From Eledone cirrhosa (taxonomy: Eukaryota): a DNA stretch of 64,000 nucleotides. The translations under genes were made by a program, and so were the position numbers. Shown here one piece after another: positions 1 through 64,000 of this stretch. Numbering within the stretch: the first letter of the stretch is position 1; every line of letters begins with the position of its first letter. Where the stretch lies: assembly GCA_964016885.1 (NCBI GenBank), contig OZ024747.1, forward strand, positions 30,752,001 to 30,816,000, given 5' to 3'. The notes under the pieces are model-generated. The model was not told where the DNA came from. It saw only the letters and a program-made list of their open reading frames with translations, and made no database searches.

Positions 1-102
1 TTATCTGAGTGAAGAATACTTTTATTTCATTATTTATATACAATGTTGAGAGAGTCACTCTTCATAATATCCCCAATAGTTTTAGAAATATTGAATGATT
101 GC

Positions 103-470
103 GAAGGTGTATGGCTTAGTGGTTAGTTTATTGAGCTCACAATTATAAAGCTGTGGATTCAGGACTGGGTGGTGTGCTGTGTTCTTGAACAAAACACTTT
201 ATTTTACATTGTAAATGTGGTTGGTGTTAGGAAGGGCATCCAACTGTAGAAAACCCGCCAGACAGTCCTATGCGAGCAAGACAACCACTCTTGCCTCAAG
301 TGGGAAAACCCCCATCCAAACCCATGCAAGCATGGAACACGGACGCTAAACCTGATGATGATGATGATGATGATGCTCCAGTTTACTCAGCTGTAGAAAT
401 AAGTTGTGATGTTACTGGTGCCAATCTGTATTAGCCATTACTTTTCCCTTGGACAACATCGGTGGCATGG
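103..470 (+). mobile_element. Decayed tRNA-derived SINE interrupted by an RTE 3'-end fragment (about 211-376)
   Basis: A-box-like tggcttagtggttag head. The SINE core ...ttacattg|ctccagtttactcagctgtagaa is split by a segment matching the 3'UTR and (GAT)n tail of the RTE at 3889-4050. Confidence 0.7.
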
Positions 471-874
471 AAAGTGAAGACAGGCATGTATGGGTGACTA
501 GTGGTCTTCCACAAACACAGAGGGAAACTTTCTAGGTGTAAAACCATGGTCATTCATGATTGAAGTGGGCCTGCGAATGATCAGTGATATTACATTCAAC
601 TGGTATTAAAGATACATTCTTCTCAATTATAATCTCAGTTTTCTTGTTATGTTGTTTTACCAACACTAATATAGCTCACAAATTAAACTCGCCATTTCAG
701 TCAAGTTCTAATTTGACATAAATAGTGACAACTACATACTTTCTCCATAGGCAGAAGCATTAACATACCATGTCTTCGTATAAATCCCCAAAAGGCAGTG
801 GAATGCAGAAAGGCTAAAAAAGTAATTTTCAAAAATGTTTTGAGAATTAATTTGTAATAGTATAAGTTACTTAC

Positions 875-1089
875 CCGTATCTTTGTTGACATCGTCTTTT
901 CGAATAAATTTGTACCGGGCACGGAAACCCATATCTGTTCCATCATCATCAGAATGAAACAAAATCTTCACCCCTTTCTCAGTTAGTATTGGGCCTGGGT
1001 TATTTTTTCCACAGTAACGTCGGATCACTGAATAGTTATTAAGACCTTCTAGTTGCTGGTAAATTTCTATATAGTCTGTAGCTTTACAA
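875..1089 (-). CDS. sol-1: SOL-1-like exon (C-half of CUB domain B)
   Basis: Acceptor gtttcag, donor gtaagt. Phase 2 matches the 38461 exon. CKATDYIEIY...RRYCGKNNPGPILTEKGVKILFHSDDDGTDMGFRARYKF (CUB DY.EI, YCG, F.SD, GF.A.Y). Confidence 0.92.
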
Positions 1090-1447
1090 CTGAAACAAGT
1101 AAAAGAAAACAGTATGTATAGAGAGAGAGAGTCTACCAAAATAACATATACATATTTCAGGAAAAGAAAAAAACTTGTATAAATATTTAACTTGTTCAAA
1201 TACCTCTATAAATATAAATACCTCTTTCGAAAGTTTGATCAAGTTACGATAACACTGTGTACTGTAGTAAATTAGTATTAAAATATCTATACACACTTTT
1301 CTTTTCCTGAACTGTGTATACATTTTATTGGTGGACTCTGTGTATACGGGAGTATAGAAAAAACAGTACCAACATTTGCTTTTAACTTCACTCCTAGTCT
1401 TCTGGGTGCTGGATATCAGCTCCGAATTTCAAAGTCTCCCCCACCTA

Positions 1448-2058
<611 letters not shown>

Positions 2059-2286
2059 TGAGCATACATATGATGAGCAAACATCACGGATGCTCTATCT
2101 CAAAATTATTTTTGAAAAGCATTAGAAATGCGCAACCGGTAAAACTTAAAACCAAAACTGAATACTAACCAATACTATTACTAATTCTCACTTATTCCTA
2201 ATTAAACTATTTTTCACTGTGAACAATTTGTCAGCATTTTCTTTTCCATTTACCAATATATCATAACTTGTGTGTTACACCTCTAT

Positions 2287-2319
<33 letters not shown>

Positions 2320-2358
2320 CAAGCATGGAAGATGGACGTTAAACGATGATGATGATGA

Positions 2359-2399
<41 letters not shown>

Positions 2400-2443
2400 A
2401 TATATTAACAAATGGAAACTATATTTATAAAACCATATTTATT

Positions 2444-2508
2444 TATTTCATTATACATATTTCAAGGACACCAAAGCAAATTATAATGCGCTTTCATCAG
2501 ATAAAATA
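2444..2508 (-). ncRNA. Type I minimal hammerhead ribozyme (inverted copy, sense to host gene)
   Basis: Reverse-complement copy of 2604-2668 with intact CTGATGA and GAAA. Confidence 0.8.
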
Positions 2509-2603
2509 TAATATAGATCAGTTTTATAAACAAATATTGACATACCCTTAAATAATGCGACCATGTCGGTTGGAAGCTCCCGGTATAAAACTGAGCTATA
2601 TTA

Positions 2604-2668
2604 TATTTTATCTGATGAAAGCGCACAATAATTTGCTTTGGTGTCCTTGAAATATGTATAATGAAATA
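2604..2668 (+). ncRNA. Type I minimal hammerhead ribozyme
   Basis: Stem I TATTTTAT/ATGAAATA. CTGATGA at 2612-2618. Stem II AAG-C-GCAC/GTGT-C-CTT. GAAA at 2649-2652. Stem III ATA-TG-TAT. AUA site after 2660. Confidence 0.8.
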
Positions 2669-2800
2669 AATATGGTTTTATAAATATAGTTTCCATTTGT
2701 TAATATATTGTATTTTTACTCCAAAAATTTGTTGAGTGCTTTATATCAGTTATAAAAATATTTGCTTGTTGTACCCCAACAAATTAAATATAACTTCTAC

Positions 2801-2843
<43 letters not shown>

Positions 2844-3034
2844 GGTTTGAGGTTCACCACTATATAGAGCTGGTCTATTCTGTATGGTCAATCGTAATGT
2901 AATAATATAGAGAGTACTCAACGTAAGGCAGTTCAACCGTCTTTGTTTTTGTAGTTGGTGGTGCTATTACGGAGTTAAATATTATAATGAAATGACAGGA
3001 GGCTGGATTTGTGTAAATCCTTGAAAGGTTTATT

Positions 3035-3092
3035 ATACTATGATCATTTCAATGACTGGGTTCTGTATGAATCCGGTGATATCATCAGGTAT
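3035..3092 (-). ncRNA. Type I minimal hammerhead ribozyme
   Basis: ATAC-CTGATGA-[TATCACCGGATTC/GAACCCAGTCATT imperfect stem II]-GAAA-TGATCA (palindrome)-TA-GTAT. Confidence 0.78.
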
Positions 3093-3888
3093 TCGAAATA
3101 TAATACGTGAATGTAATAGATAAAATCCATGGGGCTGAAAATCGAGGACCCGAGGGCGACCGCTATTCTGTTCCTTCAACCTCAGCCGGTCGCCCTCGAG
3201 TGACATGGCTAAAGTTTATAGTATGCTACTACCGGTCAGATAAACGAAAACAGAAAGGGATGGGAACATACGTTAGCGTCAATCTCATGACACAAGGTAA
3301 AAGAAAGAAAGAAAGGAAGGAGAGAGAAGAAGGAGGAAGAAAGAAGAAGAGAAGCCAGGGTTAATGTCAGCTAAAAGAAGAAAGGCAACTACTACCGTCA
3401 GATATAGGCAAGCAAGAGGGGGAAGGAAGATAAGTCTGCAGGAGGAAGACAGGAAGAGGCGAGAAGAGAAGGAAGAGAAGAGAGAAGTAGAAAAGTAAGG
3501 GTTGATGGCTACAAGAAGGAAGATAGAAAGAAAGAGGAAGAAAGGTCGATATTAATGTCAGACCACAGTCAGGCCAGGAGTGGCGCGAGAAAATTGTCAC
3601 AGGGACCCGCATCTTAGCAGAGGTGAATATATTGGGAGTCAGTGTGTTACAATGTTTAGACTTTTAGGATGAAGTTAAAAAATTAATAATCAATATTCAA
3701 TATTAAAGAGGTTAGAAAATTTAAAGTTCAACAGTTTAACATTTTCAGGTTCATATATCTAATAGTTCCGATTTGTTCTGTAATTTAAAGGTACTATGTG
3801 GCAGTTAAAACACCGGCCGCGCCCCGGGCCCCATGGCGAATTAAGCTACGCCGAGTATTTTCATTTACATATATATATATATGTAAGT

Positions 3889-6800
3889 ATCATCATCATC
3901 ATCATCATCAACGTTTAACGTCCGTGTTCCACGCTTGCATGGGTTTGGACGGGGGTAGTCCCACTTGAGGCAAGAGTGATTGTCTTGCTCGCATAGGACT
4001 GTCTGGCAGGTTTTCTACAGTTGGATGCCCTTCCTAACACCAACCACATTTACAGTGTGGGTCTGGGAGGTTTTTACCGTGTTGCCTTCACGGCCACATT
4101 ACAGCGTGGACTGTGTGTTTTTTTGTCGTGACACCTACACGATCTCATTTGTTTCGGCCTGGATGGCGCGGCACCAACATAACTTTACATAGAACGGGGT
4201 GGTGTGGATGGGGTGGGGGTGGTGGCGGGACGGGGTGTATTTTGTTAGAGATGCCTACTGGCAAGGCGGGTCTTCTCTGTTACTGAGTACTGCCAAAGGT
4301 CACGGTCCAGTGACATTGTCTTGGAGAGGTGTAAGTGTGTGAGGTCGGAGTTTATCAGCTCATCCCATGTTTTTCTAGGTCTGCCTATTCCGTGGCTACC
4401 GTCTATCTTTATTGCCCTGCACTTTGTAATACAGCTATCGACTTTCATGCGCATCACGTGTCCATACCAACGCAGCCTTCTCTCGAGTAAACAACATCTG
4501 ATCCCTCTTATCTCTAATTTTTTCCTCAGTTCGTTTATGCTTTGCCGTTCACGTATATTACTGTTACACATCCAGCGGAGCATGCAAGCTTCGTTCCTCT
4601 CTAGTCTGCGTATATCCTCTGCACACAATGCCCAGGTCTCACTACCATGCAACATTGCTGTTCGTATGCAGGCATCGTACAACCTGCCTTTCATTTTTAG
4701 GGAGAACCCTTTAGCAGCTAATAGTGGTATAAGCTCTCTGAACTTTTTCCATCCAGTTCTGACTCTAGCTACAGTACTTTCAGAGCACCCTCCCCCACTG
4801 CTGATTTTATCGCCCAGGTAACGGAAGCTGTCCACTATTTCTATAGAACCTTCTGCGCAATTGAAAGAGCTAGTATTTTGTGGGCACTTGCTGCTACTTA
4901 TTGCACCAGAACACCGGCCACATGTAAAGTCTATGTTCTTAGTTAGCTTACCTGTGATCCCACTACATCTTTTATGCACCCATACTTTGCATTTAGGACA
5001 TAAGATGGAGTTTCTACCTACGCCTTTCCTACATACCGAGCACGACCATTTCCCAGAAGGGACCGCCGCCTTGTTTTCTTTCCTACAAACTAGAACTTTG
5101 GTCTTAGCCAGGTTAATTTTAAGTCCTTTTGACTCTAGGCCGTGCTTCCATGTTTGGAATTTCTTCTCTAGCTCGGCCATTGATTCCGCTATGAGTGTCA
5201 GGTCGTCTGCGTATAGGAGTTCCCATGGGCAGCCTGTCTTGAACTCCTCTGTTATAGCCTGAAGGGCAATAATAAATAGTAGGGGGCTGAGAACAGAGCC
5301 CTGATGGACGCCAACTTTTACGCTAAACTCTTCACTATATTCGTTGTTAATTCTAACCTTGCTGACTGTTTCTTTATACATGGCTTGTATAGCCCTCACA
5401 AGCCATTCGTCAACGCCTAGTTTTCTAAGAGCCCACCAGATAATGGAGCGGGGGACTCTGTCGAAGGCTTTCTCCAGGTCGACAAAAGCTAAGTAGAGGG
5501 GTTTACCTTTAGCTAGGTACTTCTCCTGTAGTTGTCGTACTATGAAAAGAGCGTCTGTGGTGCTTTTGCCTGACACAAACCCGAACTGCATTTCATCTAG
5601 ATCAATTCTCTCTCTGATTAGTTGCGCTATTACTTTTTCCGTGACCTTCATGACCTGGTCGATTAATTTAATGCCTCTATAGTTACTCCTATCTAGGGCG
5701 TCTCCTTTACCCTTATAACAGTTAACGATGATGCTGCTATGCCAGTCCTTCGGAACAACCCCATTCTGTACGACTTGATTAACTATGCGGGTGACCATGG
5801 TGTGTCCCACCGTGCCAGATGCCTTCAGCATCTCAGCAACTATTTCCGAAGGCCCAGCCGCCTTACCAGTCTTCATATCCTTGATTGCCTTACTTATTAT
5901 ACTCCCCTCGACTAACACTGCTGGTCCCTCTATCGGGTCGATATGGGGGAGACTGTCTTTCTCCCATTTATTCTCCTCATTTAGTAGCCTTTCATAGTGA
6001 CACTTCCAAGCTACCTTCTTATCAGTGTCGGTGATGGCAAGTATGCCATCATCGTTAAGTACACACTTCTCCCCGACAATATCACGGTTTTCCTTGACGC
6101 ATTGCCTGGCAATCCTGAACACCTCACGTTTTTGGTCATCGCGTTGTAGAACATGCTTGAACTTTCTTTCCTCAGCTTCCCTTCTTGCTAAGTACACTTC
6201 TCTCCTAGCTTCCCTCCTGGCCACTTGATAGTCTACTCTACTTCCCCCATCCCGCCATACTTTCCAAGCCTGCTTTTTGGCCTTAATTGACCCCTCCACC
6301 CTACTGTTCCACCACCATGTTACTCTCCTCCTGCCTACAGGCCTGCTCCAGCCACAGACTTCGTCTGTCGCCAACAGCAGGTTTGCTTTCAGAAATTTCC
6401 ACTGTCCCTCTATATTGTCCGATTCTAGATGCTCTTCCTTACTGTCGAAAGCATCAAGTAATATGCTTTGAAATTTATTTCTGGCTGTGGGGTCCTTTAG
6501 TTTCCATATTTTCCTCCTGAGGATAGTCCTCTTCTGCTGTCGGGTACGTCTCGTCCTGACTATGAGGTCGCTAATTATCAGTCTATGTTGGGAGGTGCAT
6601 TCTTCATGGGGGAGGGATTTAGTGTTTACAACAGACACTCTGTCACGTCTTCTGGTAAGGATATAATCTACCTGGCTTGTGTGTTCCCCGGATCTATAGG
6701 TGATCAGGTGATTGTCACGTTTTTTGAAGTTAGTGTTACAGATAGTTAGGTTATTTGCATCACAGTATTCCAGGATTCTGGAGCCTTCCTCATTTCTAGT

Positions 6801-7510
6801 ACCAAACCCATAGCCTCCATGGATTTCGTCGTAGCCGTCACAATGTTGTCCAACGTGACCATTTAGGTCGCCTGCAATAATTATATAGTCACTGTCAGAT
6901 ATTTGGGAGGTAGTTAGCAACAGTGTCTCATAGAATCTGTCTTTTATAGTGCCGGGCAGTCCGGATTGGGGTGCGTACGCAGATATTACTGTCACCGTAG
7001 TTCTATTGAGGACAAGTCTTATTTTAATTATTCTGTCGTTCACTCTATTTACGTCTATTATCTTATCTGCCCACTTTTCTGCTACCATGATTCCTACTCC
7101 ACCCAGCCCATCGTCGTTTCCCACCCAGAAAAGCTTATAACATCGTTTTTTACCCTCAATGAATCTAGCAGACCCACCCCTCCACCTGGTCTCTTGAATA
7201 CAACAAACATCGACCTCCTTACGTTCAAGCATTTCTACAACCTCGTTAGCGCGACCCTTTAGGGTGCCTACGTTTATGGTACCAACTCTGAAGTTTTGGG
7301 TTGCGTTTGGAGGGTGGGGGTGGTGGGGGGCGGGAGGAGATAGGGTTATGTTAGCCATCCGCGGACGAAACAAAGAGGAGTGCTCGCATTCTCGTCCACG
7401 AGGTGAATTTGACTTTAACTTTGGCATTTTCGCTCTGAGCGTCCAGATTTTTCTCTCCCTTCCACTCTCCGGGATTCCACAGTCCGTCCGTCCATCCATC
7501 CATCCATCAT
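3889..7510 (-). mobile_element. Full-length RTE-clade LINE
   Basis: Single uninterrupted ORF, about 350-bp 3'UTR, tail ...ggacgttaaacgttgatgatgat, (GGAT)/(GGAC) repeats at the 5' end. Confidence 0.95.
4245..7499 (-). CDS. RTE ORF: AP endonuclease, reverse transcriptase and PHD-like zinc finger (1084 aa)
   Basis: APE motifs GTINVGTL, IQETRW, AGDLNGHVG, DYIL, SQHRL. RT motifs QFGF, FVDLEKAFD, GVHQGSVLSP, YADD. CxxC...CxxC...HxxC...CxxC insert. LRWYGHV..RGRPRKTW-type C-terminus. Confidence 0.97.
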   Translation of the reverse strand: MDGRTDCGIPESGRERKIWTLRAKMPKLKSNSPRGRECEHSSLFRPRMANITLSPPAPHHPHPPNATQNFRVGTINVGTLKGRANEVVEMLERKEVDVCCIQETRWRGGSARFIEGKKRCYKLFWVGNDDGLGGVGIMVAEKWADKIIDVNRVNDRIIKIRLVLNRTTVTVISAYAPQSGLPGTIKDRFYETLLLTTSQISDSDYIIIAGDLNGHVGQHCDGYDEIHGGYGFGTRNEEGSRILEYCDANNLTICNTNFKKRDNHLITYRSGEHTSQVDYILTRRRDRVSVVNTKSLPHEECTSQHRLIISDLIVRTRRTRQQKRTILRRKIWKLKDPTARNKFQSILLDAFDSKEEHLESDNIEGQWKFLKANLLLATDEVCGWSRPVGRRRVTWWWNSRVEGSIKAKKQAWKVWRDGGSRVDYQVARREARREVYLARREAEERKFKHVLQRDDQKREVFRIARQCVKENRDIVGEKCVLNDDGILAITDTDKKVAWKCHYERLLNEENKWEKDSLPHIDPIEGPAVLVEGSIISKAIKDMKTGKAAGPSEIVAEMLKASGTVGHTMVTRIVNQVVQNGVVPKDWHSSIIVNCYKGKGDALDRSNYRGIKLIDQVMKVTEKVIAQLIRERIDLDEMQFGFVSGKSTTDALFIVRQLQEKYLAKGKPLYLAFVDLEKAFDRVPRSIIWWALRKLGVDEWLVRAIQAMYKETVSKVRINNEYSEEFSVKVGVHQGSVLSPLLFIIALQAITEEFKTGCPWELLYADDLTLIAESMAELEKKFQTWKHGLESKGLKINLAKTKVLVCRKENKAAVPSGKWSCSVCRKGVGRNSILCPKCKVWVHKRCSGITGKLTKNIDFTCGRCSGAISSSKCPQNTSSFNCAEGSIEIVDSFRYLGDKISSGGGCSESTVARVRTGWKKFRELIPLLAAKGFSLKMKGRLYDACIRTAMLHGSETWALCAEDIRRLERNEACMLRWMCNSNIRERQSINELRKKLEIRGIRCCLLERRLRWYGHVMRMKVDSCITKCRAIKIDGSHGIGRPRKTWDELINSDLTHLHLSKTMSLDRDLWQYSVTEKTRLASRHL

Positions 7511-7546
7511 ATATCGAAAATGGACGTTAAATGGTGATGATAATGA

Positions 7547-7772
7547 TATAATAAAGTAGAAGTCAACAGGCTAGAATTTACTTCATTTATTCGTTACACA
7601 TTTTGTATCAGCAAGAGTGTAACAAATAAATGAGGTAAATTCTAACCTGTTGACTTCTACTTCATCATTATACCTATACTCCAGAGTATGCCGACTTACA
7701 TGTATACTTCGTCGAGTGCTCTATCCTGCATACAAAAGTGTTGGTGTTTAACTAACACATATTATACCAAGA
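7547..7772. mobile_element. Inverted-repeat PLE-like fragment (arms about 7547-7600 and 7617-7672), related to 24170-24620
   Basis: Direct reverse-complement match. Shares taacctgttgactt and gtgctcta(t/c)cctgcatac segments with the 24.2-24.6 kb element. Confidence 0.65.
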
Positions 7773-7921
7773 ATATATATATATATATATATGTGTGTGT
7801 ATGTGTGTGTATGTATATATGTGTGTGTGTGTCTGCGTGTATGCCAAAATTAAACTGAAATAACAAAGCAAACAACAGAGAAAAATGAAGAAATATATTA
7901 GTTTAATGCTTGATATAGTAG

Positions 7922-7957
7922 TCTTAACGTTTCGGACACTAGTCCTTCATCAGAAGA
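7922..7957 (-). ncRNA. Minimal Penelope-type hammerhead ribozyme
   Basis: TCTT-CTGATGA-A-GGAC(TAGT)GTCC-GAA-ACGT (palindromic stem III)-T-AAGA. A decayed relative lies at about 59839-59875. Confidence 0.8.
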
Positions 7958-8274
7958 TAGAATGAGAAATAAAAGATGAAATAGAAATATAGAGAGTGAG
8001 AAGAGGTAGGAGTCTTATAATCAATTCGAGAGTCTGCCGTCTAAGGATTGATTTAGTGTATTATGTAATATTTATTGTTTTATTTTTTACTGCTTCCAAA
8101 GATTATAACTTTCTTTTTCTCTTTTTATGTTTTTTCTTTATTTTTTTTACTTGTGAAAGTTAATTATAAAATTATATTTTAACTAACTGTGTAATGATGA
8201 AACAATTGTAAAACAATAAACAAGTTTGGAACTTCGATTCCATCCATTTATTTGCATATGTGTGTGTGTGTGTG

Positions 8275-8470
8275 TAGGCATGTGGCTTAGTGGTTAGAGT
8301 GTGTGACTCATGATTATAAGATCATGAGATTGATTTCCACAGCAGATTGTGTCCTTCAGCAAGTCACTTTATTTCACTCAACTCAGTCAACTCAGCTGGC
8401 AAAAATGAGTTTTACCTATAATTCAAAGGATAAGCTCTGTCACACACTGTGTCATATTAATTTCACAAGC
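8275..8470 (+). mobile_element. Decayed tRNA-derived SINE
   Basis: ggcatgtggcttagtggttagag head and cagcaagtcactttatttcac core. Confidence 0.6.
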
Positions 8471-9149
8471 AGGCTGTTCTGTTGTTCGTACAACTGGAAC
8501 ACTCATCGCCAGAGCCAACAGATGTCCAACACACACACGTGTTTGTGTGAGTGTGTACATATGTAATATTTCTAACATGCATGAATATATAAGATAACAA
8601 GATGAAAACAAATGTCTGATAGTTTCTATCAGACATTTGCCACTATGATCAACTCTAACTAAATACATTTTCAACCACAACTGAAAAATTACATGAATCG
8701 AAATTTTAGTGTTGCTACTGTTAAAATAATATATTCTTGAAACCATTTAAAATTATTATTGGGCCTCAAACAAGCATGTTATATGTTAATCTAATTCACT
8801 CTAACAGAAATCTGAATGAAAGCTTGCTATAATCTCCTCAAACAAGGAAAATAAGATAGGCCAATGAATGTATTCAGGAAAACATATTGCTTGAACATTT
8901 TTATTTATACTTAAAACTACTTATCATCATCATTGTCATTTAACGTCTATCTTCCACGCTAGAATGGGTTTATTTCTAAAGATAAACATAATGGTAACTT
9001 TTTTATCTATTGCAGTTTTTTATCTATCACAGTTTGTAATCATAAATGGAAATCTGCTCTGCATTCAAGTAGATTTTTTCTGAAGCCAGTAATTAATTTA
9101 TCCAGTGGAAATTGTGCTTGAAAATTAAAGATTACTTAAGAAAATTAGA

Positions 9150-9500
9150 GATACTCAACAAAAATTGAATCTTCATAGTACAAGAGAATATAAATCCAAG
9201 GCTGAGTTGGTGTTCAACATTTTCTGGAAAAGTCACTTGACCAACAAAGTTCTTTATGGTGATCTGCCACATGTTTCATCAAAAGTTTGATCCAGTCACT
9301 TGGCTCATGCTGGTTATGTTTCTTGCCATGATGAACCTTCAGGGAAACTGTTTCTCTGGTCGCCAGATGCAGAGTACCGAGTAGGACATCCAAACATAAC
9401 CATCAGGACTCTGTTGGTGAGAGACACTGGCCTCATTGAATGAATCGTCTTGCTGTGATGAGAGATTGGGAAGTCTGGAACAAGAACTTTGTGCATGCTT
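9150..9500 (+). mobile_element. Old RTE-like LINE 3' fragment (similar relic at about 42990-43300)
   Basis: Degenerate NI.WKSHLTNKVLYGDLP reading, typical of an RTE C-terminus. Confidence 0.5.
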
Positions 9501-10863
9501 CACCTTCTATGGAGGAATGACTCACGAAGAACATTACCCCCGTACTTAGCATTCTGCTATTTATATTATATGCTGGATTGGGAAACTACTGTACTACTAC
9601 TATAACTAAATTCATCCACTTCTTTGTGGTGACATGATAAAAGCTTTCCATCTCCCATGATCAAGCATTAATTGTTACAGTTCTTAACCAGATAGTTCTG
9701 TATCTTCCTCAATTACTCTCTTTAATGTCTTATTCACTTATATGTAAGTCACACCAGTAGTTTTCCTTTCCTGGCTGAAAACATTAGAGGGAAAGTTCTA
9801 ATTTGAAAGCAGAGCCTAAAATCAAGAGGTCTTGGTAGAAACCTATATTGTGCAAAGAGAGGAAACTGCACAAATATGGACATGTGGTACATATGATGGA
9901 TGGCAGTTGGATAATGTAGCAAATGATCAAAATAGAAGGAAGCTATGGAAGAGGAAGACAGTGAAAGAGGTAGACACTGGAAGAGGAAGACAGTGGACGA
10001 GGAAGACAATGGAAGATGAAGACAGTGGAAGATGAAGACAGTGGAAGAAGTTGTGAAGACTGAGCTCAGAAGGCTCAAGTTCCTGAAAGTCTAGTGATAG
10101 ATTGTTATAAATAGGAAAAAGAAAAAATCCACCCAACATATGCAAAGAGAAAAAAATGGACATAAAATGATGATGATGCTGGTAATGCTCCAGAATTAAC
10201 AGGAATTTTGTCAATTACTGTTCAAGTATACAAAAAAAGAACAAAACAAACAAACTATTTTTATTCTCATTGTAGAGAGGAAACCTCGCAAAATGTTGAA
10301 GTACCAAATAAGAGAAAACAAATCAATAAAAATCCTATAAACACATGACATGTTCAGGAAGTAAATTATTTGGCTGTCACACTTCCATTCTAAACTAAGT
10401 TCAGCAGTCTTACATGAATATGTTCATTAAGACAATTAATTAGTCAAGAGAATTTCCATTAATAAACCAAAACTAAATACAAAAAACTAAAAACTAAAAG
10501 CAAAAGAAAAAAACCCTGAAAGCTACTTAGCAGAATGCTTCATGTAAAATGTATTCCAGATCTTAATTCATATATGCATTAGCAGTTGGTAGCAACAACA
10601 ATACAAAATTGCCTTGTTCATTTGATAAATCTGTTTAAGTGAAATGTTCAAATCATTTGAGAGACAACAAACTGAGCTACATAAGAAAATGGCCATAAGC
10701 ATATTCACAAGGGAGCATATATCTCCAAGACACAATTCTCCAAATGTTGAATACACAACTGAATATTTACTTTTGTTATTCATTCTACATTTATAGTCAT
10801 TCTAAATTCAATACAAATTCTTTGGTAGCTACAATAAATGTTCCTCACAAGTTATTATTATTA

Positions 10864-11252
10864 GGGTGGATTGGCAGAATCGGTAGAGGGTCGGACACTA
10901 TGCTTTGACGCATAGAGTTACGTCCCTTTATGATCTGAGTTCAAATCCCGCCCAGGTTAACTTTGCCTTTCATCCTTACGGGGTCGATAAAATAAAGTAC
11001 CAGTAATGCACTGGGATAATTGCTGGCCTTGTGCCAAAAGTAGAAACAATTATTAGGGTGGAGGATTGGCAGTATTGGTAGAGTGGCGGACACCATGCTT
11101 TACGACATAGAGTTATGGCTTTTTATGTTCTGAGTTCAAATCCTGCTGAAGTTAGCTTTGCCTTTCATCCTTACGGGGTCGATAAAATAAAGTACCAGTA
11201 ATGCACTGGGATCGATTTAATTGACTCCCCCCCCCCCCAAATTGTTAGAAAC

Positions 11253-11256
<4 letters not shown>
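10864..11256 (+). mobile_element. Two tandem tRNA-derived SINEs with a MetaSINE-like core and (ATT)n tails
   Basis: A box tggcagaatcgg, B box gagttcaaatcc, core gcctttcatccttacggggtcgataaaataaagtaccag. Other copies at about 12840-13053(-), 20400-20550(-), 26365-26538(-), 27013-27198(-), 34015-34140(-), 37285-37440(-), 59092-59278(+), 61710-61850(-), 62397-62540(+). Confidence 0.85.
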
Positions 11257-11294
<38 letters not shown>

Positions 11295-11849
11295 CATCGT
11301 TATCATCATTGGTAGGATGTCTGACATGTTTTACAGCATATAGTTATATCCCTTTATGTTGAGTTCAAATCCTGCCAAGCAAATACTGAGACTTGCCCGA
11401 GTGCGTACTCTTTGCACCAGTCATTGTTGAAACCTCAGGCGTCCTCAGACCCCGTCAATACTAAAGTAGAGTTTTAATATTAGTTTTATTATAGCTGAAT
11501 AGTGGGTGTTGTTAATCTAAAGTTTCACTGGTCTATCACTTCGTCTTCGATGACTCTGTCATAAACAGGCAAAACTCCAGAGTAACAAGACTCACTATTT
11601 TACCTTAATAAAATATATATATATAAATAATAATAATATTATTTATAGTTATGTATATACTATAAACAACTATAAACAGGAAAGGTCAGTAATTTCTACT
11701 ACCAGTAAGAGAAATAGCTCAATGTAAGAACATCAGTTGTTTTACAGAGCAGGTAAATAAAATTATGACTCCAAACGAAAATTTGGAAGAAACGATTGTC
11801 ATTTAATGATCTGAACACAACTTTGATAATTGTCTAATTTTATATATAA

Positions 11850-11960
<111 letters not shown>

Positions 11961-14900
11961 TGTATCCTGGGTTCAATCAGGGTAACCACAGTAAGTAAGG
12001 TACTCGATACATAGCGGAGTATAAATGTTTAATATAGGAATAGCTTCTACAGGACTAGAACTGTTTCATTCGAAGGAAATCATTATATATATCAGATGGT
12101 TGTATTCAATATTGTGTGGTGGAAATTTTATATATATATATATATGTATATTTATATATATATATATATATGTAATGAATATATAGTAAATATATATGTG
12201 TGTATTCCAATATATTTTCTATTGATCTATTTGTTGCATTATGAACTACTGTTAACCTATACTATATCAATGTTTGCTGTGATAAAACACATTAATTGCA
12301 ATGACACACCATATATTTCAATGACTTTACACATGCAATTATTGTATGCTTTGTGTTTCAATGATACTGCATATGTGTAAGTGTTTCGATGATACTCTAT
12401 GTGGGTGTATGTGTGAGTGTATGAGTGTTTCGAAGATAGTGTGTATGTGTGTCTGTGTTTCGATGATACTTCATGTGTGTGTATGTGTGTGTGTATGTGT
12501 GTGGGTGATTGTGCATGAATCTCCAAGCTAGAATATAACTGCCAAAAAGCAAACATACAGAAACAATGAATATTTAAAAACATAAATAATTAAATACTTC
12601 AAAAGTGTACATTTTATTAAATGTATTTCACTTTTGTGCTTTTCCTATAAGTATCCAAATGTAAAAACAATGCCGATATGAGAGAAGTGGTAAAAAATCA
12701 TCTAGGGATGAAGGAATGTTTAGTCTAATCAAAAATAAACTGTCCTTGTGACACCGAAACAAATTGTATCTAGTCCCTGTGATAAAGTAGTTGATGAAAG
12801 AGGGTATCTAGCTACAGAAACTATGCCCAAATAATGATTTCTGATTTGGGCACAAGACCAAGAATTCTTTTTTTTTGGGGGGGGGGGGTCGATTAAATCA
12901 ACCGCAGTATGCTACTGGTACTTTATTTTATCAACCCTGTAAGGATGAAAGGCAAAGCTAACCTCAGCAGGATTTGAACTTAGAATGTTAAGAACCAGAA
13001 ACATACTGGTAAGCATTAGTTCGATGCTCTAACAATTCTGCCAATCCACTGCCCTCTATGTCAAAATAATGTCAACAATAACAGGGTTGACTGAGTTTTG
13101 TTTTCTGTTGCTATGTGTACCAGATGATAAAGTACCATAAGAGATGACCAGATGTTATGAGTTCAGATATCAAAATACCATAACAAGAGACACTGGAATT
13201 GACAAGGAAGACCTACAAACCTTGATGGGAAACAGAGACTATTGGCATGAAGTTGTGCTTGCTGTGTCATCTAATGGATAAGGATACAACATTTTTATAA
13301 TGTTGCAGATCAAATCAAATTACCTGCTACTGGTATGTGGAGGGTGGTTGGACACTCTGATAGGACAAAAAATAATAATACTTATCTGCAATGGTGGATA
13401 AATTCAACAAGGAGTGAAAAGCCATTCATAAAACCTACAAATTAATCTTGAGTCTAGTGTTGCTGATTCTCTTTGCAATCCTTGCACTTGGTTGTCCCTC
13501 ATAGACATACTGGCCTTACATATTTCTCTATCTTAAGAATCTTCTTGATAAATATAAGGGCCATTCAAGGTGACTTAAATCATTCCTGGTTAAGATTATC
13601 ACCATCTCATGTTAACCATCAATCATTTCCCTCCACAGAGATGAACTATGTTTACATGTACTAACTACTGATGAGTGATGTTGTTTCTGTGTTATCGAAA
13701 AGATAACACTGCAGCTTTCTTAATCACATTCTGTATTTCATCACGTTTACTCAATATGTAACTACTCACTCCACAAAATAAAACACAATACACATTTAAA
13801 AATTTCTAACCATTTGCACACATAAAAACACACACACACACACACACATGTATATCCTCACTCTGGCACAAAGAAAAATACATTAGCACACTGTTATAAA
13901 TATTTCATTCCAGAAAGTGTTTTGCAGTATATTTTAAGGCTGTATATATCCATACTGGTGCACACATACTGCTTTCAGCTTCTAAATAGATTCACATAAA
14001 ACTATATTGATGCATTTGAGAATGCAGCTATATAATCTCTACATATAATGTAAGTTTCTCTATGACATATACTGATACATGTCATGAAGACTCTGTTATA
14101 TTTGGTAATTTATAGATTTCTGATTCATTTAGAGAGGTAGGAGAACAACAACAACAACAATCTTTTGCTATTTGGGGTTCTCTGTAATAGAAACAATTCA
14201 ATTTACGCTCCCTCTCTATCCTTTATTTTTGTTATTAATTTGATATTTAGAAAGAAAGAAAATGGACCTCCCCTACCTCCTGCGCCACTTCAACCCAGTA
14301 TTAATATAATCCATTGTAGTATACCAATGTTGAAATACATTTGGGAATAAGCTCAGATTTGGTAGAGTTTTTATGATCGATTCTTTTAAGTTAATATATA
14401 TATATATATGTGTGTGTGTATATGCATATATATATACCATCATATTTGTTTAACGTCAATTTTTTCACACTTGCATATAATTATATATATATATATATAT
14501 ATATGAATAAAGTTAGTCCTTCATCAGTGATCTTCCAACCATCATTGGTATTTCATCGCTTTAAAGACCATATACCTCCGGTTGGTGCGAGCAACGGCTA
14601 AAAAAAGTCGTTGGGACTCGTAAATAAAGGGGACACGAGAGTGTAAACAAATAAAGATGGTGAAGCAATGAAAAGTGAGGGAGAAAGAGTCAAGTCCCAA
14701 ATTTCCATGAATATAAGTTCGGTGAAATCGTGAACGAGAGAGAATAAAGACCATCAAACCTGGTTGGAATGTGAACGAGGAAGGAATTCCGTGCAGGTCT
14801 AACGGGAGGAAGAAGGAATCTAGTCTGTGAATTCGGTGAACATAAGTTCTGTGAAATCGTAGACGAATACATACTTATAATATCCATCTGCCCCTGTGCC

Positions 14901-16984
14901 TGTGTCTTCCTTTTAACTTTATCTGTTGCCAATTCTACTATATATATATATATATATATACCCACAAACATATATATACACAACTATATATATACACACA
15001 CACAAATAAATATTTTTATTCTACAGGAAACCTAATGAAATATTTTTGTAGTTCTCTACTCTATACTATGAAATATCTGATAAATTGTTAATATATTTCA
15101 CACACTACTAATATAAATAGCCATTACAGTTACAAAAGAGAAGACAGTTCATCTAATGATATGTACAAACAAGAAGATGTAGTTAAAAGGTTTGGTTTAC
15201 AAACATATGGTTTCAGGTTCAGTCCCAGCTTAGGTAAATATTTTCTACTATATCTTTAAACTGACCAATACATTTTGAGTAAAATTTGAGTGACGGAATG
15301 TCTCTGACAGCCCATCATACATATACACAGACACAGGGCTGGATTTATAGGTGGGGTGGAGGAGGGGGGATGCTCTGGGCACTCCTTGTCAAATAGGGGC
15401 CCCTCTAGGAACAGTCATGAGCCCCTACCAAACCTGAACCACTCTGGATCCCCTAAACCTGAAGTGCCCTAGGTCCCCAAAATCTGATGGAAATGAATGT
15501 GGAAGGAAGTAGAGTAAGGGGATGACCATGAAAGATATGGATAAATATATCTAGGATAAATGTTGACAATATCATATAGACATAATGAAGCCATTTTCCT
15601 GATGCCATGTCTTCATATTCAGCATAATATATAAAATATTATGCTGAATATTCTCCGTTTGATAGAATTTATTATTTCTTTCTTTATCTGATATATTTTC
15701 TGTCTTATCTGCTATGATCTGAAAAGCTTACTTTTAATGTTATTGCCTGAAACAAGTGAATTTTATCTACTTTGTAAAAAAAGGCTCTACATTTAAGTGA
15801 ATTAATGACAACAAAATTAACAAAAGCAACAACTACAACCACTACCACCACCTCTTCTACTACCTCCACTAGCACCACTACTAGTACTATCTCCCCCCCT
15901 TACTACTACTACTACCATTACTGCTGTTGATTCATTTTCCTTGCAGTTCAATAATTCTAGTTATGTAAAATTACTGTTATTTTATCATTTCATGTGAAAG
16001 CTGTCAAAACAAGCATGATTTCTATTAATTCTCAATAAAACAAAAACCAAAGACCAAAACTAAAACTAAAAAGCCTTAATTGAAATGATACTATTATCTG
16101 TGGCTATAATAGAGCACCATTGCAATTTACAGATATATGAAGTAAATTAAATGCAATGATTGTCCACTAGGTAATACAATTATAGAAATGAAGGATTGAA
16201 AAAAGAATTATCATAACACTTTATCTGGATCTAATTATGAAAGCAACACTGGGAATTTCATTAGTCTTTTTTACACAAAGAATGGTTTTTCATTAGCTAG
16301 TCTGCCATCAGTAGTGTTACAAAACCTTCTATATTTGTTTTAACTAACATCTTTTTTTTCTTCTCCATTTAATGTACATCCAGTAAAGATTCTGCACAAC
16401 TATGTAGCCAGCAATCCATCACATTAATCACACAGCTATAAAAGCTTCTATGATTGAATATATACTTCAATTGTGCCATGAGTTTGAACAACGTTTCTAA
16501 GGTCTGTATAAACTAGATCATTCTGGGATTCTCTGGTCCTTTAGCTTTTTCTAAACTAATTTTCATGATTACTACTGGACATTAGAGCACTGGATTCATT
16601 ACAGCCTAGATAGATATGTAGATAGACAGATAGCTGATAATGATGATGATGATGATGAGTACTCAACTGAGACTTATTCTGCTGACCCCCTTCCTCCCTA
16701 GAAGGATGAATGGCAACATTGAGCTAGGCAAGAGTTGAACACAGAATACAACTAAATATCACAAAGAGGAGAGGGAAGAGAAAAAGGGTGTAGGAAGAGA
16801 AGATTGAGTCGACAGAGGAGGGAGGGAAATAGTATGATGAGTGGGGGAAGAAGAGGAGGTGAAGGTGAAGGCAGAGAGGGATGAAAACCCACAATAACTG
16901 GCAATGAAAACACTGCAACAACTCTGGGAAACTAAACCAGAACAACCTGCCATCCTCTACACACTAACATAAACTGCAAGCAGA

Positions 16985-18010
16985 GTACAAATTATTGTCC
17001 TTAAATGCTCGCAGTTTATGCAACAAGATACATCTGTTTAACTCCTATGTCAGAAGCATCGACTCTGACTTCATCACCGTCATGGAAACATGGGCACATT
17101 CCTTGCTCTGTGATGGGGTTTTCAGCATTACTGGGAACAACCTGTTCTGCAAGGACCGCATTAATTGCTGTGGTGGTGGTGTGATGAGCTACGTTCGTTC
17201 AAATTTCTCGGTAATTCCTTGCATTGATTTGAATGAATCACAAGAAGACGTTTTTTTCTGTGACATACGTATGACCATGTCAACACTTCTGCTTGGTGTT
17301 GTTTATCGCCACTAAACTACCATCAGGACACACAGCTTTGCGATATCCTCAGAGCTGCTGTCAGGAAAACAGCCACTTATGTGTTTATTTCAGGTGACTT
17401 TAATCATCCTGAGATTGATTGGGAAACCTTTCGTTGGCCACAAAGTGCAAACGATTTCCTTGAGCAAGTGCTGGACTCAAACTGCCTTGAGCAAGTGCTG
17501 GACTCAAACTGGTCACAAATAGTCGCCTCTCCAACAAGAGGTGACAACACTTTGAACCTGCTCTTCCCCACTACTCCTGAAGTGGTTATCAGGTGTACTA
17601 CTGAGGAACATCTAGGCGACTCTGATCATGCTATGATCATTGCCAATCTGGCTCTTGCGGGCAGCAACAAAAACCAGAACCATCTCCAATCTGCTTGCTT
17701 TGATTGGAAGAAAGCAGATTGGAACTTGAACTGCACTGAGCTACAGCACCCAAACTGGCATGAGTTCTATAACTCTGGAGATGTGAACACTATACTCCAG
17801 AGCATCTGGACTCAATATGGATAGTGTGTGCAGCATAAGTGCCACGTAAGCAGAAAAAAAAACCACCCCAAAAGTGCAATTTGGGAAACTTCAGCAGTCC
17901 GACTTGCCAGAAAAGGACGTTGGAATGCTGAACGGGAATATAAACTGCATAAATCAGATGCCAACAGAAAATAGCGGAATAAATCTTCCAACCATCTCAA
18001 GGAAGTGACA
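16985..18010 (+). mobile_element. Decayed CR1/L2/Jockey-group LINE fragment (AP endonuclease)
   Basis: LNARSL.NK, ETW, GGGVMSYV, GVVYR, GDFNHPEIDW, PTRGDN.L, LGDSDH motifs, broken by stops and frameshifts. Confidence 0.85.
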
Positions 18011-18055
18011 AATTTTAAAATAAATTTAAAAAAATTCACTGTATATACTATATGT

Positions 18056-18137
18056 GCCTTTACCGCAGTTTCAGATCCCCAAACAAATAGATAATCCAAG
18101 CGAATTTCCATTGAGAAAGAGATCTTCGTCAGAAGGC
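18056..18137 (-). ncRNA. Type I hammerhead ribozyme, intact (second copy)
   Basis: GCCTT-CTGACGA-AGATCTC...GGGATCT-GAAA-CTGCGG-TA-AAGGC. GUA site at 18061. Confidence 0.88.
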
Positions 18138-18529
18138 TTTTCTCTCTCGGAGAATATAAAATTCCCGAGTTCAAAATACAAACTGGTGCCATACAAAACT
18201 GCCCCAGCAAATGAATGATGAAACAATTTTGTCTAGCACCGTGTGCAAAGACTGAAAGCAAGGTGGACAGGTCAATCTCTTGCTACTAAAAATAGCAGCC
18301 GTTCAAATGACCAAATGTTTCTCTACTGTTGGGGAGAATAATAATAAAAGTATGTGTTCCTACATGTAAATAATACACATAGGGATACAAGTATAGTCCG
18401 ACCGTATGCTTGTGTAGTTCAATGGTAAGTTAATAATTTAACAAGCCAGAACATATGAAATCAAGGGAAAGCAAATGAAGAAAAAAATTTAAAATAAATT
18501 TCAAAAAATTCACTGTACTTACTATATAT

Positions 18530-18611
18530 GCCTTTACCGCGGTTTCAGATCCCAAAACAAATAAATAATCCAAGCGGATTTCCATTGAGAAAGAGATCTT
18601 CATCAGAAGGC
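18530..18611 (-). ncRNA. Type I hammerhead ribozyme, intact
   Basis: GCCTT-CTGATGA-AGATCTC...GGGATCT-GAAA-CCGCGG-TA-AAGGC. GUA site at 18535. Confidence 0.9.
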
Positions 18612-18855
18612 TTTTCTCGAAGATCTCTTTCTCAATGGAAATCCATTTGGATTATCTATTTGTTTTGGGATCTGAAACCGCAGTAAAGGCACATATAGTA
18701 AGTACAGTGAATTTTTTGAAATTTATTTAAACATTTTTTCTTTATATATATATATATATATATATACACATGTACATTCATATATATATTTATATGTGTA
18801 TAAGTAGGGAAACACAAAGCAGGCTCTGTTTACAAACAGCTAGCGAATTTGAAAA

Positions 18856-19058
18856 TTAGGCAGTAAAATGTACTTATGCTGTATTTGACTACATAGGATT
18901 AGTCTGTTAGTTGGGATTTTAAAAAACCCTCTAAATGGATAAAAGGATGAGTATTGATGTACTCATCATTTTATCCATTCAGAGGTTTTTTTAAAATCCC
19001 AATAAACAGACTAATCCTATGTAGTCAAATATGGTGTAAGTACATGTTACTGCCTAAT
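18856..19058. repeat. Fold-back inverted repeat (about 100-bp arms, 6-nt loop)
   Basis: attaggcagtaa...ggatgagta / tactcatc...ttactgcctaat. No HHR core found. Confidence 0.85.
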
Positions 19059-19167
19059 ATATCTATATACTACTAAAATTCTGATCTTGGTTGGTTGGTT
19101 GGTTGCTTGCTTGCTTGCTTGCTTGCACACACTTTCTCTATATATATATGTTCATATTTGTGAATAT

Positions 19168-19890
19168 ACAGGTTGTCCCCACAAAAATGTATACCCACTT
19201 TGATTGCCTATACATGCATTATTTGTTAGGATGGTGTATACATTTTTAGGGACCCCGGTATTATTATATATATATATATAGTGTCCCCGAAAAATGTATA
19301 CACACTTTGATTACCTGTACAGGCAATATATATATTAGAATGGTGTATACATTTTTAGGGACCCCGGTATATATATATATATATGGTGTCCCCAAAAAAT
19401 GTATACACACTTTGATTATCTGTACAGGCAATATATATATTAGAATGGTGTATACATTTTTAGGGACCCCGGGATATATATATATATATATATTTGGTGT
19501 CCCCGAAAAATGTATACACACTTTGATTATCTGTACAGGCAATATATATATTAGAATGGTGTATACATTTTTAGGGACCCCGGTATATATATATGGTGTC
19601 CCTGAAAAATGTATACACACTTTGATTACCTGTACAGGCAATATATATATATTAGAATGGTGTATACACTTTTAGGGACCCCGGTATATATATATATATA
19701 TATATATATAGTGTCCCCGAAAAATGTATACACACTTTGATTACCTGTACAGGCAATATATATATTAGAATGGTGTATACATTTTTAGGGACCCCGGTAT
19801 ATATATATGGTGTCCCTGAAAAATGTATACACACTTTGATTACCTGTACAGACAATATATATATATTAGAATGGTGTATACATTTTTATA
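19168..19890. repeat. Tandem array of 7 units (about 100-116 bp), each resembling a Tc1/mariner MITE
   Basis: Unit gtgtccccgaaaaatgtatacac...gtgtatacatttttagggaccccgg, with units separated by short (TA)n. Confidence 0.85.
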
Positions 19891-21366
19891 CTGGGGGCAT
19901 TACTTCAAACACATTTAGAAATAAATAATATATATATAAAAACAAATAATACCTCTCCTCCATCTTATTTTTCTCTTTATCTGTGTGTTTTCACCAAGAA
20001 AAAATTTTCCCTTCTGCCACTGTTCACTCTCCTGTATCTTTCTATTTCTTTAATTTCTCATTCTATTTTCTGATTCAGAACTACCGCCTGAAACTTTGTG
20101 ACTTTTTCCTACTATATCAAGCATAAAACTAATATATTTTGTCAATGTACTGTGTTGTTTGCTTTGTTATTTCTGTTTACATTTTGCATATAAGTATATA
20201 CATGCTTGAACATACAAGTCGAATCAGCTTGGCAATGCGGTCGGGATCTTATCTATCTTTATACCCACTCTGTATCTCTCCATGCATTGAATACTTCCAT
20301 GTTTAGTGGTACCCCCCCCCCTCTCTCTCTATATATATATACATACACACACAGAGTGAGAGAATGGATGTGGGAAAGAGTTACAGAAGAAAAATCAACT
20401 CCAGTAAGTACTAGATTCATATTATTTTATCGACTTGAATGGATGAAAGGCAAAGTCGAGCTTGGCAGGATTTGAATTCTGAGAGCAGAGAAAAACATGT
20501 ATCGGAAAGCATTCTATCTGATGTTCTAATGACTCTGCCAATTCATAGCCTTACTCATCATTAGATTTATAAAATAAAGTACCAATACACTTCACTTTCT
20601 CCTCCCCTAAAATTACAGGCCTTGCACCTAAATTAGAAACAAACACACCCTCCACCAACATCAGGATCACCACCATCTCCATCATCATGAAACATGATTT
20701 TTTAATGATATATGTCATTATGATTTATCCTGAGAGGTTTAAATTGCAATCTGATATTACATATACCAAACTCTCAATTCTTTCAGAAGACAATGTGTTT
20801 GCAGAGAATTAAAACTCAAAATATATTTTTAATGTAATATGGAAATTCATTAATATACTATATTTGGAAATAATAATTTCCAAAGAATTTTCAAAATAAA
20901 TTTGATATATTCCTCAGCTGCCAAATAGTATATTAAAAAAAAACTCAACAATAAATATTCTTTCTGTGTAATTTGAATAAAATATAAAAAACTAGAACAT
21001 GCAATTCTTCAAGTGGATTGCAGGAATAATTAATTTTGCCTCCGCCACATCTATCTATATCTTACTGGTTCTGTCTATAGTAAGATAATTTATGAGTGTA
21101 CAAATCTTGAAATATGATAGCAAAACTTATCAAATGATATTAAGAATACAACAGTATACATACAAGCATTTATCTGTGAAAGAATACATTTATACATGTA
21201 CCTACATGTTTGACATATGCATACATACACATAAATACATATATATATATATATATAGATATGAACATATTTATATGTGTATATATACATATATACATAT
21301 ATATACATATGGGTTATGTGGCAGATTTCTGTAGGACTTAAATTCACACACACACACATACACACA

Positions 21367-21418
<52 letters not shown>

Positions 21419-21627
21419 GTTATACTTGGGGAGGGTCATATTTGTGTAATATTGCCAGAATTAATAACAGAACACACTCACTGTTTGGTTGGTTTTCGCT
21501 TTTCGCTTCTGTGTCTTTTATATCGGTAATCTAATATAATATACTCGGTCCTCAATGTTGCCATTGACTGACCCACGGTCAAAAATAATACAGATACAAT
21601 ATAGACACAAACACATATATATAGTTT

Positions 21628-21669
21628 ATCATAAATCGTTCGTTGCACATCTGCAACATCATCAGTGGT
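21628..21669 (-). ncRNA. Degenerate HHR in the Penelope pLTR (mirror copy 22882-22923 +)
   Basis: CTGATGA-T-GTTGCA(GATG)TGCAAC-GAAC-GATTTA. The other copy reads CTGACGA...AAAA-GATTTA. The consensus of the two restores GAAA. Confidence 0.7.
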
Positions 21670-21959
21670 TCTATTGTTTCCTCCTGTTGAATTGTATGGC
21701 TACGCCATTTTTATTCAGTCTGTCTATATATTTATTTATTTATTTGCTTGTTTGTTTATTTTATTTTGTCTTCTTTGTGCATGCGTTTGCGTGTGTGTAT
21801 AGTGTTTTGTTTGATGTGTGATGTGTGTTCGTGATTGGGTGACTAATGTGTGTTTATGTGTTTGTTGTTATTGTGCTTGTGTATGTATTTATTTATTTAT
21901 TTTATTTTATTTTATTTACTTATTTATACTTCTCTTAGGTCAGTGTTGTTTGTTTGGGT

Positions 21960-22555
21960 GTTGTTCTTATTCCATTCATTCTTTCTGTTTAGTCTTGGTC
22001 TTCTAATTTCTATTTCACTGGCCTCTCTGATTTGCCTATCTGCTGGGTCATTTCTATGTTTAGATATTATTCTAATTTCTATGTTGTCTATGTTACCGTC
22101 ATGTTGTTGTCTGGCATGTTCGTATAGTACTGACCCGTTTTTTCATCCTTTTAGTTCCCCCCAGTGTTGGTCTATCCTTTCACCTATGCTACGAACTGTC
22201 TCACCTATGTATGTTGTTGTCATGTTTCTGCAGGTACCCTCTGTACATCTTATGCTATAGACTACGTTTCTAGTTTTACAGTTTATCTGGGGGTTTACCT
22301 TACATATGATACATTTCCTATTGGTACAGTGGGTTTTCTTAAAAGGGTAGGTTTTGCTGATCAGGGATTTTATGGTGGTTCCTGGCTTTTCTACCACCTT
22401 TATTTTTAAGTGGGTCTTTCTCATGGCCTTTCTACACTGGTTAGCTAATTTCCCTCCAGGGGTAGCGTCCACAAACATGACACTCTGGCATCTCTGGTTG
22501 TCGTACCACGAGGTGGCTTTCCCTATCTTATGTCTAGCCCTATCTAAGCTATTCC
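21960..22555 (-). pseudogene. PLE C-terminal Cys-rich linker plus GIY-YIG endonuclease
   Basis: FVDATPGG, CxxxxCxxC...C, NVVY..C...C...YIGET.R...R...H. Reads through a TGA (22143-22145) into SVLYEHARQQH...RQIREA.EI...PRLNRKNEW (CCHH motif). Confidence 0.9.
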
Positions 22556-23178
22556 ATTAGAAAGAATGAATGGAATAACAACAACACCCAAACAAACAAC
22601 ACTAACCCAAGAGAAGTATAAATAAGTAAATAAAATAAAATAAAATAAATAAATAAATAAATAAATACATACACAAGCACAATAACAACAAACACATAAA
22701 CACACATTAGTCACCCAATCACGAACACACATCACACATCAAACAAAACACTATACACACACGCAAACGCATGCACAAAGAAGACAAAATAAAATAAACA
22801 AACAAGCAAATAAATAAATAAATATAGACAGACTGAATAAAAATGGCGTAGCCATACAATTCAACAGGAGGAAACAATAGAACCACTGACGATGTTGCAG
22901 ATGTGCAACAAAAGATTTATGATAAACTATATATATGTGTTTGTGTCTATATTGTATCTGTATTATTTTTGACCGTGGGTCAGTCAATGGCAACATTGAG
23001 GACCGAGTATATTATATTATATTAGATTACCGATATAAAAGACACAGAAGCGAAAAGCGAAAACCAACCAAACAGTGAGTGTGTTCTGTTATTAATTCTG
23101 GCAATATTACCCAAATATGACCCTCCCCAACAATATTTGTTTCGACACACAATTTCATATAAAAAACCTCGCAAACCT

Positions 23179-23220
<42 letters not shown>

Positions 23221-23223
<3 letters not shown>

Positions 23224-23880
23224 TCATCATCATCATCATCATTTTACGTCCCCATTTCCCTGCTTGCAAGGGTGGGACCGGAACTGATTCTGGCTTGATT
23301 TCTACAGCTGGATGCCCTTCCTAATACCAACCTCATTTACAGTGAGTGCTGGGTGCTTTTTTGCCGTGGCACCTCCACGACCACTTTGCAGTGGAATGAT
23401 AGGGAACCCAGTCCCTATCATCTCATTTCTACAGCTGAGTAAACTGGAGCAATGTGAAATAAAGTGTCTTGCTCAAGGAAACAACACATCACCCGGTCTG
23501 AGAATTGAACTCATATATATATAGAGAGAGGCACATGGCTTAGTGGTTAGAGCATTGGCCTTACAATCGAAAGGTTGTGAGTTCAATTCTCAGACCGGGT
23601 GATGTGTTGTTTCCTTGAGCAAGACACTTTATTTCACATTGCTCCAGTTTACTCAGCTGTAGAAATGAGATGATAGGGACTGGGGTCCATATCATTCCAC
23701 TGCAAAGTGGTCGTGCAGGTGCCATGGCAAAAAAGCACCCAGCACTCACTGTAAATGAGGTTGGTGTTAGGAAGGGCATCCAGCTGTAGAAATCAAGCCA
23801 GAATCAGTTCCCGTCCCACCCTTGTAAGCAGGGAAAAAGCAGACGTAAAATGAAATGATGATGATGATGATGATGATGAT
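23221..23880. mobile_element. Head-to-head pair of tRNA-derived SINEs (23221-23513 -, 5'-truncated; 23529-23880 +)
   Basis: Two near-identical copies in opposite orientation, with A/B boxes and (GAT)n tails. Confidence 0.9.
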
Positions 23881-23975
23881 ATATATATATATGTATGTGT
23901 ATATATATTTATATATGTGAACATATATGTACATGATTTTCTGTGCCAGCATAGAGAAATGGATTTAAAATAATG

Positions 23976-24038
<63 letters not shown>

Positions 24039-24126
24039 TTTGTATATATATATATATATATATACTTTGGGAGGGTCAACACACGATTTCAGATAAAGAA
24101 TCTTGCTAAACAAATTCAGAAACGAA

Positions 24127-24159
<33 letters not shown>

Positions 24160-24498
24160 TACATATTGAGTATATGTTGGTTGTTTACCGACACCTCAGT
24201 ATGCAGTATATTTATAATAAACGAAGCCAGAGTTTATATATTTGACTTAATTATTATATATATATATATATAAATTCGTGTATATGTTGGTTAATTACCG
24301 ACACTTCAGTATGCAGGGTAGAGCACACAACAAAGTGCGCAGGTGGGTCTGTTTACTCTGGAGTAATTTAGAGTAATTTGACCAGTGCTTTTAGAAAACA
24401 ACACCATACTTCATCACCGAGCATATCAAAAATTGAAATAACAGAGATATACTTTATTCAATCGTTATGTTTTTCTGTTTTTTCTGTTCCAATTCTAG

Positions 24499-24555
24499 TT
24501 GTTTGATGAGGTCATAGCTGTTGCATAATGATTATCACCAAAATATATATAACAG
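24499..24555 (+). ncRNA. Decayed hammerhead ribozyme
   Basis: TTGT-TTGATGA-GGT-C-ATAG...TTAT-C-ACC-AAAA-TATATATA-ACAG. Core C3 and G12 are mutated. Confidence 0.6.
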
Positions 24556-24989
24556 AAAATGTGAATAAAGTTAATTTTAACCTGTTGACTTACTCTTCTT
24601 CTTTATATATATTATATATACTAGCAGATAGCAGAAAAATTGCTAGCATGTGTAGTGTGTATATTGATATTATACACAAGTATATATGCATGTAGATATG
24701 ATCAAATAAAATAGTAATTGACAATATACACAGAAATTGACTGTGTTACACTGTCTTATGTAATCAGTAACGTAATCCATGATACATTAAAAAAAGACCA
24801 TATTATATATAAACTGCATTAGGAGACCATATTATATATAAAACATATAAACAGAAAAGACCATATTATATATAAAACATATAAACAGAAAAGACCATAT
24901 TATATATAAACTGCATTAGGAGAAAATTAGCGACAGAAATATATGAATATTTATTTAAACAATCACTAACCGGAAGTGTTGACATTTGT

Positions 24990-25421
24990 ATGCTTAATTA
25001 AAAGCATTTCGAAGACCTTACGCTATTGTTTTAGAGTAGTGACAGTCTCACTTACTGCTAATTAAGCATACAGTGTATTGCAAAATACACTATATATACA
25101 TTCGTATATATATATCACTATTTCAGAGCAGCAATTCTAATTTTCAATTTCTGCTTGACCGGCAACCGCTCTGTATAATCAGTTCCTGATTATTACTAGA
25201 ATTCTATAAGAATCAAACATTCATGATTTTCAGCAAACAGGCGGAGTACTTAGCTTTGATAAGCACCAAAAAGTGCGAAACAGAGCTCTGTCAGCTTTAT
25301 CTCCCTTGTTTGCTGAAAATTAAAGTAAGTGAGACTGTCACTACTCTAAAAAAATAGTGTAAGGTCTTCGAAATGCTTTTAATTAAGCATACAGTGTATT
25401 GCAAAATACACTATATATACA
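24990..25421 (+). mobile_element. Retrozyme-like element: 321-bp unit with terminal redundancy plus an inverted segment (24990-25056)
   Basis: taattaagcatacagtgtattgcaaaatacactatatatac occurs at 25059 and 25380. 24990-25056 is the reverse complement of about 25325-25391. Confidence 0.8.
25252..25296 (+). ncRNA. Hammerhead ribozyme fold with mutated core
   Basis: AGCT-TTGATAA-GCAC(CAAAAA)GTGC-GAAA-CAGAGCTCTG (palindrome)-TC-AGCT. Enclosed by the outer helix TTTTCAGCAAACA/TGTTTGCTGAAAA. Confidence 0.78.
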
Positions 25422-25923
25422 TATATATATATATAAAATCACACATATATGCACACAAACAGACATACATACAATATGGCTATATTCATATAGAGTTATA
25501 AATTCATTTTTCCATGATGAAAAGGGTTGGATAAAAGGTTTTGAGGCAGAATTCAGTTACCTATCATCATCACCGTTTAACGTCCATTTTTCAATGTTGG
25601 CATGGGTTTAATGAGTTATCTTATTGTAAGCAATGCCAGGTCAGGTAACCATGTCTTGCTTATACAGAACCAAGTTTGGCTTGGTTTCTACAGCTGGATG
25701 CCCTTCCTAGTGCCAACCTCATTTACAATGAGTACTGGGTGCTTTTTGTTGTGACGCCTACACAACCACTTTACAGTGTGAACTGGGTGCTTTTTGATGT
25801 GACACCTACACGACCACTTTACAGTGTGGGCTGTGTGGTTTTTGCTGTGATCTCAGTCCTATGTCATTGCCTTTCATAGGTGCAATTGGGTAGGGTCAGG
25901 TTTATACAAATATATATATATAT

Positions 25924-28900
25924 TAAGGGGGGGTTGAAACACATCGTAATTCAATGGTATGCACAGAGTTTCAAATAGTATTTTAAATAAAATGAAAATT
26001 AGGGTTATGTGACCTCCCCGTACCCCCCTCCCCCCAATTAAATACCCTAATTTTCTATATTAATCATAATCTCTAACACATATATACTACATTGCTTATA
26101 GATATGAAACATTTGATCATATTTAAAACATCTGATGAGTAAAGATAGCAAAAACATTGAGATATAAGACAATTAGTAGGTAGGTACACCTCCAACATGG
26201 TAAATTAGTAGGTAGGTAGGTATACCTCCAACATGGTAAAATTACAACTTTTCAATGTGTTAAATGAATTTTGTTTTGCTTTTCAGAGCTAAATTGTATT
26301 ATAATTTTACAAAAATGCCTACATAAATTTAAACTGTAATAATTTAAGTATATAAAATTATATAATTGCTTCTATTTTTGGCACAAGGCCAGCAATTACC
26401 CAGTACATTACTGGTACTTTATTTTATCGACCCTGTAAGGCAAAGTTAACCTCGGGGGGATTTGAACTCAGATCGTAAAGGGACGTAACTATGCTGGAAA
26501 GCATGGCATCTGACTTTCTACCTATACTGCCAATCCACAAAATTATATAATGGCAACTAGAAGTAAAAGCCGTAATTCAGCATTTGGATTTCCTGCAGAA
26601 TTTCTTACAGCAATGACCCTGTCAAAGGTTGATGTATTCCGACATTATTTATACATAAGAAAACTTCACCCACACCGAAAGAATGCTACCAGATTGTTGC
26701 TGCAAATGTGCAAATAATATAGGACAAATTTTCTTTTCCTTAGTTTGGGTTGCGGGAATAGCTCTAAAAATTGAGAGATTGATTGAATCCGCTTATAAAT
26801 TAAACAAAATACCTATCAAACAAAGAGGAGATAATTTTGATAAGAAATTAGAGGAGTTCAATGAAATGTTTGATATATACACCTGCACGTGTTATGACAA
26901 ACAAATAAAAAGATCTGACTGTAGGTGTGACATAAGCATACGAATTATGGAATGAGAATCATTTGTTGGACAGAGGAAAAGATTTAATTAGTTAGGGCCT
27001 GTAGATAGAGAAATAATTGTTTCTACTTTAGGCACAAGGCCAGCAATTATCCAGTGCATTACTGGTACTTTATTTTATCGACCCCGTAAGGATGAAAGGC
27101 AAAGTCAACCTCGGCGGGATTTGAACTCAGATCGTAAAGGGACGTAACTATGCTGGAAAGCATGGCGTCCGACCCTCTACCGATACTGCCAATCCACAAT
27201 GCCAAGTAGAAAAAGAACTGCAGAAAGAGCACAAATATTTGAAAACAGGAAGGCAAAGATGCGCTTAGACATTGATCATATTTCACTGTAGAAACCTTGT
27301 TTAAAACATCTGATGAGTAAAGATAGCAACAACATTGAGATATAAGGCATTGCTTCAACTAGTTATCAGTGCCTAAGTGATATTAATGGAGACAGTTGTA
27401 ACTCGTGTGACAATGATGATGATGATGACATCGACTTTGTTCCTGACAGTGAACTGAGAGAAAACCAACAAAACAGATTTACTTATGAGAATCTAGCCAT
27501 CGCAGCAGACAGATATCGAGTAAGTTGCAGAGTTGCTGCTGCCATTGTTAATGCAGTTTTGAGAGATATAGGAATTTTAAATGATACAAATATGCTAGAT
27601 AAGAAAAATGTTGAAAGAGAAATAAAAAGAGTTGGAAAAAAACAATATCGGTTTTGATGGCAGAAAGGATAAAACTCAAACAGCAAGAGGGATGGAAAGT
27701 GAAGAGTACTATGTTATTGTGAAAGAGCCCGGTGATGAGTATTTAGATCACGTCTCCCAGGGATAATGGATCGGCTCATTGCATTGCAGAAGAAATTATT
27801 GCATTTTTAATTGATTCTGACATTGAAGACAGTTTAAAGGCTGTATTATGTGATGGCACTCCAGTAAACACTGGTCATGTAGGAGGGGGTAATTGAATTA
27901 TATCTAAATAAACCACTCCAGTGGCTGATATGCCTGCTACATACAAATGAGCTTCTGTTTTGAGATGTATTTGAATCCATAGATGAAAAAACAACAGGAC
28001 CACGAACATCAAAAGGCTTAATTGGCAATAAAATTAAAGAAGATGTAACAAACTTAAAGATAATAACATTTTTTCCAGTAAAAACTAAAGTGAAGGAATT
28101 GCCATTAGAAGTTGTTGATACTTTAAACTCAGATCAAAAATATTTCCATGAAATGCTCCTCAGTGTTGAGACAGGATTTGTTTCTGAGTAGTTAGCAGCA
28201 AGATCACCTGGTAAAATCCATCATGCAAAGTGGTTAACACGTGCAAACAGAATTCTTTGCTTATATGTTTCTGAAAAAAATTACCAAAATAATATTATGG
28301 AGCTTGTTAAAATCATAATGCAAGTTTATGCTCCAAGCTCAAGCTGGTTCTGGATTAAATCTCACCCAAAGTTACATGAAGGAGCAGCTAATTTCTGGTA
28401 TATGGCACATATAATGCAAGATCTGAACCAAGATCATAAAGAAGTTATGGAGAAATCGTTAAAAACTAATTTCTATTTTGCCCATCCAGAGACTATTTTA
28501 CTGACTATGCTGAATGATGGAAGAAGACAAATTAGGGAAGTAATAATTCAGCAAATTATTAAAGCAAGAACTTTTCCCCAAATGCTTCGTGAAGAATTAA
28601 GAAATTTCAAACTACCAAGCAAAATTAATTTTGAAGCACAGGATTATATTGATTTGATTAACTGGGAAAATGAAGTTATAACAACCCCTCGAGTTTTATG
28701 AAACATCACAAATGTTGATCTTCTTAAAGTTCATTCAGGACCATTAATAGCAATACCTCTTCCCTGTCATAGCTAAGGAGTCGAGCATGCTCTCAGTTTA
28801 GTGACAAAAGCATCTGAAGTCAGAATAGGCTATGAAAATAGGCACAGATTCATATTAAAATGTACAGAAATCAAACCAAAGTTTACCTCACTTTGACTGG

Positions 28901-29387
28901 AAAAGACATTGGTCATTTTATTAAATAGTAAATACTATTAATGCTTATTTTATGGTGTTTACTGTTAATGTATTTTGTTTCAGGTTCGTGCATAGTTTTT
29001 TTTATTGCATATCATAATAGTCATTAAGAATTTACATTATTTATATGTTGAAAGTGCTTTTCTTAATATAGGTTTTTTTTATAAAAAAAAAATTAATACA
29101 AACTATATAAATAAATAGATTCCAATAACTGTTTTTTCAGGTGTGTGGGGTTGCATATGATTTATAAAAAGTTATATAGCTAATATTTAACAAATACAAA
29201 GTTAATAGCATTAAAACAAGTTTACAGTTCCTTAAATTTTCAGTGTTCAAAACGCAGAATTGGGGGCAGGGCTATGCGCGGTGTAGGGGTGATCGCATAC
29301 TTTTTAAAATTTTTTAATTTATTTCTTACACCAAACGGAACACCAAGCAATATGTGGAATCAGAATATAACATTTCGAACCTCCCCT
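25924..29387 (+). mobile_element. Decayed hAT-superfamily (hATm-like) DNA transposon with two SINE insertions
   Basis: Imperfect TIRs taagggggggttgaaa / tttcgaacctcccct. Transposase relics at about 26549-28890: CDGTPVNTG, PLQWLICLLHTNEL, VYAP..WF.IK, YFAHPE.ILL.ML.D, INFEA.DY.DLINW, LPCHS.GVE. The SINE at 26365 has the TSD aaaattatataat. Confidence 0.75.
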
Positions 29388-32050
29388 CCCCATTCCCATG
29401 AGTGATGGCAAATGCCCCAAACTCCGAGTTGGCACCATCAATATAAGCACAATGAAAGGAAGAGCAGGAGAAATCATACAGATGTTAGAGCAAAAGGAAA
29501 TTGATGCATGCTGTGTGCAAGAGACTAGATGGAGAGGAGAGTCCGCTAGAGTCCTTGTAGGCAAAAATCAGCACAATGAATTTTTCTGGGTTGGAAATGA
29601 CAACGGTTTGGGTGGTGTAGGTATACTATTAACTGACAAATGGGTAGATAAGGTAATCACAGTAAACAGGGAGAATGCAAGAGTCATTAAACTCAGACTA
29701 GTCCTGAATAAAACAATTGCCACAATCATCAGCTTTCACACCAATCTGGTTTGCCACACAAACTTAATTATAGGTTTTACGAGTCCTTAATGCACACTAC
29801 AGCCCTAACAAACAACAACGACTCCCTACTCATTGCAGGGGACTTTAACGGACATGTTGGGAAACACTGTGATGGCTTTTATAGAGTCAATAAAGGCCAC
29901 AGGTTTGGCACAAGAAATGAAGAAGGCTTCTAGAATTCTGTGACGCCAATGACATGTCAATATGTAACACAAACTTCAAAAAGCCGACAACCATCTGATC
30001 ACCTATAGATGAGAGGAGCATTCTTGTCAGATAGATTTTATCCTTATGAGAGGACGAGATAGATGGATGGTTGAAACACAAAAGTCTTCCGTGGTGAGGA
30101 ATGTACCTCCCAACATAACTTAGTTGTCAGCGACTTCATTGTCAGAACTAGAGTTACTTGGAAAGAGAAGGCAACCTGGAGAAGAAAGATCTGGAAGCTG
30201 AAAGACCCCTCAGCCAGTAACAGATTTAAAGATATCTTACTCAACGCCTATTACAGTAAAGAAGAACAGATTCAATGTAGAAGGGAACAGACGAGATTTG
30301 TGGTTGGAGCAAGACCACAGGAAGGAGGAGAGTGGCTTGGTGGTGGAACAATAAGGTAGATGAGGCAATTAAGGCTAAGAGAATAGTTATGGAAAGAATG
30401 GAAGAACGGGGGAAGCAGGGTACATTACATAGAGACCAGGAGGGAAGCTAGGCGACAGGTATACTAAACTAGAAGGGAAGTGGAGGATAGAAAATTCAAG
30501 CATGTTTTGCAGCGTGAGGATCAGAAACAGGTGTTCAGGATTGTGAGGCAGAGTGTTAGAGAACATTGTGATGTCATTGAAGAGAAGTGTGTCGAGAATG
30601 ATAAAGGTGAGCTTGACCTCACAAGTGCTGAGAAGAAAGATGCGTGGAAGAGCCATTATGAAAGATTACTAAATGAGGGGAATGCATGGGAAGAAGAGAC
30701 CCTATCCCAAGTAGACCCTATAGAGGGGCCAGCAGTACAAGTCAGCAGCAGCGTATTAAGTAAGGCAATAAAAAATATGAAGACTGGGAAGGCAACCGGT
30801 CCATCGGGTATAGCTGCCAAGATGCTGAAAACATGTCGGTATGTCACACCATAACCACACGTATTGTTAACCAGGTAATACTAGAAGGTGTCATACCAAA
30901 GGATTGGTGCAGCAGCATAATTGTCAACTGCTACAGAGGTAAGGGAGATGCACTAGATAGAGGAAACTATAGAGGTATAAAGTTGATGACCAGGTCATGA
31001 AAGTAATGGAAAGAGTTATAGCACAGCTGATTAGAGATGGAGTAAATCTAGATGAGATGCAATTCGGGTTTGTGCCAGGCAAAAGCACCACTGATGTTCT
31101 CTTCCTTGTGAGGCAGTTACAGGAAAAGTACCTAGCTAAAAGTAAGCCACTCTACCTGGCATTTGTCGATCTGGAAAAAGCCTTCAATAGAGTGCCCTGT
31201 GCTATAATATGGTGGGCTCTTAGAAAACTAGGAGTAGATGAATGGCTTGTGAAGGCTGTACTAGCCATGTATAGAGGAGCAGTCAGCAAAGTTAGGATTA
31301 GCAATGACTATAGCGAGGAATTTCTGAAAGTACAGTAAGCAGGGTAAGTAATGGGATGGACGATGTTCAGGAAGCTACTACCACTGCTAGCTGCAAAAGG
31401 CTTTTCCCTCAAAATGAAAAGCAGACTGTATGCATACGAACAGCAAAGTATAAACGAATTGAGTGTAAGAGATTGAGCATAAGAGGAATCAAATGCTGTG
31501 TGCAGGAGAGGAGGTTGCATTCATATGGACATGTGATGCGTATGAAGGATGACAGCTGCATAAAATGGTGCAGATCACTAAGAGTCGATGAAGTCTTGGA
31601 GTGGGGAGACCCAAGAAGACCTGGGATGAGGTGATTAAAGCTGACCTTGCCCAATTGCATCTCTAAAAGGTTATGACATAGGACCATGACCTCTGACATC
31701 ATGCAGTAATACAGAAGACCCAATTTCCCATGGGTACAAGCCAAAGCTGAAGCATTTAGACAATATGCCCCCATCCTCTCCCACGGCTAAGTGGTCCTGT
31801 AGGTGTCTGGACAAAAAAGCACCCAGCCCACACTGTAAAGTGGTTGTGTAGGCGCCATGATAAAAAAGCCTCCAGTTCTCACTGTAAATGACGTTGGTGT
31901 TAGGAAGGGCATCCAGCTGTAGAAATCAAGCCAAAATCAGTTCCCGTATGAGCAAGACAAGGTCACCCGACCTGGCACTGCCCACAACAGGACAACACAT
32001 CTAACCCATGCTAGCGTGGAAGAATGGACGTAAAACAGTGATGATGATGA
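29388..32050 (+). mobile_element. Decayed, internally deleted RTE LINE
   Basis: APE and RT fragments homologous to 4245-7499. The sequence jumps at about 31330 over the YADD/PHD region. 3'UTR and (GAT)n tail present. Confidence 0.92.
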
Positions 32051-32418
32051 TATATATTATTAGCACAGATTGAAATTTTAAGCAAACAATTTCTGCTTTC
32101 ACCTAAAGCTATATATACATATGCTATAATGGCGATCATGTGTATTGTATGGCAGAGAAAACTGACCACTTTAAAGAAATCATTTATACAGGTTGTTTGG
32201 TACATTGACAACCATGTACCTTGGTATTAATTCAGTTTCTGTGAACAAAATACATTGACAACCCATTGATTGATGAGAGGCTACACAAGAAAATACTTGC
32301 CCAAGAGGCACAGAGGTAAATCACAAGACCACAAGCTTGCAAAGTAAACTTCATAACCACACAGAAATGACTTCACACACATACACAAATATAAATCTCT
32401 ACATCTCTCTCTCACTAT

Positions 32419-32454
<36 letters not shown>

Positions 32455-32552
32455 GACCAAAAGTTAAACAAGGTTCATTGATTAATCAATGAATATAGTT
32501 TTACAATAGATTAGAAGCACTCAACAAATAAGTTTTCTGGAGTTATTAATAT

Positions 32553-32870
32553 TAATTCCAAATATTAATAAATATAGACATTCGTGTGATCAAATATATT
32601 TTATTATATATATTTCAGAGGTACTGTGCTGTTTCCTCAGTACGTCCTCATTAGATAAAATAAATTGATGTCTGTCATACCTCAACTGTGCTGATGGTTC
32701 GATTCCAGTCTTGGTAGGACTGGAATTGAACCATCAGCACAGTTGAGGTATGACAGACATCAATTTATTTTATCTGATGAGGACGTACTGAGGAAACAGC
32801 ACAAAACCTCTGAAATATATATAAAATATATTTGATCACATGAATGTCTATATTTATTAATATTTGGAAT
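32553..32870. mobile_element. Fold-back element (about 155-bp arms) with an HHR in each arm (32597-32662 -, 32766-32830 +)
   Basis: Minus arm: TATTTTAT-CTAATGA-GGA-C-GTACTG/CAGTAC-C-TCT-GAAA-TATATATA-ATAAAATA. The plus arm has CTGATGA but damaged stems. Confidence 0.85.
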
Positions 32871-32894
32871 TTATATATATATATATATATATAT

Positions 32895-33068
32895 AAATAG
32901 CTTCTACAGGACTAGAACTGTTGCATTCAAAGGAAATCATCAGCTTTCCTGATGATTACCTTCGAATGAAATAGTTCTAGTCCTGTAGAAGCCATTTCTA
33001 TATTAAATATTTATACTCTGCTATGTATTGAGTACCTTACTTACTGTGGTTACCCCTGATTCAACCCG

Positions 33069-33070
<2 letters not shown>
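32895..33070 (+). mobile_element. Short inverted PLE-like element with HHR-like cores; relatives at 11960-12095(-) and 57808-57907
   Basis: CTGATGA-TT(T/A)CCTTCGAAT-GAAA-(C/T)AGTTCTAG-TC-CTGTAG in both orientations. Confidence 0.7.
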
Positions 33071-33099
<29 letters not shown>

Positions 33100-33232
33100 C
33101 AGGGTATCTCCACCAAAATATATACACACTTCAAACTGTGTACACATTTTTTTTTGGGGGGGGGGGGGCTCCCTGTATGTGTATGTGTATACATACACAT
33201 ACACACATCACATATATAGATATGCATATATA

Positions 33233-33449
33233 TACAGGGTGGACCTTATATTGCACACAATCAAGTGTGAGCATTTGTGCAAAATGTCAACCATTGGACT
33301 CAATCAGTACCTTAAAATCACTGATGATAGGATGATGAAAATGGTACCTTTGTTATTTCAATATAATTTTTGTTATTAATCAATACAATGTACACGCATA
33401 CTAAATTTTTTTTAATGCTTTTGTGCGCAACCTATGGTGCACCCTGTAT
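33233..33449. mobile_element. Tc1/mariner-type MITE (a second short one at 33098-33178)
   Basis: TA-flanked TIRs cagggtggacc / ggtgcaccctg. Confidence 0.65.
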
Positions 33450-33719
33450 ACACACACATATACATACACACACACACATATATATATATCTACATATATT
33501 CATATATATACATAACACATATATAAATTCATATACATACATATAAATATTTACATATACATATATATATATAAAGTACAATATATCTCCACTGAAAAAT
33601 GTGAAGCAACGTATCACACACAACAGAGAACTGCAGCAGTACAAAAATATGTAACAATCTACACCAAGAGACTATCGTATATATCAGAGAAATCTCTACT
33701 ACACTTATTGATACTACAA

Positions 33720-33799
33720 TTACTAGCAGTTTCAGATGCCTCTACATGGGTATTGAAATGAGGATCTCCTACACTCTATAACAGAGGACATCAGAGTAA
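33720..33799 (-). ncRNA. Decayed hammerhead-like motif
   Basis: TTACT-CTGATG-TCCTCT...AGAGG-CATCT-GAAA-CTGCT-AGTAA, with small deletions in the core. Confidence 0.45.
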
Positions 33800-33899
33800 G
33801 TTTTTCCAGTTACCCCTAAAATAATTCAGGTTTGCTGAATGCAGACTAAAACAGCACTACTCACACTATTTAAAAACCTTATCCATGTTATTTATTGCA

Positions 33900-33978
<79 letters not shown>

Positions 33979-34264
33979 ATACTACTACTACTGCTGCTGC
34001 AACTGCTTATTGCTAATTTAGGCACAAGGCCAGCAATTTTGAACGCAAGGATAGTCAACTGAATCAACATCAGAACTGTTACTTCATTATATCAACCTTG
34101 GAAGGATCAAAGGAAAAGTTAACCTTAGTGTACTTGAACACAGAAGAGTTTTTTTTTAGAGGAGATTTTGTCAATACATTTATATTTGTATATTAAGAAG
34201 TGTGCTAACACCTGAAGAGTACGAGAAATTCATATCTATATATAGTCGTTAGTGATATCTCAGT

Positions 34265-36590
34265 AAGCAAGAGACATACAGGAAGGTGTGGAGAAGAAAG
34301 GTCTGGAAGCTAAAAAACCTTTCACTAAAATACAAATTTAGGAAAGCCCTTCAAGATGTGTATGACGAAAAAGAAGACGATTTAGAGACGTATGACAGAT
34401 AATAACTGGAATTTCTTACGTGACAACTTACAGCAGGCTACTGATGAAATTTGTGGCTGGAGCAGAGCTCCAACCAGACAGAGAGTGATCTGGTGGTGGA
34501 ACAGCACAGTAGATAAGGCCATTAGAGACAAAAGACTAGCATGGAAGGCTTGGAAAAAGGGTGGGAGTAGGGAAGAATATACAGCTGCTAAGAGAGAAGC
34601 TAGACGTCAGGTGTACTTAGCACGCAGGGAGGCTGAGAGTAGGAGGTTTGCTAATGTTCTGCGATGGGAAGATCAGAGGCGTGCAGTGTTTCACATTGCA
34701 AGGCAGTGTGTCAATGCAAATCAGGATGTTGTTGGAGATAAATGTGTCCGGAATGATGCCGGTGTACTTAGTGTCAAGAATGATCAGAAAAAGGAGGCCT
34801 GGAAATGTCATTATGAGAGACTGATGAATGTGGAGAACGAATGGGAGAGAGAGAAATTACCCTCAATAGATCCGACAGAGGGACCAGCTATTGAGATTGA
34901 TGATTATAGAGTCCAAGAGGCGATTAAGGAAATGAAAAATGGTAAGGCTGCTGGACCATCGGGAATAGTTGCTGAGATGCTGAAGGCATCAGGGGACATA
35001 GGCACTAAACTGGTTGCACGCATCATCAATCAGGCTATATATGGTGGTGTCATACCCAAAAACTGGTGCAGCAGTATTCTCTTAAATTGCTACAAAGGTA
35101 AAGGGGATGCTCTGGAGAGGAGCAATTATAGGGGTATAAAACTGATGGATCAGGTTATGAAAGTGGCAGAAAGGATATTAGCACAACTAATTAGAGAAAG
35201 GGTCAAACTAGATGAGATGCAGTTTGGTTTTGTGCCTGGGAAAAGTACAACAGATGCCCTCTTCTTGGTGAGACAATTGCAAGAGAGGTTCTTAGAGAAA
35301 AATAAGCCACTATACTTAGCCTTTGTTGACCTAGAGAAGGCCTTTGATAGGGTACCCCGATCTGTCATCTGGTCGTCCCTAAGGAAACTAGGTGTTGAGG
35401 AATGTTTTGTGAGGACAGTGCAAACTTTGTACAGAGGTACTGTCAGTAAAGTCAGGGTAGGAATGGAGTTTAGTGAGGAATTCCAGATACAAGTAGGAGT
35501 ACATCAAGGTTCGGTCCTCAGCCCGCTCTTGTTCATTATAGTCCTCCAAGCCATAACAGAGGAGTTTAAGACTGGCTGTCCATGGGAACTTCTCTATGCT
35601 GATGATCTGGTTCTGATAGCAGAATCAGTAGAAGAGCTAGGGAATAAATTCCGGCTATGGAAACAGCAGTTGGAAGCAAGAGGACTGAGAGTGAACCTAG
35701 CTAAGACAAAAGTGTTGATGAGTAGAAAAGAGGACAAAACTCCTATTCCATCAGGGAAATGGCCATGTTCGCTATGCAGAAAAGGAACTGGCATAAATTA
35801 TATAAAATGCACTCAATGCAGATCCTGGGTACACAAGAGATGTAGCAGGATAGCAGGCAAACTAACAGGTAGGGAGAAATATGTATGCAGTAGATGTACA
35901 GGGAAATTAGACAGTAGAAGTCGCATTGATAGACACATTTTTCAAATGCAGGTGGGTGCTATAGAATTGGTGGATAGCTTCCGGTACCTAGGAGATCAGA
36001 TTAGCATGGGAGGAGGGTGTTCCGAGGCCATAGTATCTAGAATAAGGACGGGTTGAAAGAAGTTTAGGGAGCTGCTTCCTCTGACGACGAAGGGTTTCTC
36101 CCTGTGTACGAAAGGCCGGTTATATGATGCCTGTGTGAGGAGCGCGATGCTGCATGGTAGTGACACATGGGCAGCAACTGCAGAGGATATGCGACGGCTG
36201 GAGAGAAATGAGGCAAGCATGCTCCGTTGGATATGCAGTGTCAATGTGCGTGACCGACCCAACATGAATGTGTTGAGAGAGAAACTGTGTCTGAGAGGGA
36301 TAGAATGTAGTGTACGGGAGAGAAGACTGAGGTGGTATGGACATGTGCTGCACATGGAGGATGACCGATGGGTGAAGAAGTGCCAGGAAAGGCCAGTTGA
36401 AGGAAGACGTGGTAGAGGTAGACCACGAAAAACATGGGTGGAGGTGGTGAGAATTAACCTCAGATCGCTGAAGCTCACGGTGGAGATGACGAAGGACCGT
36501 GACAAGTGGAGAGATGCTGTGCTGAATAAGACCCATCCCACCCTTGCAAGCAGGGAAGAGCGGACGTAAAATGATGATGATGATGATGAT
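34265..36590 (+). mobile_element. 5'-truncated RTE LINE with PHD insert and a single in-frame stop
   Basis: ORF 34392-36056 with YADD and the Cys/His finger. TGA at 36054 sits at a conserved W; the frame continues to 36569, then (GAT)n. Confidence 0.95.
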
Positions 36591-37994
36591 AATACAGAGT
36601 GAGTAACCGAGACTGCAGTATGTATATCTAAATATACACATTTTTAATATGTAGATGTGTAAACATGCCAGAATATATCAGCACCACCATACATAACCTT
36701 CTCTACTCTAGCTCCAGGATCCCCACCTCACCCCTCAAATCCTAACACCTACATTAAATCATGAGATTAGTCTTAACCCCTTAGTGTCTGTGATAATCAC
36801 ATCTCTTACTCTTTACCCACTGAAATACCCCATCCCCTTACACTTGTCATACACTCATAACACCACATCCATTATCCCTGTTACCTTCAGCCAATCTTAC
36901 CATTTAACCCCCACCTCATACTATAATAGAGAGAAATCTTCAGCTGAGTAAATGTCTAACATCCTTTCTATTACCACTGCCATGAGGAGGCACCCTGTAG
37001 GATGGTTGATGATAAGAGGGGAAAGATATCATGGTTCCATATATTCCATCTTGTTTTCCATCTGTATATTGTTATTATATACATGGTAATTTGGACAAAT
37101 TCCATGGAGAATACATATCTATTCATTTAAAAGTAGTAGTAGATTAATCTTGAACTTCGTTTATTTATCTACTCTGTGCAGCAGGGAAAAGCGGACGTAA
37201 AATGATGATGATGATGATGATTAGAACCAACTGGAGAGAGATTTTCCTCTTCAGAAATTTATGTTCATAAATAATAGTTTTGGGTTTAGGCACAAGGCCA
37301 ACCATTTTGGGGAGGGGAAATCCATTAAATCAACCCCAGTGCATTAGTAGTGCTTTATTTTATCAACCCTGTAAGGATGAAAAGCCAAGCTAACCTCAGC
37401 AAGATTTGATCTTAAATTATGAAGGGATGTAACTCCATGTTCATAAATAATTTTCTTAACTCTTTAGTTAACGGACTGACCAGAACCACCTCTGGTTCTA
37501 TGACATAAAATCCCCTGTTTAAAAGATTTCCAATTTAAATTAAAATATTCTAACATTATATAAGAACCTTACATTAAGTTACTATCTTAGTAGTGAAATA
37601 ATTAACAATCTTAGTAAATCCCTCAAAATTCTTCTTTAATCAATTAAAATAGAGTATATTTCATTAGAAATGCAGTCATGAAAAGGTTAAGATTGTTTGA
37701 TAAAAATGTTAAAACTAATTCAGCCTACAATGAGGTTTCCCTATCATATAAGAAAATAATTTATTTTCTAAATATCAAGTAGAAAGGTTGGATGAAATGT
37801 GTTGCAGCATTTTTTATGACTATGTTTTGGTTTCAAATCCTGTTGTGGTGAAATTTACATTTCATCATTCCAGGTTCAATAAACGGAAGTACTTATAAAG
37901 AACTCGGATCAATATGATTGATTTTTCCTTCACCACAGATTGCTAGTCTTGAGCCTCAATTGAAAATCATCATTACCTACATTATCACAATAAA

Positions 37995-38362
37995 AATCAC
38001 ACTGTAAAGTGGTCATATTGATGACACAACATAAAGAATCCAACCCACACTGTAAAATGGTTGTGTTGGTGTCACAACAAAAGGCACCCAGTCCACACTG
38101 TAAAGTGGTTATGTTGGTGATGCAACAAAAAGCACCCAGTCCACACTGTAAAGTGGTCATGTTGATGATGCAACAAAAAGTGGCCAATCCACACTGTCAA
38201 TAATGTTGGCATTAGGAAGGGCATCAAGCTGTAGAAACCAAGCCAGGAACTGTTCTGAATGAGCCAGAGCTGATCATCTGATTTGACTTGTTTCACAACA
38301 TGACAACTCATCTAACCCATGCTACCATGAGAAAATGGACACTGAATGATGATGGGGATGAT
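37995..38362 (+). mobile_element. RTE 3'UTR fragment with expanded 42-bp tandem repeats (similar fragments 25562-25880 -, 59483-59735 -)
   Basis: Repeated ccacactgtaaagtggt units, ggcattaggaagggcatc motif, atggacactgaatgatgat tail. Confidence 0.7.
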
Positions 38363-38460
38363 ATCACACAGGGGTCTTGTGTATTTATGTTTAAATGATA
38401 AATTTATTTGAGTTTATGTTTAAAAGATAAATTCATTTGTGTTGTAAAACATTAACTTAC

Positions 38461-38671
38461 GTCAAAGGATCATTGTTAGGTAGGTTGAATACTTCAAAGG
38501 AAATGGCAATCTTTTCATCTGGTTTTCCTCGGAAAATATAAATGCAATCAAGGTTGATAAAATAAAGGCCAGGATGTCGAGGGGAATTGAATGAACCCTC
38601 TTTGGTTTTCTTACTATCATACAAAAAACTGCACACACCATCTTTGATTGCTTCGCCTGGGATGTTATAAT
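38461..38671 (-). CDS. sol-1: SOL-1-like exon (N-half of CUB domain B)
   Basis: Poly-T tract plus acatag acceptor, gtaagt donor. Phase 1 in, phase 2 out. DYNIPGEAIKDGVCSFLYDSKKTKEGSFNSPRHPGLYFINLDCIYIFRGKPDEKIAISFEVFNLPNNDPLT. Not in the ORF track. Confidence 0.92.
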
Positions 38672-40444
38672 CTATGTAAAAAAAAAAAAAAGATTACAGG
38701 AATATGTGAATAATAGAGATATTTCTGTATAAGAATTTGTAATTACACATAATTTTACAACATAGGAGGTTTATATTACAGTGTGCACACACAATAAAAC
38801 CTAAAACTAATTATTCATATTCAACCAAAATTGCTATATGAACTGTTTGAAAAACTTGTAAGAATTTTGTGGCAACCAATGGGAATATGTAATAAACTAT
38901 ACTGAAAGTTATAGCTGGGGAATTTTAAGCTGTTCCAATATTTTCTATTATTTTGTATTCCCAGTTTGAATACAACAATGAAATTATTAGTGATGTAAAA
39001 GTTTCATAATTTCTATGACACAGATGCATTTAAGATGACAAAATATACATTTAAACACAAGTGTAAACATGCCTTTAATTGTTAAATACAAACATAGTCG
39101 CATGGAAACAATACATTTGGGAAACAATTTATACATTTTGCACTTCCTAAATGGAAGCATGTAATAAAACAAATAACATTAAATATTTAAACTATATCAC
39201 TTTCATAACAAATGCACTTAAAAGAAAAGCAAACATTAACACTGTTCTTTACAGGTGGCCTCAAGATAAAAAAACTATGTAAATAATTTCTTTTGCTACA
39301 CTATTTTAAACAAAGAACATGGATATTCCATTTTATTCCAAAGCAGGAGGTAAGCTATAAAATAACGGTATTGATTGTGTGTGTATATTTGAAAGTAATA
39401 CAATAATTTTATGTTTCAAGAGTATTTCGATAGTGACCTGTTGAATTTCAGAAGGTCTTTTTTACATATTTATATATTATCATCATTCTCAAACATTATA
39501 TGCCCAAACTGGTGCCAATTGTTCAATTGTTTCTATTCTTTGACACTCTCAGCTCGTAATATTCAGAAATGTAAGCAATATCATCTCTCAATCGCATCTT
39601 GTGTCTTTCTACCACCTTAGTCTCCATTCTATGCATAACTTTGTCCATTTGTTGTCATTTATTCAAACCATATGCCCTGTCCATTTCCATTTTCTTTTCC
39701 TAATATGGCTTATGATGTCACACATTTCTATGCTCTCTTATCCACTGACAAGTCTTTCTGTTCTTTTTAATTATTCCTAACATACATCATTCGATATTTC
39801 TTTGCATTTTTCTCAGCTTGTATTCCATGTTCTTAGTCATCAACCATGTCACGTTCACAGATATATGATATAATATACACTTATATATTATATATACAGA
39901 TAAATTATTATATATACATTAATATAACATAATATACAATATCATATTAATATTATGATATCATTTTAAGTTGTACTTCTTAATGTCTTTAACCTAATAT
40001 ATTCCTTCCATATACTGTACCGATTGTGTTGTTATTTCTGTTTACCTTTTATGTACACACACGCACATATACATATATATATATATATAAATGACAACAA
40101 ATGGACAAAGTTATGCATAGAATGGAGATTAAGGTAGTAGAAAGCCACAGAATGAGATTGAGAGATGTTATACATGAAACTGCATCGCCTAGGTGGTGGC
40201 TGATGAGGAGTTGAGATCCTTTTGTTCATTTGTTCACTTTTTTTTTTATGTATATATCTATATATATATATAATAAAGAATTCATATCTAGTAACATATA
40301 TATACATACAAATGCATATCGATGCTCGCAAATATATAGGTTTTGTCTTAATAACATTGTGGTTCAATGCATGGGGTTGCAGAACAATAATATAAGAGAC
40401 GTAAAATAAGAAAATTATAAAATTAACTTACTTACTAAGATATC

Positions 40445-40526
40445 ACTTCCAACTAATTAGTTTCTGGAATGGAGTAGATACATCTTCCGAAGAAGGTGTA
40501 GAGAAACATCCCGTCATCAGGAAAGT
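40445..40526 (-). ncRNA. Type I hammerhead ribozyme (sense to host gene)
   Basis: ACTTTC-CTGATGA-CGGGATG...CATTCCA-GAAA-CTAATTAG (palindrome)-TT-GGAAGT. Confidence 0.85.
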
Positions 40527-41356
40527 CAATTCTCATATAAGTTTCCAGGCAAAGCGAGGACACTGGAAGCTTATTAAAAAATAAATCAGTGAATAGGAAA
40601 TAGCAAAGCGTGGACTTAATTCCTAGCCATTGAGAAAATCACTGCCTCTGTATCCGTGGCAAATTCAAAAAGAATTGAACAAGTGACATCAAGGTCAATC
40701 GGTGGAAAGTGGGTTGTTAATAAGACAGCGGCCAGCCTACTACTGTAGCAGCAGTCATGGCCAGTATTGCTCGACAAAAGATTTGGAGATAATAATAAAG
40801 AATTCATATCTAGTAACATATATATACATACAAATGCATATCGATGACGGGATGTTTCTCTACACCTTCTTCGGAAGATGTATCTACTCCATTCCAGAAA
40901 CTAATTAGTTGGAAGTGATATTTTAGTAAGTAAGTTAATTTTATAATTTTCTTATCTTACGTCTCTTATATTATTGTTCTGCAACCCCATGCATTGAACC
41001 ACAATGTTATTAAGACAAAACCTATATATTTGCGAGCATCGATATGCATTTGTATGTATATATATGTTACTAGATATGAATTCTTTATTATTATCTCCAA
41101 ATCTTTTGTCGAGCAATACTGGCCATGACTGCTGCTTCAGTAGTAGGCTGGCCGCTGTCTTATTAACAACCCACTTTCCACCGATTGACCTCGATGTCAC
41201 GTGTTCAATTCTTTTTGAATTTGCCACGGACACAGAGGCAGTGATTTTCTCAATGGCTAGGAATTAAGTCCACGCTTTGCTATTTCCTATTCACTGATTT
41301 ATTTTTTAATAAGCTTCCAGTGTCCTCGCTTTGCCTGGAAACTTATATGAGAATTG

Positions 41357-41438
41357 ACTTTCCTGATGACGGGATGTTTCTCTACACCTTCTTTGGAAGA
41401 TGTATCTACTCCATTCCAGAAACTAATTAGTTGGAAGT
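41357..41438 (+). ncRNA. Type I hammerhead ribozyme (a 5'-clipped copy lies at 40843-40916)
   Basis: Same fold as 40445-40526. CTGATGA at 41363-41369, GAAA at 41419-41422. Confidence 0.85.
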
Positions 41439-41488
41439 GATATTTTAGTAAGTAAGTTAATTTTATAATTTTCTTATTTTACGTCTCT

Positions 41489-41525
<37 letters not shown>

Positions 41526-43512
41526 GTGTCTGTTATAAATATGTTTTGAAATTCTGATACTCCTGACAGAGAGAACAATACGATAGTGTATAATCTGGGG
41601 GAAATTTGGTTGCAGTTTCTAGCACGTCAAATGAGTATGTAAAGACTCTTTTATTTGCTCACTTCTTGTCAGCTAATTTAACAGCATACCAGTCTACACT
41701 TCTCATGTAGACTGGGATACTATTAATTTAGCTGAATCTTTCTCCCTTTCTTTTTCTCTTTGAGATAGAAGATGAAGACAAATAACATAAGACTACTTAA
41801 AAACACAACTCAATGACTATAGCCAATTAAAAATAGACCATTGTAAGTATTAAGTACTGAAATCCTTTGAAATAACCTATCTCTGATATTAATTTTATTG
41901 TGACTAATGGAAGCCAGATTTAGAACATAGTATTGTACAGTAACGTAATTATAGGTTAAAGCATTCAATTTTGCAGCAGGGGAAAGTAGTTTTAATTCTA
42001 TACAGTACTCAAGACTTACATTATCTATTCTTTTCAGTGATAATTTGTAAACCAGAACTGAAGTAGTTCAATATTTTTTGCTTGTTTGCTTGTTTTAGAC
42101 TCTATATCGACTTAGTTTTAAGGGGGTTAAATATAAAAATTGTGACATGACAGCCTAATTTTAAAATATATAATAAATATATTGGTTGAATAAGACTTTT
42201 GATCATCTCTCATTTTGCACAAATATGAAAATGAACAAAGTCTGGGAAAAAATCTTCTTCAATCTACCTATTATCAATATTTACCAGGAGACAAGTAACA
42301 AAATAAATTTCACCAAGAAAACTAGATAGGCAATGTTTGTGTAAAGGTTCCTAACAAAAATAGATTCTTATCATGACAATTTTGTCAGTTCTAGAATTCA
42401 GTTTAGTAATTTACCATCAGTATTGATCAGTAAGTTTTGTCTTAATTTGATTTGCACAAGAACATTGCTTTTTATAATTATATTGTTGTCTCTAGGCATC
42501 ACCGAAATAGTATTCTCAGCACTGATTCGTTACCATGGTGATCACGATTCAAATTCAAGGATTTTGTGCAGTTATTTAAAATCAATGCATAAAAATTATT
42601 CCTCATACAGGTATACAAGAGTGCTTCTACTGTTCTTCAAAGCTATTCTGTTATATGTCTTCTTAAATAGATCACATTAAATACAACCAAAACCAAAATT
42701 ACTCTTAACTCTTAATCCTAAAGTATATATAATTTGTGAGTGGTTAAACATTCTAGAATAACAAGTTTTGTAAATAATCCAAATACAATAATTATTAACA
42801 CATATGGTTATATATTGTACAAACTGCATTATTTATTTTGGTTTATTGAATCAAGATTTATCAGCTTAGCATAATTTAGAATGTAGAAAATAGCCTGGAA
42901 TTTGATTGATTTAATGCATACATACAAGTATGTTTATTCTATTCAGTTTTCTTTTCTTTTGATATCACAAGTATAAATATTGAGCCAGTGTTGTTGTATG
43001 GATCAGGTATATGGACCCTGACACCAAGTACTTGAGAAGAAACTAGATGATGCATGCACTAAAATGCTTAGGTCTCTACAAACATAAACTGGCATCAACA
43101 TATTAAAAATGAACGTTTATATAGAAACTTGCCCAAAATACAACTACAATTGCTAAAATATGGTTATGATTTGCAGGACATTGCTGTAAAAGTAAGCAGG
43201 TAGTCATACACAAGCTACTATTGTGGGAACCAACTCACAGAAGCAGAAGACCTGCTCAAACCTTCATCAATCAACTCTCAGAAAATACAAACCTCAGAAG
43301 GGATGATGATGATGATGATATATATATATATATATATATCAAGGGCGGTGCCCCAGCATGGCCTCAGCCGGATGGCTGAAACAGGTAAAAGAGTATATAC
43401 ATACACACACGCATACACACACACATATATACATGACTGGTTTCTGCAGAGTTTCTGTCTATTGAAAAGAGGAAAAGATTTTCAAGAGATATATTTGAGA
43501 ACTTTTACATAC

Positions 43513-43700
43513 CAGTGATGAATTCATAGCGTGCCAGAAATCCTCTACCTCGAACAGCCCCATGAGTGTTCAGAATGAGTACTAAGCGTGGGTTTTCGCT
43601 GGTTAGCTCTGGAGGTAACAGCTCTCCACAGAACTTATCATGATATTTCTTGGAGCTTATTTGTCCCTTGAGGTTCACAGCCAAGTAACCAAGCATGCAA
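43513..43700 (-). CDS. sol-1: SOL-1-like exon (C-half of CUB domain A)
   Basis: Acceptor ttttacag, donor gtatgt. Phase 2 matches the previous exon. CMLGYLAVNLKG...DKFCGELLPPELTSENPRLVLILNTHGAVRGRGFLARYEFIT is a CUB C-half (FCG, GF.A.Y). Confidence 0.92.
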
Positions 43701-44459
43701 CTGTAAAAGAATTAAATACAAAGTGAATACAACTAATAATTATAATTCTATTCATTTCTTGGCATTTCTAATAATAACAATAATAATAATGATGATGATG
43801 ATTTAGGCACAAGGTCAACATTTTTTTTTTTTTGGGGGGATGGGTGAGGAAAGTAACACTAGTGCCTTACTGGTGCTTTATTTTGCTGATCCCTTTTCTG
43901 TAATGTGGAGTGAATGTAAAATACTATTTATTGGGATAAGATGCTAACATAGTAAAGGGAAGAACGACCCTTTGCAAAGTAGCACACAAACATCTTGTTT
44001 CAAGAATTTAATCAGTTTTTTTTACACAAATTTTCTTGAATTCTGATTAGTTTCTTTATATTTTTAATTAATAACTTTTAAAATTTCAGTTTCATCGATC
44101 GGTAGATAGTATCAGCAATGGAAAGAAGAAAGGAAACATTGTTTGATGAGTTCCTCGACACTCAGTAAGCTAATAAGGTCAGGGATCTTGTCAGCTCTGA
44201 CATTTTATTCCATGATTCCCCACTCTTAACAACATCAAATCTAAGAATATTAAACTGTGAGTATAACATACTTGAATTAACAAAGTTCACTCCTTGGCAA
44301 ATGGTAAAAATATTTCTTTTAAAAATTCTTCAAAATAAAAATATAAACAAAGACTTACTCAATATATGCAGAAACATGTAAAGATGCAATAATACTAATA
44401 TAAGTATGGTACTGTAACAAGTTCAGTAATGTCTTGATGTGTCAATCAAGTAGTTTTCT

Positions 44460-44572
<113 letters not shown>

Positions 44573-45164
44573 GAGAGTCTGTGGGGCTGAGACCAAGGAG
44601 ATCAATAACCGTGTGAGTACTCAACACCTCTTTCTCTCGCTATATAGAAAGAGTTCAAGAATAAACAAGACAAACACAGAGATGCAAAAACACAGTCGTT
44701 TTAGTTTGATGATTGGGAAGAAGTAAATAAATGTGTGTGTGTGTGTACAGAATACTTGGCCAGACTGTACCCTACCATTAAATAAAAAAGGGGCATTAGA
44801 ACCTCCATCTAATAATATTTGAGGCAAGACAATACACTCACTGCAGTGTTGCAGGAGATAGCAAAGAAACTGAAAACAAGATAACAGATGAAATCAATAA
44901 CAAATGACAACAAAACTATTGATTGAGATTAACATATTAGTATTGCTAATTTATTACTTTCACCTTTCATAATAATTTTATCATTGATGATATTGCAGCT
45001 CAAATTTAGACAATAAATTCCAATAGAATAATGTTTAGTTCCCAACCTTATCAATCTAATATGAATTGATATAAAGTATCAATAATAATTGCTAATAAGT
45101 GTAGAAATACTCACACATGTACACCTGGTCCAAACACAGAGGAACCAAACTCCCACTGTCATCA

Positions 45165-45540
45165 CCTCTGCCTCCTGCTCTCCCTATCTCTCACTATTAT
45201 GAGAAAATGGGGTCCTATGCACTGGCCACTCCATGGCCCTGGCAAACAGAATAGCGAAGGTGTTTCCCAAGAAGATGGTGAGGGAGATGTGCTGGAAGAG
45301 CCATCCCAGCTCGTGAGGGTCACACCTGCTGCTAGCCAGCTCTGTGCCAATGGTGGTATATAGGGAGGTAGCCTTAGGGTCAAGGACATCAGAAATTTCT
45401 ACTGCTACTGGCTTGATTACAAACCTGTTGGAGAGTGACCGATATTTGGAGTTGTTTACCATCCTCAGCCCGAATGGCAGCAGAGCCTGGGTTAGTCACA
45501 GACTGCACCAAGTTGCTGCTAATGATTGTCGAGAGGAGTA
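45165..45540 (-). mobile_element. CRE-like non-LTR retrotransposon 3' relic (restriction-like endonuclease region)
   Basis: KYRSL..F...PVAVE.S.V..P.A..L...IG..LA....DP.E..WLFQ.ISL.I..GN..AIL resembles the CRE C-terminal motif (P.A.ET.G...L.QR.S.A..RGNA). Confidence 0.7.
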
Positions 45541-46298
45541 TTAAATTATTTAATCCCCAGATCTCAAACTGTTTATTTCAAGTCCCAAACCATGGATACA
45601 AATATAGCTTGTTAAAAAAAAAAAAACATCTTATATACAAAAAATAAACAAATGCTTATAGGATTTATGATCCCCAAAAGAAATTTATTGTTTTTCTTTA
45701 TTTTAATGTTTTTATTCATTTTCTATTTTTAGTTTTATCGCATGACATCCAATCAGATATTTCCAGTACTTGATAATTTTGTTTTTAGCCCCATTCAAAT
45801 AACGGTTGATTAATGTTTTTTTTAAATTTAAGCACACAAAACTACTAAATTTAGAAAGTAGATGAATCAGCTGATATTATTTAATCTTTTGTTAAAGATC
45901 ATTAATTTCCAAACAAGACCAGTACAACAAGGTGTGATATTCATATCAAAAGGTTTATTAATTACAGAAATGAAGTGACTATTCTCTTATACTTTTCTGT
46001 AATTCTCTTTTGGGTTTGGAATTTTTATCAAATTTCTTTTCATTTAATTTTTCTATAAATCCTATTAATTTAAATCTATTATGAATAATTTGCTTGTTAA
46101 ACATTAACCTTTCTGTTCTCATGTTTTTAACAAAAGACTAAGCCTATGTTTTTCAAACAATTTTGAAGATATTTAAGAATTTAAAGGCCCTTTGTAATAC
46201 AATTAACTGTCACATGCACCAATATGTAAATATGATAGTTGTAAATATGATAGGAATTGTGTCAATGATACATGCACCATCACTACAGTGATACTACA

Positions 46299-46925
46299 GT
46301 AAATATGACAGGAAGTATGTCAATGTACCATGGACCAGTATAGAGTGTTGTAAATATGACAGGAAGTATGTCAATGTATCATGGACCAGTATAGAGTGTT
46401 GTAAATATGACAGGAAGTATGTCAATGTATCATGGCTAGTATAGAGTGTTGTAAATATGACAAAGTATGTCAATGTATCATGGGTCAGTATTGAATGTTA
46501 TAAATATGACAGGAAGTATGTCAATGTATCATGGGTCAGTACTGAATGTTGTAAATATGACAGGACGAATGTCAATGTAGCATGGGTCAGTATTGAATGT
46601 TGTAAATATGACAGGAAGTATGTCAATGTAGCATGGACCAGTATAGAGTGTTGTAAATATGACAGAAAGTATGTCAATGTAGCATGGCTAGTATAGAGTG
46701 TTGTAAATATGACAGGAAGTATGTCAATGTATCATGGCTAGTATAGAGTGTTGTAAATATGACAGGAAGTATGTCAATGTATCATGGCTAGTATAGTGTG
46801 TTGTAAATATGACATAAAGTATGTCAATGTATCATGGGTCAGTATAGAGTGTTGTAAATATGACAGAAAGTATGTCAATGTAGCATGGCTAGTATAGAGT
46901 ATTGTAAATATGACAGAAAGTATGA
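46299..46925. repeat. Minisatellite, about 12 copies of 48-51 bp
   Basis: Unit gtaaatatgacaggaagtatgtcaatgtatcatggaccagtatagagtgtt. Confidence 0.95.
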
Positions 46926-46974
46926 TAATCTATGATGGAACAATGCCTAAAGTTACAAGGGTATATATACTTAC

Positions 46975-47158
46975 TATGGCATAGAACCAGGAATGTCAAA
47001 GTCCATAAATTTAATGCGAGCCTTTTCTAAGTTTTGTTTATCCATCAGACCATCAATATAATAGTGGCAGGTCACATTGGCTGGAAAGTTGCTATGGTAA
47101 CCTGGAGAGGATATAGTACCATTCGATTCCTTTGAACTTACAACCCGAACGTCACATT
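46975..47158 (-). CDS. sol-1: SOL-1-like CUB-domain protein, internal exon (N-half of CUB domain A)
   Basis: Acceptor tttcag, donor gtaagt. Translates (phase 1) ECDVRVVSSKESNGTISSPGYHSNFPANVTCHYYIDGLMDKQNLEKARIKFMDFDIPGSMP. The CUB start pattern C..GTISSP.Y..N..C.Y and the DGLxDxQNLEK motif recall SOL-1 family proteins. Not in the ORF track. Confidence 0.9.
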
Positions 47159-48215
47159 CTGAAATTTAAATTTAAATATAATTTTAGAAGAATTTGATAA
47201 TTTTATAAATAAGACATCAAATATTCTATTTCTTTGTAATACAAATCGTGTTATACATTAACCGCATCCAAATAACCCATTATCATATATTTACATTGTT
47301 AACTCCCGCTCCACCGGAAAAAAAAACAAAACATTATTATATATTTCTACCAATCAGGGAGCATACAGGCCAAATAGAATTCATTTTCACCAGGAAATGA
47401 AATAGGTAAATAGTCGTATATGCCAAATCCTTCCCTGGGAAAGAATGAACCTTTTAACATAGATTAGTTGTCTGTGGTCTCAGAGTAAGGTCTAAATGGA
47501 TTGAGAGACAAAAGCCTGTCCAGAGAAGGAGGACATGTAAACTGAAAGAATCCTCAACTGGCAGTTTCAATACTGACCAGTCTGTCATGACATGTCCAGT
47601 CGTTGCTAGCAGGGAAAACGGATGCTAGATGGTGATGATTTAGAATCAGTACACCCTAACCTTGCATTTTGTAAGGGGTGATTAAACGGGTTGGCACCAA
47701 CTAATCATAAACCATTCTTTCAAAATGGACCCTATGAAGAGTATGAAAGCTGTCCAGAAGGTTAACCCCTACTATAACAGTGAAAATAACCTTAAAACAC
47801 TTGTTAACTATCTATATCATATCTTTATAATTAGATGACAATGATTATATTCGTTTTAAAAGAAATTATAATGAATTTATTCAGGTATCATTATTGGGCA
47901 GCTTTTAGTAGTAAGAGAATCGAATAACCGTATGAACACCAACAACGATGATAATAATAATATTAATAATAATAATAATAATAATAATTTGACTGGTACT
48001 GCACACGTATTGAGAAGAGCACTATATCTGTAAGATGGATATCCCTCATGGTATTTACATATAGACATGTGTATATATGTATACTGTTTTTTTTTAAATT
48101 ATAATCAATGTGCTGTATTAACTGGCTTACCAATGCACACTGTGAATTTATTTGCCCTAGGTGTCAGGAAGACACTCAGCATATATCTCAGAAACAATAA
48201 TGAAAGAAAATAAAA

Positions 48216-48218
48216 ATG

Positions 48219-48276
<58 letters not shown>

Positions 48277-49385
48277 TTTCTTTATTGGCCACAAGGGCTG
48301 ACATCAAGAAAAACATTACAGACGGCACAGGACAGTACAGGACGGTACGATGTGGGTTTTGTGCGTGTAAATATTTTTATTATTTATATAAGAAAAGAAA
48401 AAAAGGACATGGAAACATATATATATATATAAACAATAAAAATGAAAATTGAAACAATGAAAAATTCCCCAATAGGGGGGAAACCTCCGAGGGTTACTTG
48501 TGGCGAAAACCACACAAAAGACCACAGCCACCCTGACCACCAGGGCAAGTGCCCTCTCTCAATTTTTCCATCTCTCAAACTACAGACGTATATTCAGAGC
48601 GGTCCCGTTCACTCGGACCATTCTCGCTACATTCACCCACCTTTCAACAAACTTCCTAGAAGGCAGCACTTGCCTCTACACCCTGATTTTCCTCTTCAAG
48701 TGAAACTTGAAAAAGTTAATTAGGGATTCGTCAAAGAGGAAAGTGTCTGTCTTTAACTCTTTCAACCTTGTCCACCACACAATCTCTTTCGCCATGGCCA
48801 CCAGGCAGATGAAAACCGCCTGCCCTTCCTCCTCGAAGGAAGACGACGAGACCATCTGCATAATGGACTCAGTCGATAACCGGATCAGTCCTACACGCAA
48901 CAGCAACTGTTCGACATAGCTCCACAAGTCAGCAATGCTCGGGCACTGAACGAGTGCGTGCACGACAGTTTCGTCACTCTGCACGCATCTCGGACAGGCT
49001 CGGTTGACGGCACTTCCATGCCTGTAGAGCTTATCTCGAACCGGCAGCGCTCCCTGGTAGCACTGCCAGGCCAGGGATTTTTGGAAGTTATCCATAGGCC
49101 CTGGGCTGAAAGTTCTCCGGAAGAGAGCAAACAGCTGATCTTCTTCGACGCCCAGGATCTCTCCGAGAATGTCGTCGCTCTTCCCTTCCACTAGTTCTCT
49201 ATAGAATGCTGAGGTGAATGTTCCACCGATACTGGTGCCCAGCTGGCAGAGGGCAGTGAGCGGCTGGAGACATTCCAGTTTCCAAGCGCTATCCCTCGGT
49301 CTTTTTCTGACCCAGGACTGCAGCTCCGTCAAGGAGATGAGCTGTGGGAAAACATGCCTGGCGAACGGCGACCACACCTGTTCAC
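48216..49385 (-). mobile_element. L1/Tx1-clade LINE 3' fragment with (ATT)n tail
   Basis: zf-RVT and CCHC motifs LAWQCYQGALPVRDKL...CPRC...ETVVHALVQCP. AATAAA followed by (ATT)n. Confidence 0.85.
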
Positions 49386-49409
49386 CAATAATAATAATAA
49401 TAATACTAA

Positions 49410-51185
49410 TAACCAAAAGCCTAGAGATCTTTAAGGTGGCAGATAACATCAGGCAGTTGTTGAGCAAAGGTATGAAGTCCTGGGAAACAGAGTTAACATT
49501 GGGTGGAGAATCCTTGGGAGGCATGAAGATCAAGAGAGGTATCTTCTAGGGAGATAGTTTGTCCCCTCTGCTGTTTGTCCTTGTCTTGATACCCCTGACC
49601 ATTATATTGTGAAAAGAGAGCAGGCTACAAGTTGGGAAAAGGAGAGCTTACCATCAACCACCTCCTCTTCATGGACGATCTTAAACTCTTTGGGTAGAGT
49701 GAAAAGGAGCTGGATGTACTTGTTGACACTGTCCGTATTTTCAGCAATGATATATGTATGGAATTTGGTGTTAATAAGTGTGGAGTCCTAGTGATGAAGG
49801 GGGGTAAATTGAGCAGAAGCAATGGAATCCAGGTACCAACAGGTGAGATAATGAAGGAAATTGACACTGAGGAGGGATACAAATATTTAGGTGTTCTGGA
49901 GGCAGATGGCATCAAGAACAAAAAAATGAAGGAATTGATAAGATCTGAGTAAATGAGGAGCGTATTAAAGTCACATCTAAATAGTAGAAATGTCATCATA
50001 AGTGCAGTAAATTCTCGAGCTGTGTCTATTATTAGGTACGGTGCGGGAATTCTGAAATGGAATGTTGCTGAACAAAAAGAAATGGATAGGAAGACTAGGA
50101 AGCTATTGACTATCTACAACAAGTTCCACAAGAGGAGTGATGTCGATAGACTCTACTTAAGGAGATCTGAAGGTGGAAGAGGTCTTATCAGCATAGAGGA
50201 CTGTGTTCAGATGGAGAAAAACAACCCACACAAGTATGTGACTGCCAGTAGGGAGCCAATGCTCAAAATTGTACTGAAGGAGAAGATAATAGACCAGGGG
50301 ATGTCCAAGGAGGAAATAACAACAAGGAGGAAGACCAACCTTCATAAAAAATCCCTTCATAGTACCTTCTTTAAGAAAACGGAATTTAGAGATCCACAGA
50401 CATGGAACTGATTAAAAAGAGGAGACCTTAAAAAAGCTACAGAAGGAATGCTAATGGCTGCACAATAGCAAGCCTTCAGAACGAAGTGGGTGAAACACCA
50501 TATTTACAAGGAGGAGGCTAGCTCACTGTGTAGGATCTGTGGAAAGAGAGAGAGGAGACTGTGGCTCACATTGTATCCGAGTGTAAACACCTAGCCCAGA
50601 TGCACTATAAAGGCTGGAGACATGATGTGATACGCAGGGTGATCTACTGACATCTATGCAAACTAAACAATTTACCACATTCTGAGAAGTGGTATGAGCA
50701 TAATCCAGAGTCGGTGATAGAAAACTATCAGATGAAGGTACTATTGTATTTTAGGATGCAGATGGACAAGAAATTAGAACACAATAGGCCTGACCTGGTG
50801 GTTTTTGACAAGGAAAAAAGATTGTGCCTGATTGTAGATATAGCCTGCCCATTTGACACAAGAGTGCAAGAAAAGGAGAGGGAAAAAATTAACCAATACT
50901 AGGATTTAAAGTGGGGGTTAAAAAGAATTTGGAACTGCCATGAAATCAAAGTCATCCTGTCATAGGCGCACTAGACGCACTAGGTACTATCTCAAAGAGT
51001 TTCCAAGGATGATTAAAGAAGGTTAGTCCAGCCCCACTTTTTGGAACACTTCAAAAGACATGCTTGCTGGGAACAGAAAGAACCCTCCGGTACGTCCTGA
51101 ATATCTGAGGCTGCAGGTAGCGGCTTGATATTCATTTCAACAAACTTTCCAGTTAAATAACATCAATGACTGAGACTCAAAGAAC

Positions 51186-51220
<35 letters not shown>
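49410..51220 (+). mobile_element. R4/Dong-clade non-LTR retrotransposon, 5'-truncated and decayed
   Basis: RGIF.GDSLSPL, HLLFMDDLKLF, MEFGVNKC, YKYLG, LYLRRSEGGRGL, CRIC..ETVAHIVSEC, RHD, RPD.V...D.ACP.D (REL). Flanked by (AAT)n. Confidence 0.88.
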
Positions 51221-51222
<2 letters not shown>

Positions 51223-52360
51223 GTAGTTGTAGGAATGTCATAAGTGCTGTAAATCCCCAAGCTGTGTCTATTAATGGGTACGGTGCGGGAATTCTAAAAT
51301 GGAATGTTGCTAAATAAAAAGAAATGGATAGGAAGACTAGGAAGCTAATGACTACCTACAGCATGTTGCACAAGAGGAGTGATGTTGATAGACTCTACTT
51401 AAAGAGATCGGAAGGTGGAAGAATGTTAGCAGCATAGAGGACTGTGTTCAGATGGAGAAAAACAATCTGCACAAATGTTTCTGAGAGTAGGGAGCCAATG
51501 TTCAAAGTTGTACTGAAGGAGAAGACAATAGACCAGGGGATGTCCAAGGAGGAAATAACAACAAGGAGGAAGAGCAACCTTCATGAAAAATCCCTTCATA
51601 GCACCTTCTTTAAGACAACAGAATTTAGAGATTCACAGACATGGAACTGGTTAAAAAGCTACAGAAGGAATGCTAATTGCTGCGCAAGAGCAAGCCCTCA
51701 GAAGAAAGTGGGTGAAACACCATATTGACAAGGAGGGGGCTAGCTCACTGTGTAGTTTCTGTGGAGAGAGTGGAGACTGTGGCTCACATTGTATGCAAGT
51801 GTAAACACCTAGCCCAGACTCACTATAAAGGCTGGAGACATGATATGATAGGAAAGGTGATAGAATTTATCACATTCTGAGAAGTGGTATGAGCATAAGC
51901 CAGAGTCGGTGATAGAAAACAATCAGGTGAAGGTGTTATGGGATTTCAGGATACAGACGGATAAGAAATTAGAACACAGTAGGCCTGACCTGGTGGTTTT
52001 TGACAAGGAAAAGATTGTGCCTGATTTGTAGATGTAGCCAGCCCCTTTGCAACGAGAGTGCAAGAAAAGGAGAAGGAGAAAATTAACCGATACCAGGATT
52101 TAAAGTGGGAGTTAAAAAGGATTTGGGACTGTCATGAAATCAAGGTTGTCCTGATTGTCATAGTAGCACTAGGTACTATCTCAAAGAGTTTTCAAGGATG
52201 GTCCAGCCCCGCTTTTTGGAACACTTCAAAAGGCATGCTTGCTGGGAACAGCAAGAACCCTCCGATACGACCTGAATATCTGAGGCTTGATATTCATTTC
52301 AACTAACTTTCCAGTTAAATAATATCAATGAACAATAATAATAATAATAATAATAATAAC
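51221..52360 (+). mobile_element. Second, shorter R4/Dong copy in tandem
   Basis: Homologous to 49980-51185; ends in (AAT)n. Confidence 0.88.
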
Positions 52361-53399
52361 AGCAACAGAAATGTTACAGTTATTTTCTGTGAGTCAGAAA
52401 TACTTTAAGATGATTTCTTAGTGAACAATTGGCCTATAATAACTAAATAAAGAAAATAATGGAAAAAAAAAAATAGCAATGCCATAAATGAAAACCATCA
52501 ATTCCAATAAAACAAGTTTCTCATCTTAAATTAGTGTCTATTGCGGTGGCATGTCCCAGTAATGCTAGAAGATTGTTCATCAATATGTAAAAAAATTTGT
52601 AATAAAGAAAATTTGTAATAAAACACAGGCTTAGCTTAGAAGAGTACTTATAATAATAATTTATTACACCCACAGCAGCACTGCATTCTTGCACTTTTAC
52701 TGTAATAGCTTGAAAATCAACAGAGCAATTTTCTTGCAAAGAAGACACCCATACATTTGTTAAATATTAATAGCTTCGTCAGTATGACCTATATTTTGTT
52801 ATCAAATCTCTATGTTGTCTTCTGTGAGATGCTACTATTTCTCAGTTGCTTACTGGTTTATTTTTCCTTCTAAGTCCTTCATAGATATATTTTTTCACTT
52901 TGACTACTCACTGCACACATTTTCATGTGATTAAAGCAATCAAAATGAAGGCATGTGGCTGAGTGGTTAAAGAATTTTGATAGGGGAAGTTTTCTTTTTC
53001 TTCTTGAATTTCCTGTCAGAAACAACTGTTTCCAATTGATCCGGTTGGATCTCTAAGTGGGATCAGCCAGGATGTTATTGAACCATCTTGCTCGGGGTCT
53101 ACCTCTGGGTCTGTTGCTGGTTGGTTTTGACTGTAAATCTGTCCAGAAAATCTGCCCTGAGACATTCTATCCAGATGCCCATAATATCAGAGCTATGATT
53201 TCTCAATTTGGAGAAGTAGTGGGTCTATCTGAATTGACTCTCTGATCTCCGAGCTAATGCATTTTTTAAGACTCTTCGGAGGACCTTTATTTAAGTCACT
53301 TGTGTTCATTCTTTTGGTCATTACCCATGATTCATGACTATATCTAAGAGTTGCCATAAATATTGAATTAAAGATATCATCATCATTATTATTTTAAAG

Positions 53400-56300
53400 T
53401 AGGTGTCTATTGCAGCTTTCTGAAAGTGAACAGAACTTGAGATGGGAAACAGAAAGATTAAGGCAAGAAGAAAGACAATTGCAACAAATGGAGGCTGAAT
53501 GTGAAAATCATGAGAGTTGCGATACAAACACGACAGGCATAAAGGATTCTTCAAGGCAAAATAAACTGGCTAAGAGCTGCGTTTTCATATGATCCATCGA
53601 GAAATTATAGAAATGATCCTAAAGTCGTTATTGGTAGCATGGATAATATATGCAGTAGTTGTGGTGTGAGAAAATGGAAAGGAGAAACACTTGGCATGTG
53701 TTGCTTAGGAGGAAAGGTCAGATTTCCACTGATAGAAGACCCTCCACCTGTTATTCATATACTATTTACAGCCCATAATAATAAAGCTAAACAGTCCAGG
53801 AGCAATGTTATGCGATATAATGCTGCATTTCAGATGACGTCCTTTGGAGCTGAAAAAAATCATACTGACTATGGTTATTTCACATTTAAAATCCAAGGAC
53901 AATGTTACCATTTAATCAACAGTTTACTCCCGCAGCCTATTGAGGAAACAAAATTAATTCAAATTTATTTTTGGGCAACAACGAACAAGAAGCTACTCAA
54001 CAATGCAGAAATATTTCAGGTGGTCTTCAACTACATGTTATTAGCAGTCTGCAAAATATGCTTCATGAAAACTATCATTACATAACAGTATTCAAATTTG
54101 CCTTAGAAAAATAAAGGCAAACCTATGTATAAAATTACTATTAGACCTGATAAAAAACCAACAGATAAAAACACAAAAGATTTTACAATGAACCATTGGA
54201 AGACGAATTGGCTGTATTGATAGTCATTGAACAACATAAATCCAGAGATCTGGCCAATTACGAAGAATTGCAGGCACACAGATCATACGACACTCTTCAG
54301 TATCCTTTGATTTTTTGGAGAGGTCAGAATGGATATAATTTCGCCTTAAGACAAGTAAACCCAAGTACAAGCTAGGAAACTAATAAATTGGTCAGTTGCA
54401 GAATTTTTTATTCATTTCACTTCATGGTAAGAGATTGCTTTAACCATATCCTAAGAATGGGAAATGTACAAGCTAAATTAATGGTTGAGGTTTATGCCAA
54501 GATTGAAGCTGAACGATTGACATTCATTAAAAACAACCAAGCTAAACTTAGAGCAGAGCAATACATCCATTTGAAAGATGCCATTATAACTGATGGAATG
54601 AATCATTCCAGTGTTGGTCAGCCAGTCATTCTGCCATCTAGCTTCACAGGCAGTCCACGCTATATGGCTGAGTGCACACAAGATGCCATGGCATATGTAA
54701 GAAAATTTGGTTGTCCAGATCTTTTCATTACATTTACATGCAATCCTACATGGCCAGAAATTCAAAATGAACTGTTTGAACACCAATATACAAAAGATAG
54801 ACATGATATCAGTGCCAGAGTTTTTAATGAGAAACAGAAGATCTTGATGTGGCTGCTAAAAGATGGACAAATCTTTGGTGAACTAAGATGTTGGCTTTTT
54901 TGAATTGGAGAAAAGAGGTCTTCCTCATTCCTATACGCTAATTTGGTGTTCAGACTACATTCACTCAGATCAAATTGATAAAATCATAAGCGCTGAATTG
55001 CCTGACCCTGATCAAGACCCAGAACTATTTGCCATTATCTCAAAACAAATGATACATGGTCCATGTAGCAGTATCGACCCTATGTGTGTGTGCATTCGAA
55101 ATAACAAATGTGGAAAAAGTCATCCAAGAAACCGTAACTGGTGATGATGGATATCCTCAATACAGATATTCTCAAAACCGAGAAGCCCTCACTGTGGTGG
55201 AAAAACTGCGATTATCAAGATACAAGGTCAAGATGTTCAGGTTGGCAACAATTAGGTTGTTCCCTATAATCCTCTCCTCTCCCAAATCCTTGATGCTCGC
55301 ATCAATTGTGAGTACAGTGCATCAGTAAAATCAATTAAGTATGTTTGTAAATATGACAACAAATGTAGTGATATGGCAGCTTTTATTATTAGTTGTGATA
55401 ACCAATTGAACATACCTAATAGGGAGATATATTTCTAGCAATGAAACCATATGGAGAATCTTTGGTTTTGACACACACAATAGAGACCCAGCGGTAGTGA
55501 ACCTTGCAGTCAATTTGGAAAATGGTCAGAGAGTATATTACAAGGAAGAAAATGCACAATTGATTGCTGCGTCTCTTCCAGATACAACGCTCACTGATTT
55601 TTCTAAGCTTTATCACGAGGTTCCCACATTATACACTATGGGATAAAAATAAATGGAGCAGACGAAAGATAGGCAATCATGTGGATGGCTATCAAGACAT
55701 CAAAGCAAGTGGTGCAATAGGAAGAGTTTACACGATCCAACCTAGACATAGGGAATGTTTCCATTTGAGGTTACTCCTTCACACTGTTACAGGGCCAACA
55801 TCATTTGAAAATATCAAAATTGTACATAGAACTCCCTGTGCAAGGTATGCCGAAGCATGTAAGTTACTTGGCCTACTTGAAGATGGGGAATATTGGAAAA
55901 AGACATTGGAAGAGGCAGCTGCCACACAAATGCCTAAAAAGCTTCAACAGCTCTTCGCTGTAATGCGTACTAGGTGCAATGTTTCAGATCCCTTGAGTAT
56001 CTGGGAAAGCTACGAGAAAGACTTGTCAGAAGATGTATTGCACGGGATAAAACTTCAAAACATTGGCATTAATGTAGATTTTTCTCAACTTTCAGAAATT
56101 AACAACCACCTGAGTGGAATTGGCTTGTCCCTTAGGGATTGTGGTTTACCAGAACCTGAGGACACAGTGCATACTCTATTGCACATGATATATTAAAGGA
56201 GATGAATTATGACATCAACAAGCTTACACAATTTGTCAAATAAAAGGAAGAAAAGCTGATTGAAGATCAAAGAATTGCTTATGAAAGAATCGTCCAGAAT

Positions 56301-57737
56301 GACAGAATGATGGAGGCCTTTACTTTCTGGATGCTCCAGGGGGAACTGGTAAAACCTCCATAATAAATCTCATGTTGGCAAAAGGAAGGCAGTGAAAGCA
56401 AATTGCTTTGGCTGCTGCATCAAGTGGTATTGCTGCTACCTTACTTGATGGAGGCAAAACATCACCCTCAACGTTCAAGTTGCCATTGAATGTCACAAGA
56501 GAAGAGTCTCTTTCATGCAATATCAAAAAGAACGCATCAAAAGCAAAGCTTTTAGAGAAATGCTCTGTGATCATATGGGATGAGGCCACAATGGCACACT
56601 GGAAGTTATTTGAGACTCTGGACCATTCTTTAAGAGACATTAGAGGATGTAATGAAGTCATGGGAGGAGTAACGATGGTGGTTGCTGGTCACTTCAGATA
56701 GATTCTCCCCATCGTTCCTAAAGGCACGAGAGCTGATATTGTAAACACTTGCCTCAAAGTCTGAACTATATGGCAACAAGTCCAGTGATTACCCTTGAGA
56801 ACAAACATGAGAGTGCAGTTTTACAATGATGCAGAAATTGATACTTTTGCAAAACAGTTAATTACACTGGGTGATGGAAATCTGTAACAAGATGAAAATG
56901 GAGAAGTCAACCTTCCATTTGGAAATGTCTGTAATACAACAAATGAATTAATTGATCAAGTATTTCCAAGTGTTGCCTCAAATTATATCAATCAATCATG
57001 GCTGTTTGACTAAAAAATTTAGCACCAAAAAATAATATGGTAAATCAGATCAACCAATGCCTACTGGATACACTCCCAGGAGAGGTTCATACATATGTCT
57101 CCATTGACAAGATTGAAAAGGATGATGATGTTGTTAATTATTCTGCAGAGTTCCTTAATAGTCTGGAACTTCCTGGACTTCCTCCGCACAAATTAATGCT
57201 AAAGATTGGAACTCCCATCATCCTTTTGAGAAACCTGGACCCACCACATCTATGCAACAGCATGTGCTTACCAATGAGGTAGATGATGAAACATCTAGAG
57301 GTCACTATTCTTGGAGGCAATCATCAAGGCAAAAATGCATTTATTCCAAAGATTCCACTTATCCCTTCCTCTACCGAGCTGCTATTCAAATTATCAAGAC
57401 TTCAGTTCCCTGTTATAGCCAGTTTTGCTATGACCATAAATAAAGCTCAGGGTCAGTCTCAAAGTTGTAGGATTGAATCTGAGAGTTTTTACCCATGGAC
57501 AGTTATATGTTGGTTGTTCATGAGTGGGAACATCTAGAAATCTTTATATACTATGCATGAATCGTTAAATAAAGAATCCTGTGTATCTGGAAGTTGTTTT
57601 ACCTTTTTTTATCCCACACCCACCACAGTCTCACCTCATACTGAAAACCAGACAATGCATCCAATACAATCATTTTCTCTTCTACCTGTCATCATTTATC
57701 AATCGTTCACCTGGACGAAGCCCAGTACTTCATCTAG
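53400..57737 (+). mobile_element. Decayed autonomous Helitron (Rep plus PIF1 helicase)
   Basis: CCLGGKV, YNAAFQMTSFG, ILPSSFTGSPRYM, PDLFITFTCNP.W, RGLPH, MIHGPC, FLDAPGGTGKT, SGIAATLL, IIWDE, PIILLRNL, FAMTINKAQGQ. 3' hairpin ctggacgaagcccag followed by CTAG|T at 57734-57737. Confidence 0.93.
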
Positions 57738-57912
57738 TATATTATATATATATACATATATATATACATATACATATATATATATATCTTTATTATATTT
57801 ATTAAAAAAATGACTTCGACAGGACTAGAACTATTAAACTATTCAGTCATATGAAACTATCATGATCTCATATGACTGAAACAGTTCTAGTCCTGTAGAA
57901 GTCATTTCTATA

Positions 57913-58826
57913 TCTATATATTACTAAAACTCTCTGATTGCTTGCTTGCTTGTCTGTAATGTAATACATCCCAAAGAGCACATAATGGGAAAATACTTTG
58001 AAAGGAAGTTGACCCTGAAATGGGAATACAAATGGAATAAAACAAGTTTCACATAAATCGAAGCACGCATTCCCAAGATATGGAGTTTTTCTGGGTACCT
58101 TCATAAATACCCAAAACGGTGAATGATGGAAAAATACTCTGAAAGTAACAGAACCCTGCAAACCTTCATAAATAGTCAAAACGGTGCATAATGGGAAAAT
58201 ACTCCGAAAGGAAAATAACCCTGAAATGGGAATACAAACGGAATAAAACAAGTTTAGCGTAAATCGGACATAGACAATATTTTCATTATTCAAAAAACAT
58301 TTTTAAGTGAATAGGATTTAAAAAATACATTAAAAAGTTTTTTTCAGTGATTTGTCAGTGAATATGATTTCAAAAATACAAGTTATTTGTACTTTAAGTA
58401 TCTATATTTCAGCTTTCTTTAAACAGATGATATTTTAATTATTAAAAAAAAAACATTTTCAAGTGAATATGACTGAAATATACGAGTTGTTTTTACAGTA
58501 AATGTTTATATTTTTGCTTTTGTTAAACAGAATATTTTAATTATTTAGAAATATTTTTAAGTGAATGTGATTTCGAAAATACCAGTTGTTCGTACAGTAA
58601 GTATTTATATATGAGCTTTCTTAGCACAAACAATATTTTAATTTAAAAAAAAATTATTTTCAAGTGAATACGATTAAAAAAATATGTTTTGGCATATTAA
58701 AAAAATATTCTTAAGTGAGAATGACCTTCCAATTTCATTTTACATTATATACATGTCTGTGTATATTTTAATTATTTAAAATTTATTTTTAAGTGAACGA
58801 GACCCAATGGGTCACCGGTGGTCTAG
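57913..58826 (+). mobile_element. Non-autonomous Helitron
   Basis: A|TCTATATATTACTAAAA 5' end, (GCTT)n, internal repeats, 3' hairpin gacccaatgggtc followed by CTAG|T. A similar 5' end occurs at about 19062-19130. Confidence 0.75.
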
Positions 58827-59354
58827 TATATTATAAAGATGCCTATACTCTACCAACATATTTAATACATTTTTTAACTGTGTTTACCCACCAACATAAC
58901 TAGGAAATCTACACACACACACACACACACTCACATATATATATATGTTTATGTATTTGTTTTGCAAGATTCTTGATATGAAATTATGAGTAGAAACAGA
59001 TATTGCTATATTTGGAGATGGTCATTTTGCCAATTTTGGTAACAGAAACAGACACACTATTTAACTTTCACTTCAGCTTTATTATTATTTATGGATTGGC
59101 AGTATCGGTAGAGAGTCGGACACCATGCTTTGAAGCATAGAGATACGTCTCTTTATGATCTGAGTTCAAATCCCACCAAGGTAAACTTTGCCTTTCATCC
59201 TTACGGGGTCGATAAATAAAGTACCAGTAATGTACTGGGTATTTTGCTGGCCTTGTGCCAAAAATAGAAACAATTATTATTAGTTATTGGTTATAGCTCT
59301 TTTCCCACACATTCTTTCTCTTTGCATCTCGATTTTGACAGAGAAGAACAAATA

Positions 59355-59396
59355 GTCATTGAGGAGGTCACAGTATATGTGACGAAAGAGCTTGAC
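59355..59396 (+). ncRNA. Decayed hammerhead ribozyme
   Basis: GTCA-TTGAGGA-G-GTCAC(AGTATAT)GTGAC-GAAA-GAGCT-TGAC. Confidence 0.6.
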
Positions 59397-59736
59397 AAAA
59401 TATAAACTAATATATTCCTTCCATATACTGTACCATTTGTAACGTTATTTCTGTTTACCTTTTACATATATATATATACATATCATTATCATCATCACTG
59501 TTTAATGTCTATCTTCCACGCTAGCATGGGTTAGATGGGAATTGTCCTACTTGAGGGAAGATTGATTGGGTGACTGTATCTTGCTCATATAGGACTGTAT
59601 CTGGCAAGTTTTCTACGGCTGGATGCCCTTCCTAACACCAACCACATTTACAGTGTGGACTGGGAGCCTTTTTACCATGTCTCCTACACAACCACTTTAC
59701 AGCATAGACTGGGTGCTTTTTGTTGTGACACCTACA

Positions 59737-59775
<39 letters not shown>

Positions 59776-61549
59776 TGTAAAAGGTAAACAAAAATAACAA
59801 AACAAAAGGCACAGTACATGGAAGAAATATATATATATAACGCTACAGACACTAGTCTTTCATCAAAAGATAGAGTTAGAAATAGAAAGTAAATGGAAAG
59901 TAACGATTGATAGGAGGAAGGAACGGGGAAAATGAGAAAAACCACACGTGCATATTTAGTCGGTCATCTAATATAAACATTTGAACCACAGTTCATGAAT
60001 GCCTCTCTTGTTCATGAACAATTTTTCTGAATATATAATGTGTGTATGTTGCACCAACCTCCATTATGATAAATATTGCTTTTCAAAATTATTTAAAAAA
60101 ACCAAGCCCTAATTTTATAACAAGTGTTATTTATTTATTTATTTTGTAATAAGAGAAAACATTAAAAATAGAACTGAAAATAAAAGATATAATATAAATA
60201 TAAATTAGTGATATGGAAAATTAATTGCAATATCATTTCATCCATTTACGAATGCATTTAATGCATATCAATTTTTAACAAGTATTTTCCATTTAACTAT
60301 ATTTATTTCTTAATTTATTCATTTAGGTTCTATATTGCTATATAAAAATTTCATTTGTGTAATTTATTTTTAGGTACTGTGACACTAACATAGTGTATTA
60401 TTTCAAGTGTGTACAACATTAATAATAGAAAATAGAGTAACCATTGTATGTATTATATAGCAGATGTCATACAGACAGATCCTATATATAAATTGCAATT
60501 ATACACTTGACAATGTTAAATCTGGTAACCAATAGATTTGTAAACAGTAATAATGCTTATTAAATGTCTAAACATCTGGGATGGGTTGTTGTTGCTATTG
60601 AGAGTATGATTTTTGGGATTATTAACTTCACATTTGGAGCTGAACTATTTTAAAAAATAAATTTTATGAATTATCAAAGCACTGGGGGATTTGAAATTTG
60701 AAAATGTGGCAATCCCAAATGCAGAAAATGACTGTGACATCAGTTGATCGCTATAAATAATAACCTAGAAAATCATTTAGAATTCTCCAGTAGAGACAGA
60801 GTATTCAAAAGATACAGAGTTCATTTCTCTGTAGCAGCCACATTTTTACATCTACAGTGTTATTTTACCCAATTTTCTAAGCTATTATTTATAGTGATGT
60901 TAAAGTTATTTTCTGCATTTGAGGTTTCCACATTTTCAAATTTTTAGATATTTATAAATATTAAAAATATATATATTTCACCTCTAAAAATGAGTTGAAC
61001 TCTTTTCATAACAAATCATCTGTAACTACACCTAGTTATATAAGACAAAGCTGTTAGTTTTAAATTTTAACATCGTGTAATGGTTTAGCAGAAAATATTA
61101 AAAAACTAGTTTGTTAATTTAAATATTTACAGCTTCTTTATTAGTGGGCAGATCATTGTGGAAATTTACAGTAAACTTATGTAAAAACTATAATCTTTAA
61201 TGTGATTCAAACATTAGAGATATTTTGTACTTTTCAAGAATGTCTTGATATTATGGTTTCATGCATTACAGGATATTAAGAAACTTTAAGTTATGTCCTA
61301 CACACCAATTCAATAATGTGAAAATTAGGTATATTATCAAAGCCCTCCAAATTATTTTCAAAATTATATGAAAATTGCAGGCAGTGTCTTTCATAATATG
61401 TTAAATATTATAATCTTAATAATTTTTCATTTCCATTCCATGAAACCCTGAACTCCTAGTGAAGTTGGAAAAAGCCCCTTTGTGGTATACTGTGGACAAT
61501 TTTAGACATGGTGAAACCCATCCATATTCAGATCTAAACACAGCTAACT

Positions 61550-61582
<33 letters not shown>

Positions 61583-62787
61583 TGAGGAGGGACAGGGAGA
61601 GGAGAGAGTGATAGAGAAAGAGAGAGAGGGGAAGAACAGAGGAGAGAGAAAAAGGTGAGAGAGGGACAGAGAAGGGGAGAGAGGAAAAAAGCTAGAGAGC
61701 AAGAAGAATTGATCCCAGCATGTTACTGGTACTTTATTTATTAACTCTGAAAGGCAAAGTTGACTTCTACAGTATTTGAAGTTGGAGCACAGAGAGCAGG
61801 AATGAATATGGCGAGATATTCTAACTCCCACTCTAGCTGTGTCAGTTCACCACCTAATGTTTAATTTATAATCTTAACACAGAATGAATATATGTAATCA
61901 ATGTTTCTATAAAATGTTTATGCTGTGAGATAACAAATGAATTGGCTGGTTGTTAGTCTGTTAGAGTACACAGGTAGAATTTAATGAGCAGACTTTTATT
62001 TTAGGCTTGAATATCAATGTCTGGATAATGCTGTCTGTAAAGACTCAATGCATAATAGACAAACCAAACAATACAAAGTATCATGTAGTAAAACGAGCTT
62101 CTGGATATATCAATATGTTATATAAAGAGCATGTTAAGTTTGATGATTATATATCTGCCTGATAAGTAATGCATCAGGGCATACACTTTTAGAATAGTAG
62201 CCATGATGTTGGCTCTGAACAAAATGTATATATATATATAAAACAACTCAACATTGGAGAAAGAAATGGTCTATGATTCGATTCTTGAAAGTAGAAATTA
62301 GCTTATTTATATGGAAAACCATTTTGAAAGGAGAAAAACATCACACTCTTGACTATCATTTGAAGGAGAACTACATTAACCTTTAATATATTCAGAAGGT
62401 GGCAGATTGGCAGAATTTGTTGAGTGTCAGATCAAATGCCATTGTGGTATTTGTTCAGACTCTTTACATTCTGAATTCAAATTTTGCCTTGGTTAACTTT
62501 ACTTTTCATCCTACTGGCATTAATAAAATACCAATCAAGTAAGCTTGTATCTTAATTATAAATCAATCAATATATTCAGTAATATATACTTAAGCAGTCT
62601 AACTTATTAAGGCATTAGTCTGATTCCCAATACTTGTTCAGGTTTGATATGTTTACAAAACTTTAAAATGATTTTGAATTATATTTGAAAATGTGAGAAT
62701 TCCAAACAGTAAATAGCAGCTGATCGTTATATGCAACAGCTAAGAAAATCAGGCAAAACACCTTTACAGAGGAAAAAACATAGCCAG

Positions 62788-64000
62788 TGTAGCGACTAGC
62801 ACCACCTTGCCCGGGGAGAAAAAAACTAATTGGAGTTACTTCCCCGTGGCTAGTATATAAGGGAGAATTCTGACGTCATTCGACCTCTCTTAGTCACTCA
62901 CTCTCTTTTGGCGGCTTTTCTCAAACTGATCACATCGAGCACAAGCATGCTAACCTTTCTCCAACCACATCTTATGGTTCAGAATTATACCACGTTATGC
63001 CACGAGGATATTTGTTTACCACGTTTGTTACATGGATACTCGTTTTGAGAAACTTATTATGCTTCAGTCATTACTTCTTGTAGTGAGAGATAATTCTCAC
63101 ATGGTATGAAATTGTATGAAAATTTTCCTATCTCATATTTCTATTAAATTTAGTAGTTGGGTTCCGGTGGTACATACTGGAGTAAGTAACCCTGGGACCA
63201 ACTCACTAAAAGTGGTGACCCCTGCTACTGTCATAAGTCCCGCGTGTTTTATAGCTGCCTCTGGAAACCAGTTTCATTCACTTCTTGCCTCATTTTCCGA
63301 GTTAACTGACATTTCATTTAAACCGAATCAGGTAGTCAACTCAACTCGACAATTTATTACAACAACTGCTCCGCCTGTTTTCTCTCGTCCACGTAGGTTG
63401 GCTCCGGACAGGCTAAAGAAAGCCAGGGATGAGTTCGAACACATGCTTCAGCTTGGTCTTATACGACCATCAACCAGCCCGTGGGCATCTCCACTTCATT
63501 TGGCTCGTAAGGGTGAGGCGGATTTTAGACCTGTGGGTGATTATAGACGACTTAATGCTATCACTACACCTGATCATTATCCTTTACCAAATTTACATGA
63601 TTTTTCATCCGTTCTGCATGGATGCAAAATATTTTCTAAAATAGATCTGGTACGCACTTACCATCAAATACCCATGCATCCAGAAGACATACCAAAAACA
63701 GCTGTGACCACCCCTTTTGGTTCGTTTGAATTTCTGTCTATGTCTTTTGGTTTGCGGAATGCTTCTAGTACGTTCTAACGTTTTATCGATGAAGTCACAC
63801 GTGGATTGGATTTTGTGTTTGCTTACATGGATGATCTCCTGATGGCCAGTGACACAGTTGAACATCATCAGCAACATCTATCTCAGTTATTTCAACGTCT
63901 TCAATCGTACCAGGTCAGAATCAACCCAGCTAAATGTGTGTTTGGTACAGCTTCACTGGAATTCCTTGGACATCTTATAGATTCAGTAGGCATTCGACCT
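62788..64000 (+). mobile_element. Gypsy LTR retrotransposon: 5' LTR (about 62788-63209), PBS and RT, with gag/protease deleted
   Basis: TGTAG start, TATATAA at about 62855, PBS TGGTGACCCC at 63213-63222. RT motifs SPWASPL, DYRRLN, YPLP, FSKIDL..YHQIP, TA.TTPFG.FEF, FGLRNA, then a stop and AYMDD. Runs off the window. Confidence 0.92.

Follow-up and report, generated by a model that had tools for sequence, protein, structure and literature searches.

A hammerhead-bearing element in the window (the whole 64,000-nt stretch of Eledone cirrhosa contig OZ024747.1 that was analysed) is very probably a retrotransposed, decaying copy of a dispersed, non-autonomous Penelope-like element (PLE) of the non-LTR retrozyme kind, with a ribozyme pair that is predicted to be blocked by an inverted arm of the same element. 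The element is one copy of a non-coding family that appears to comprise hundreds to low thousands of copies dispersed in the genome. Li et al. (2026, bioRxiv 10.64898/2026.07.22.740005) recently argued that animal retrozymes derive from PLEs and are non-autonomous; this open proposal, that PLE machinery moves animal retrozymes, has so far been argued from co-occurrence and pLTR similarity, and the octopus family adds direct insertion-site evidence to it.

Hammerhead pair and element architecture

The original prediction placed two intact type I hammerhead ribozymes (HHRs) on the minus strand, with H17 (GUA) at 18535 and 18061 and a spacing of 474 nt, and this was confirmed when the motif positions were re-derived (Table 1). 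Both HHR A and HHR B carry CUGANGA, GAAA and UH, with stems I, II and III in type I order; each has a 5-bp stem I (GCCTT/AAGGC) and a stem II of 7-8 bp that bears a long hairpin arm and is closed by an A-U pair, the canonical pair being G-C. The stem III strands, said to be able to pair with each other, are indeed complementary: ACCGCGGU and ACUGCGGU pair at 8/8 positions, with one G.U, and the duplex energy is -11.9 kcal/mol. A strict type I scan of the window returned these 2 motifs and no others, and each of 100 first-order Markov resamples gave 0, which excludes the pair as a chance repeat. An Rfam search at the locus returned no hammerhead family match, even at E<=10, probably because the stem II arm is long and stem III is short; Rfam miRNA matches over the hairpin were far below threshold and were rejected. 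The three copies at the locus (A, B and the inverted copy) are mutually 91-93% alike. The third, inverted copy lacks CTGAT, as originally observed: it starts at G8-A9, without the 5' strand of stem I and C3-N7, and its stem III reads CCGCAG.

Unit positions were numbered from the first base after the cut site. The 474-nt unit has a circular MFE of -124.8 kcal/mol (z -5.2 vs 60 shuffles), and, in agreement with the non-coding character first ascribed to its spacer, the longest ATG-started ORF in the unit is 78 aa in sense and 54 aa in antisense. A 156-aa stop-to-stop frame (17815-18282) had no Pfam or NCBIfam match, and no relative of it was found in viral contigs. An RT/GIY-YIG ORF between the repeats, such as marks an autonomous PLE, is not present. 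The element had also been called complete; this was refuted, as its outer ends (unit positions 51 and 60) stop short of the fixed ends of the family (~80 and 194). The ends of the window copy are thus neither S1 nor S2, their positions suggest later deletion, and the target duplication is unreadable. The neighbouring LINE fragment ends where the direct end of the element begins, and there is no TA tract at that junction. The window copy is 94.7% identical to its nearest relative (~5% apart), and the changes are scattered, as would be expected under neutral decay.

Table 1. Coordinates of the element, its ribozymes and its surroundings, in positions of the window unless a locus is named
Feature	Coordinates	Strand	Remarks
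Host exons	47162-46977, 43699-43514, 38681-38460, 1094-876	all -	tblastn
Host intron	1095..38459 (~37.4 kb)	-	CUB-repeat membrane-protein gene; edges from tblastn
Decayed LINE fragment	16968..18009	+	endonuclease domain PF14529, E 2e-9, in 17264-17821
Whole element	18010-18745		direct part (-) and inverted copy (+)
Direct part, 1.28 units	18010..18618	-	unit positions 391-474, 1-474, 1-51
474-nt unit (would-be monomer/circle)	18061..18534	-	35% GC, non-coding
Tail between fixed 3' ends	18341..18455	-	S1 = unit position ~80 (18455), S2 = 194 (18341)
HHR A, type I	18530..18611	-	cut 3' of 18535
HHR A core	18606-18600, 18546-18543	-	CUGAUGA (DNA CTGATGA), GAAA
HHR A stems	I 18611-18607/18534-18530; II 18599-18593/18553-18547; III 18543-18536	-	stem III palindromic
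HHR B, type I	18056..18137	-	core CUGACGA (DNA CTGACGA) 18132-18126; stem III 18069-18062; cut 3' of 18061
Inverted copy, 5'-truncated	18619..18745	+	unit positions 407-474 and 1-60
(TA)n tract	18743..18766	.	at outer end of inverted copy; usual target of the family
Sister family loci	L148-L207		e.g. L207:1270-1756

Insertion sites, sister family and copying template

Across the 3.0-Gb genome, 2409 first-look candidates were obtained (40 scored, the best others at 93-94%), and exact pattern searches gave 147 matches to a 23-nt core and 259 to the whole core, with 0 for the reversed controls; these totals of candidates and pattern matches are not copy numbers. Contigs from three sequencing runs of one sample contained many related copies, with a hint of a third related family. 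Mapping onto the unit covered 120 loci, or 98 distinct places after removal of duplicates, which were picked by best score or motif, 20 of them by the tail itself, such that proportions among them are not genome-wide. Every mapped copy is made of pieces of the repeated unit, in partial tandems of 0.2-1.8 units, and the longest one-direction run in the 98 places is 868 nt. The family has sequence features of a non-LTR retrozyme: a short non-coding repeat of low GC content, multi-copy and dispersed, with at least two tandem HHR-bearing repeats. Together with the palindromic stem III, these sequence tests support the retrozyme-like class that had been proposed. Long head-to-tail arrays, a trait of many retrozymes, were found in neither the family nor its sister, there being no array of at least two full units in 98 family and 59 sister places; such arrays are not required of retrozymes, as most vertebrate families have few units (bioRxiv 10.64898/2026.07.22.740005). 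The closest spacer pair among 41 copies is 97.5% identical, and the sample therefore includes no very recent copy.

Outward 3' ends were concentrated at two sites, 65 at S1 and 62 at S2, with 28 elsewhere (127/155 fixed), and 111/127 of the S1/S2 ends are joined to (TA)n. Inverted insertions were present in 58/98 places. Among the 57 inverted copies with two ends, 35 combine S1 with S2 and none has S1+S1 or S2+S2. In the other 22, one of which is the window copy, an end could not be classified; the window copy appears to have lost both outer ends. The partial tandem with a 5' inverted, truncated copy, the (TA)n or AT-rich target and the two 3' ends all agree with a non-autonomous PLE, the first of these being visible in the window copy itself. 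Direct, direct and inverted pLTRs with a tail at one end form the typical PLE layout, and microsatellite targets are among the marks described for EN+ Penelope-like elements (PMC3846280, PMC8557442). In vitro, an RT start site lies on either side of the tail, and cleavage and extension take place on both strands of the target (PMC11167929); by analogy, S1 and S2 would be reverse-transcription start sites.

Of 27 loci inspected in a young autonomous PLE-type family of the same genome, some of which overlap, 6 have ends in both orientations, and the same one-of-each use of ends holds in 6/6. This family is very abundant, with 26719 first-look candidates at 96-98% aa; its frames run uninterrupted for 1100-1200 aa and its unit measures ~4.1 kb. 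It also targets (TA)n, has its own HHR-like core, and has a tail of 43-58 nt. Its ORF had no Pfam or PDB match, its relatives carry RVT_1 weakly, and the PLE label was given on its structure and on a reading by eye of its RT, GIY-YIG and Cys motifs. A 5'-truncated copy of this family with inverted terminal arms lies in the window at 21421-23135, with a GIY-YIG/Cys-motif remnant at 22146-22553 (-).

A search for an autonomous partner found that full-length copies of this abundant young family, the one PLE family compared, share no DNA similarity with the unit, and a search by pre-HHR pattern returned family copies at 30/30 loci and no autonomous partner. PLE ORF pieces beside some family copies were considered as remains of a partner and were read as separate neighbouring insertions (junctions inspected at L055 and L119).

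A sister family, with a unit of ~486 nt that is 75% identical (491 matches at one mismatch), keeps the core, whereas the outer pair of stem I and two stem II pairs are swapped and the closing pair is the canonical G-C; the changes in stems I, II and the arm appear compensatory. Its stem III is a 4-bp hairpin with a 3-nt loop and folds as a monomer. The segment that precedes the HHR is 89% conserved between the two families. Within the first family, covariation did not exceed shuffles (3 pairs observed vs 4.1 shuffled), the copies being too alike; across the two families, 7 pairs covaried (53 cells, 0/500) in 26 hand-picked rows that amount to essentially one event between two clades. The sister comparison points to selection on the HHR fold in the source lineages. 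The 3' ends of the sister family (n=69) fell 50 times at S1 and 10 times at S2; it is inverted in 13/59 places, and 8 of its 11 two-ended copies are S1+S2, the other 3 being unclassified. With a dimer-only palindrome in one and a loop-closed monomer stem III in the other, and inversions in 58/98 against 13/59 places, the pair forms a natural test of the role of the HHR.

The S1+S2 rule thus held in every classifiable inverted insertion of three families (35/35, 8/8 and 6/6). A tail at one end of inverted pLTRs has already been described (PMC3846280, PMC8557442), and a strict S1+S2 count was not found stated in the literature searched; the strict use of one 3' end of each kind makes a precise prediction for the in-vitro PLE system. 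In the mechanism that we infer for the family, a PLE RT/GIY-YIG protein would nick both strands of a (TA)n target, and cDNA would be primed at S1 on one target strand and at S2 on the other. Because the copies run across the ribozyme cut site, the template must have been uncut or re-ligated: it would be a multimer that was never cut, or else a circle closed by ligation. Where a source copy has two direct HHRs, its palindromic stem III would permit cutting only as a dimer, and the resulting monomer could be circularised by RtcB, as is known for other retrozymes; a circular template for the family stands, in our judgement, at a little under even odds. We tentatively propose further, as possible rather than probable, that the template is an RNA circle produced by the ribozyme and that a Penelope-type RT, in reading it, invariably starts on the two strands of the target from two distinct fixed positions of that circle. 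If this proposal is true, one mechanism would account for the tails of PLEs, for head-to-head inversions and for copies longer than a unit, and the octopus families would preserve a genomic record of the copying of an animal retrozyme, the inversions also silencing their own ribozyme.

There is a substantial chance, somewhat short of even, that the ribozyme of the family is instead silent in mobilisation and that copies are made from uncut linear read-through RNA, with no circle at all. HHR mutants of PAc insert normally in vitro, where uncut RNA is the main substrate (PMC11167929). Consistent with this, 5' ends in 78 places are evenly spread, with only 2/121 at unit positions 1-3 and without the peak at the cut site that a template of cut linear RNA should give; no array attains two full units; and, while 81/102 full-length HHRs keep the core and 55/81 of these have a perfect stem III palindrome, the stem II closing pair is U.U in 31/81 cores. 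However, the subfamily base at position 10.1 is common to both HHRs in 22/24 pairs vs 43% between loci, and no 5'-versus-3' difference recurs in >3/15 pairs; these two observations call for re-homogenising, as by a monomer circle or a template jump. Uncut read-through RNA is also at variance with the 5' ends listed, which have no shared upstream flank or fixed 5' end, and with the retention of core and stems across the sister families.

Predicted folding in the host transcript

The element lies in the middle of a 37-kb intron and, in line with the original prediction, in sense orientation to the host gene, the four host-gene exons all being on the minus strand. At 92-100% identity, the host exons match an Octopus protein that the database calls tolloid-like 2. 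Pfam searches of the host protein gave CUB matches in five stretches, weak LDLa similarity and, despite the database name, no protease domain; we take its CUB layout to recall the glutamate-receptor auxiliary subunits SOL-1/Neto.

Fold predictions were made for thermodynamic equilibrium at 37 C, with proteins, editing and kinetics left out. When the transcript 18620->18010 was folded in isolation, its MFE was a double hammerhead with an inter-ribozyme stem III at P 0.92-1.0, which backs the predicted dimer pairing through the palindromic stem III. In the host (minus) transcript, however, the complement of the inverted copy is made first, upstream of HHR A, and the inverted copy, previously taken as a dead extra, is instead predicted to act as an arm: its antisense pairs over 120 nt with 18601-18475, forming a hairpin with HHR A at P ~1.0 that covers G8-A9, GAAA, stem III and the cut site. 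The penalty on the active fold was 5-7 kcal/mol with 10 extra upstream nt (start 18630), 22 kcal/mol with 20 (start 18640) and ~105 kcal/mol (ensemble) with the whole arm (start 18760). The arm alone is weakly folded (-14.9), and in the MFE it holds HHR A at every tested transcript length from 18595 onward. Duplex energies were -183 kcal/mol for arm:A and -158 kcal/mol for arm:B; since either pairing is strong, one HHR is always captured and the dimer fails either way. HHR B, left as a monomer, forms stem III at P ~0.03.

Host transcription is accordingly modelled as giving no HHR dimer and no 474-nt RNA from the window copy, and the chief RNA-level product would be a long dsRNA hairpin. It is possible that HHR B makes, at most, a slow single cut at 18061 as a weak monomer, which yields no circle: an HHR from axolotl whose stem has 2 bp reached 22% cleavage within one hour (PMC7229834).

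According to the original prediction, transcription of the host intron leads to double self-cleavage, release of a 474-nt circRNA and severing of the intron; that this occurs, and to a degree that affects the gene, we regard as very improbable. A cut intron need not prevent splicing. Both HHR cores are intact and in sense, the MFE is a double hammerhead when the arm is left off, and the 17.0 kb from site B (18061) to the next host exon leaves time for cleavage; moreover, non-LTR retrozymes are expressed as circles in coral, mussel and axolotl, with RtcB ligation (Cervera and de la Pena 2020, PMC7229834). The modelled folds do not support the release of a circle, as the arm would always capture one HHR at a cost to the active fold of the size given above. 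PLE-type HHRs, furthermore, cleave poorly even as dimers (PMC4209133), the HHR of PAc required its protein (PMC11167929), and 1/9 Xenopus dimers cut in vitro (bioRxiv 10.64898/2026.07.22.740005). The improbable monomer stem III of HHR B and the scattered 5% divergence of the copy, as in neutral decay, also weigh against it. The run-off transcription that had been suggested, 18620->18010, is flawed in that it starts past the blocking arm and so omits it, and the suggested circle-junction motif is not diagnostic, being found in linear DNA at both sites and in 147 genomic places; divergent PCR is no more diagnostic, as linear copies of 1.3-1.8 units yield its product too. Alleles that would mark this locus lie at 18067 in HHR B and at 18528, 18519 and 18518 in copy A. 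If the host effect were true, a TE-derived ribozyme would be acting on a gene whose domain layout recalls that of SOL-1/Neto, which would be of much higher interest; the window copy is most likely a passenger in the host gene, and the locus itself, as a decaying TE copy, is of little weight.

Direct HHR pairs numbered 15 in 78 places, with both cores intact in 10. In fold predictions with three lengths of context, 3/15 of these pairs (L002, L003 and L025) retain the dimer stem throughout and would be better places than the window copy to seek the monomer. HHR scans must fold the flanking inversion too.

Relation to known elements and other repeats of the window

That the pieces form no family in their own right, but are debris of autonomous PLE ends (pLTRs) or a repeat that arose by chance, is hardly credible and already largely refuted: HHR-bearing pLTR fragments, solo or inverted, are commonplace (PMC4209133) and the window holds such debris of other families, but dozens of places carry the entire unit, with its spacer, in register, the sequence upstream of the HHR runs on as unit and not as ORF, and chance is excluded by the resampling scan.

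The family is, as far as our searches show, a new one of a known kind that extends retrozymes to cephalopods. No cephalopod retrozyme was found in the literature searched, although the supplementary lists of earlier surveys may include examples, and the word 'ribozyme' is absent from the available text of a 2026 annotation of octopus repeats (PMC13282606). Like the animal non-LTR retrozymes described so far (PMC7229834; bioRxiv 10.64898/2026.07.22.740005), the family has a repeat that is non-coding and low in GC, a single type I HHR in each unit, a short palindromic helix III suited to dimers, a tandem pair of HHR-bearing repeats, no LTR, PBS or PPT seen, and coexisting PLEs; the intronic position of the window copy is likewise paralleled by ~44% of Xenopus copies (bioRxiv 10.64898/2026.07.22.740005). 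The unit of 474 nt compares with reported lengths of 150-450 (PMC7229834) and 51-972 (bioRxiv 10.64898/2026.07.22.740005). Unlike many retrozymes, the octopus family never reaches 2 full units in 157 places, and its HHR is PLE-like, with a 5-bp stem I, a 7-bp stem II and a long arm. Its prominent inversions and two fixed 3' ends are not described in the available portions of PMC7229834 and bioRxiv 10.64898/2026.07.22.740005.

With EN+ PLEs, as portrayed in PMC3846280, PMC8557442, PMC11167929 and PMC4209133, the family shares direct, direct and inverted repeats, 5' truncation, a tail at one end, AT-rich or (TA)n targets and an HHR upstream of two RT start sites; it differs from them in having no ORF and in a tail of ~113 nt, the usual length being 30-40. 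Chlamys MRC1 (PMC8557442) is similarly non-coding, pLTR-forming and mobilised in trans; however, elements of this type resemble their autonomous partner at the 3' end and belong to a clade reported to be without canonical HHRs (PMC8557442). The HDV-like ribozyme of CPEB3 (PMC10919898), which cleaves itself and serves its host, also lies in sense in a long intron, but it is single and conserved, whereas the octopus copy is one of many that are decaying and is predicted to be blocked.

Two further HHR-like loci were observed in the window. A palindromic repeat at 2395-2720, of a fixed-length family of ~320 bp (1586 first-look candidates), has an HHR-like motif in each arm (H17 at 2660 (+) and 2452 (-); 8-bp stem I, weak stem II) and is MITE-like, perhaps a frozen inverted pLTR pair. 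At 25239-25314 (+), an Rfam HH9 match of 28 bits, below threshold, was read by eye as a type I HHR with a 4-bp stem II, a palindromic stem III and the U3-A8 core variant, which has been described (PMC4209133); it sits between inverted arms near 25010-25110 and 25325-25420, and the MFE of this motif contained no HHR fold.

Additional inverted and tandem repeats are present at 18855-19058, 19220-19890, 23255-23836 and 40270-41493 and comprise a 204-nt palindrome adjoining the element, a hairpin tandem of ~105-113 nt and long near-perfect inverted repeats; the host intron appears rich in potential dsRNA. Coding pieces of mobile elements were recognised by eye from the translations at 4245-7526 (-), 53543-57537 (+) and 63110-63778 (+). 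The first is a LINE-like RT frame that runs for 1093 aa without interruption, the second consists of helicase pieces of Helitron-like character, and the third is a piece of Ty3/gypsy-like RT.

What the first reader, a model, noticed from the sequence alone, without database searches (positions are those of the whole stretch)
40271..41490. Two inverted arms, each a different circular permutation of one 522-nt HHR unit: footprint of a circular RNA template
Seen: the left arm (-) is 522 + about 50 nt and the right arm (+) is 522 + about 125 nt. They start at different points of the same unit, have one HHR per unit, lack a credible ORF, are nearly identical, and have TA on both flanks. Inference: greater-than-unit-length, differently permuted copies are most simply explained by rolling reverse transcription around a 522-nt circle (or a tandem multimer). 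That is longer than typical animal retrozyme monomers and viroid-like in organisation. It also forms a hairpin of over 500 bp in the pre-mRNA.
Basis: partly seen in the sequence, partly recalled or inferred. Interest (0 to 1): 0.9.

Follow-up and report, generated by a model that had tools for sequence, protein, structure and literature searches.

The report
Non-coding Penelope-type hammerhead retroelement insertion
This is a copy of a small non-coding jumping element that carries a self-cutting RNA and inserts the way Penelope-type elements do, and the copying errors it leaves behind suggest that its longer-than-unit copies come from the enzyme jumping across a break in the RNA rather than only rolling round a closed circle.

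Summary
The structure is real. The left arm is 40270-40846 (-, 522+55 nt) and the right arm 40843-41493 (+, 522+129 nt), built from one 522-nt non-coding unit with a type I hammerhead (HHR), inserted in (TA)n inside a CUB-gene intron. It is one of about 2,400 candidate sites of a non-autonomous Penelope-like (non-LTR retrozyme) family.

The permutations are not random. 3' ends sit at two fixed sites (unit 61 and 181), a 120-nt version of the Penelope 'tail'. Two-armed inserts pair one of each (35 of 35; 80 of 90, none same-same).

New: passes within one insertion disagree at unit 472-474 (26 of 120 crossings versus 3.7% elsewhere), whatever the insertion's age, while the HHR cut site is copied cleanly. 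This fits a template end and reverse-transcriptase (RT) jump at an initiator-like site about 49 nt upstream of the cut. A linear, terminally redundant RNA (about 0.5) therefore rivals a covalent circle (about 0.3). No RNA data were available. 522 nt is within published retrozyme sizes, and the longest stem is 457 bp.

The parts
40270..40846 (-). Left arm, unit 127->181, 577 nt (522+55); 3' end at the distal fixed site (unit 181)
40843..41493 (+). Right arm, unit 455->61, 651 nt (522+129); 3' end at the proximal fixed site (unit 61)
40843..40846 (.). 4-nt microhomology joining the 5' ends of the two arms
   Evidence: overlaps of 1-6 nt in 28 of 46 two-armed inserts
41357..41438 (+). Complete type I hammerhead of the right arm: core 41363-41369, stem II 41371-41376/41411-41416, GAAA 41419-41422, palindromic stem III, predicted cut 41432|41433
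   Evidence: sequence; covariation over 8 sister-family rows, 98% of cells paired, 3 pairs with two-sided changes; no Rfam hit
40445..40526 (-). Complete type I hammerhead of the left arm, predicted cut 40451|40450; sense to the host pre-mRNA
40843..40916 (+). 5'-truncated hammerhead at the start of the right arm (first two core bases missing), cut site 40910|40911
40270..40389 (-). 120-nt 'tail' (unit 62-181) between the two fixed 3' ends; terminal on the left arm only
41382..41384 (+). Family-wide per-pass error hot spot (unit 472-474; also at 40860-40862 + and 40499-40501 -); A474 sits in an initiator-like YYANWYY context (consensus recalled) at the base of a conserved hairpin; inferred RNA 5' end or template-jump point
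   Evidence: all three crossings in this copy carry the common allele
40926..40935 (+). Two overlapping GTAAGT splice-donor-like motifs just downstream of the HHR cut (also present in the sister family)
   Evidence: sequence; function not tested
40250..40269 (.). Left (TA)n target flank
41494..41516 (.). Right (TA)n target flank
   Evidence: 232 of 245 canonical 3' ends in the family are followed by (TA)4+
43513..43700 (-). Upstream host exon (CUB domain), context
38461..38671 (-). Downstream host exon (CUB domain), context; smaller exons in between are not excluded

Best explanation
This is a young copy of a non-autonomous Penelope-like element (PLE), i.e. an animal non-LTR retrozyme, moved in trans by a PLE reverse transcriptase-endonuclease.

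Shown from genomic copies: (TA)n targets, two fixed 3' ends 120 nt apart, one of each in two-armed inserts, variable 5' truncation, arms joined by microhomology, one template haplotype for both arms and for repeated passes, and a per-pass error hot spot at unit 472-474.

Inferred, about 0.85: the protein cuts both strands of a TA repeat. Each DNA end primes cDNA on the same RNA, one at 61 and one at 181. Each cDNA runs a variable distance, and the two are joined head to head.

Inferred, about 0.5: the way past unit length is mostly a template jump. The RNA is linear, starts near A474 inside hammerhead loop II, and ends at the next complete hammerhead, so it is about 571 nt with about 49 nt repeated at both ends. 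RT reaches the 5' end, often adds 1-3 untemplated bases, transfers to the 3' repeat of the same RNA (sometimes another RNA) and continues, behaving as if on a circle. Hammerhead-cut linear RNAs, and possibly ligated circles, are further templates.
For: Architecture
- Fixed ends: 295 exact 61-ends and 245 exact 181-ends genome-wide.
- Pairing: 35 of 35 head-to-head pairs on contigs 1-2 are 61/181. 80 of 90 simple two-armed inserts are 61/181, 0 are same-same, and 10 have one other end.
- The same rule holds in the sister family (13 of 17, none same-same, read) and in a coding PLE of this genome (5 readable two-armed inserts among 32 loci).

One template
- Alleles absent from all other insertions are shared between arms 44 of 111 (subfamily A1) and 18 of 99 (A2), and within arms 28 of 83 and 32 of 131 (each site counted in both directions). 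Rare alleles are shared with other insertions only 1.6% (A1) and 3.8% (A2) of the time.

Hot spot
- Position 473 is discordant in 24 of 77 multi-pass insertions, 474 in 10, 472 in 5, 471 in 4, and most neighbours in 0-3.
- Replicated in 17 separately fetched arrays: 11 of 17 at 473 against 3.5% background.
- Per crossing: 26 of 120, versus 401 of 10787 in other 4-nt windows and 5 of 136 at the HHR cut.
- Independent of age: 11 of 26, 8 of 26 and 13 of 26 across divergence tertiles; pair discordance is 34.6% at 473 versus 3.3% at CpG.
- All four bases occur at 473, and the odd pass is T in 8 of 8 polarised cases, as expected from untemplated dA. Passages in PMC11789487 report untemplated purine addition and template jumping for R2 RT.
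- In one mosaic array both haplotype switches map to 471-488.

Literature: PLE RT starts at two internal sites, cuts and extends both strands, and is predicted to be a dimer (PMC11167929). Penelope has an internal promoter with an intron 46 bp after the start (PMC2377424 passages).
Against: - No RNA data, so neither the start site, the cleavage nor any circle is shown.
- Failed jumps should pile up 5' ends at 474, but there are none (0 stops at 472-478, 3.1 expected).
- A genome-wide chimera scan gave no general support: 1 of 12 breakpoint intervals contained 474 (1.1 expected by span), and only that one array had a large gain.
- About 78% of crossings are faithful, and some arrays have many identical crossings (12 of 12 in L267).
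- The common base at 473 also extends the adjacent hairpin, so changes to T have a second explanation (fold-back).
- G at 473 is rare (6 of 140), so cap copying is not supported.
- In subfamily A2 the best-matching other insertion shares rare alleles nearly as often (52.6%) as passes of the same insertion.
- PLE RT has no RNase H (recalled), so transfer would need strand exchange.
- No coding partner with related ends was found; the one coding family examined shows only TA-repeat similarity.
Confidence: 0.5

Rival explanations
1. Covalent circle (first reader; published retrozyme model). Hammerhead cuts release a 522-nt monomer and a host ligase closes it. The PLE protein primes twice on the circle (61 and 181) and rolls with strand displacement. 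The hot spot at 472-474 is then a nick, modification or structure-induced error on the circle.
For: - Precise, frequent passage through the cut site (145 of 160 arms; 250 of 281 exact).
- Private alleles shared by all passes, for example 9 units in L265.
- No barrier at 474, and truncation is roughly uniform round the unit apart from an excess just 3' of the cut site.
- Circle fold z -4.9 against 60 shuffles.
- 39 of 163 insertions hold two complete tandem HHRs and could release a monomer.
- Circles are shown for coral, mussel and axolotl retrozymes, with RtcB ligation in vitro (PMC7229834 passages and discussion).
Against: - It does not predict a base-independent, age-independent error site away from the ligation point.
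- The mosaic array switches haplotype at 471-488, not at the cut.
- A few arms carry a different haplotype in the second pass (L067, L220, L226).
- Several long arrays show periodic shared variants, so part of their length arose after insertion (L267, L268, L270).
Confidence: 0.3
2. Linear read-through transcripts of genomic tandem copies, not cut by the hammerhead, serve as templates, as proposed for the anole PLE. Greater-than-unit arms simply copy a tandem source.
For: - In vitro, uncut RNA is the dominant substrate and HHR mutants insert normally (PMC11167929).
- Tandem arrays exist.
- Occasional second passes of another haplotype and a period-2 array (L270) fit heterogeneous tandem sources.
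Against: - Pass-to-pass differences are not recurrent outside the hot-spot region (292 of 309 seen once).
- Five insertions with the same hot-spot pattern share no rare alleles.
- It gives no source for new errors at 473, or for private alleles common to all passes, without an earlier monomer-to-multimer step.
Confidence: 0.12
3. The unit is only the pseudo-LTR of a longer coding PLE, and these are 5'-truncated copies of it.
For: The end architecture is the same as in coding PLEs (PMC8557442, PMC3846280 passages), and earlier scan notes found such cases in other genomes.
Against: - None of the 163 parsed insertions is listed as continuing into a reading frame; long arms repeat the unit up to 9-11 times instead.
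- Queries with the whole arm, the unit's middle and a tandem array all return about 2,400 candidates. These searches score only the best 40, so a rare coding parent could be missed.
Confidence: 0.05
4. Assembly artefact or post-insertion rearrangement (fold-back, gene conversion, unequal crossing over) made the inverted, longer-than-unit structure.
For: No listed short-read contig spans the locus, and some long arrays were amplified after insertion.
Against: - The arms differ in sequence and permutation.
- The strict 61/181 pairing holds over many loci.
- Some arm pairs do not overlap at all, so one cannot be a fold-back of the other (e.g. L145).
- The hot spot does not scale with age.
Confidence: 0.03

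Closest known systems
Animal non-LTR retrozymes (Cervera and de la Pena 2020, PMC7229834: abstract, passages, discussion read; Li et al. 2026, bioRxiv 10.64898/2026.07.22.740005: parts 1-3 of 5 read)
   Same: Non-coding, low-GC (36%) unit with one type I hammerhead; monomer-to-multimer tandem copies; dispersed at thousands of sites; co-occurs with coding PLEs; length within the 51-972 bp range of Li et al.
   Different: Longer than the 170-400 nt RNAs of Cervera 2020. Most copies are 1-1.6 units or two-armed inverted inserts rather than arrays. Circular RNA and cleavage were not testable. Fixed paired ends and a per-pass error hot spot were not in the parts I read.
Endonuclease-bearing Penelope-like elements, insertion architecture (Craig et al. 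2021, PMC8557442 passages; Arkhipova et al. 2013, PMC3846280 passages; Frangieh et al. 2024, PMC11167929 parts 1-2 of 4)
   Same: Partial tandems, an inverted 5'-truncated copy joined head to head, an optional tail on one end, (TA)n targeting, and two internal RT start sites downstream of the hammerhead.
   Different: No ORF. The tail is 120 nt rather than 30-40 nt. The papers describe the tail as optional or often on one end, whereas here the pairing is strict. They leave the origin of tandems open (multi-copy mRNA, circle, or antisense self-priming).
PLE minimal hammerheads (Cervera and de la Pena 2014, PMC4209133, parts 1-2 of 4)
   Same: Long helix II, unpaired base 5' of stem II, short helix I, palindromic helix III. 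That paper already notes pairs of hammerheads 100-700 bp apart on opposite strands and proposes circular templates for more-than-unit reverse transcription.
   Different: Helix III here can form 3 bp as a monomer, and loop II holds an extra covarying hairpin that starts at the hot spot.
R2 retrotransposon template jumping (PMC11789487 passages) and LTR-element minus-strand transfer (recalled)
   Same: Untemplated additions at a template's 5' end followed by continuation on another template position leave site-specific mismatches; a terminal repeat lets upstream sequence be regenerated.
   Different: Here the jump would be mostly intramolecular, repeatable, length-preserving, and bounded by a ribozyme-made 3' end. 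It is a working resemblance only, not membership.
Hammerhead viroids and plant LTR retrozymes (abstract listings, passages; otherwise recalled)
   Same: Non-coding, structured, hammerhead-bearing unit.
   Different: Ribozyme seen on one polarity only, branched fold, DNA copies made by target priming, no LTR/PBS/PPT noted. Not a viroid-like replicon on present evidence.

Membership tests
Animal non-LTR retrozyme | Type I hammerhead in each repeat unit | tested here: met
   Core and three helices present; 98.1% of cells paired, two-sided changes in stems I and II over 8 chosen sister-family rows; no Rfam hit
Animal non-LTR retrozyme | Tandem copies with at least two complete hammerheads at some loci | tested here: met
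   39 of 163 insertions (19 of 119 in the end-selected set); arrays up to 9-11 units. This locus has one complete hammerhead per arm
Animal non-LTR retrozyme | Non-coding, no LTR | tested here: met
   Six-frame translation of the circularised unit closed; no Pfam hit on the unit's frames
Animal non-LTR retrozyme | Self-cleavage of the RNA | tested here: inconclusive
   Indirect only: 18 of 165 arms stop at first meeting with the cut site versus 7.3 expected, but a few are mis-parsed sister families and several end in a TA microhomology at unit 8-11
Animal non-LTR retrozyme | Expression as circular RNA | not testable with these tools
   No RNA holder listed
Penelope-like element (non-autonomous) | Two fixed 3' ends defining an optional tail | tested here: met
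   Ends at unit 61 and 181; tail 120 nt, longer than the published 30-40 nt
Penelope-like element (non-autonomous) | Partial tandems plus head-to-head inverted 5'-truncated copy | tested here: met
   90 simple two-armed, 64 one-armed and 9 complex of 163
Penelope-like element (non-autonomous) | Insertion into AT-rich or (TA)n microsatellite targets | tested here: met
   232 of 245 canonical 3' ends followed by (TA)4+ (most loci were selected on that junction, but the 60 not so selected show the same)
Penelope-like element (non-autonomous) | Terminal sequence shared with an autonomous PLE | tested here: inconclusive
   One abundant coding family examined; no similarity beyond TA repeats; other families not surveyed
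Autonomous Penelope-like element | RT plus GIY-YIG reading frame | tested here: not met
Viroid-like RNA replicon | Ribozymes on both polarities and RNA-to-RNA replication | tested here: inconclusive
   Only one polarity seen to carry a hammerhead (no systematic ribozyme scan of the minus strand beyond Rfam); replication not testable

The most novel reading that the evidence does not exclude
Penelope-type elements rebuild their 5' end and their tandem pseudo-LTRs by a repeatable strand transfer. Transcription starts inside hammerhead loop II, the next hammerhead makes the 3' end, and the short terminal repeat between them works like the R region of an LTR element. A dimeric enzyme primes both broken DNA ends at two different fixed sites of the same RNA. 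The error hot spot at unit 472-474 would be a genomic footprint of that jump.
Probability: 0.45. Interest if true: 0.8.

Novelty: new variant of a known kind. Interest (0 to 1): 0.6.

Why it matters
The element is of a known kind, but its short unit makes it an unusually clean record of an unsolved mechanism. How Penelope-like elements make tandem pseudo-LTRs, inverted copies and tails is stated as open in PMC8557442 and PMC11167929, and the circle model for retrozymes has been proposed without evidence from insertion products in the parts I read.

This family gives three measurable rules: one end of each type per two-armed insert, one RNA haplotype for both arms, and a discrete per-pass error site away from the ribozyme cut. 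Together they set up one cheap experiment (map RNA ends, test RNase R resistance) that separates a true circle from a jump. If the jump is right, it links Penelope replication to LTR-style strand transfer and changes how retrozyme arrays are read. If the circle is right, the hot spot marks an unexplained lesion on the circular RNA.

Tried and rejected
- Rfam at gathering score and at E<=5: no hammerhead. The isolated 101-nt ribozyme region does not fold into the active form by minimum free energy (z -0.8).
- RNA evidence: no RNA holder listed. The four runs laid behave as genomic DNA contigs and say nothing on expression.
- Partner search: the coding PLE family with a fragment in the window (26,719 candidates, frames up to about 1,200 aa) has its own hammerhead and ends, and no similarity to the unit. 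Pfam found no family in it, so it is called a PLE from recalled motifs.
- Hot spot in that coding family: too few two-copy inserts to judge. More full-length copies were not examined.
- An apparent ordered difference at position 478 was an alignment artefact of a 1-nt length difference.
- Random permutation of ends: rejected.
- Nine identical passes as proof of rolling: weakened by arrays with periodic shared variants.
- Chimera scan for switches at 474 or at the cut site: uninformative beyond one array.
- Lariat branch point at 474: rejected, since no GT follows. A second hammerhead cutting at 472-474: no matching stem III seen by eye. A-to-I editing: cannot give changes to T. Post-insertion hypermutation: rejected by age independence. 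Cap-derived G: too rare to claim.
- Rows dropped before counts: 217 parsed groups were reduced to 167 by removing duplicates and near-duplicates, and to 163 by removing 4 cut by locus edges. A few diverged sister-family copies remain in that set.
- Earlier scan notes: nothing for this genome or sequence.
- Literature searches for strand transfer, template jumping or twin priming in PLEs or retrozymes returned no paper describing these rules by title or abstract. The one relevant hit (PMC3846280) invokes template jumps only for captured inserts. The library lacks most subscription papers, the Terminon paper was not held, and no supplementary files were read; those of the bioRxiv preprint are closed and may list such families.
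Full report
1. Observation. The structure is as described, with refined limits. I number the unit from the predicted hammerhead (HHR) cut: position 1 = window 40911, position 522 = 41432. The right arm (+, 40843-41493) is unit 455->61, 651 nt. The left arm (-, 40846->40270) is unit 127->181, 577 nt. The arms overlap by 4 nt, lie between (TA)n runs and differ at 5 of 390 compared sites. The circularised unit has no long frame, is 36% GC, and folds at -124.9 kcal/mol (z -4.9 against 60 dinucleotide shuffles) into a branched structure about 63% paired. The longest inverted stem is 457 bp, not over 500. The insert lies between two minus-strand CUB exons with canonical splice sites, so it is probably intronic.

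2. The ribozyme. Rfam finds nothing, probably because loop II is 34 nt long. The core, GAAA, a palindromic stem III and stem I are present. Over 8 rows that I chose from sister families, 98.1% of cells pair and three pairs change on both sides; the rows are related, so this is support, not proof. The motif matches the description of hammerheads in Penelope-like elements (PLEs): long helix II, unpaired base before it, palindromic helix III (PMC4209133). There are two complete copies and one truncated copy at this locus.

3. The family. The own genome (3.0 Gb) gives 2,449 and 2,377 candidate sites for the arm and for the unit's middle; only the best 40 are scored, at 93-100% identity. Two subfamilies occur, about 97% and 92% to this copy. 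A sister family with a 543-545 nt unit (71.7% over 658 nt) has about 2,300 candidates, and more diverged ones were seen. None of the parsed copies is listed as continuing into coding sequence; long arms repeat the unit (up to 4,860 and 5,800 nt).

4. The ends are fixed and paired. 3' ends fall at unit 61 or 181 and run into (TA)n, with 295 and 245 exact junction matches genome-wide. On contigs 1 and 2, all 35 head-to-head pairs among 92 and 86 listed ends are one 61 with one 181 (about 3e-11 if ends were independent). Among 163 non-redundant insertions, 90 are simple two-armed: 80 are 61/181, 10 have one other end, and none is same-same. Independent short-read contigs show loose ends into TA at the same unit positions. 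The sister family follows the rule in 13 of 17 two-armed inserts, and a coding PLE of this genome in the 5 readable cases among 32 loci. This is the PLE tail, which reflects two internal RT start sites (PMC11167929) and is usually 30-40 nt on one end of an inverted structure (PMC8557442, PMC3846280). Here it is 120 nt. The 'different permutations' are therefore two fixed starts plus random 5' truncation (median arm 328 nt, 56 of 183 end-selected arms over one unit).

5. One RNA haplotype per insertion. Passes of the same insertion share alleles seen in no other insertion: between arms 44 of 111 (subfamily A1) and 18 of 99 (A2), within arms 28 of 83 and 32 of 131. Rare alleles are shared with other insertions 1.6% and 3.8% of the time. 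The best-matching other insertion reaches 30% and 53%, so the rare-allele test is weak in A2. Differences between passes are mostly one-off (292 of 309). Arms cross the HHR cut in 145 of 160 cases, exactly in 250 of 281 crossings. Gene conversion cannot be excluded for every case, and several long arrays were evidently amplified after insertion. A minority of arms stop at the cut site (18 of 165 against 7.3 expected, with caveats), a weak sign that cut linear RNAs are also copied.

6. An error hot spot away from the cut. Passes within one insertion disagree at position 473 in 24 of 77 insertions, at 474 in 10, at 472 in 5 and at 471 in 4, against 0-3 at most neighbours. Seventeen separately fetched arrays repeat this: 11 of 17 at 473 against 3.5% background. 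Per crossing the rate is 26 of 120, versus 3.7% for other 4-nt windows and 5 of 136 at the HHR cut (Fisher p 6e-13 and 1e-5). It does not rise with age (11 of 26 in the youngest third) and is ten times the CpG rate, so it arises during insertion. All four bases occur, length is nearly always kept, and the odd pass at 473 is T in 8 of 8 polarised cases. Two sister-family arms differ at the homologous bases. In one mosaic array the template haplotype switches twice, both times within 471-488, while alleles stay linked across the HHR cut. A474 lies in a YYANWYY context in both subfamilies (consensus recalled; the homologous site in the sister family does not match), 64 nt before a splice-donor-like motif. 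Penelope has an internal promoter with an intron 46 bp after its start (PMC2377424).

7. Mechanism. The PLE protein is reported to cut and extend both strands and is predicted to be a dimer (PMC11167929). I infer that it breaks a TA repeat and primes one DNA end at 61 and the other at 181 on one RNA. The two cDNAs join by microhomology (overlaps of 1-6 nt in 28 of 46), and each templates the other's second strand (about 0.85). For passage beyond one unit I favour, at about 0.5, a linear RNA from about 474 to the next complete hammerhead, with a 49-nt terminal repeat. RT adds untemplated bases at the 5' end and transfers to the 3' repeat; R2 RT is reported to add untemplated purines and to jump templates (PMC11789487 passages). 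Against this: no 5' ends pile up at 472-478 (0 versus 3.1 expected), the chimera scan shows no general enrichment (1 of 12), most crossings are faithful, T at 473 also extends the neighbouring hairpin, and there is no RNA evidence. A covalent circle with an unexplained lesion stays at about 0.3, read-through tandem RNA at about 0.12, and the templates may be mixed.

8. Comparison and novelty. It works like, and on the testable features is, an animal non-LTR retrozyme or non-autonomous PLE. Circular RNA, cleavage and the mobilising partner are untested or not found. Size is not unusual (51-972 bp). Opposite-strand hammerhead pairs and the circle hypothesis are in PMC4209133, and the PLE origin of animal retrozymes is argued in the 2026 preprint. 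What I did not find in the searches listed (titles and abstracts, plus passages of PMC3846280) is strict pairing of the two ends, one-template origin of both arms, or a per-pass error site. Earlier scan notes on other genomes read similar inserts as PLE architecture; I did not test them.

9. Verdict. It is a new variant of a known kind, with interest 0.6, because the family's insertion products turn an open question about PLE replication into a direct test.

Noticed in passing
window 21419-23183: Two-armed head-to-head insertion of a coding Penelope-like family in (TA)n, with GIY-YIG-like end, its own hammerhead and 3' ends 526 and about 570 nt after the stop. The family has 26,719 candidates and frames up to about 1,200 aa with an asparagine-rich stretch. 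Candidate helper, unrelated in sequence to the unit.
   Followed up: partly
window 38461-38671, 43513-43700, about 46977-47165 (minus strand): Exons of a multi-CUB-domain host gene; the element sits between two of them.
   Followed up: partly
window 39578-39662 and 40087-40171: A separate 85-nt inverted repeat (92%) just left of the element, next to very high-copy sequence at about 39990-40100 and a CTGATGA motif near 40200. Possibly another decayed two-armed insert.
   Followed up: no
L113, L115, L107; L214, L215, L146, L152: At least two further sister families share hammerhead stem III and the region downstream of the cut but have different stem II pairs and loop II hairpins.
   Followed up: partly
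L264 (1961-nt arm): Tandem array built from two haplotypes in the order X, Y, Y, X, with both switches at unit 471-488.
   Followed up: yes
L267, L268, L270: Long arrays with periodic shared variants (period 2 in L270), pointing to amplification after insertion or a dimeric template; two are on a small contig.
   Followed up: partly
L030, L199, L273: A minor third 3' end at unit 155, inside the unit's own TA run.
   Followed up: no
L092:270-1565: 431-aa fragment of a second, different Penelope-like clade by recalled motifs; ends not examined.
   Followed up: no
window 4245-7526 (-), 34386-36569 (+), 53543-56688, 63110-63778: An open 1,093-aa LINE-like frame, a broken relative, helitron-like fragments and a gypsy-like RT fragment, named from recalled motifs.
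   Followed up: no
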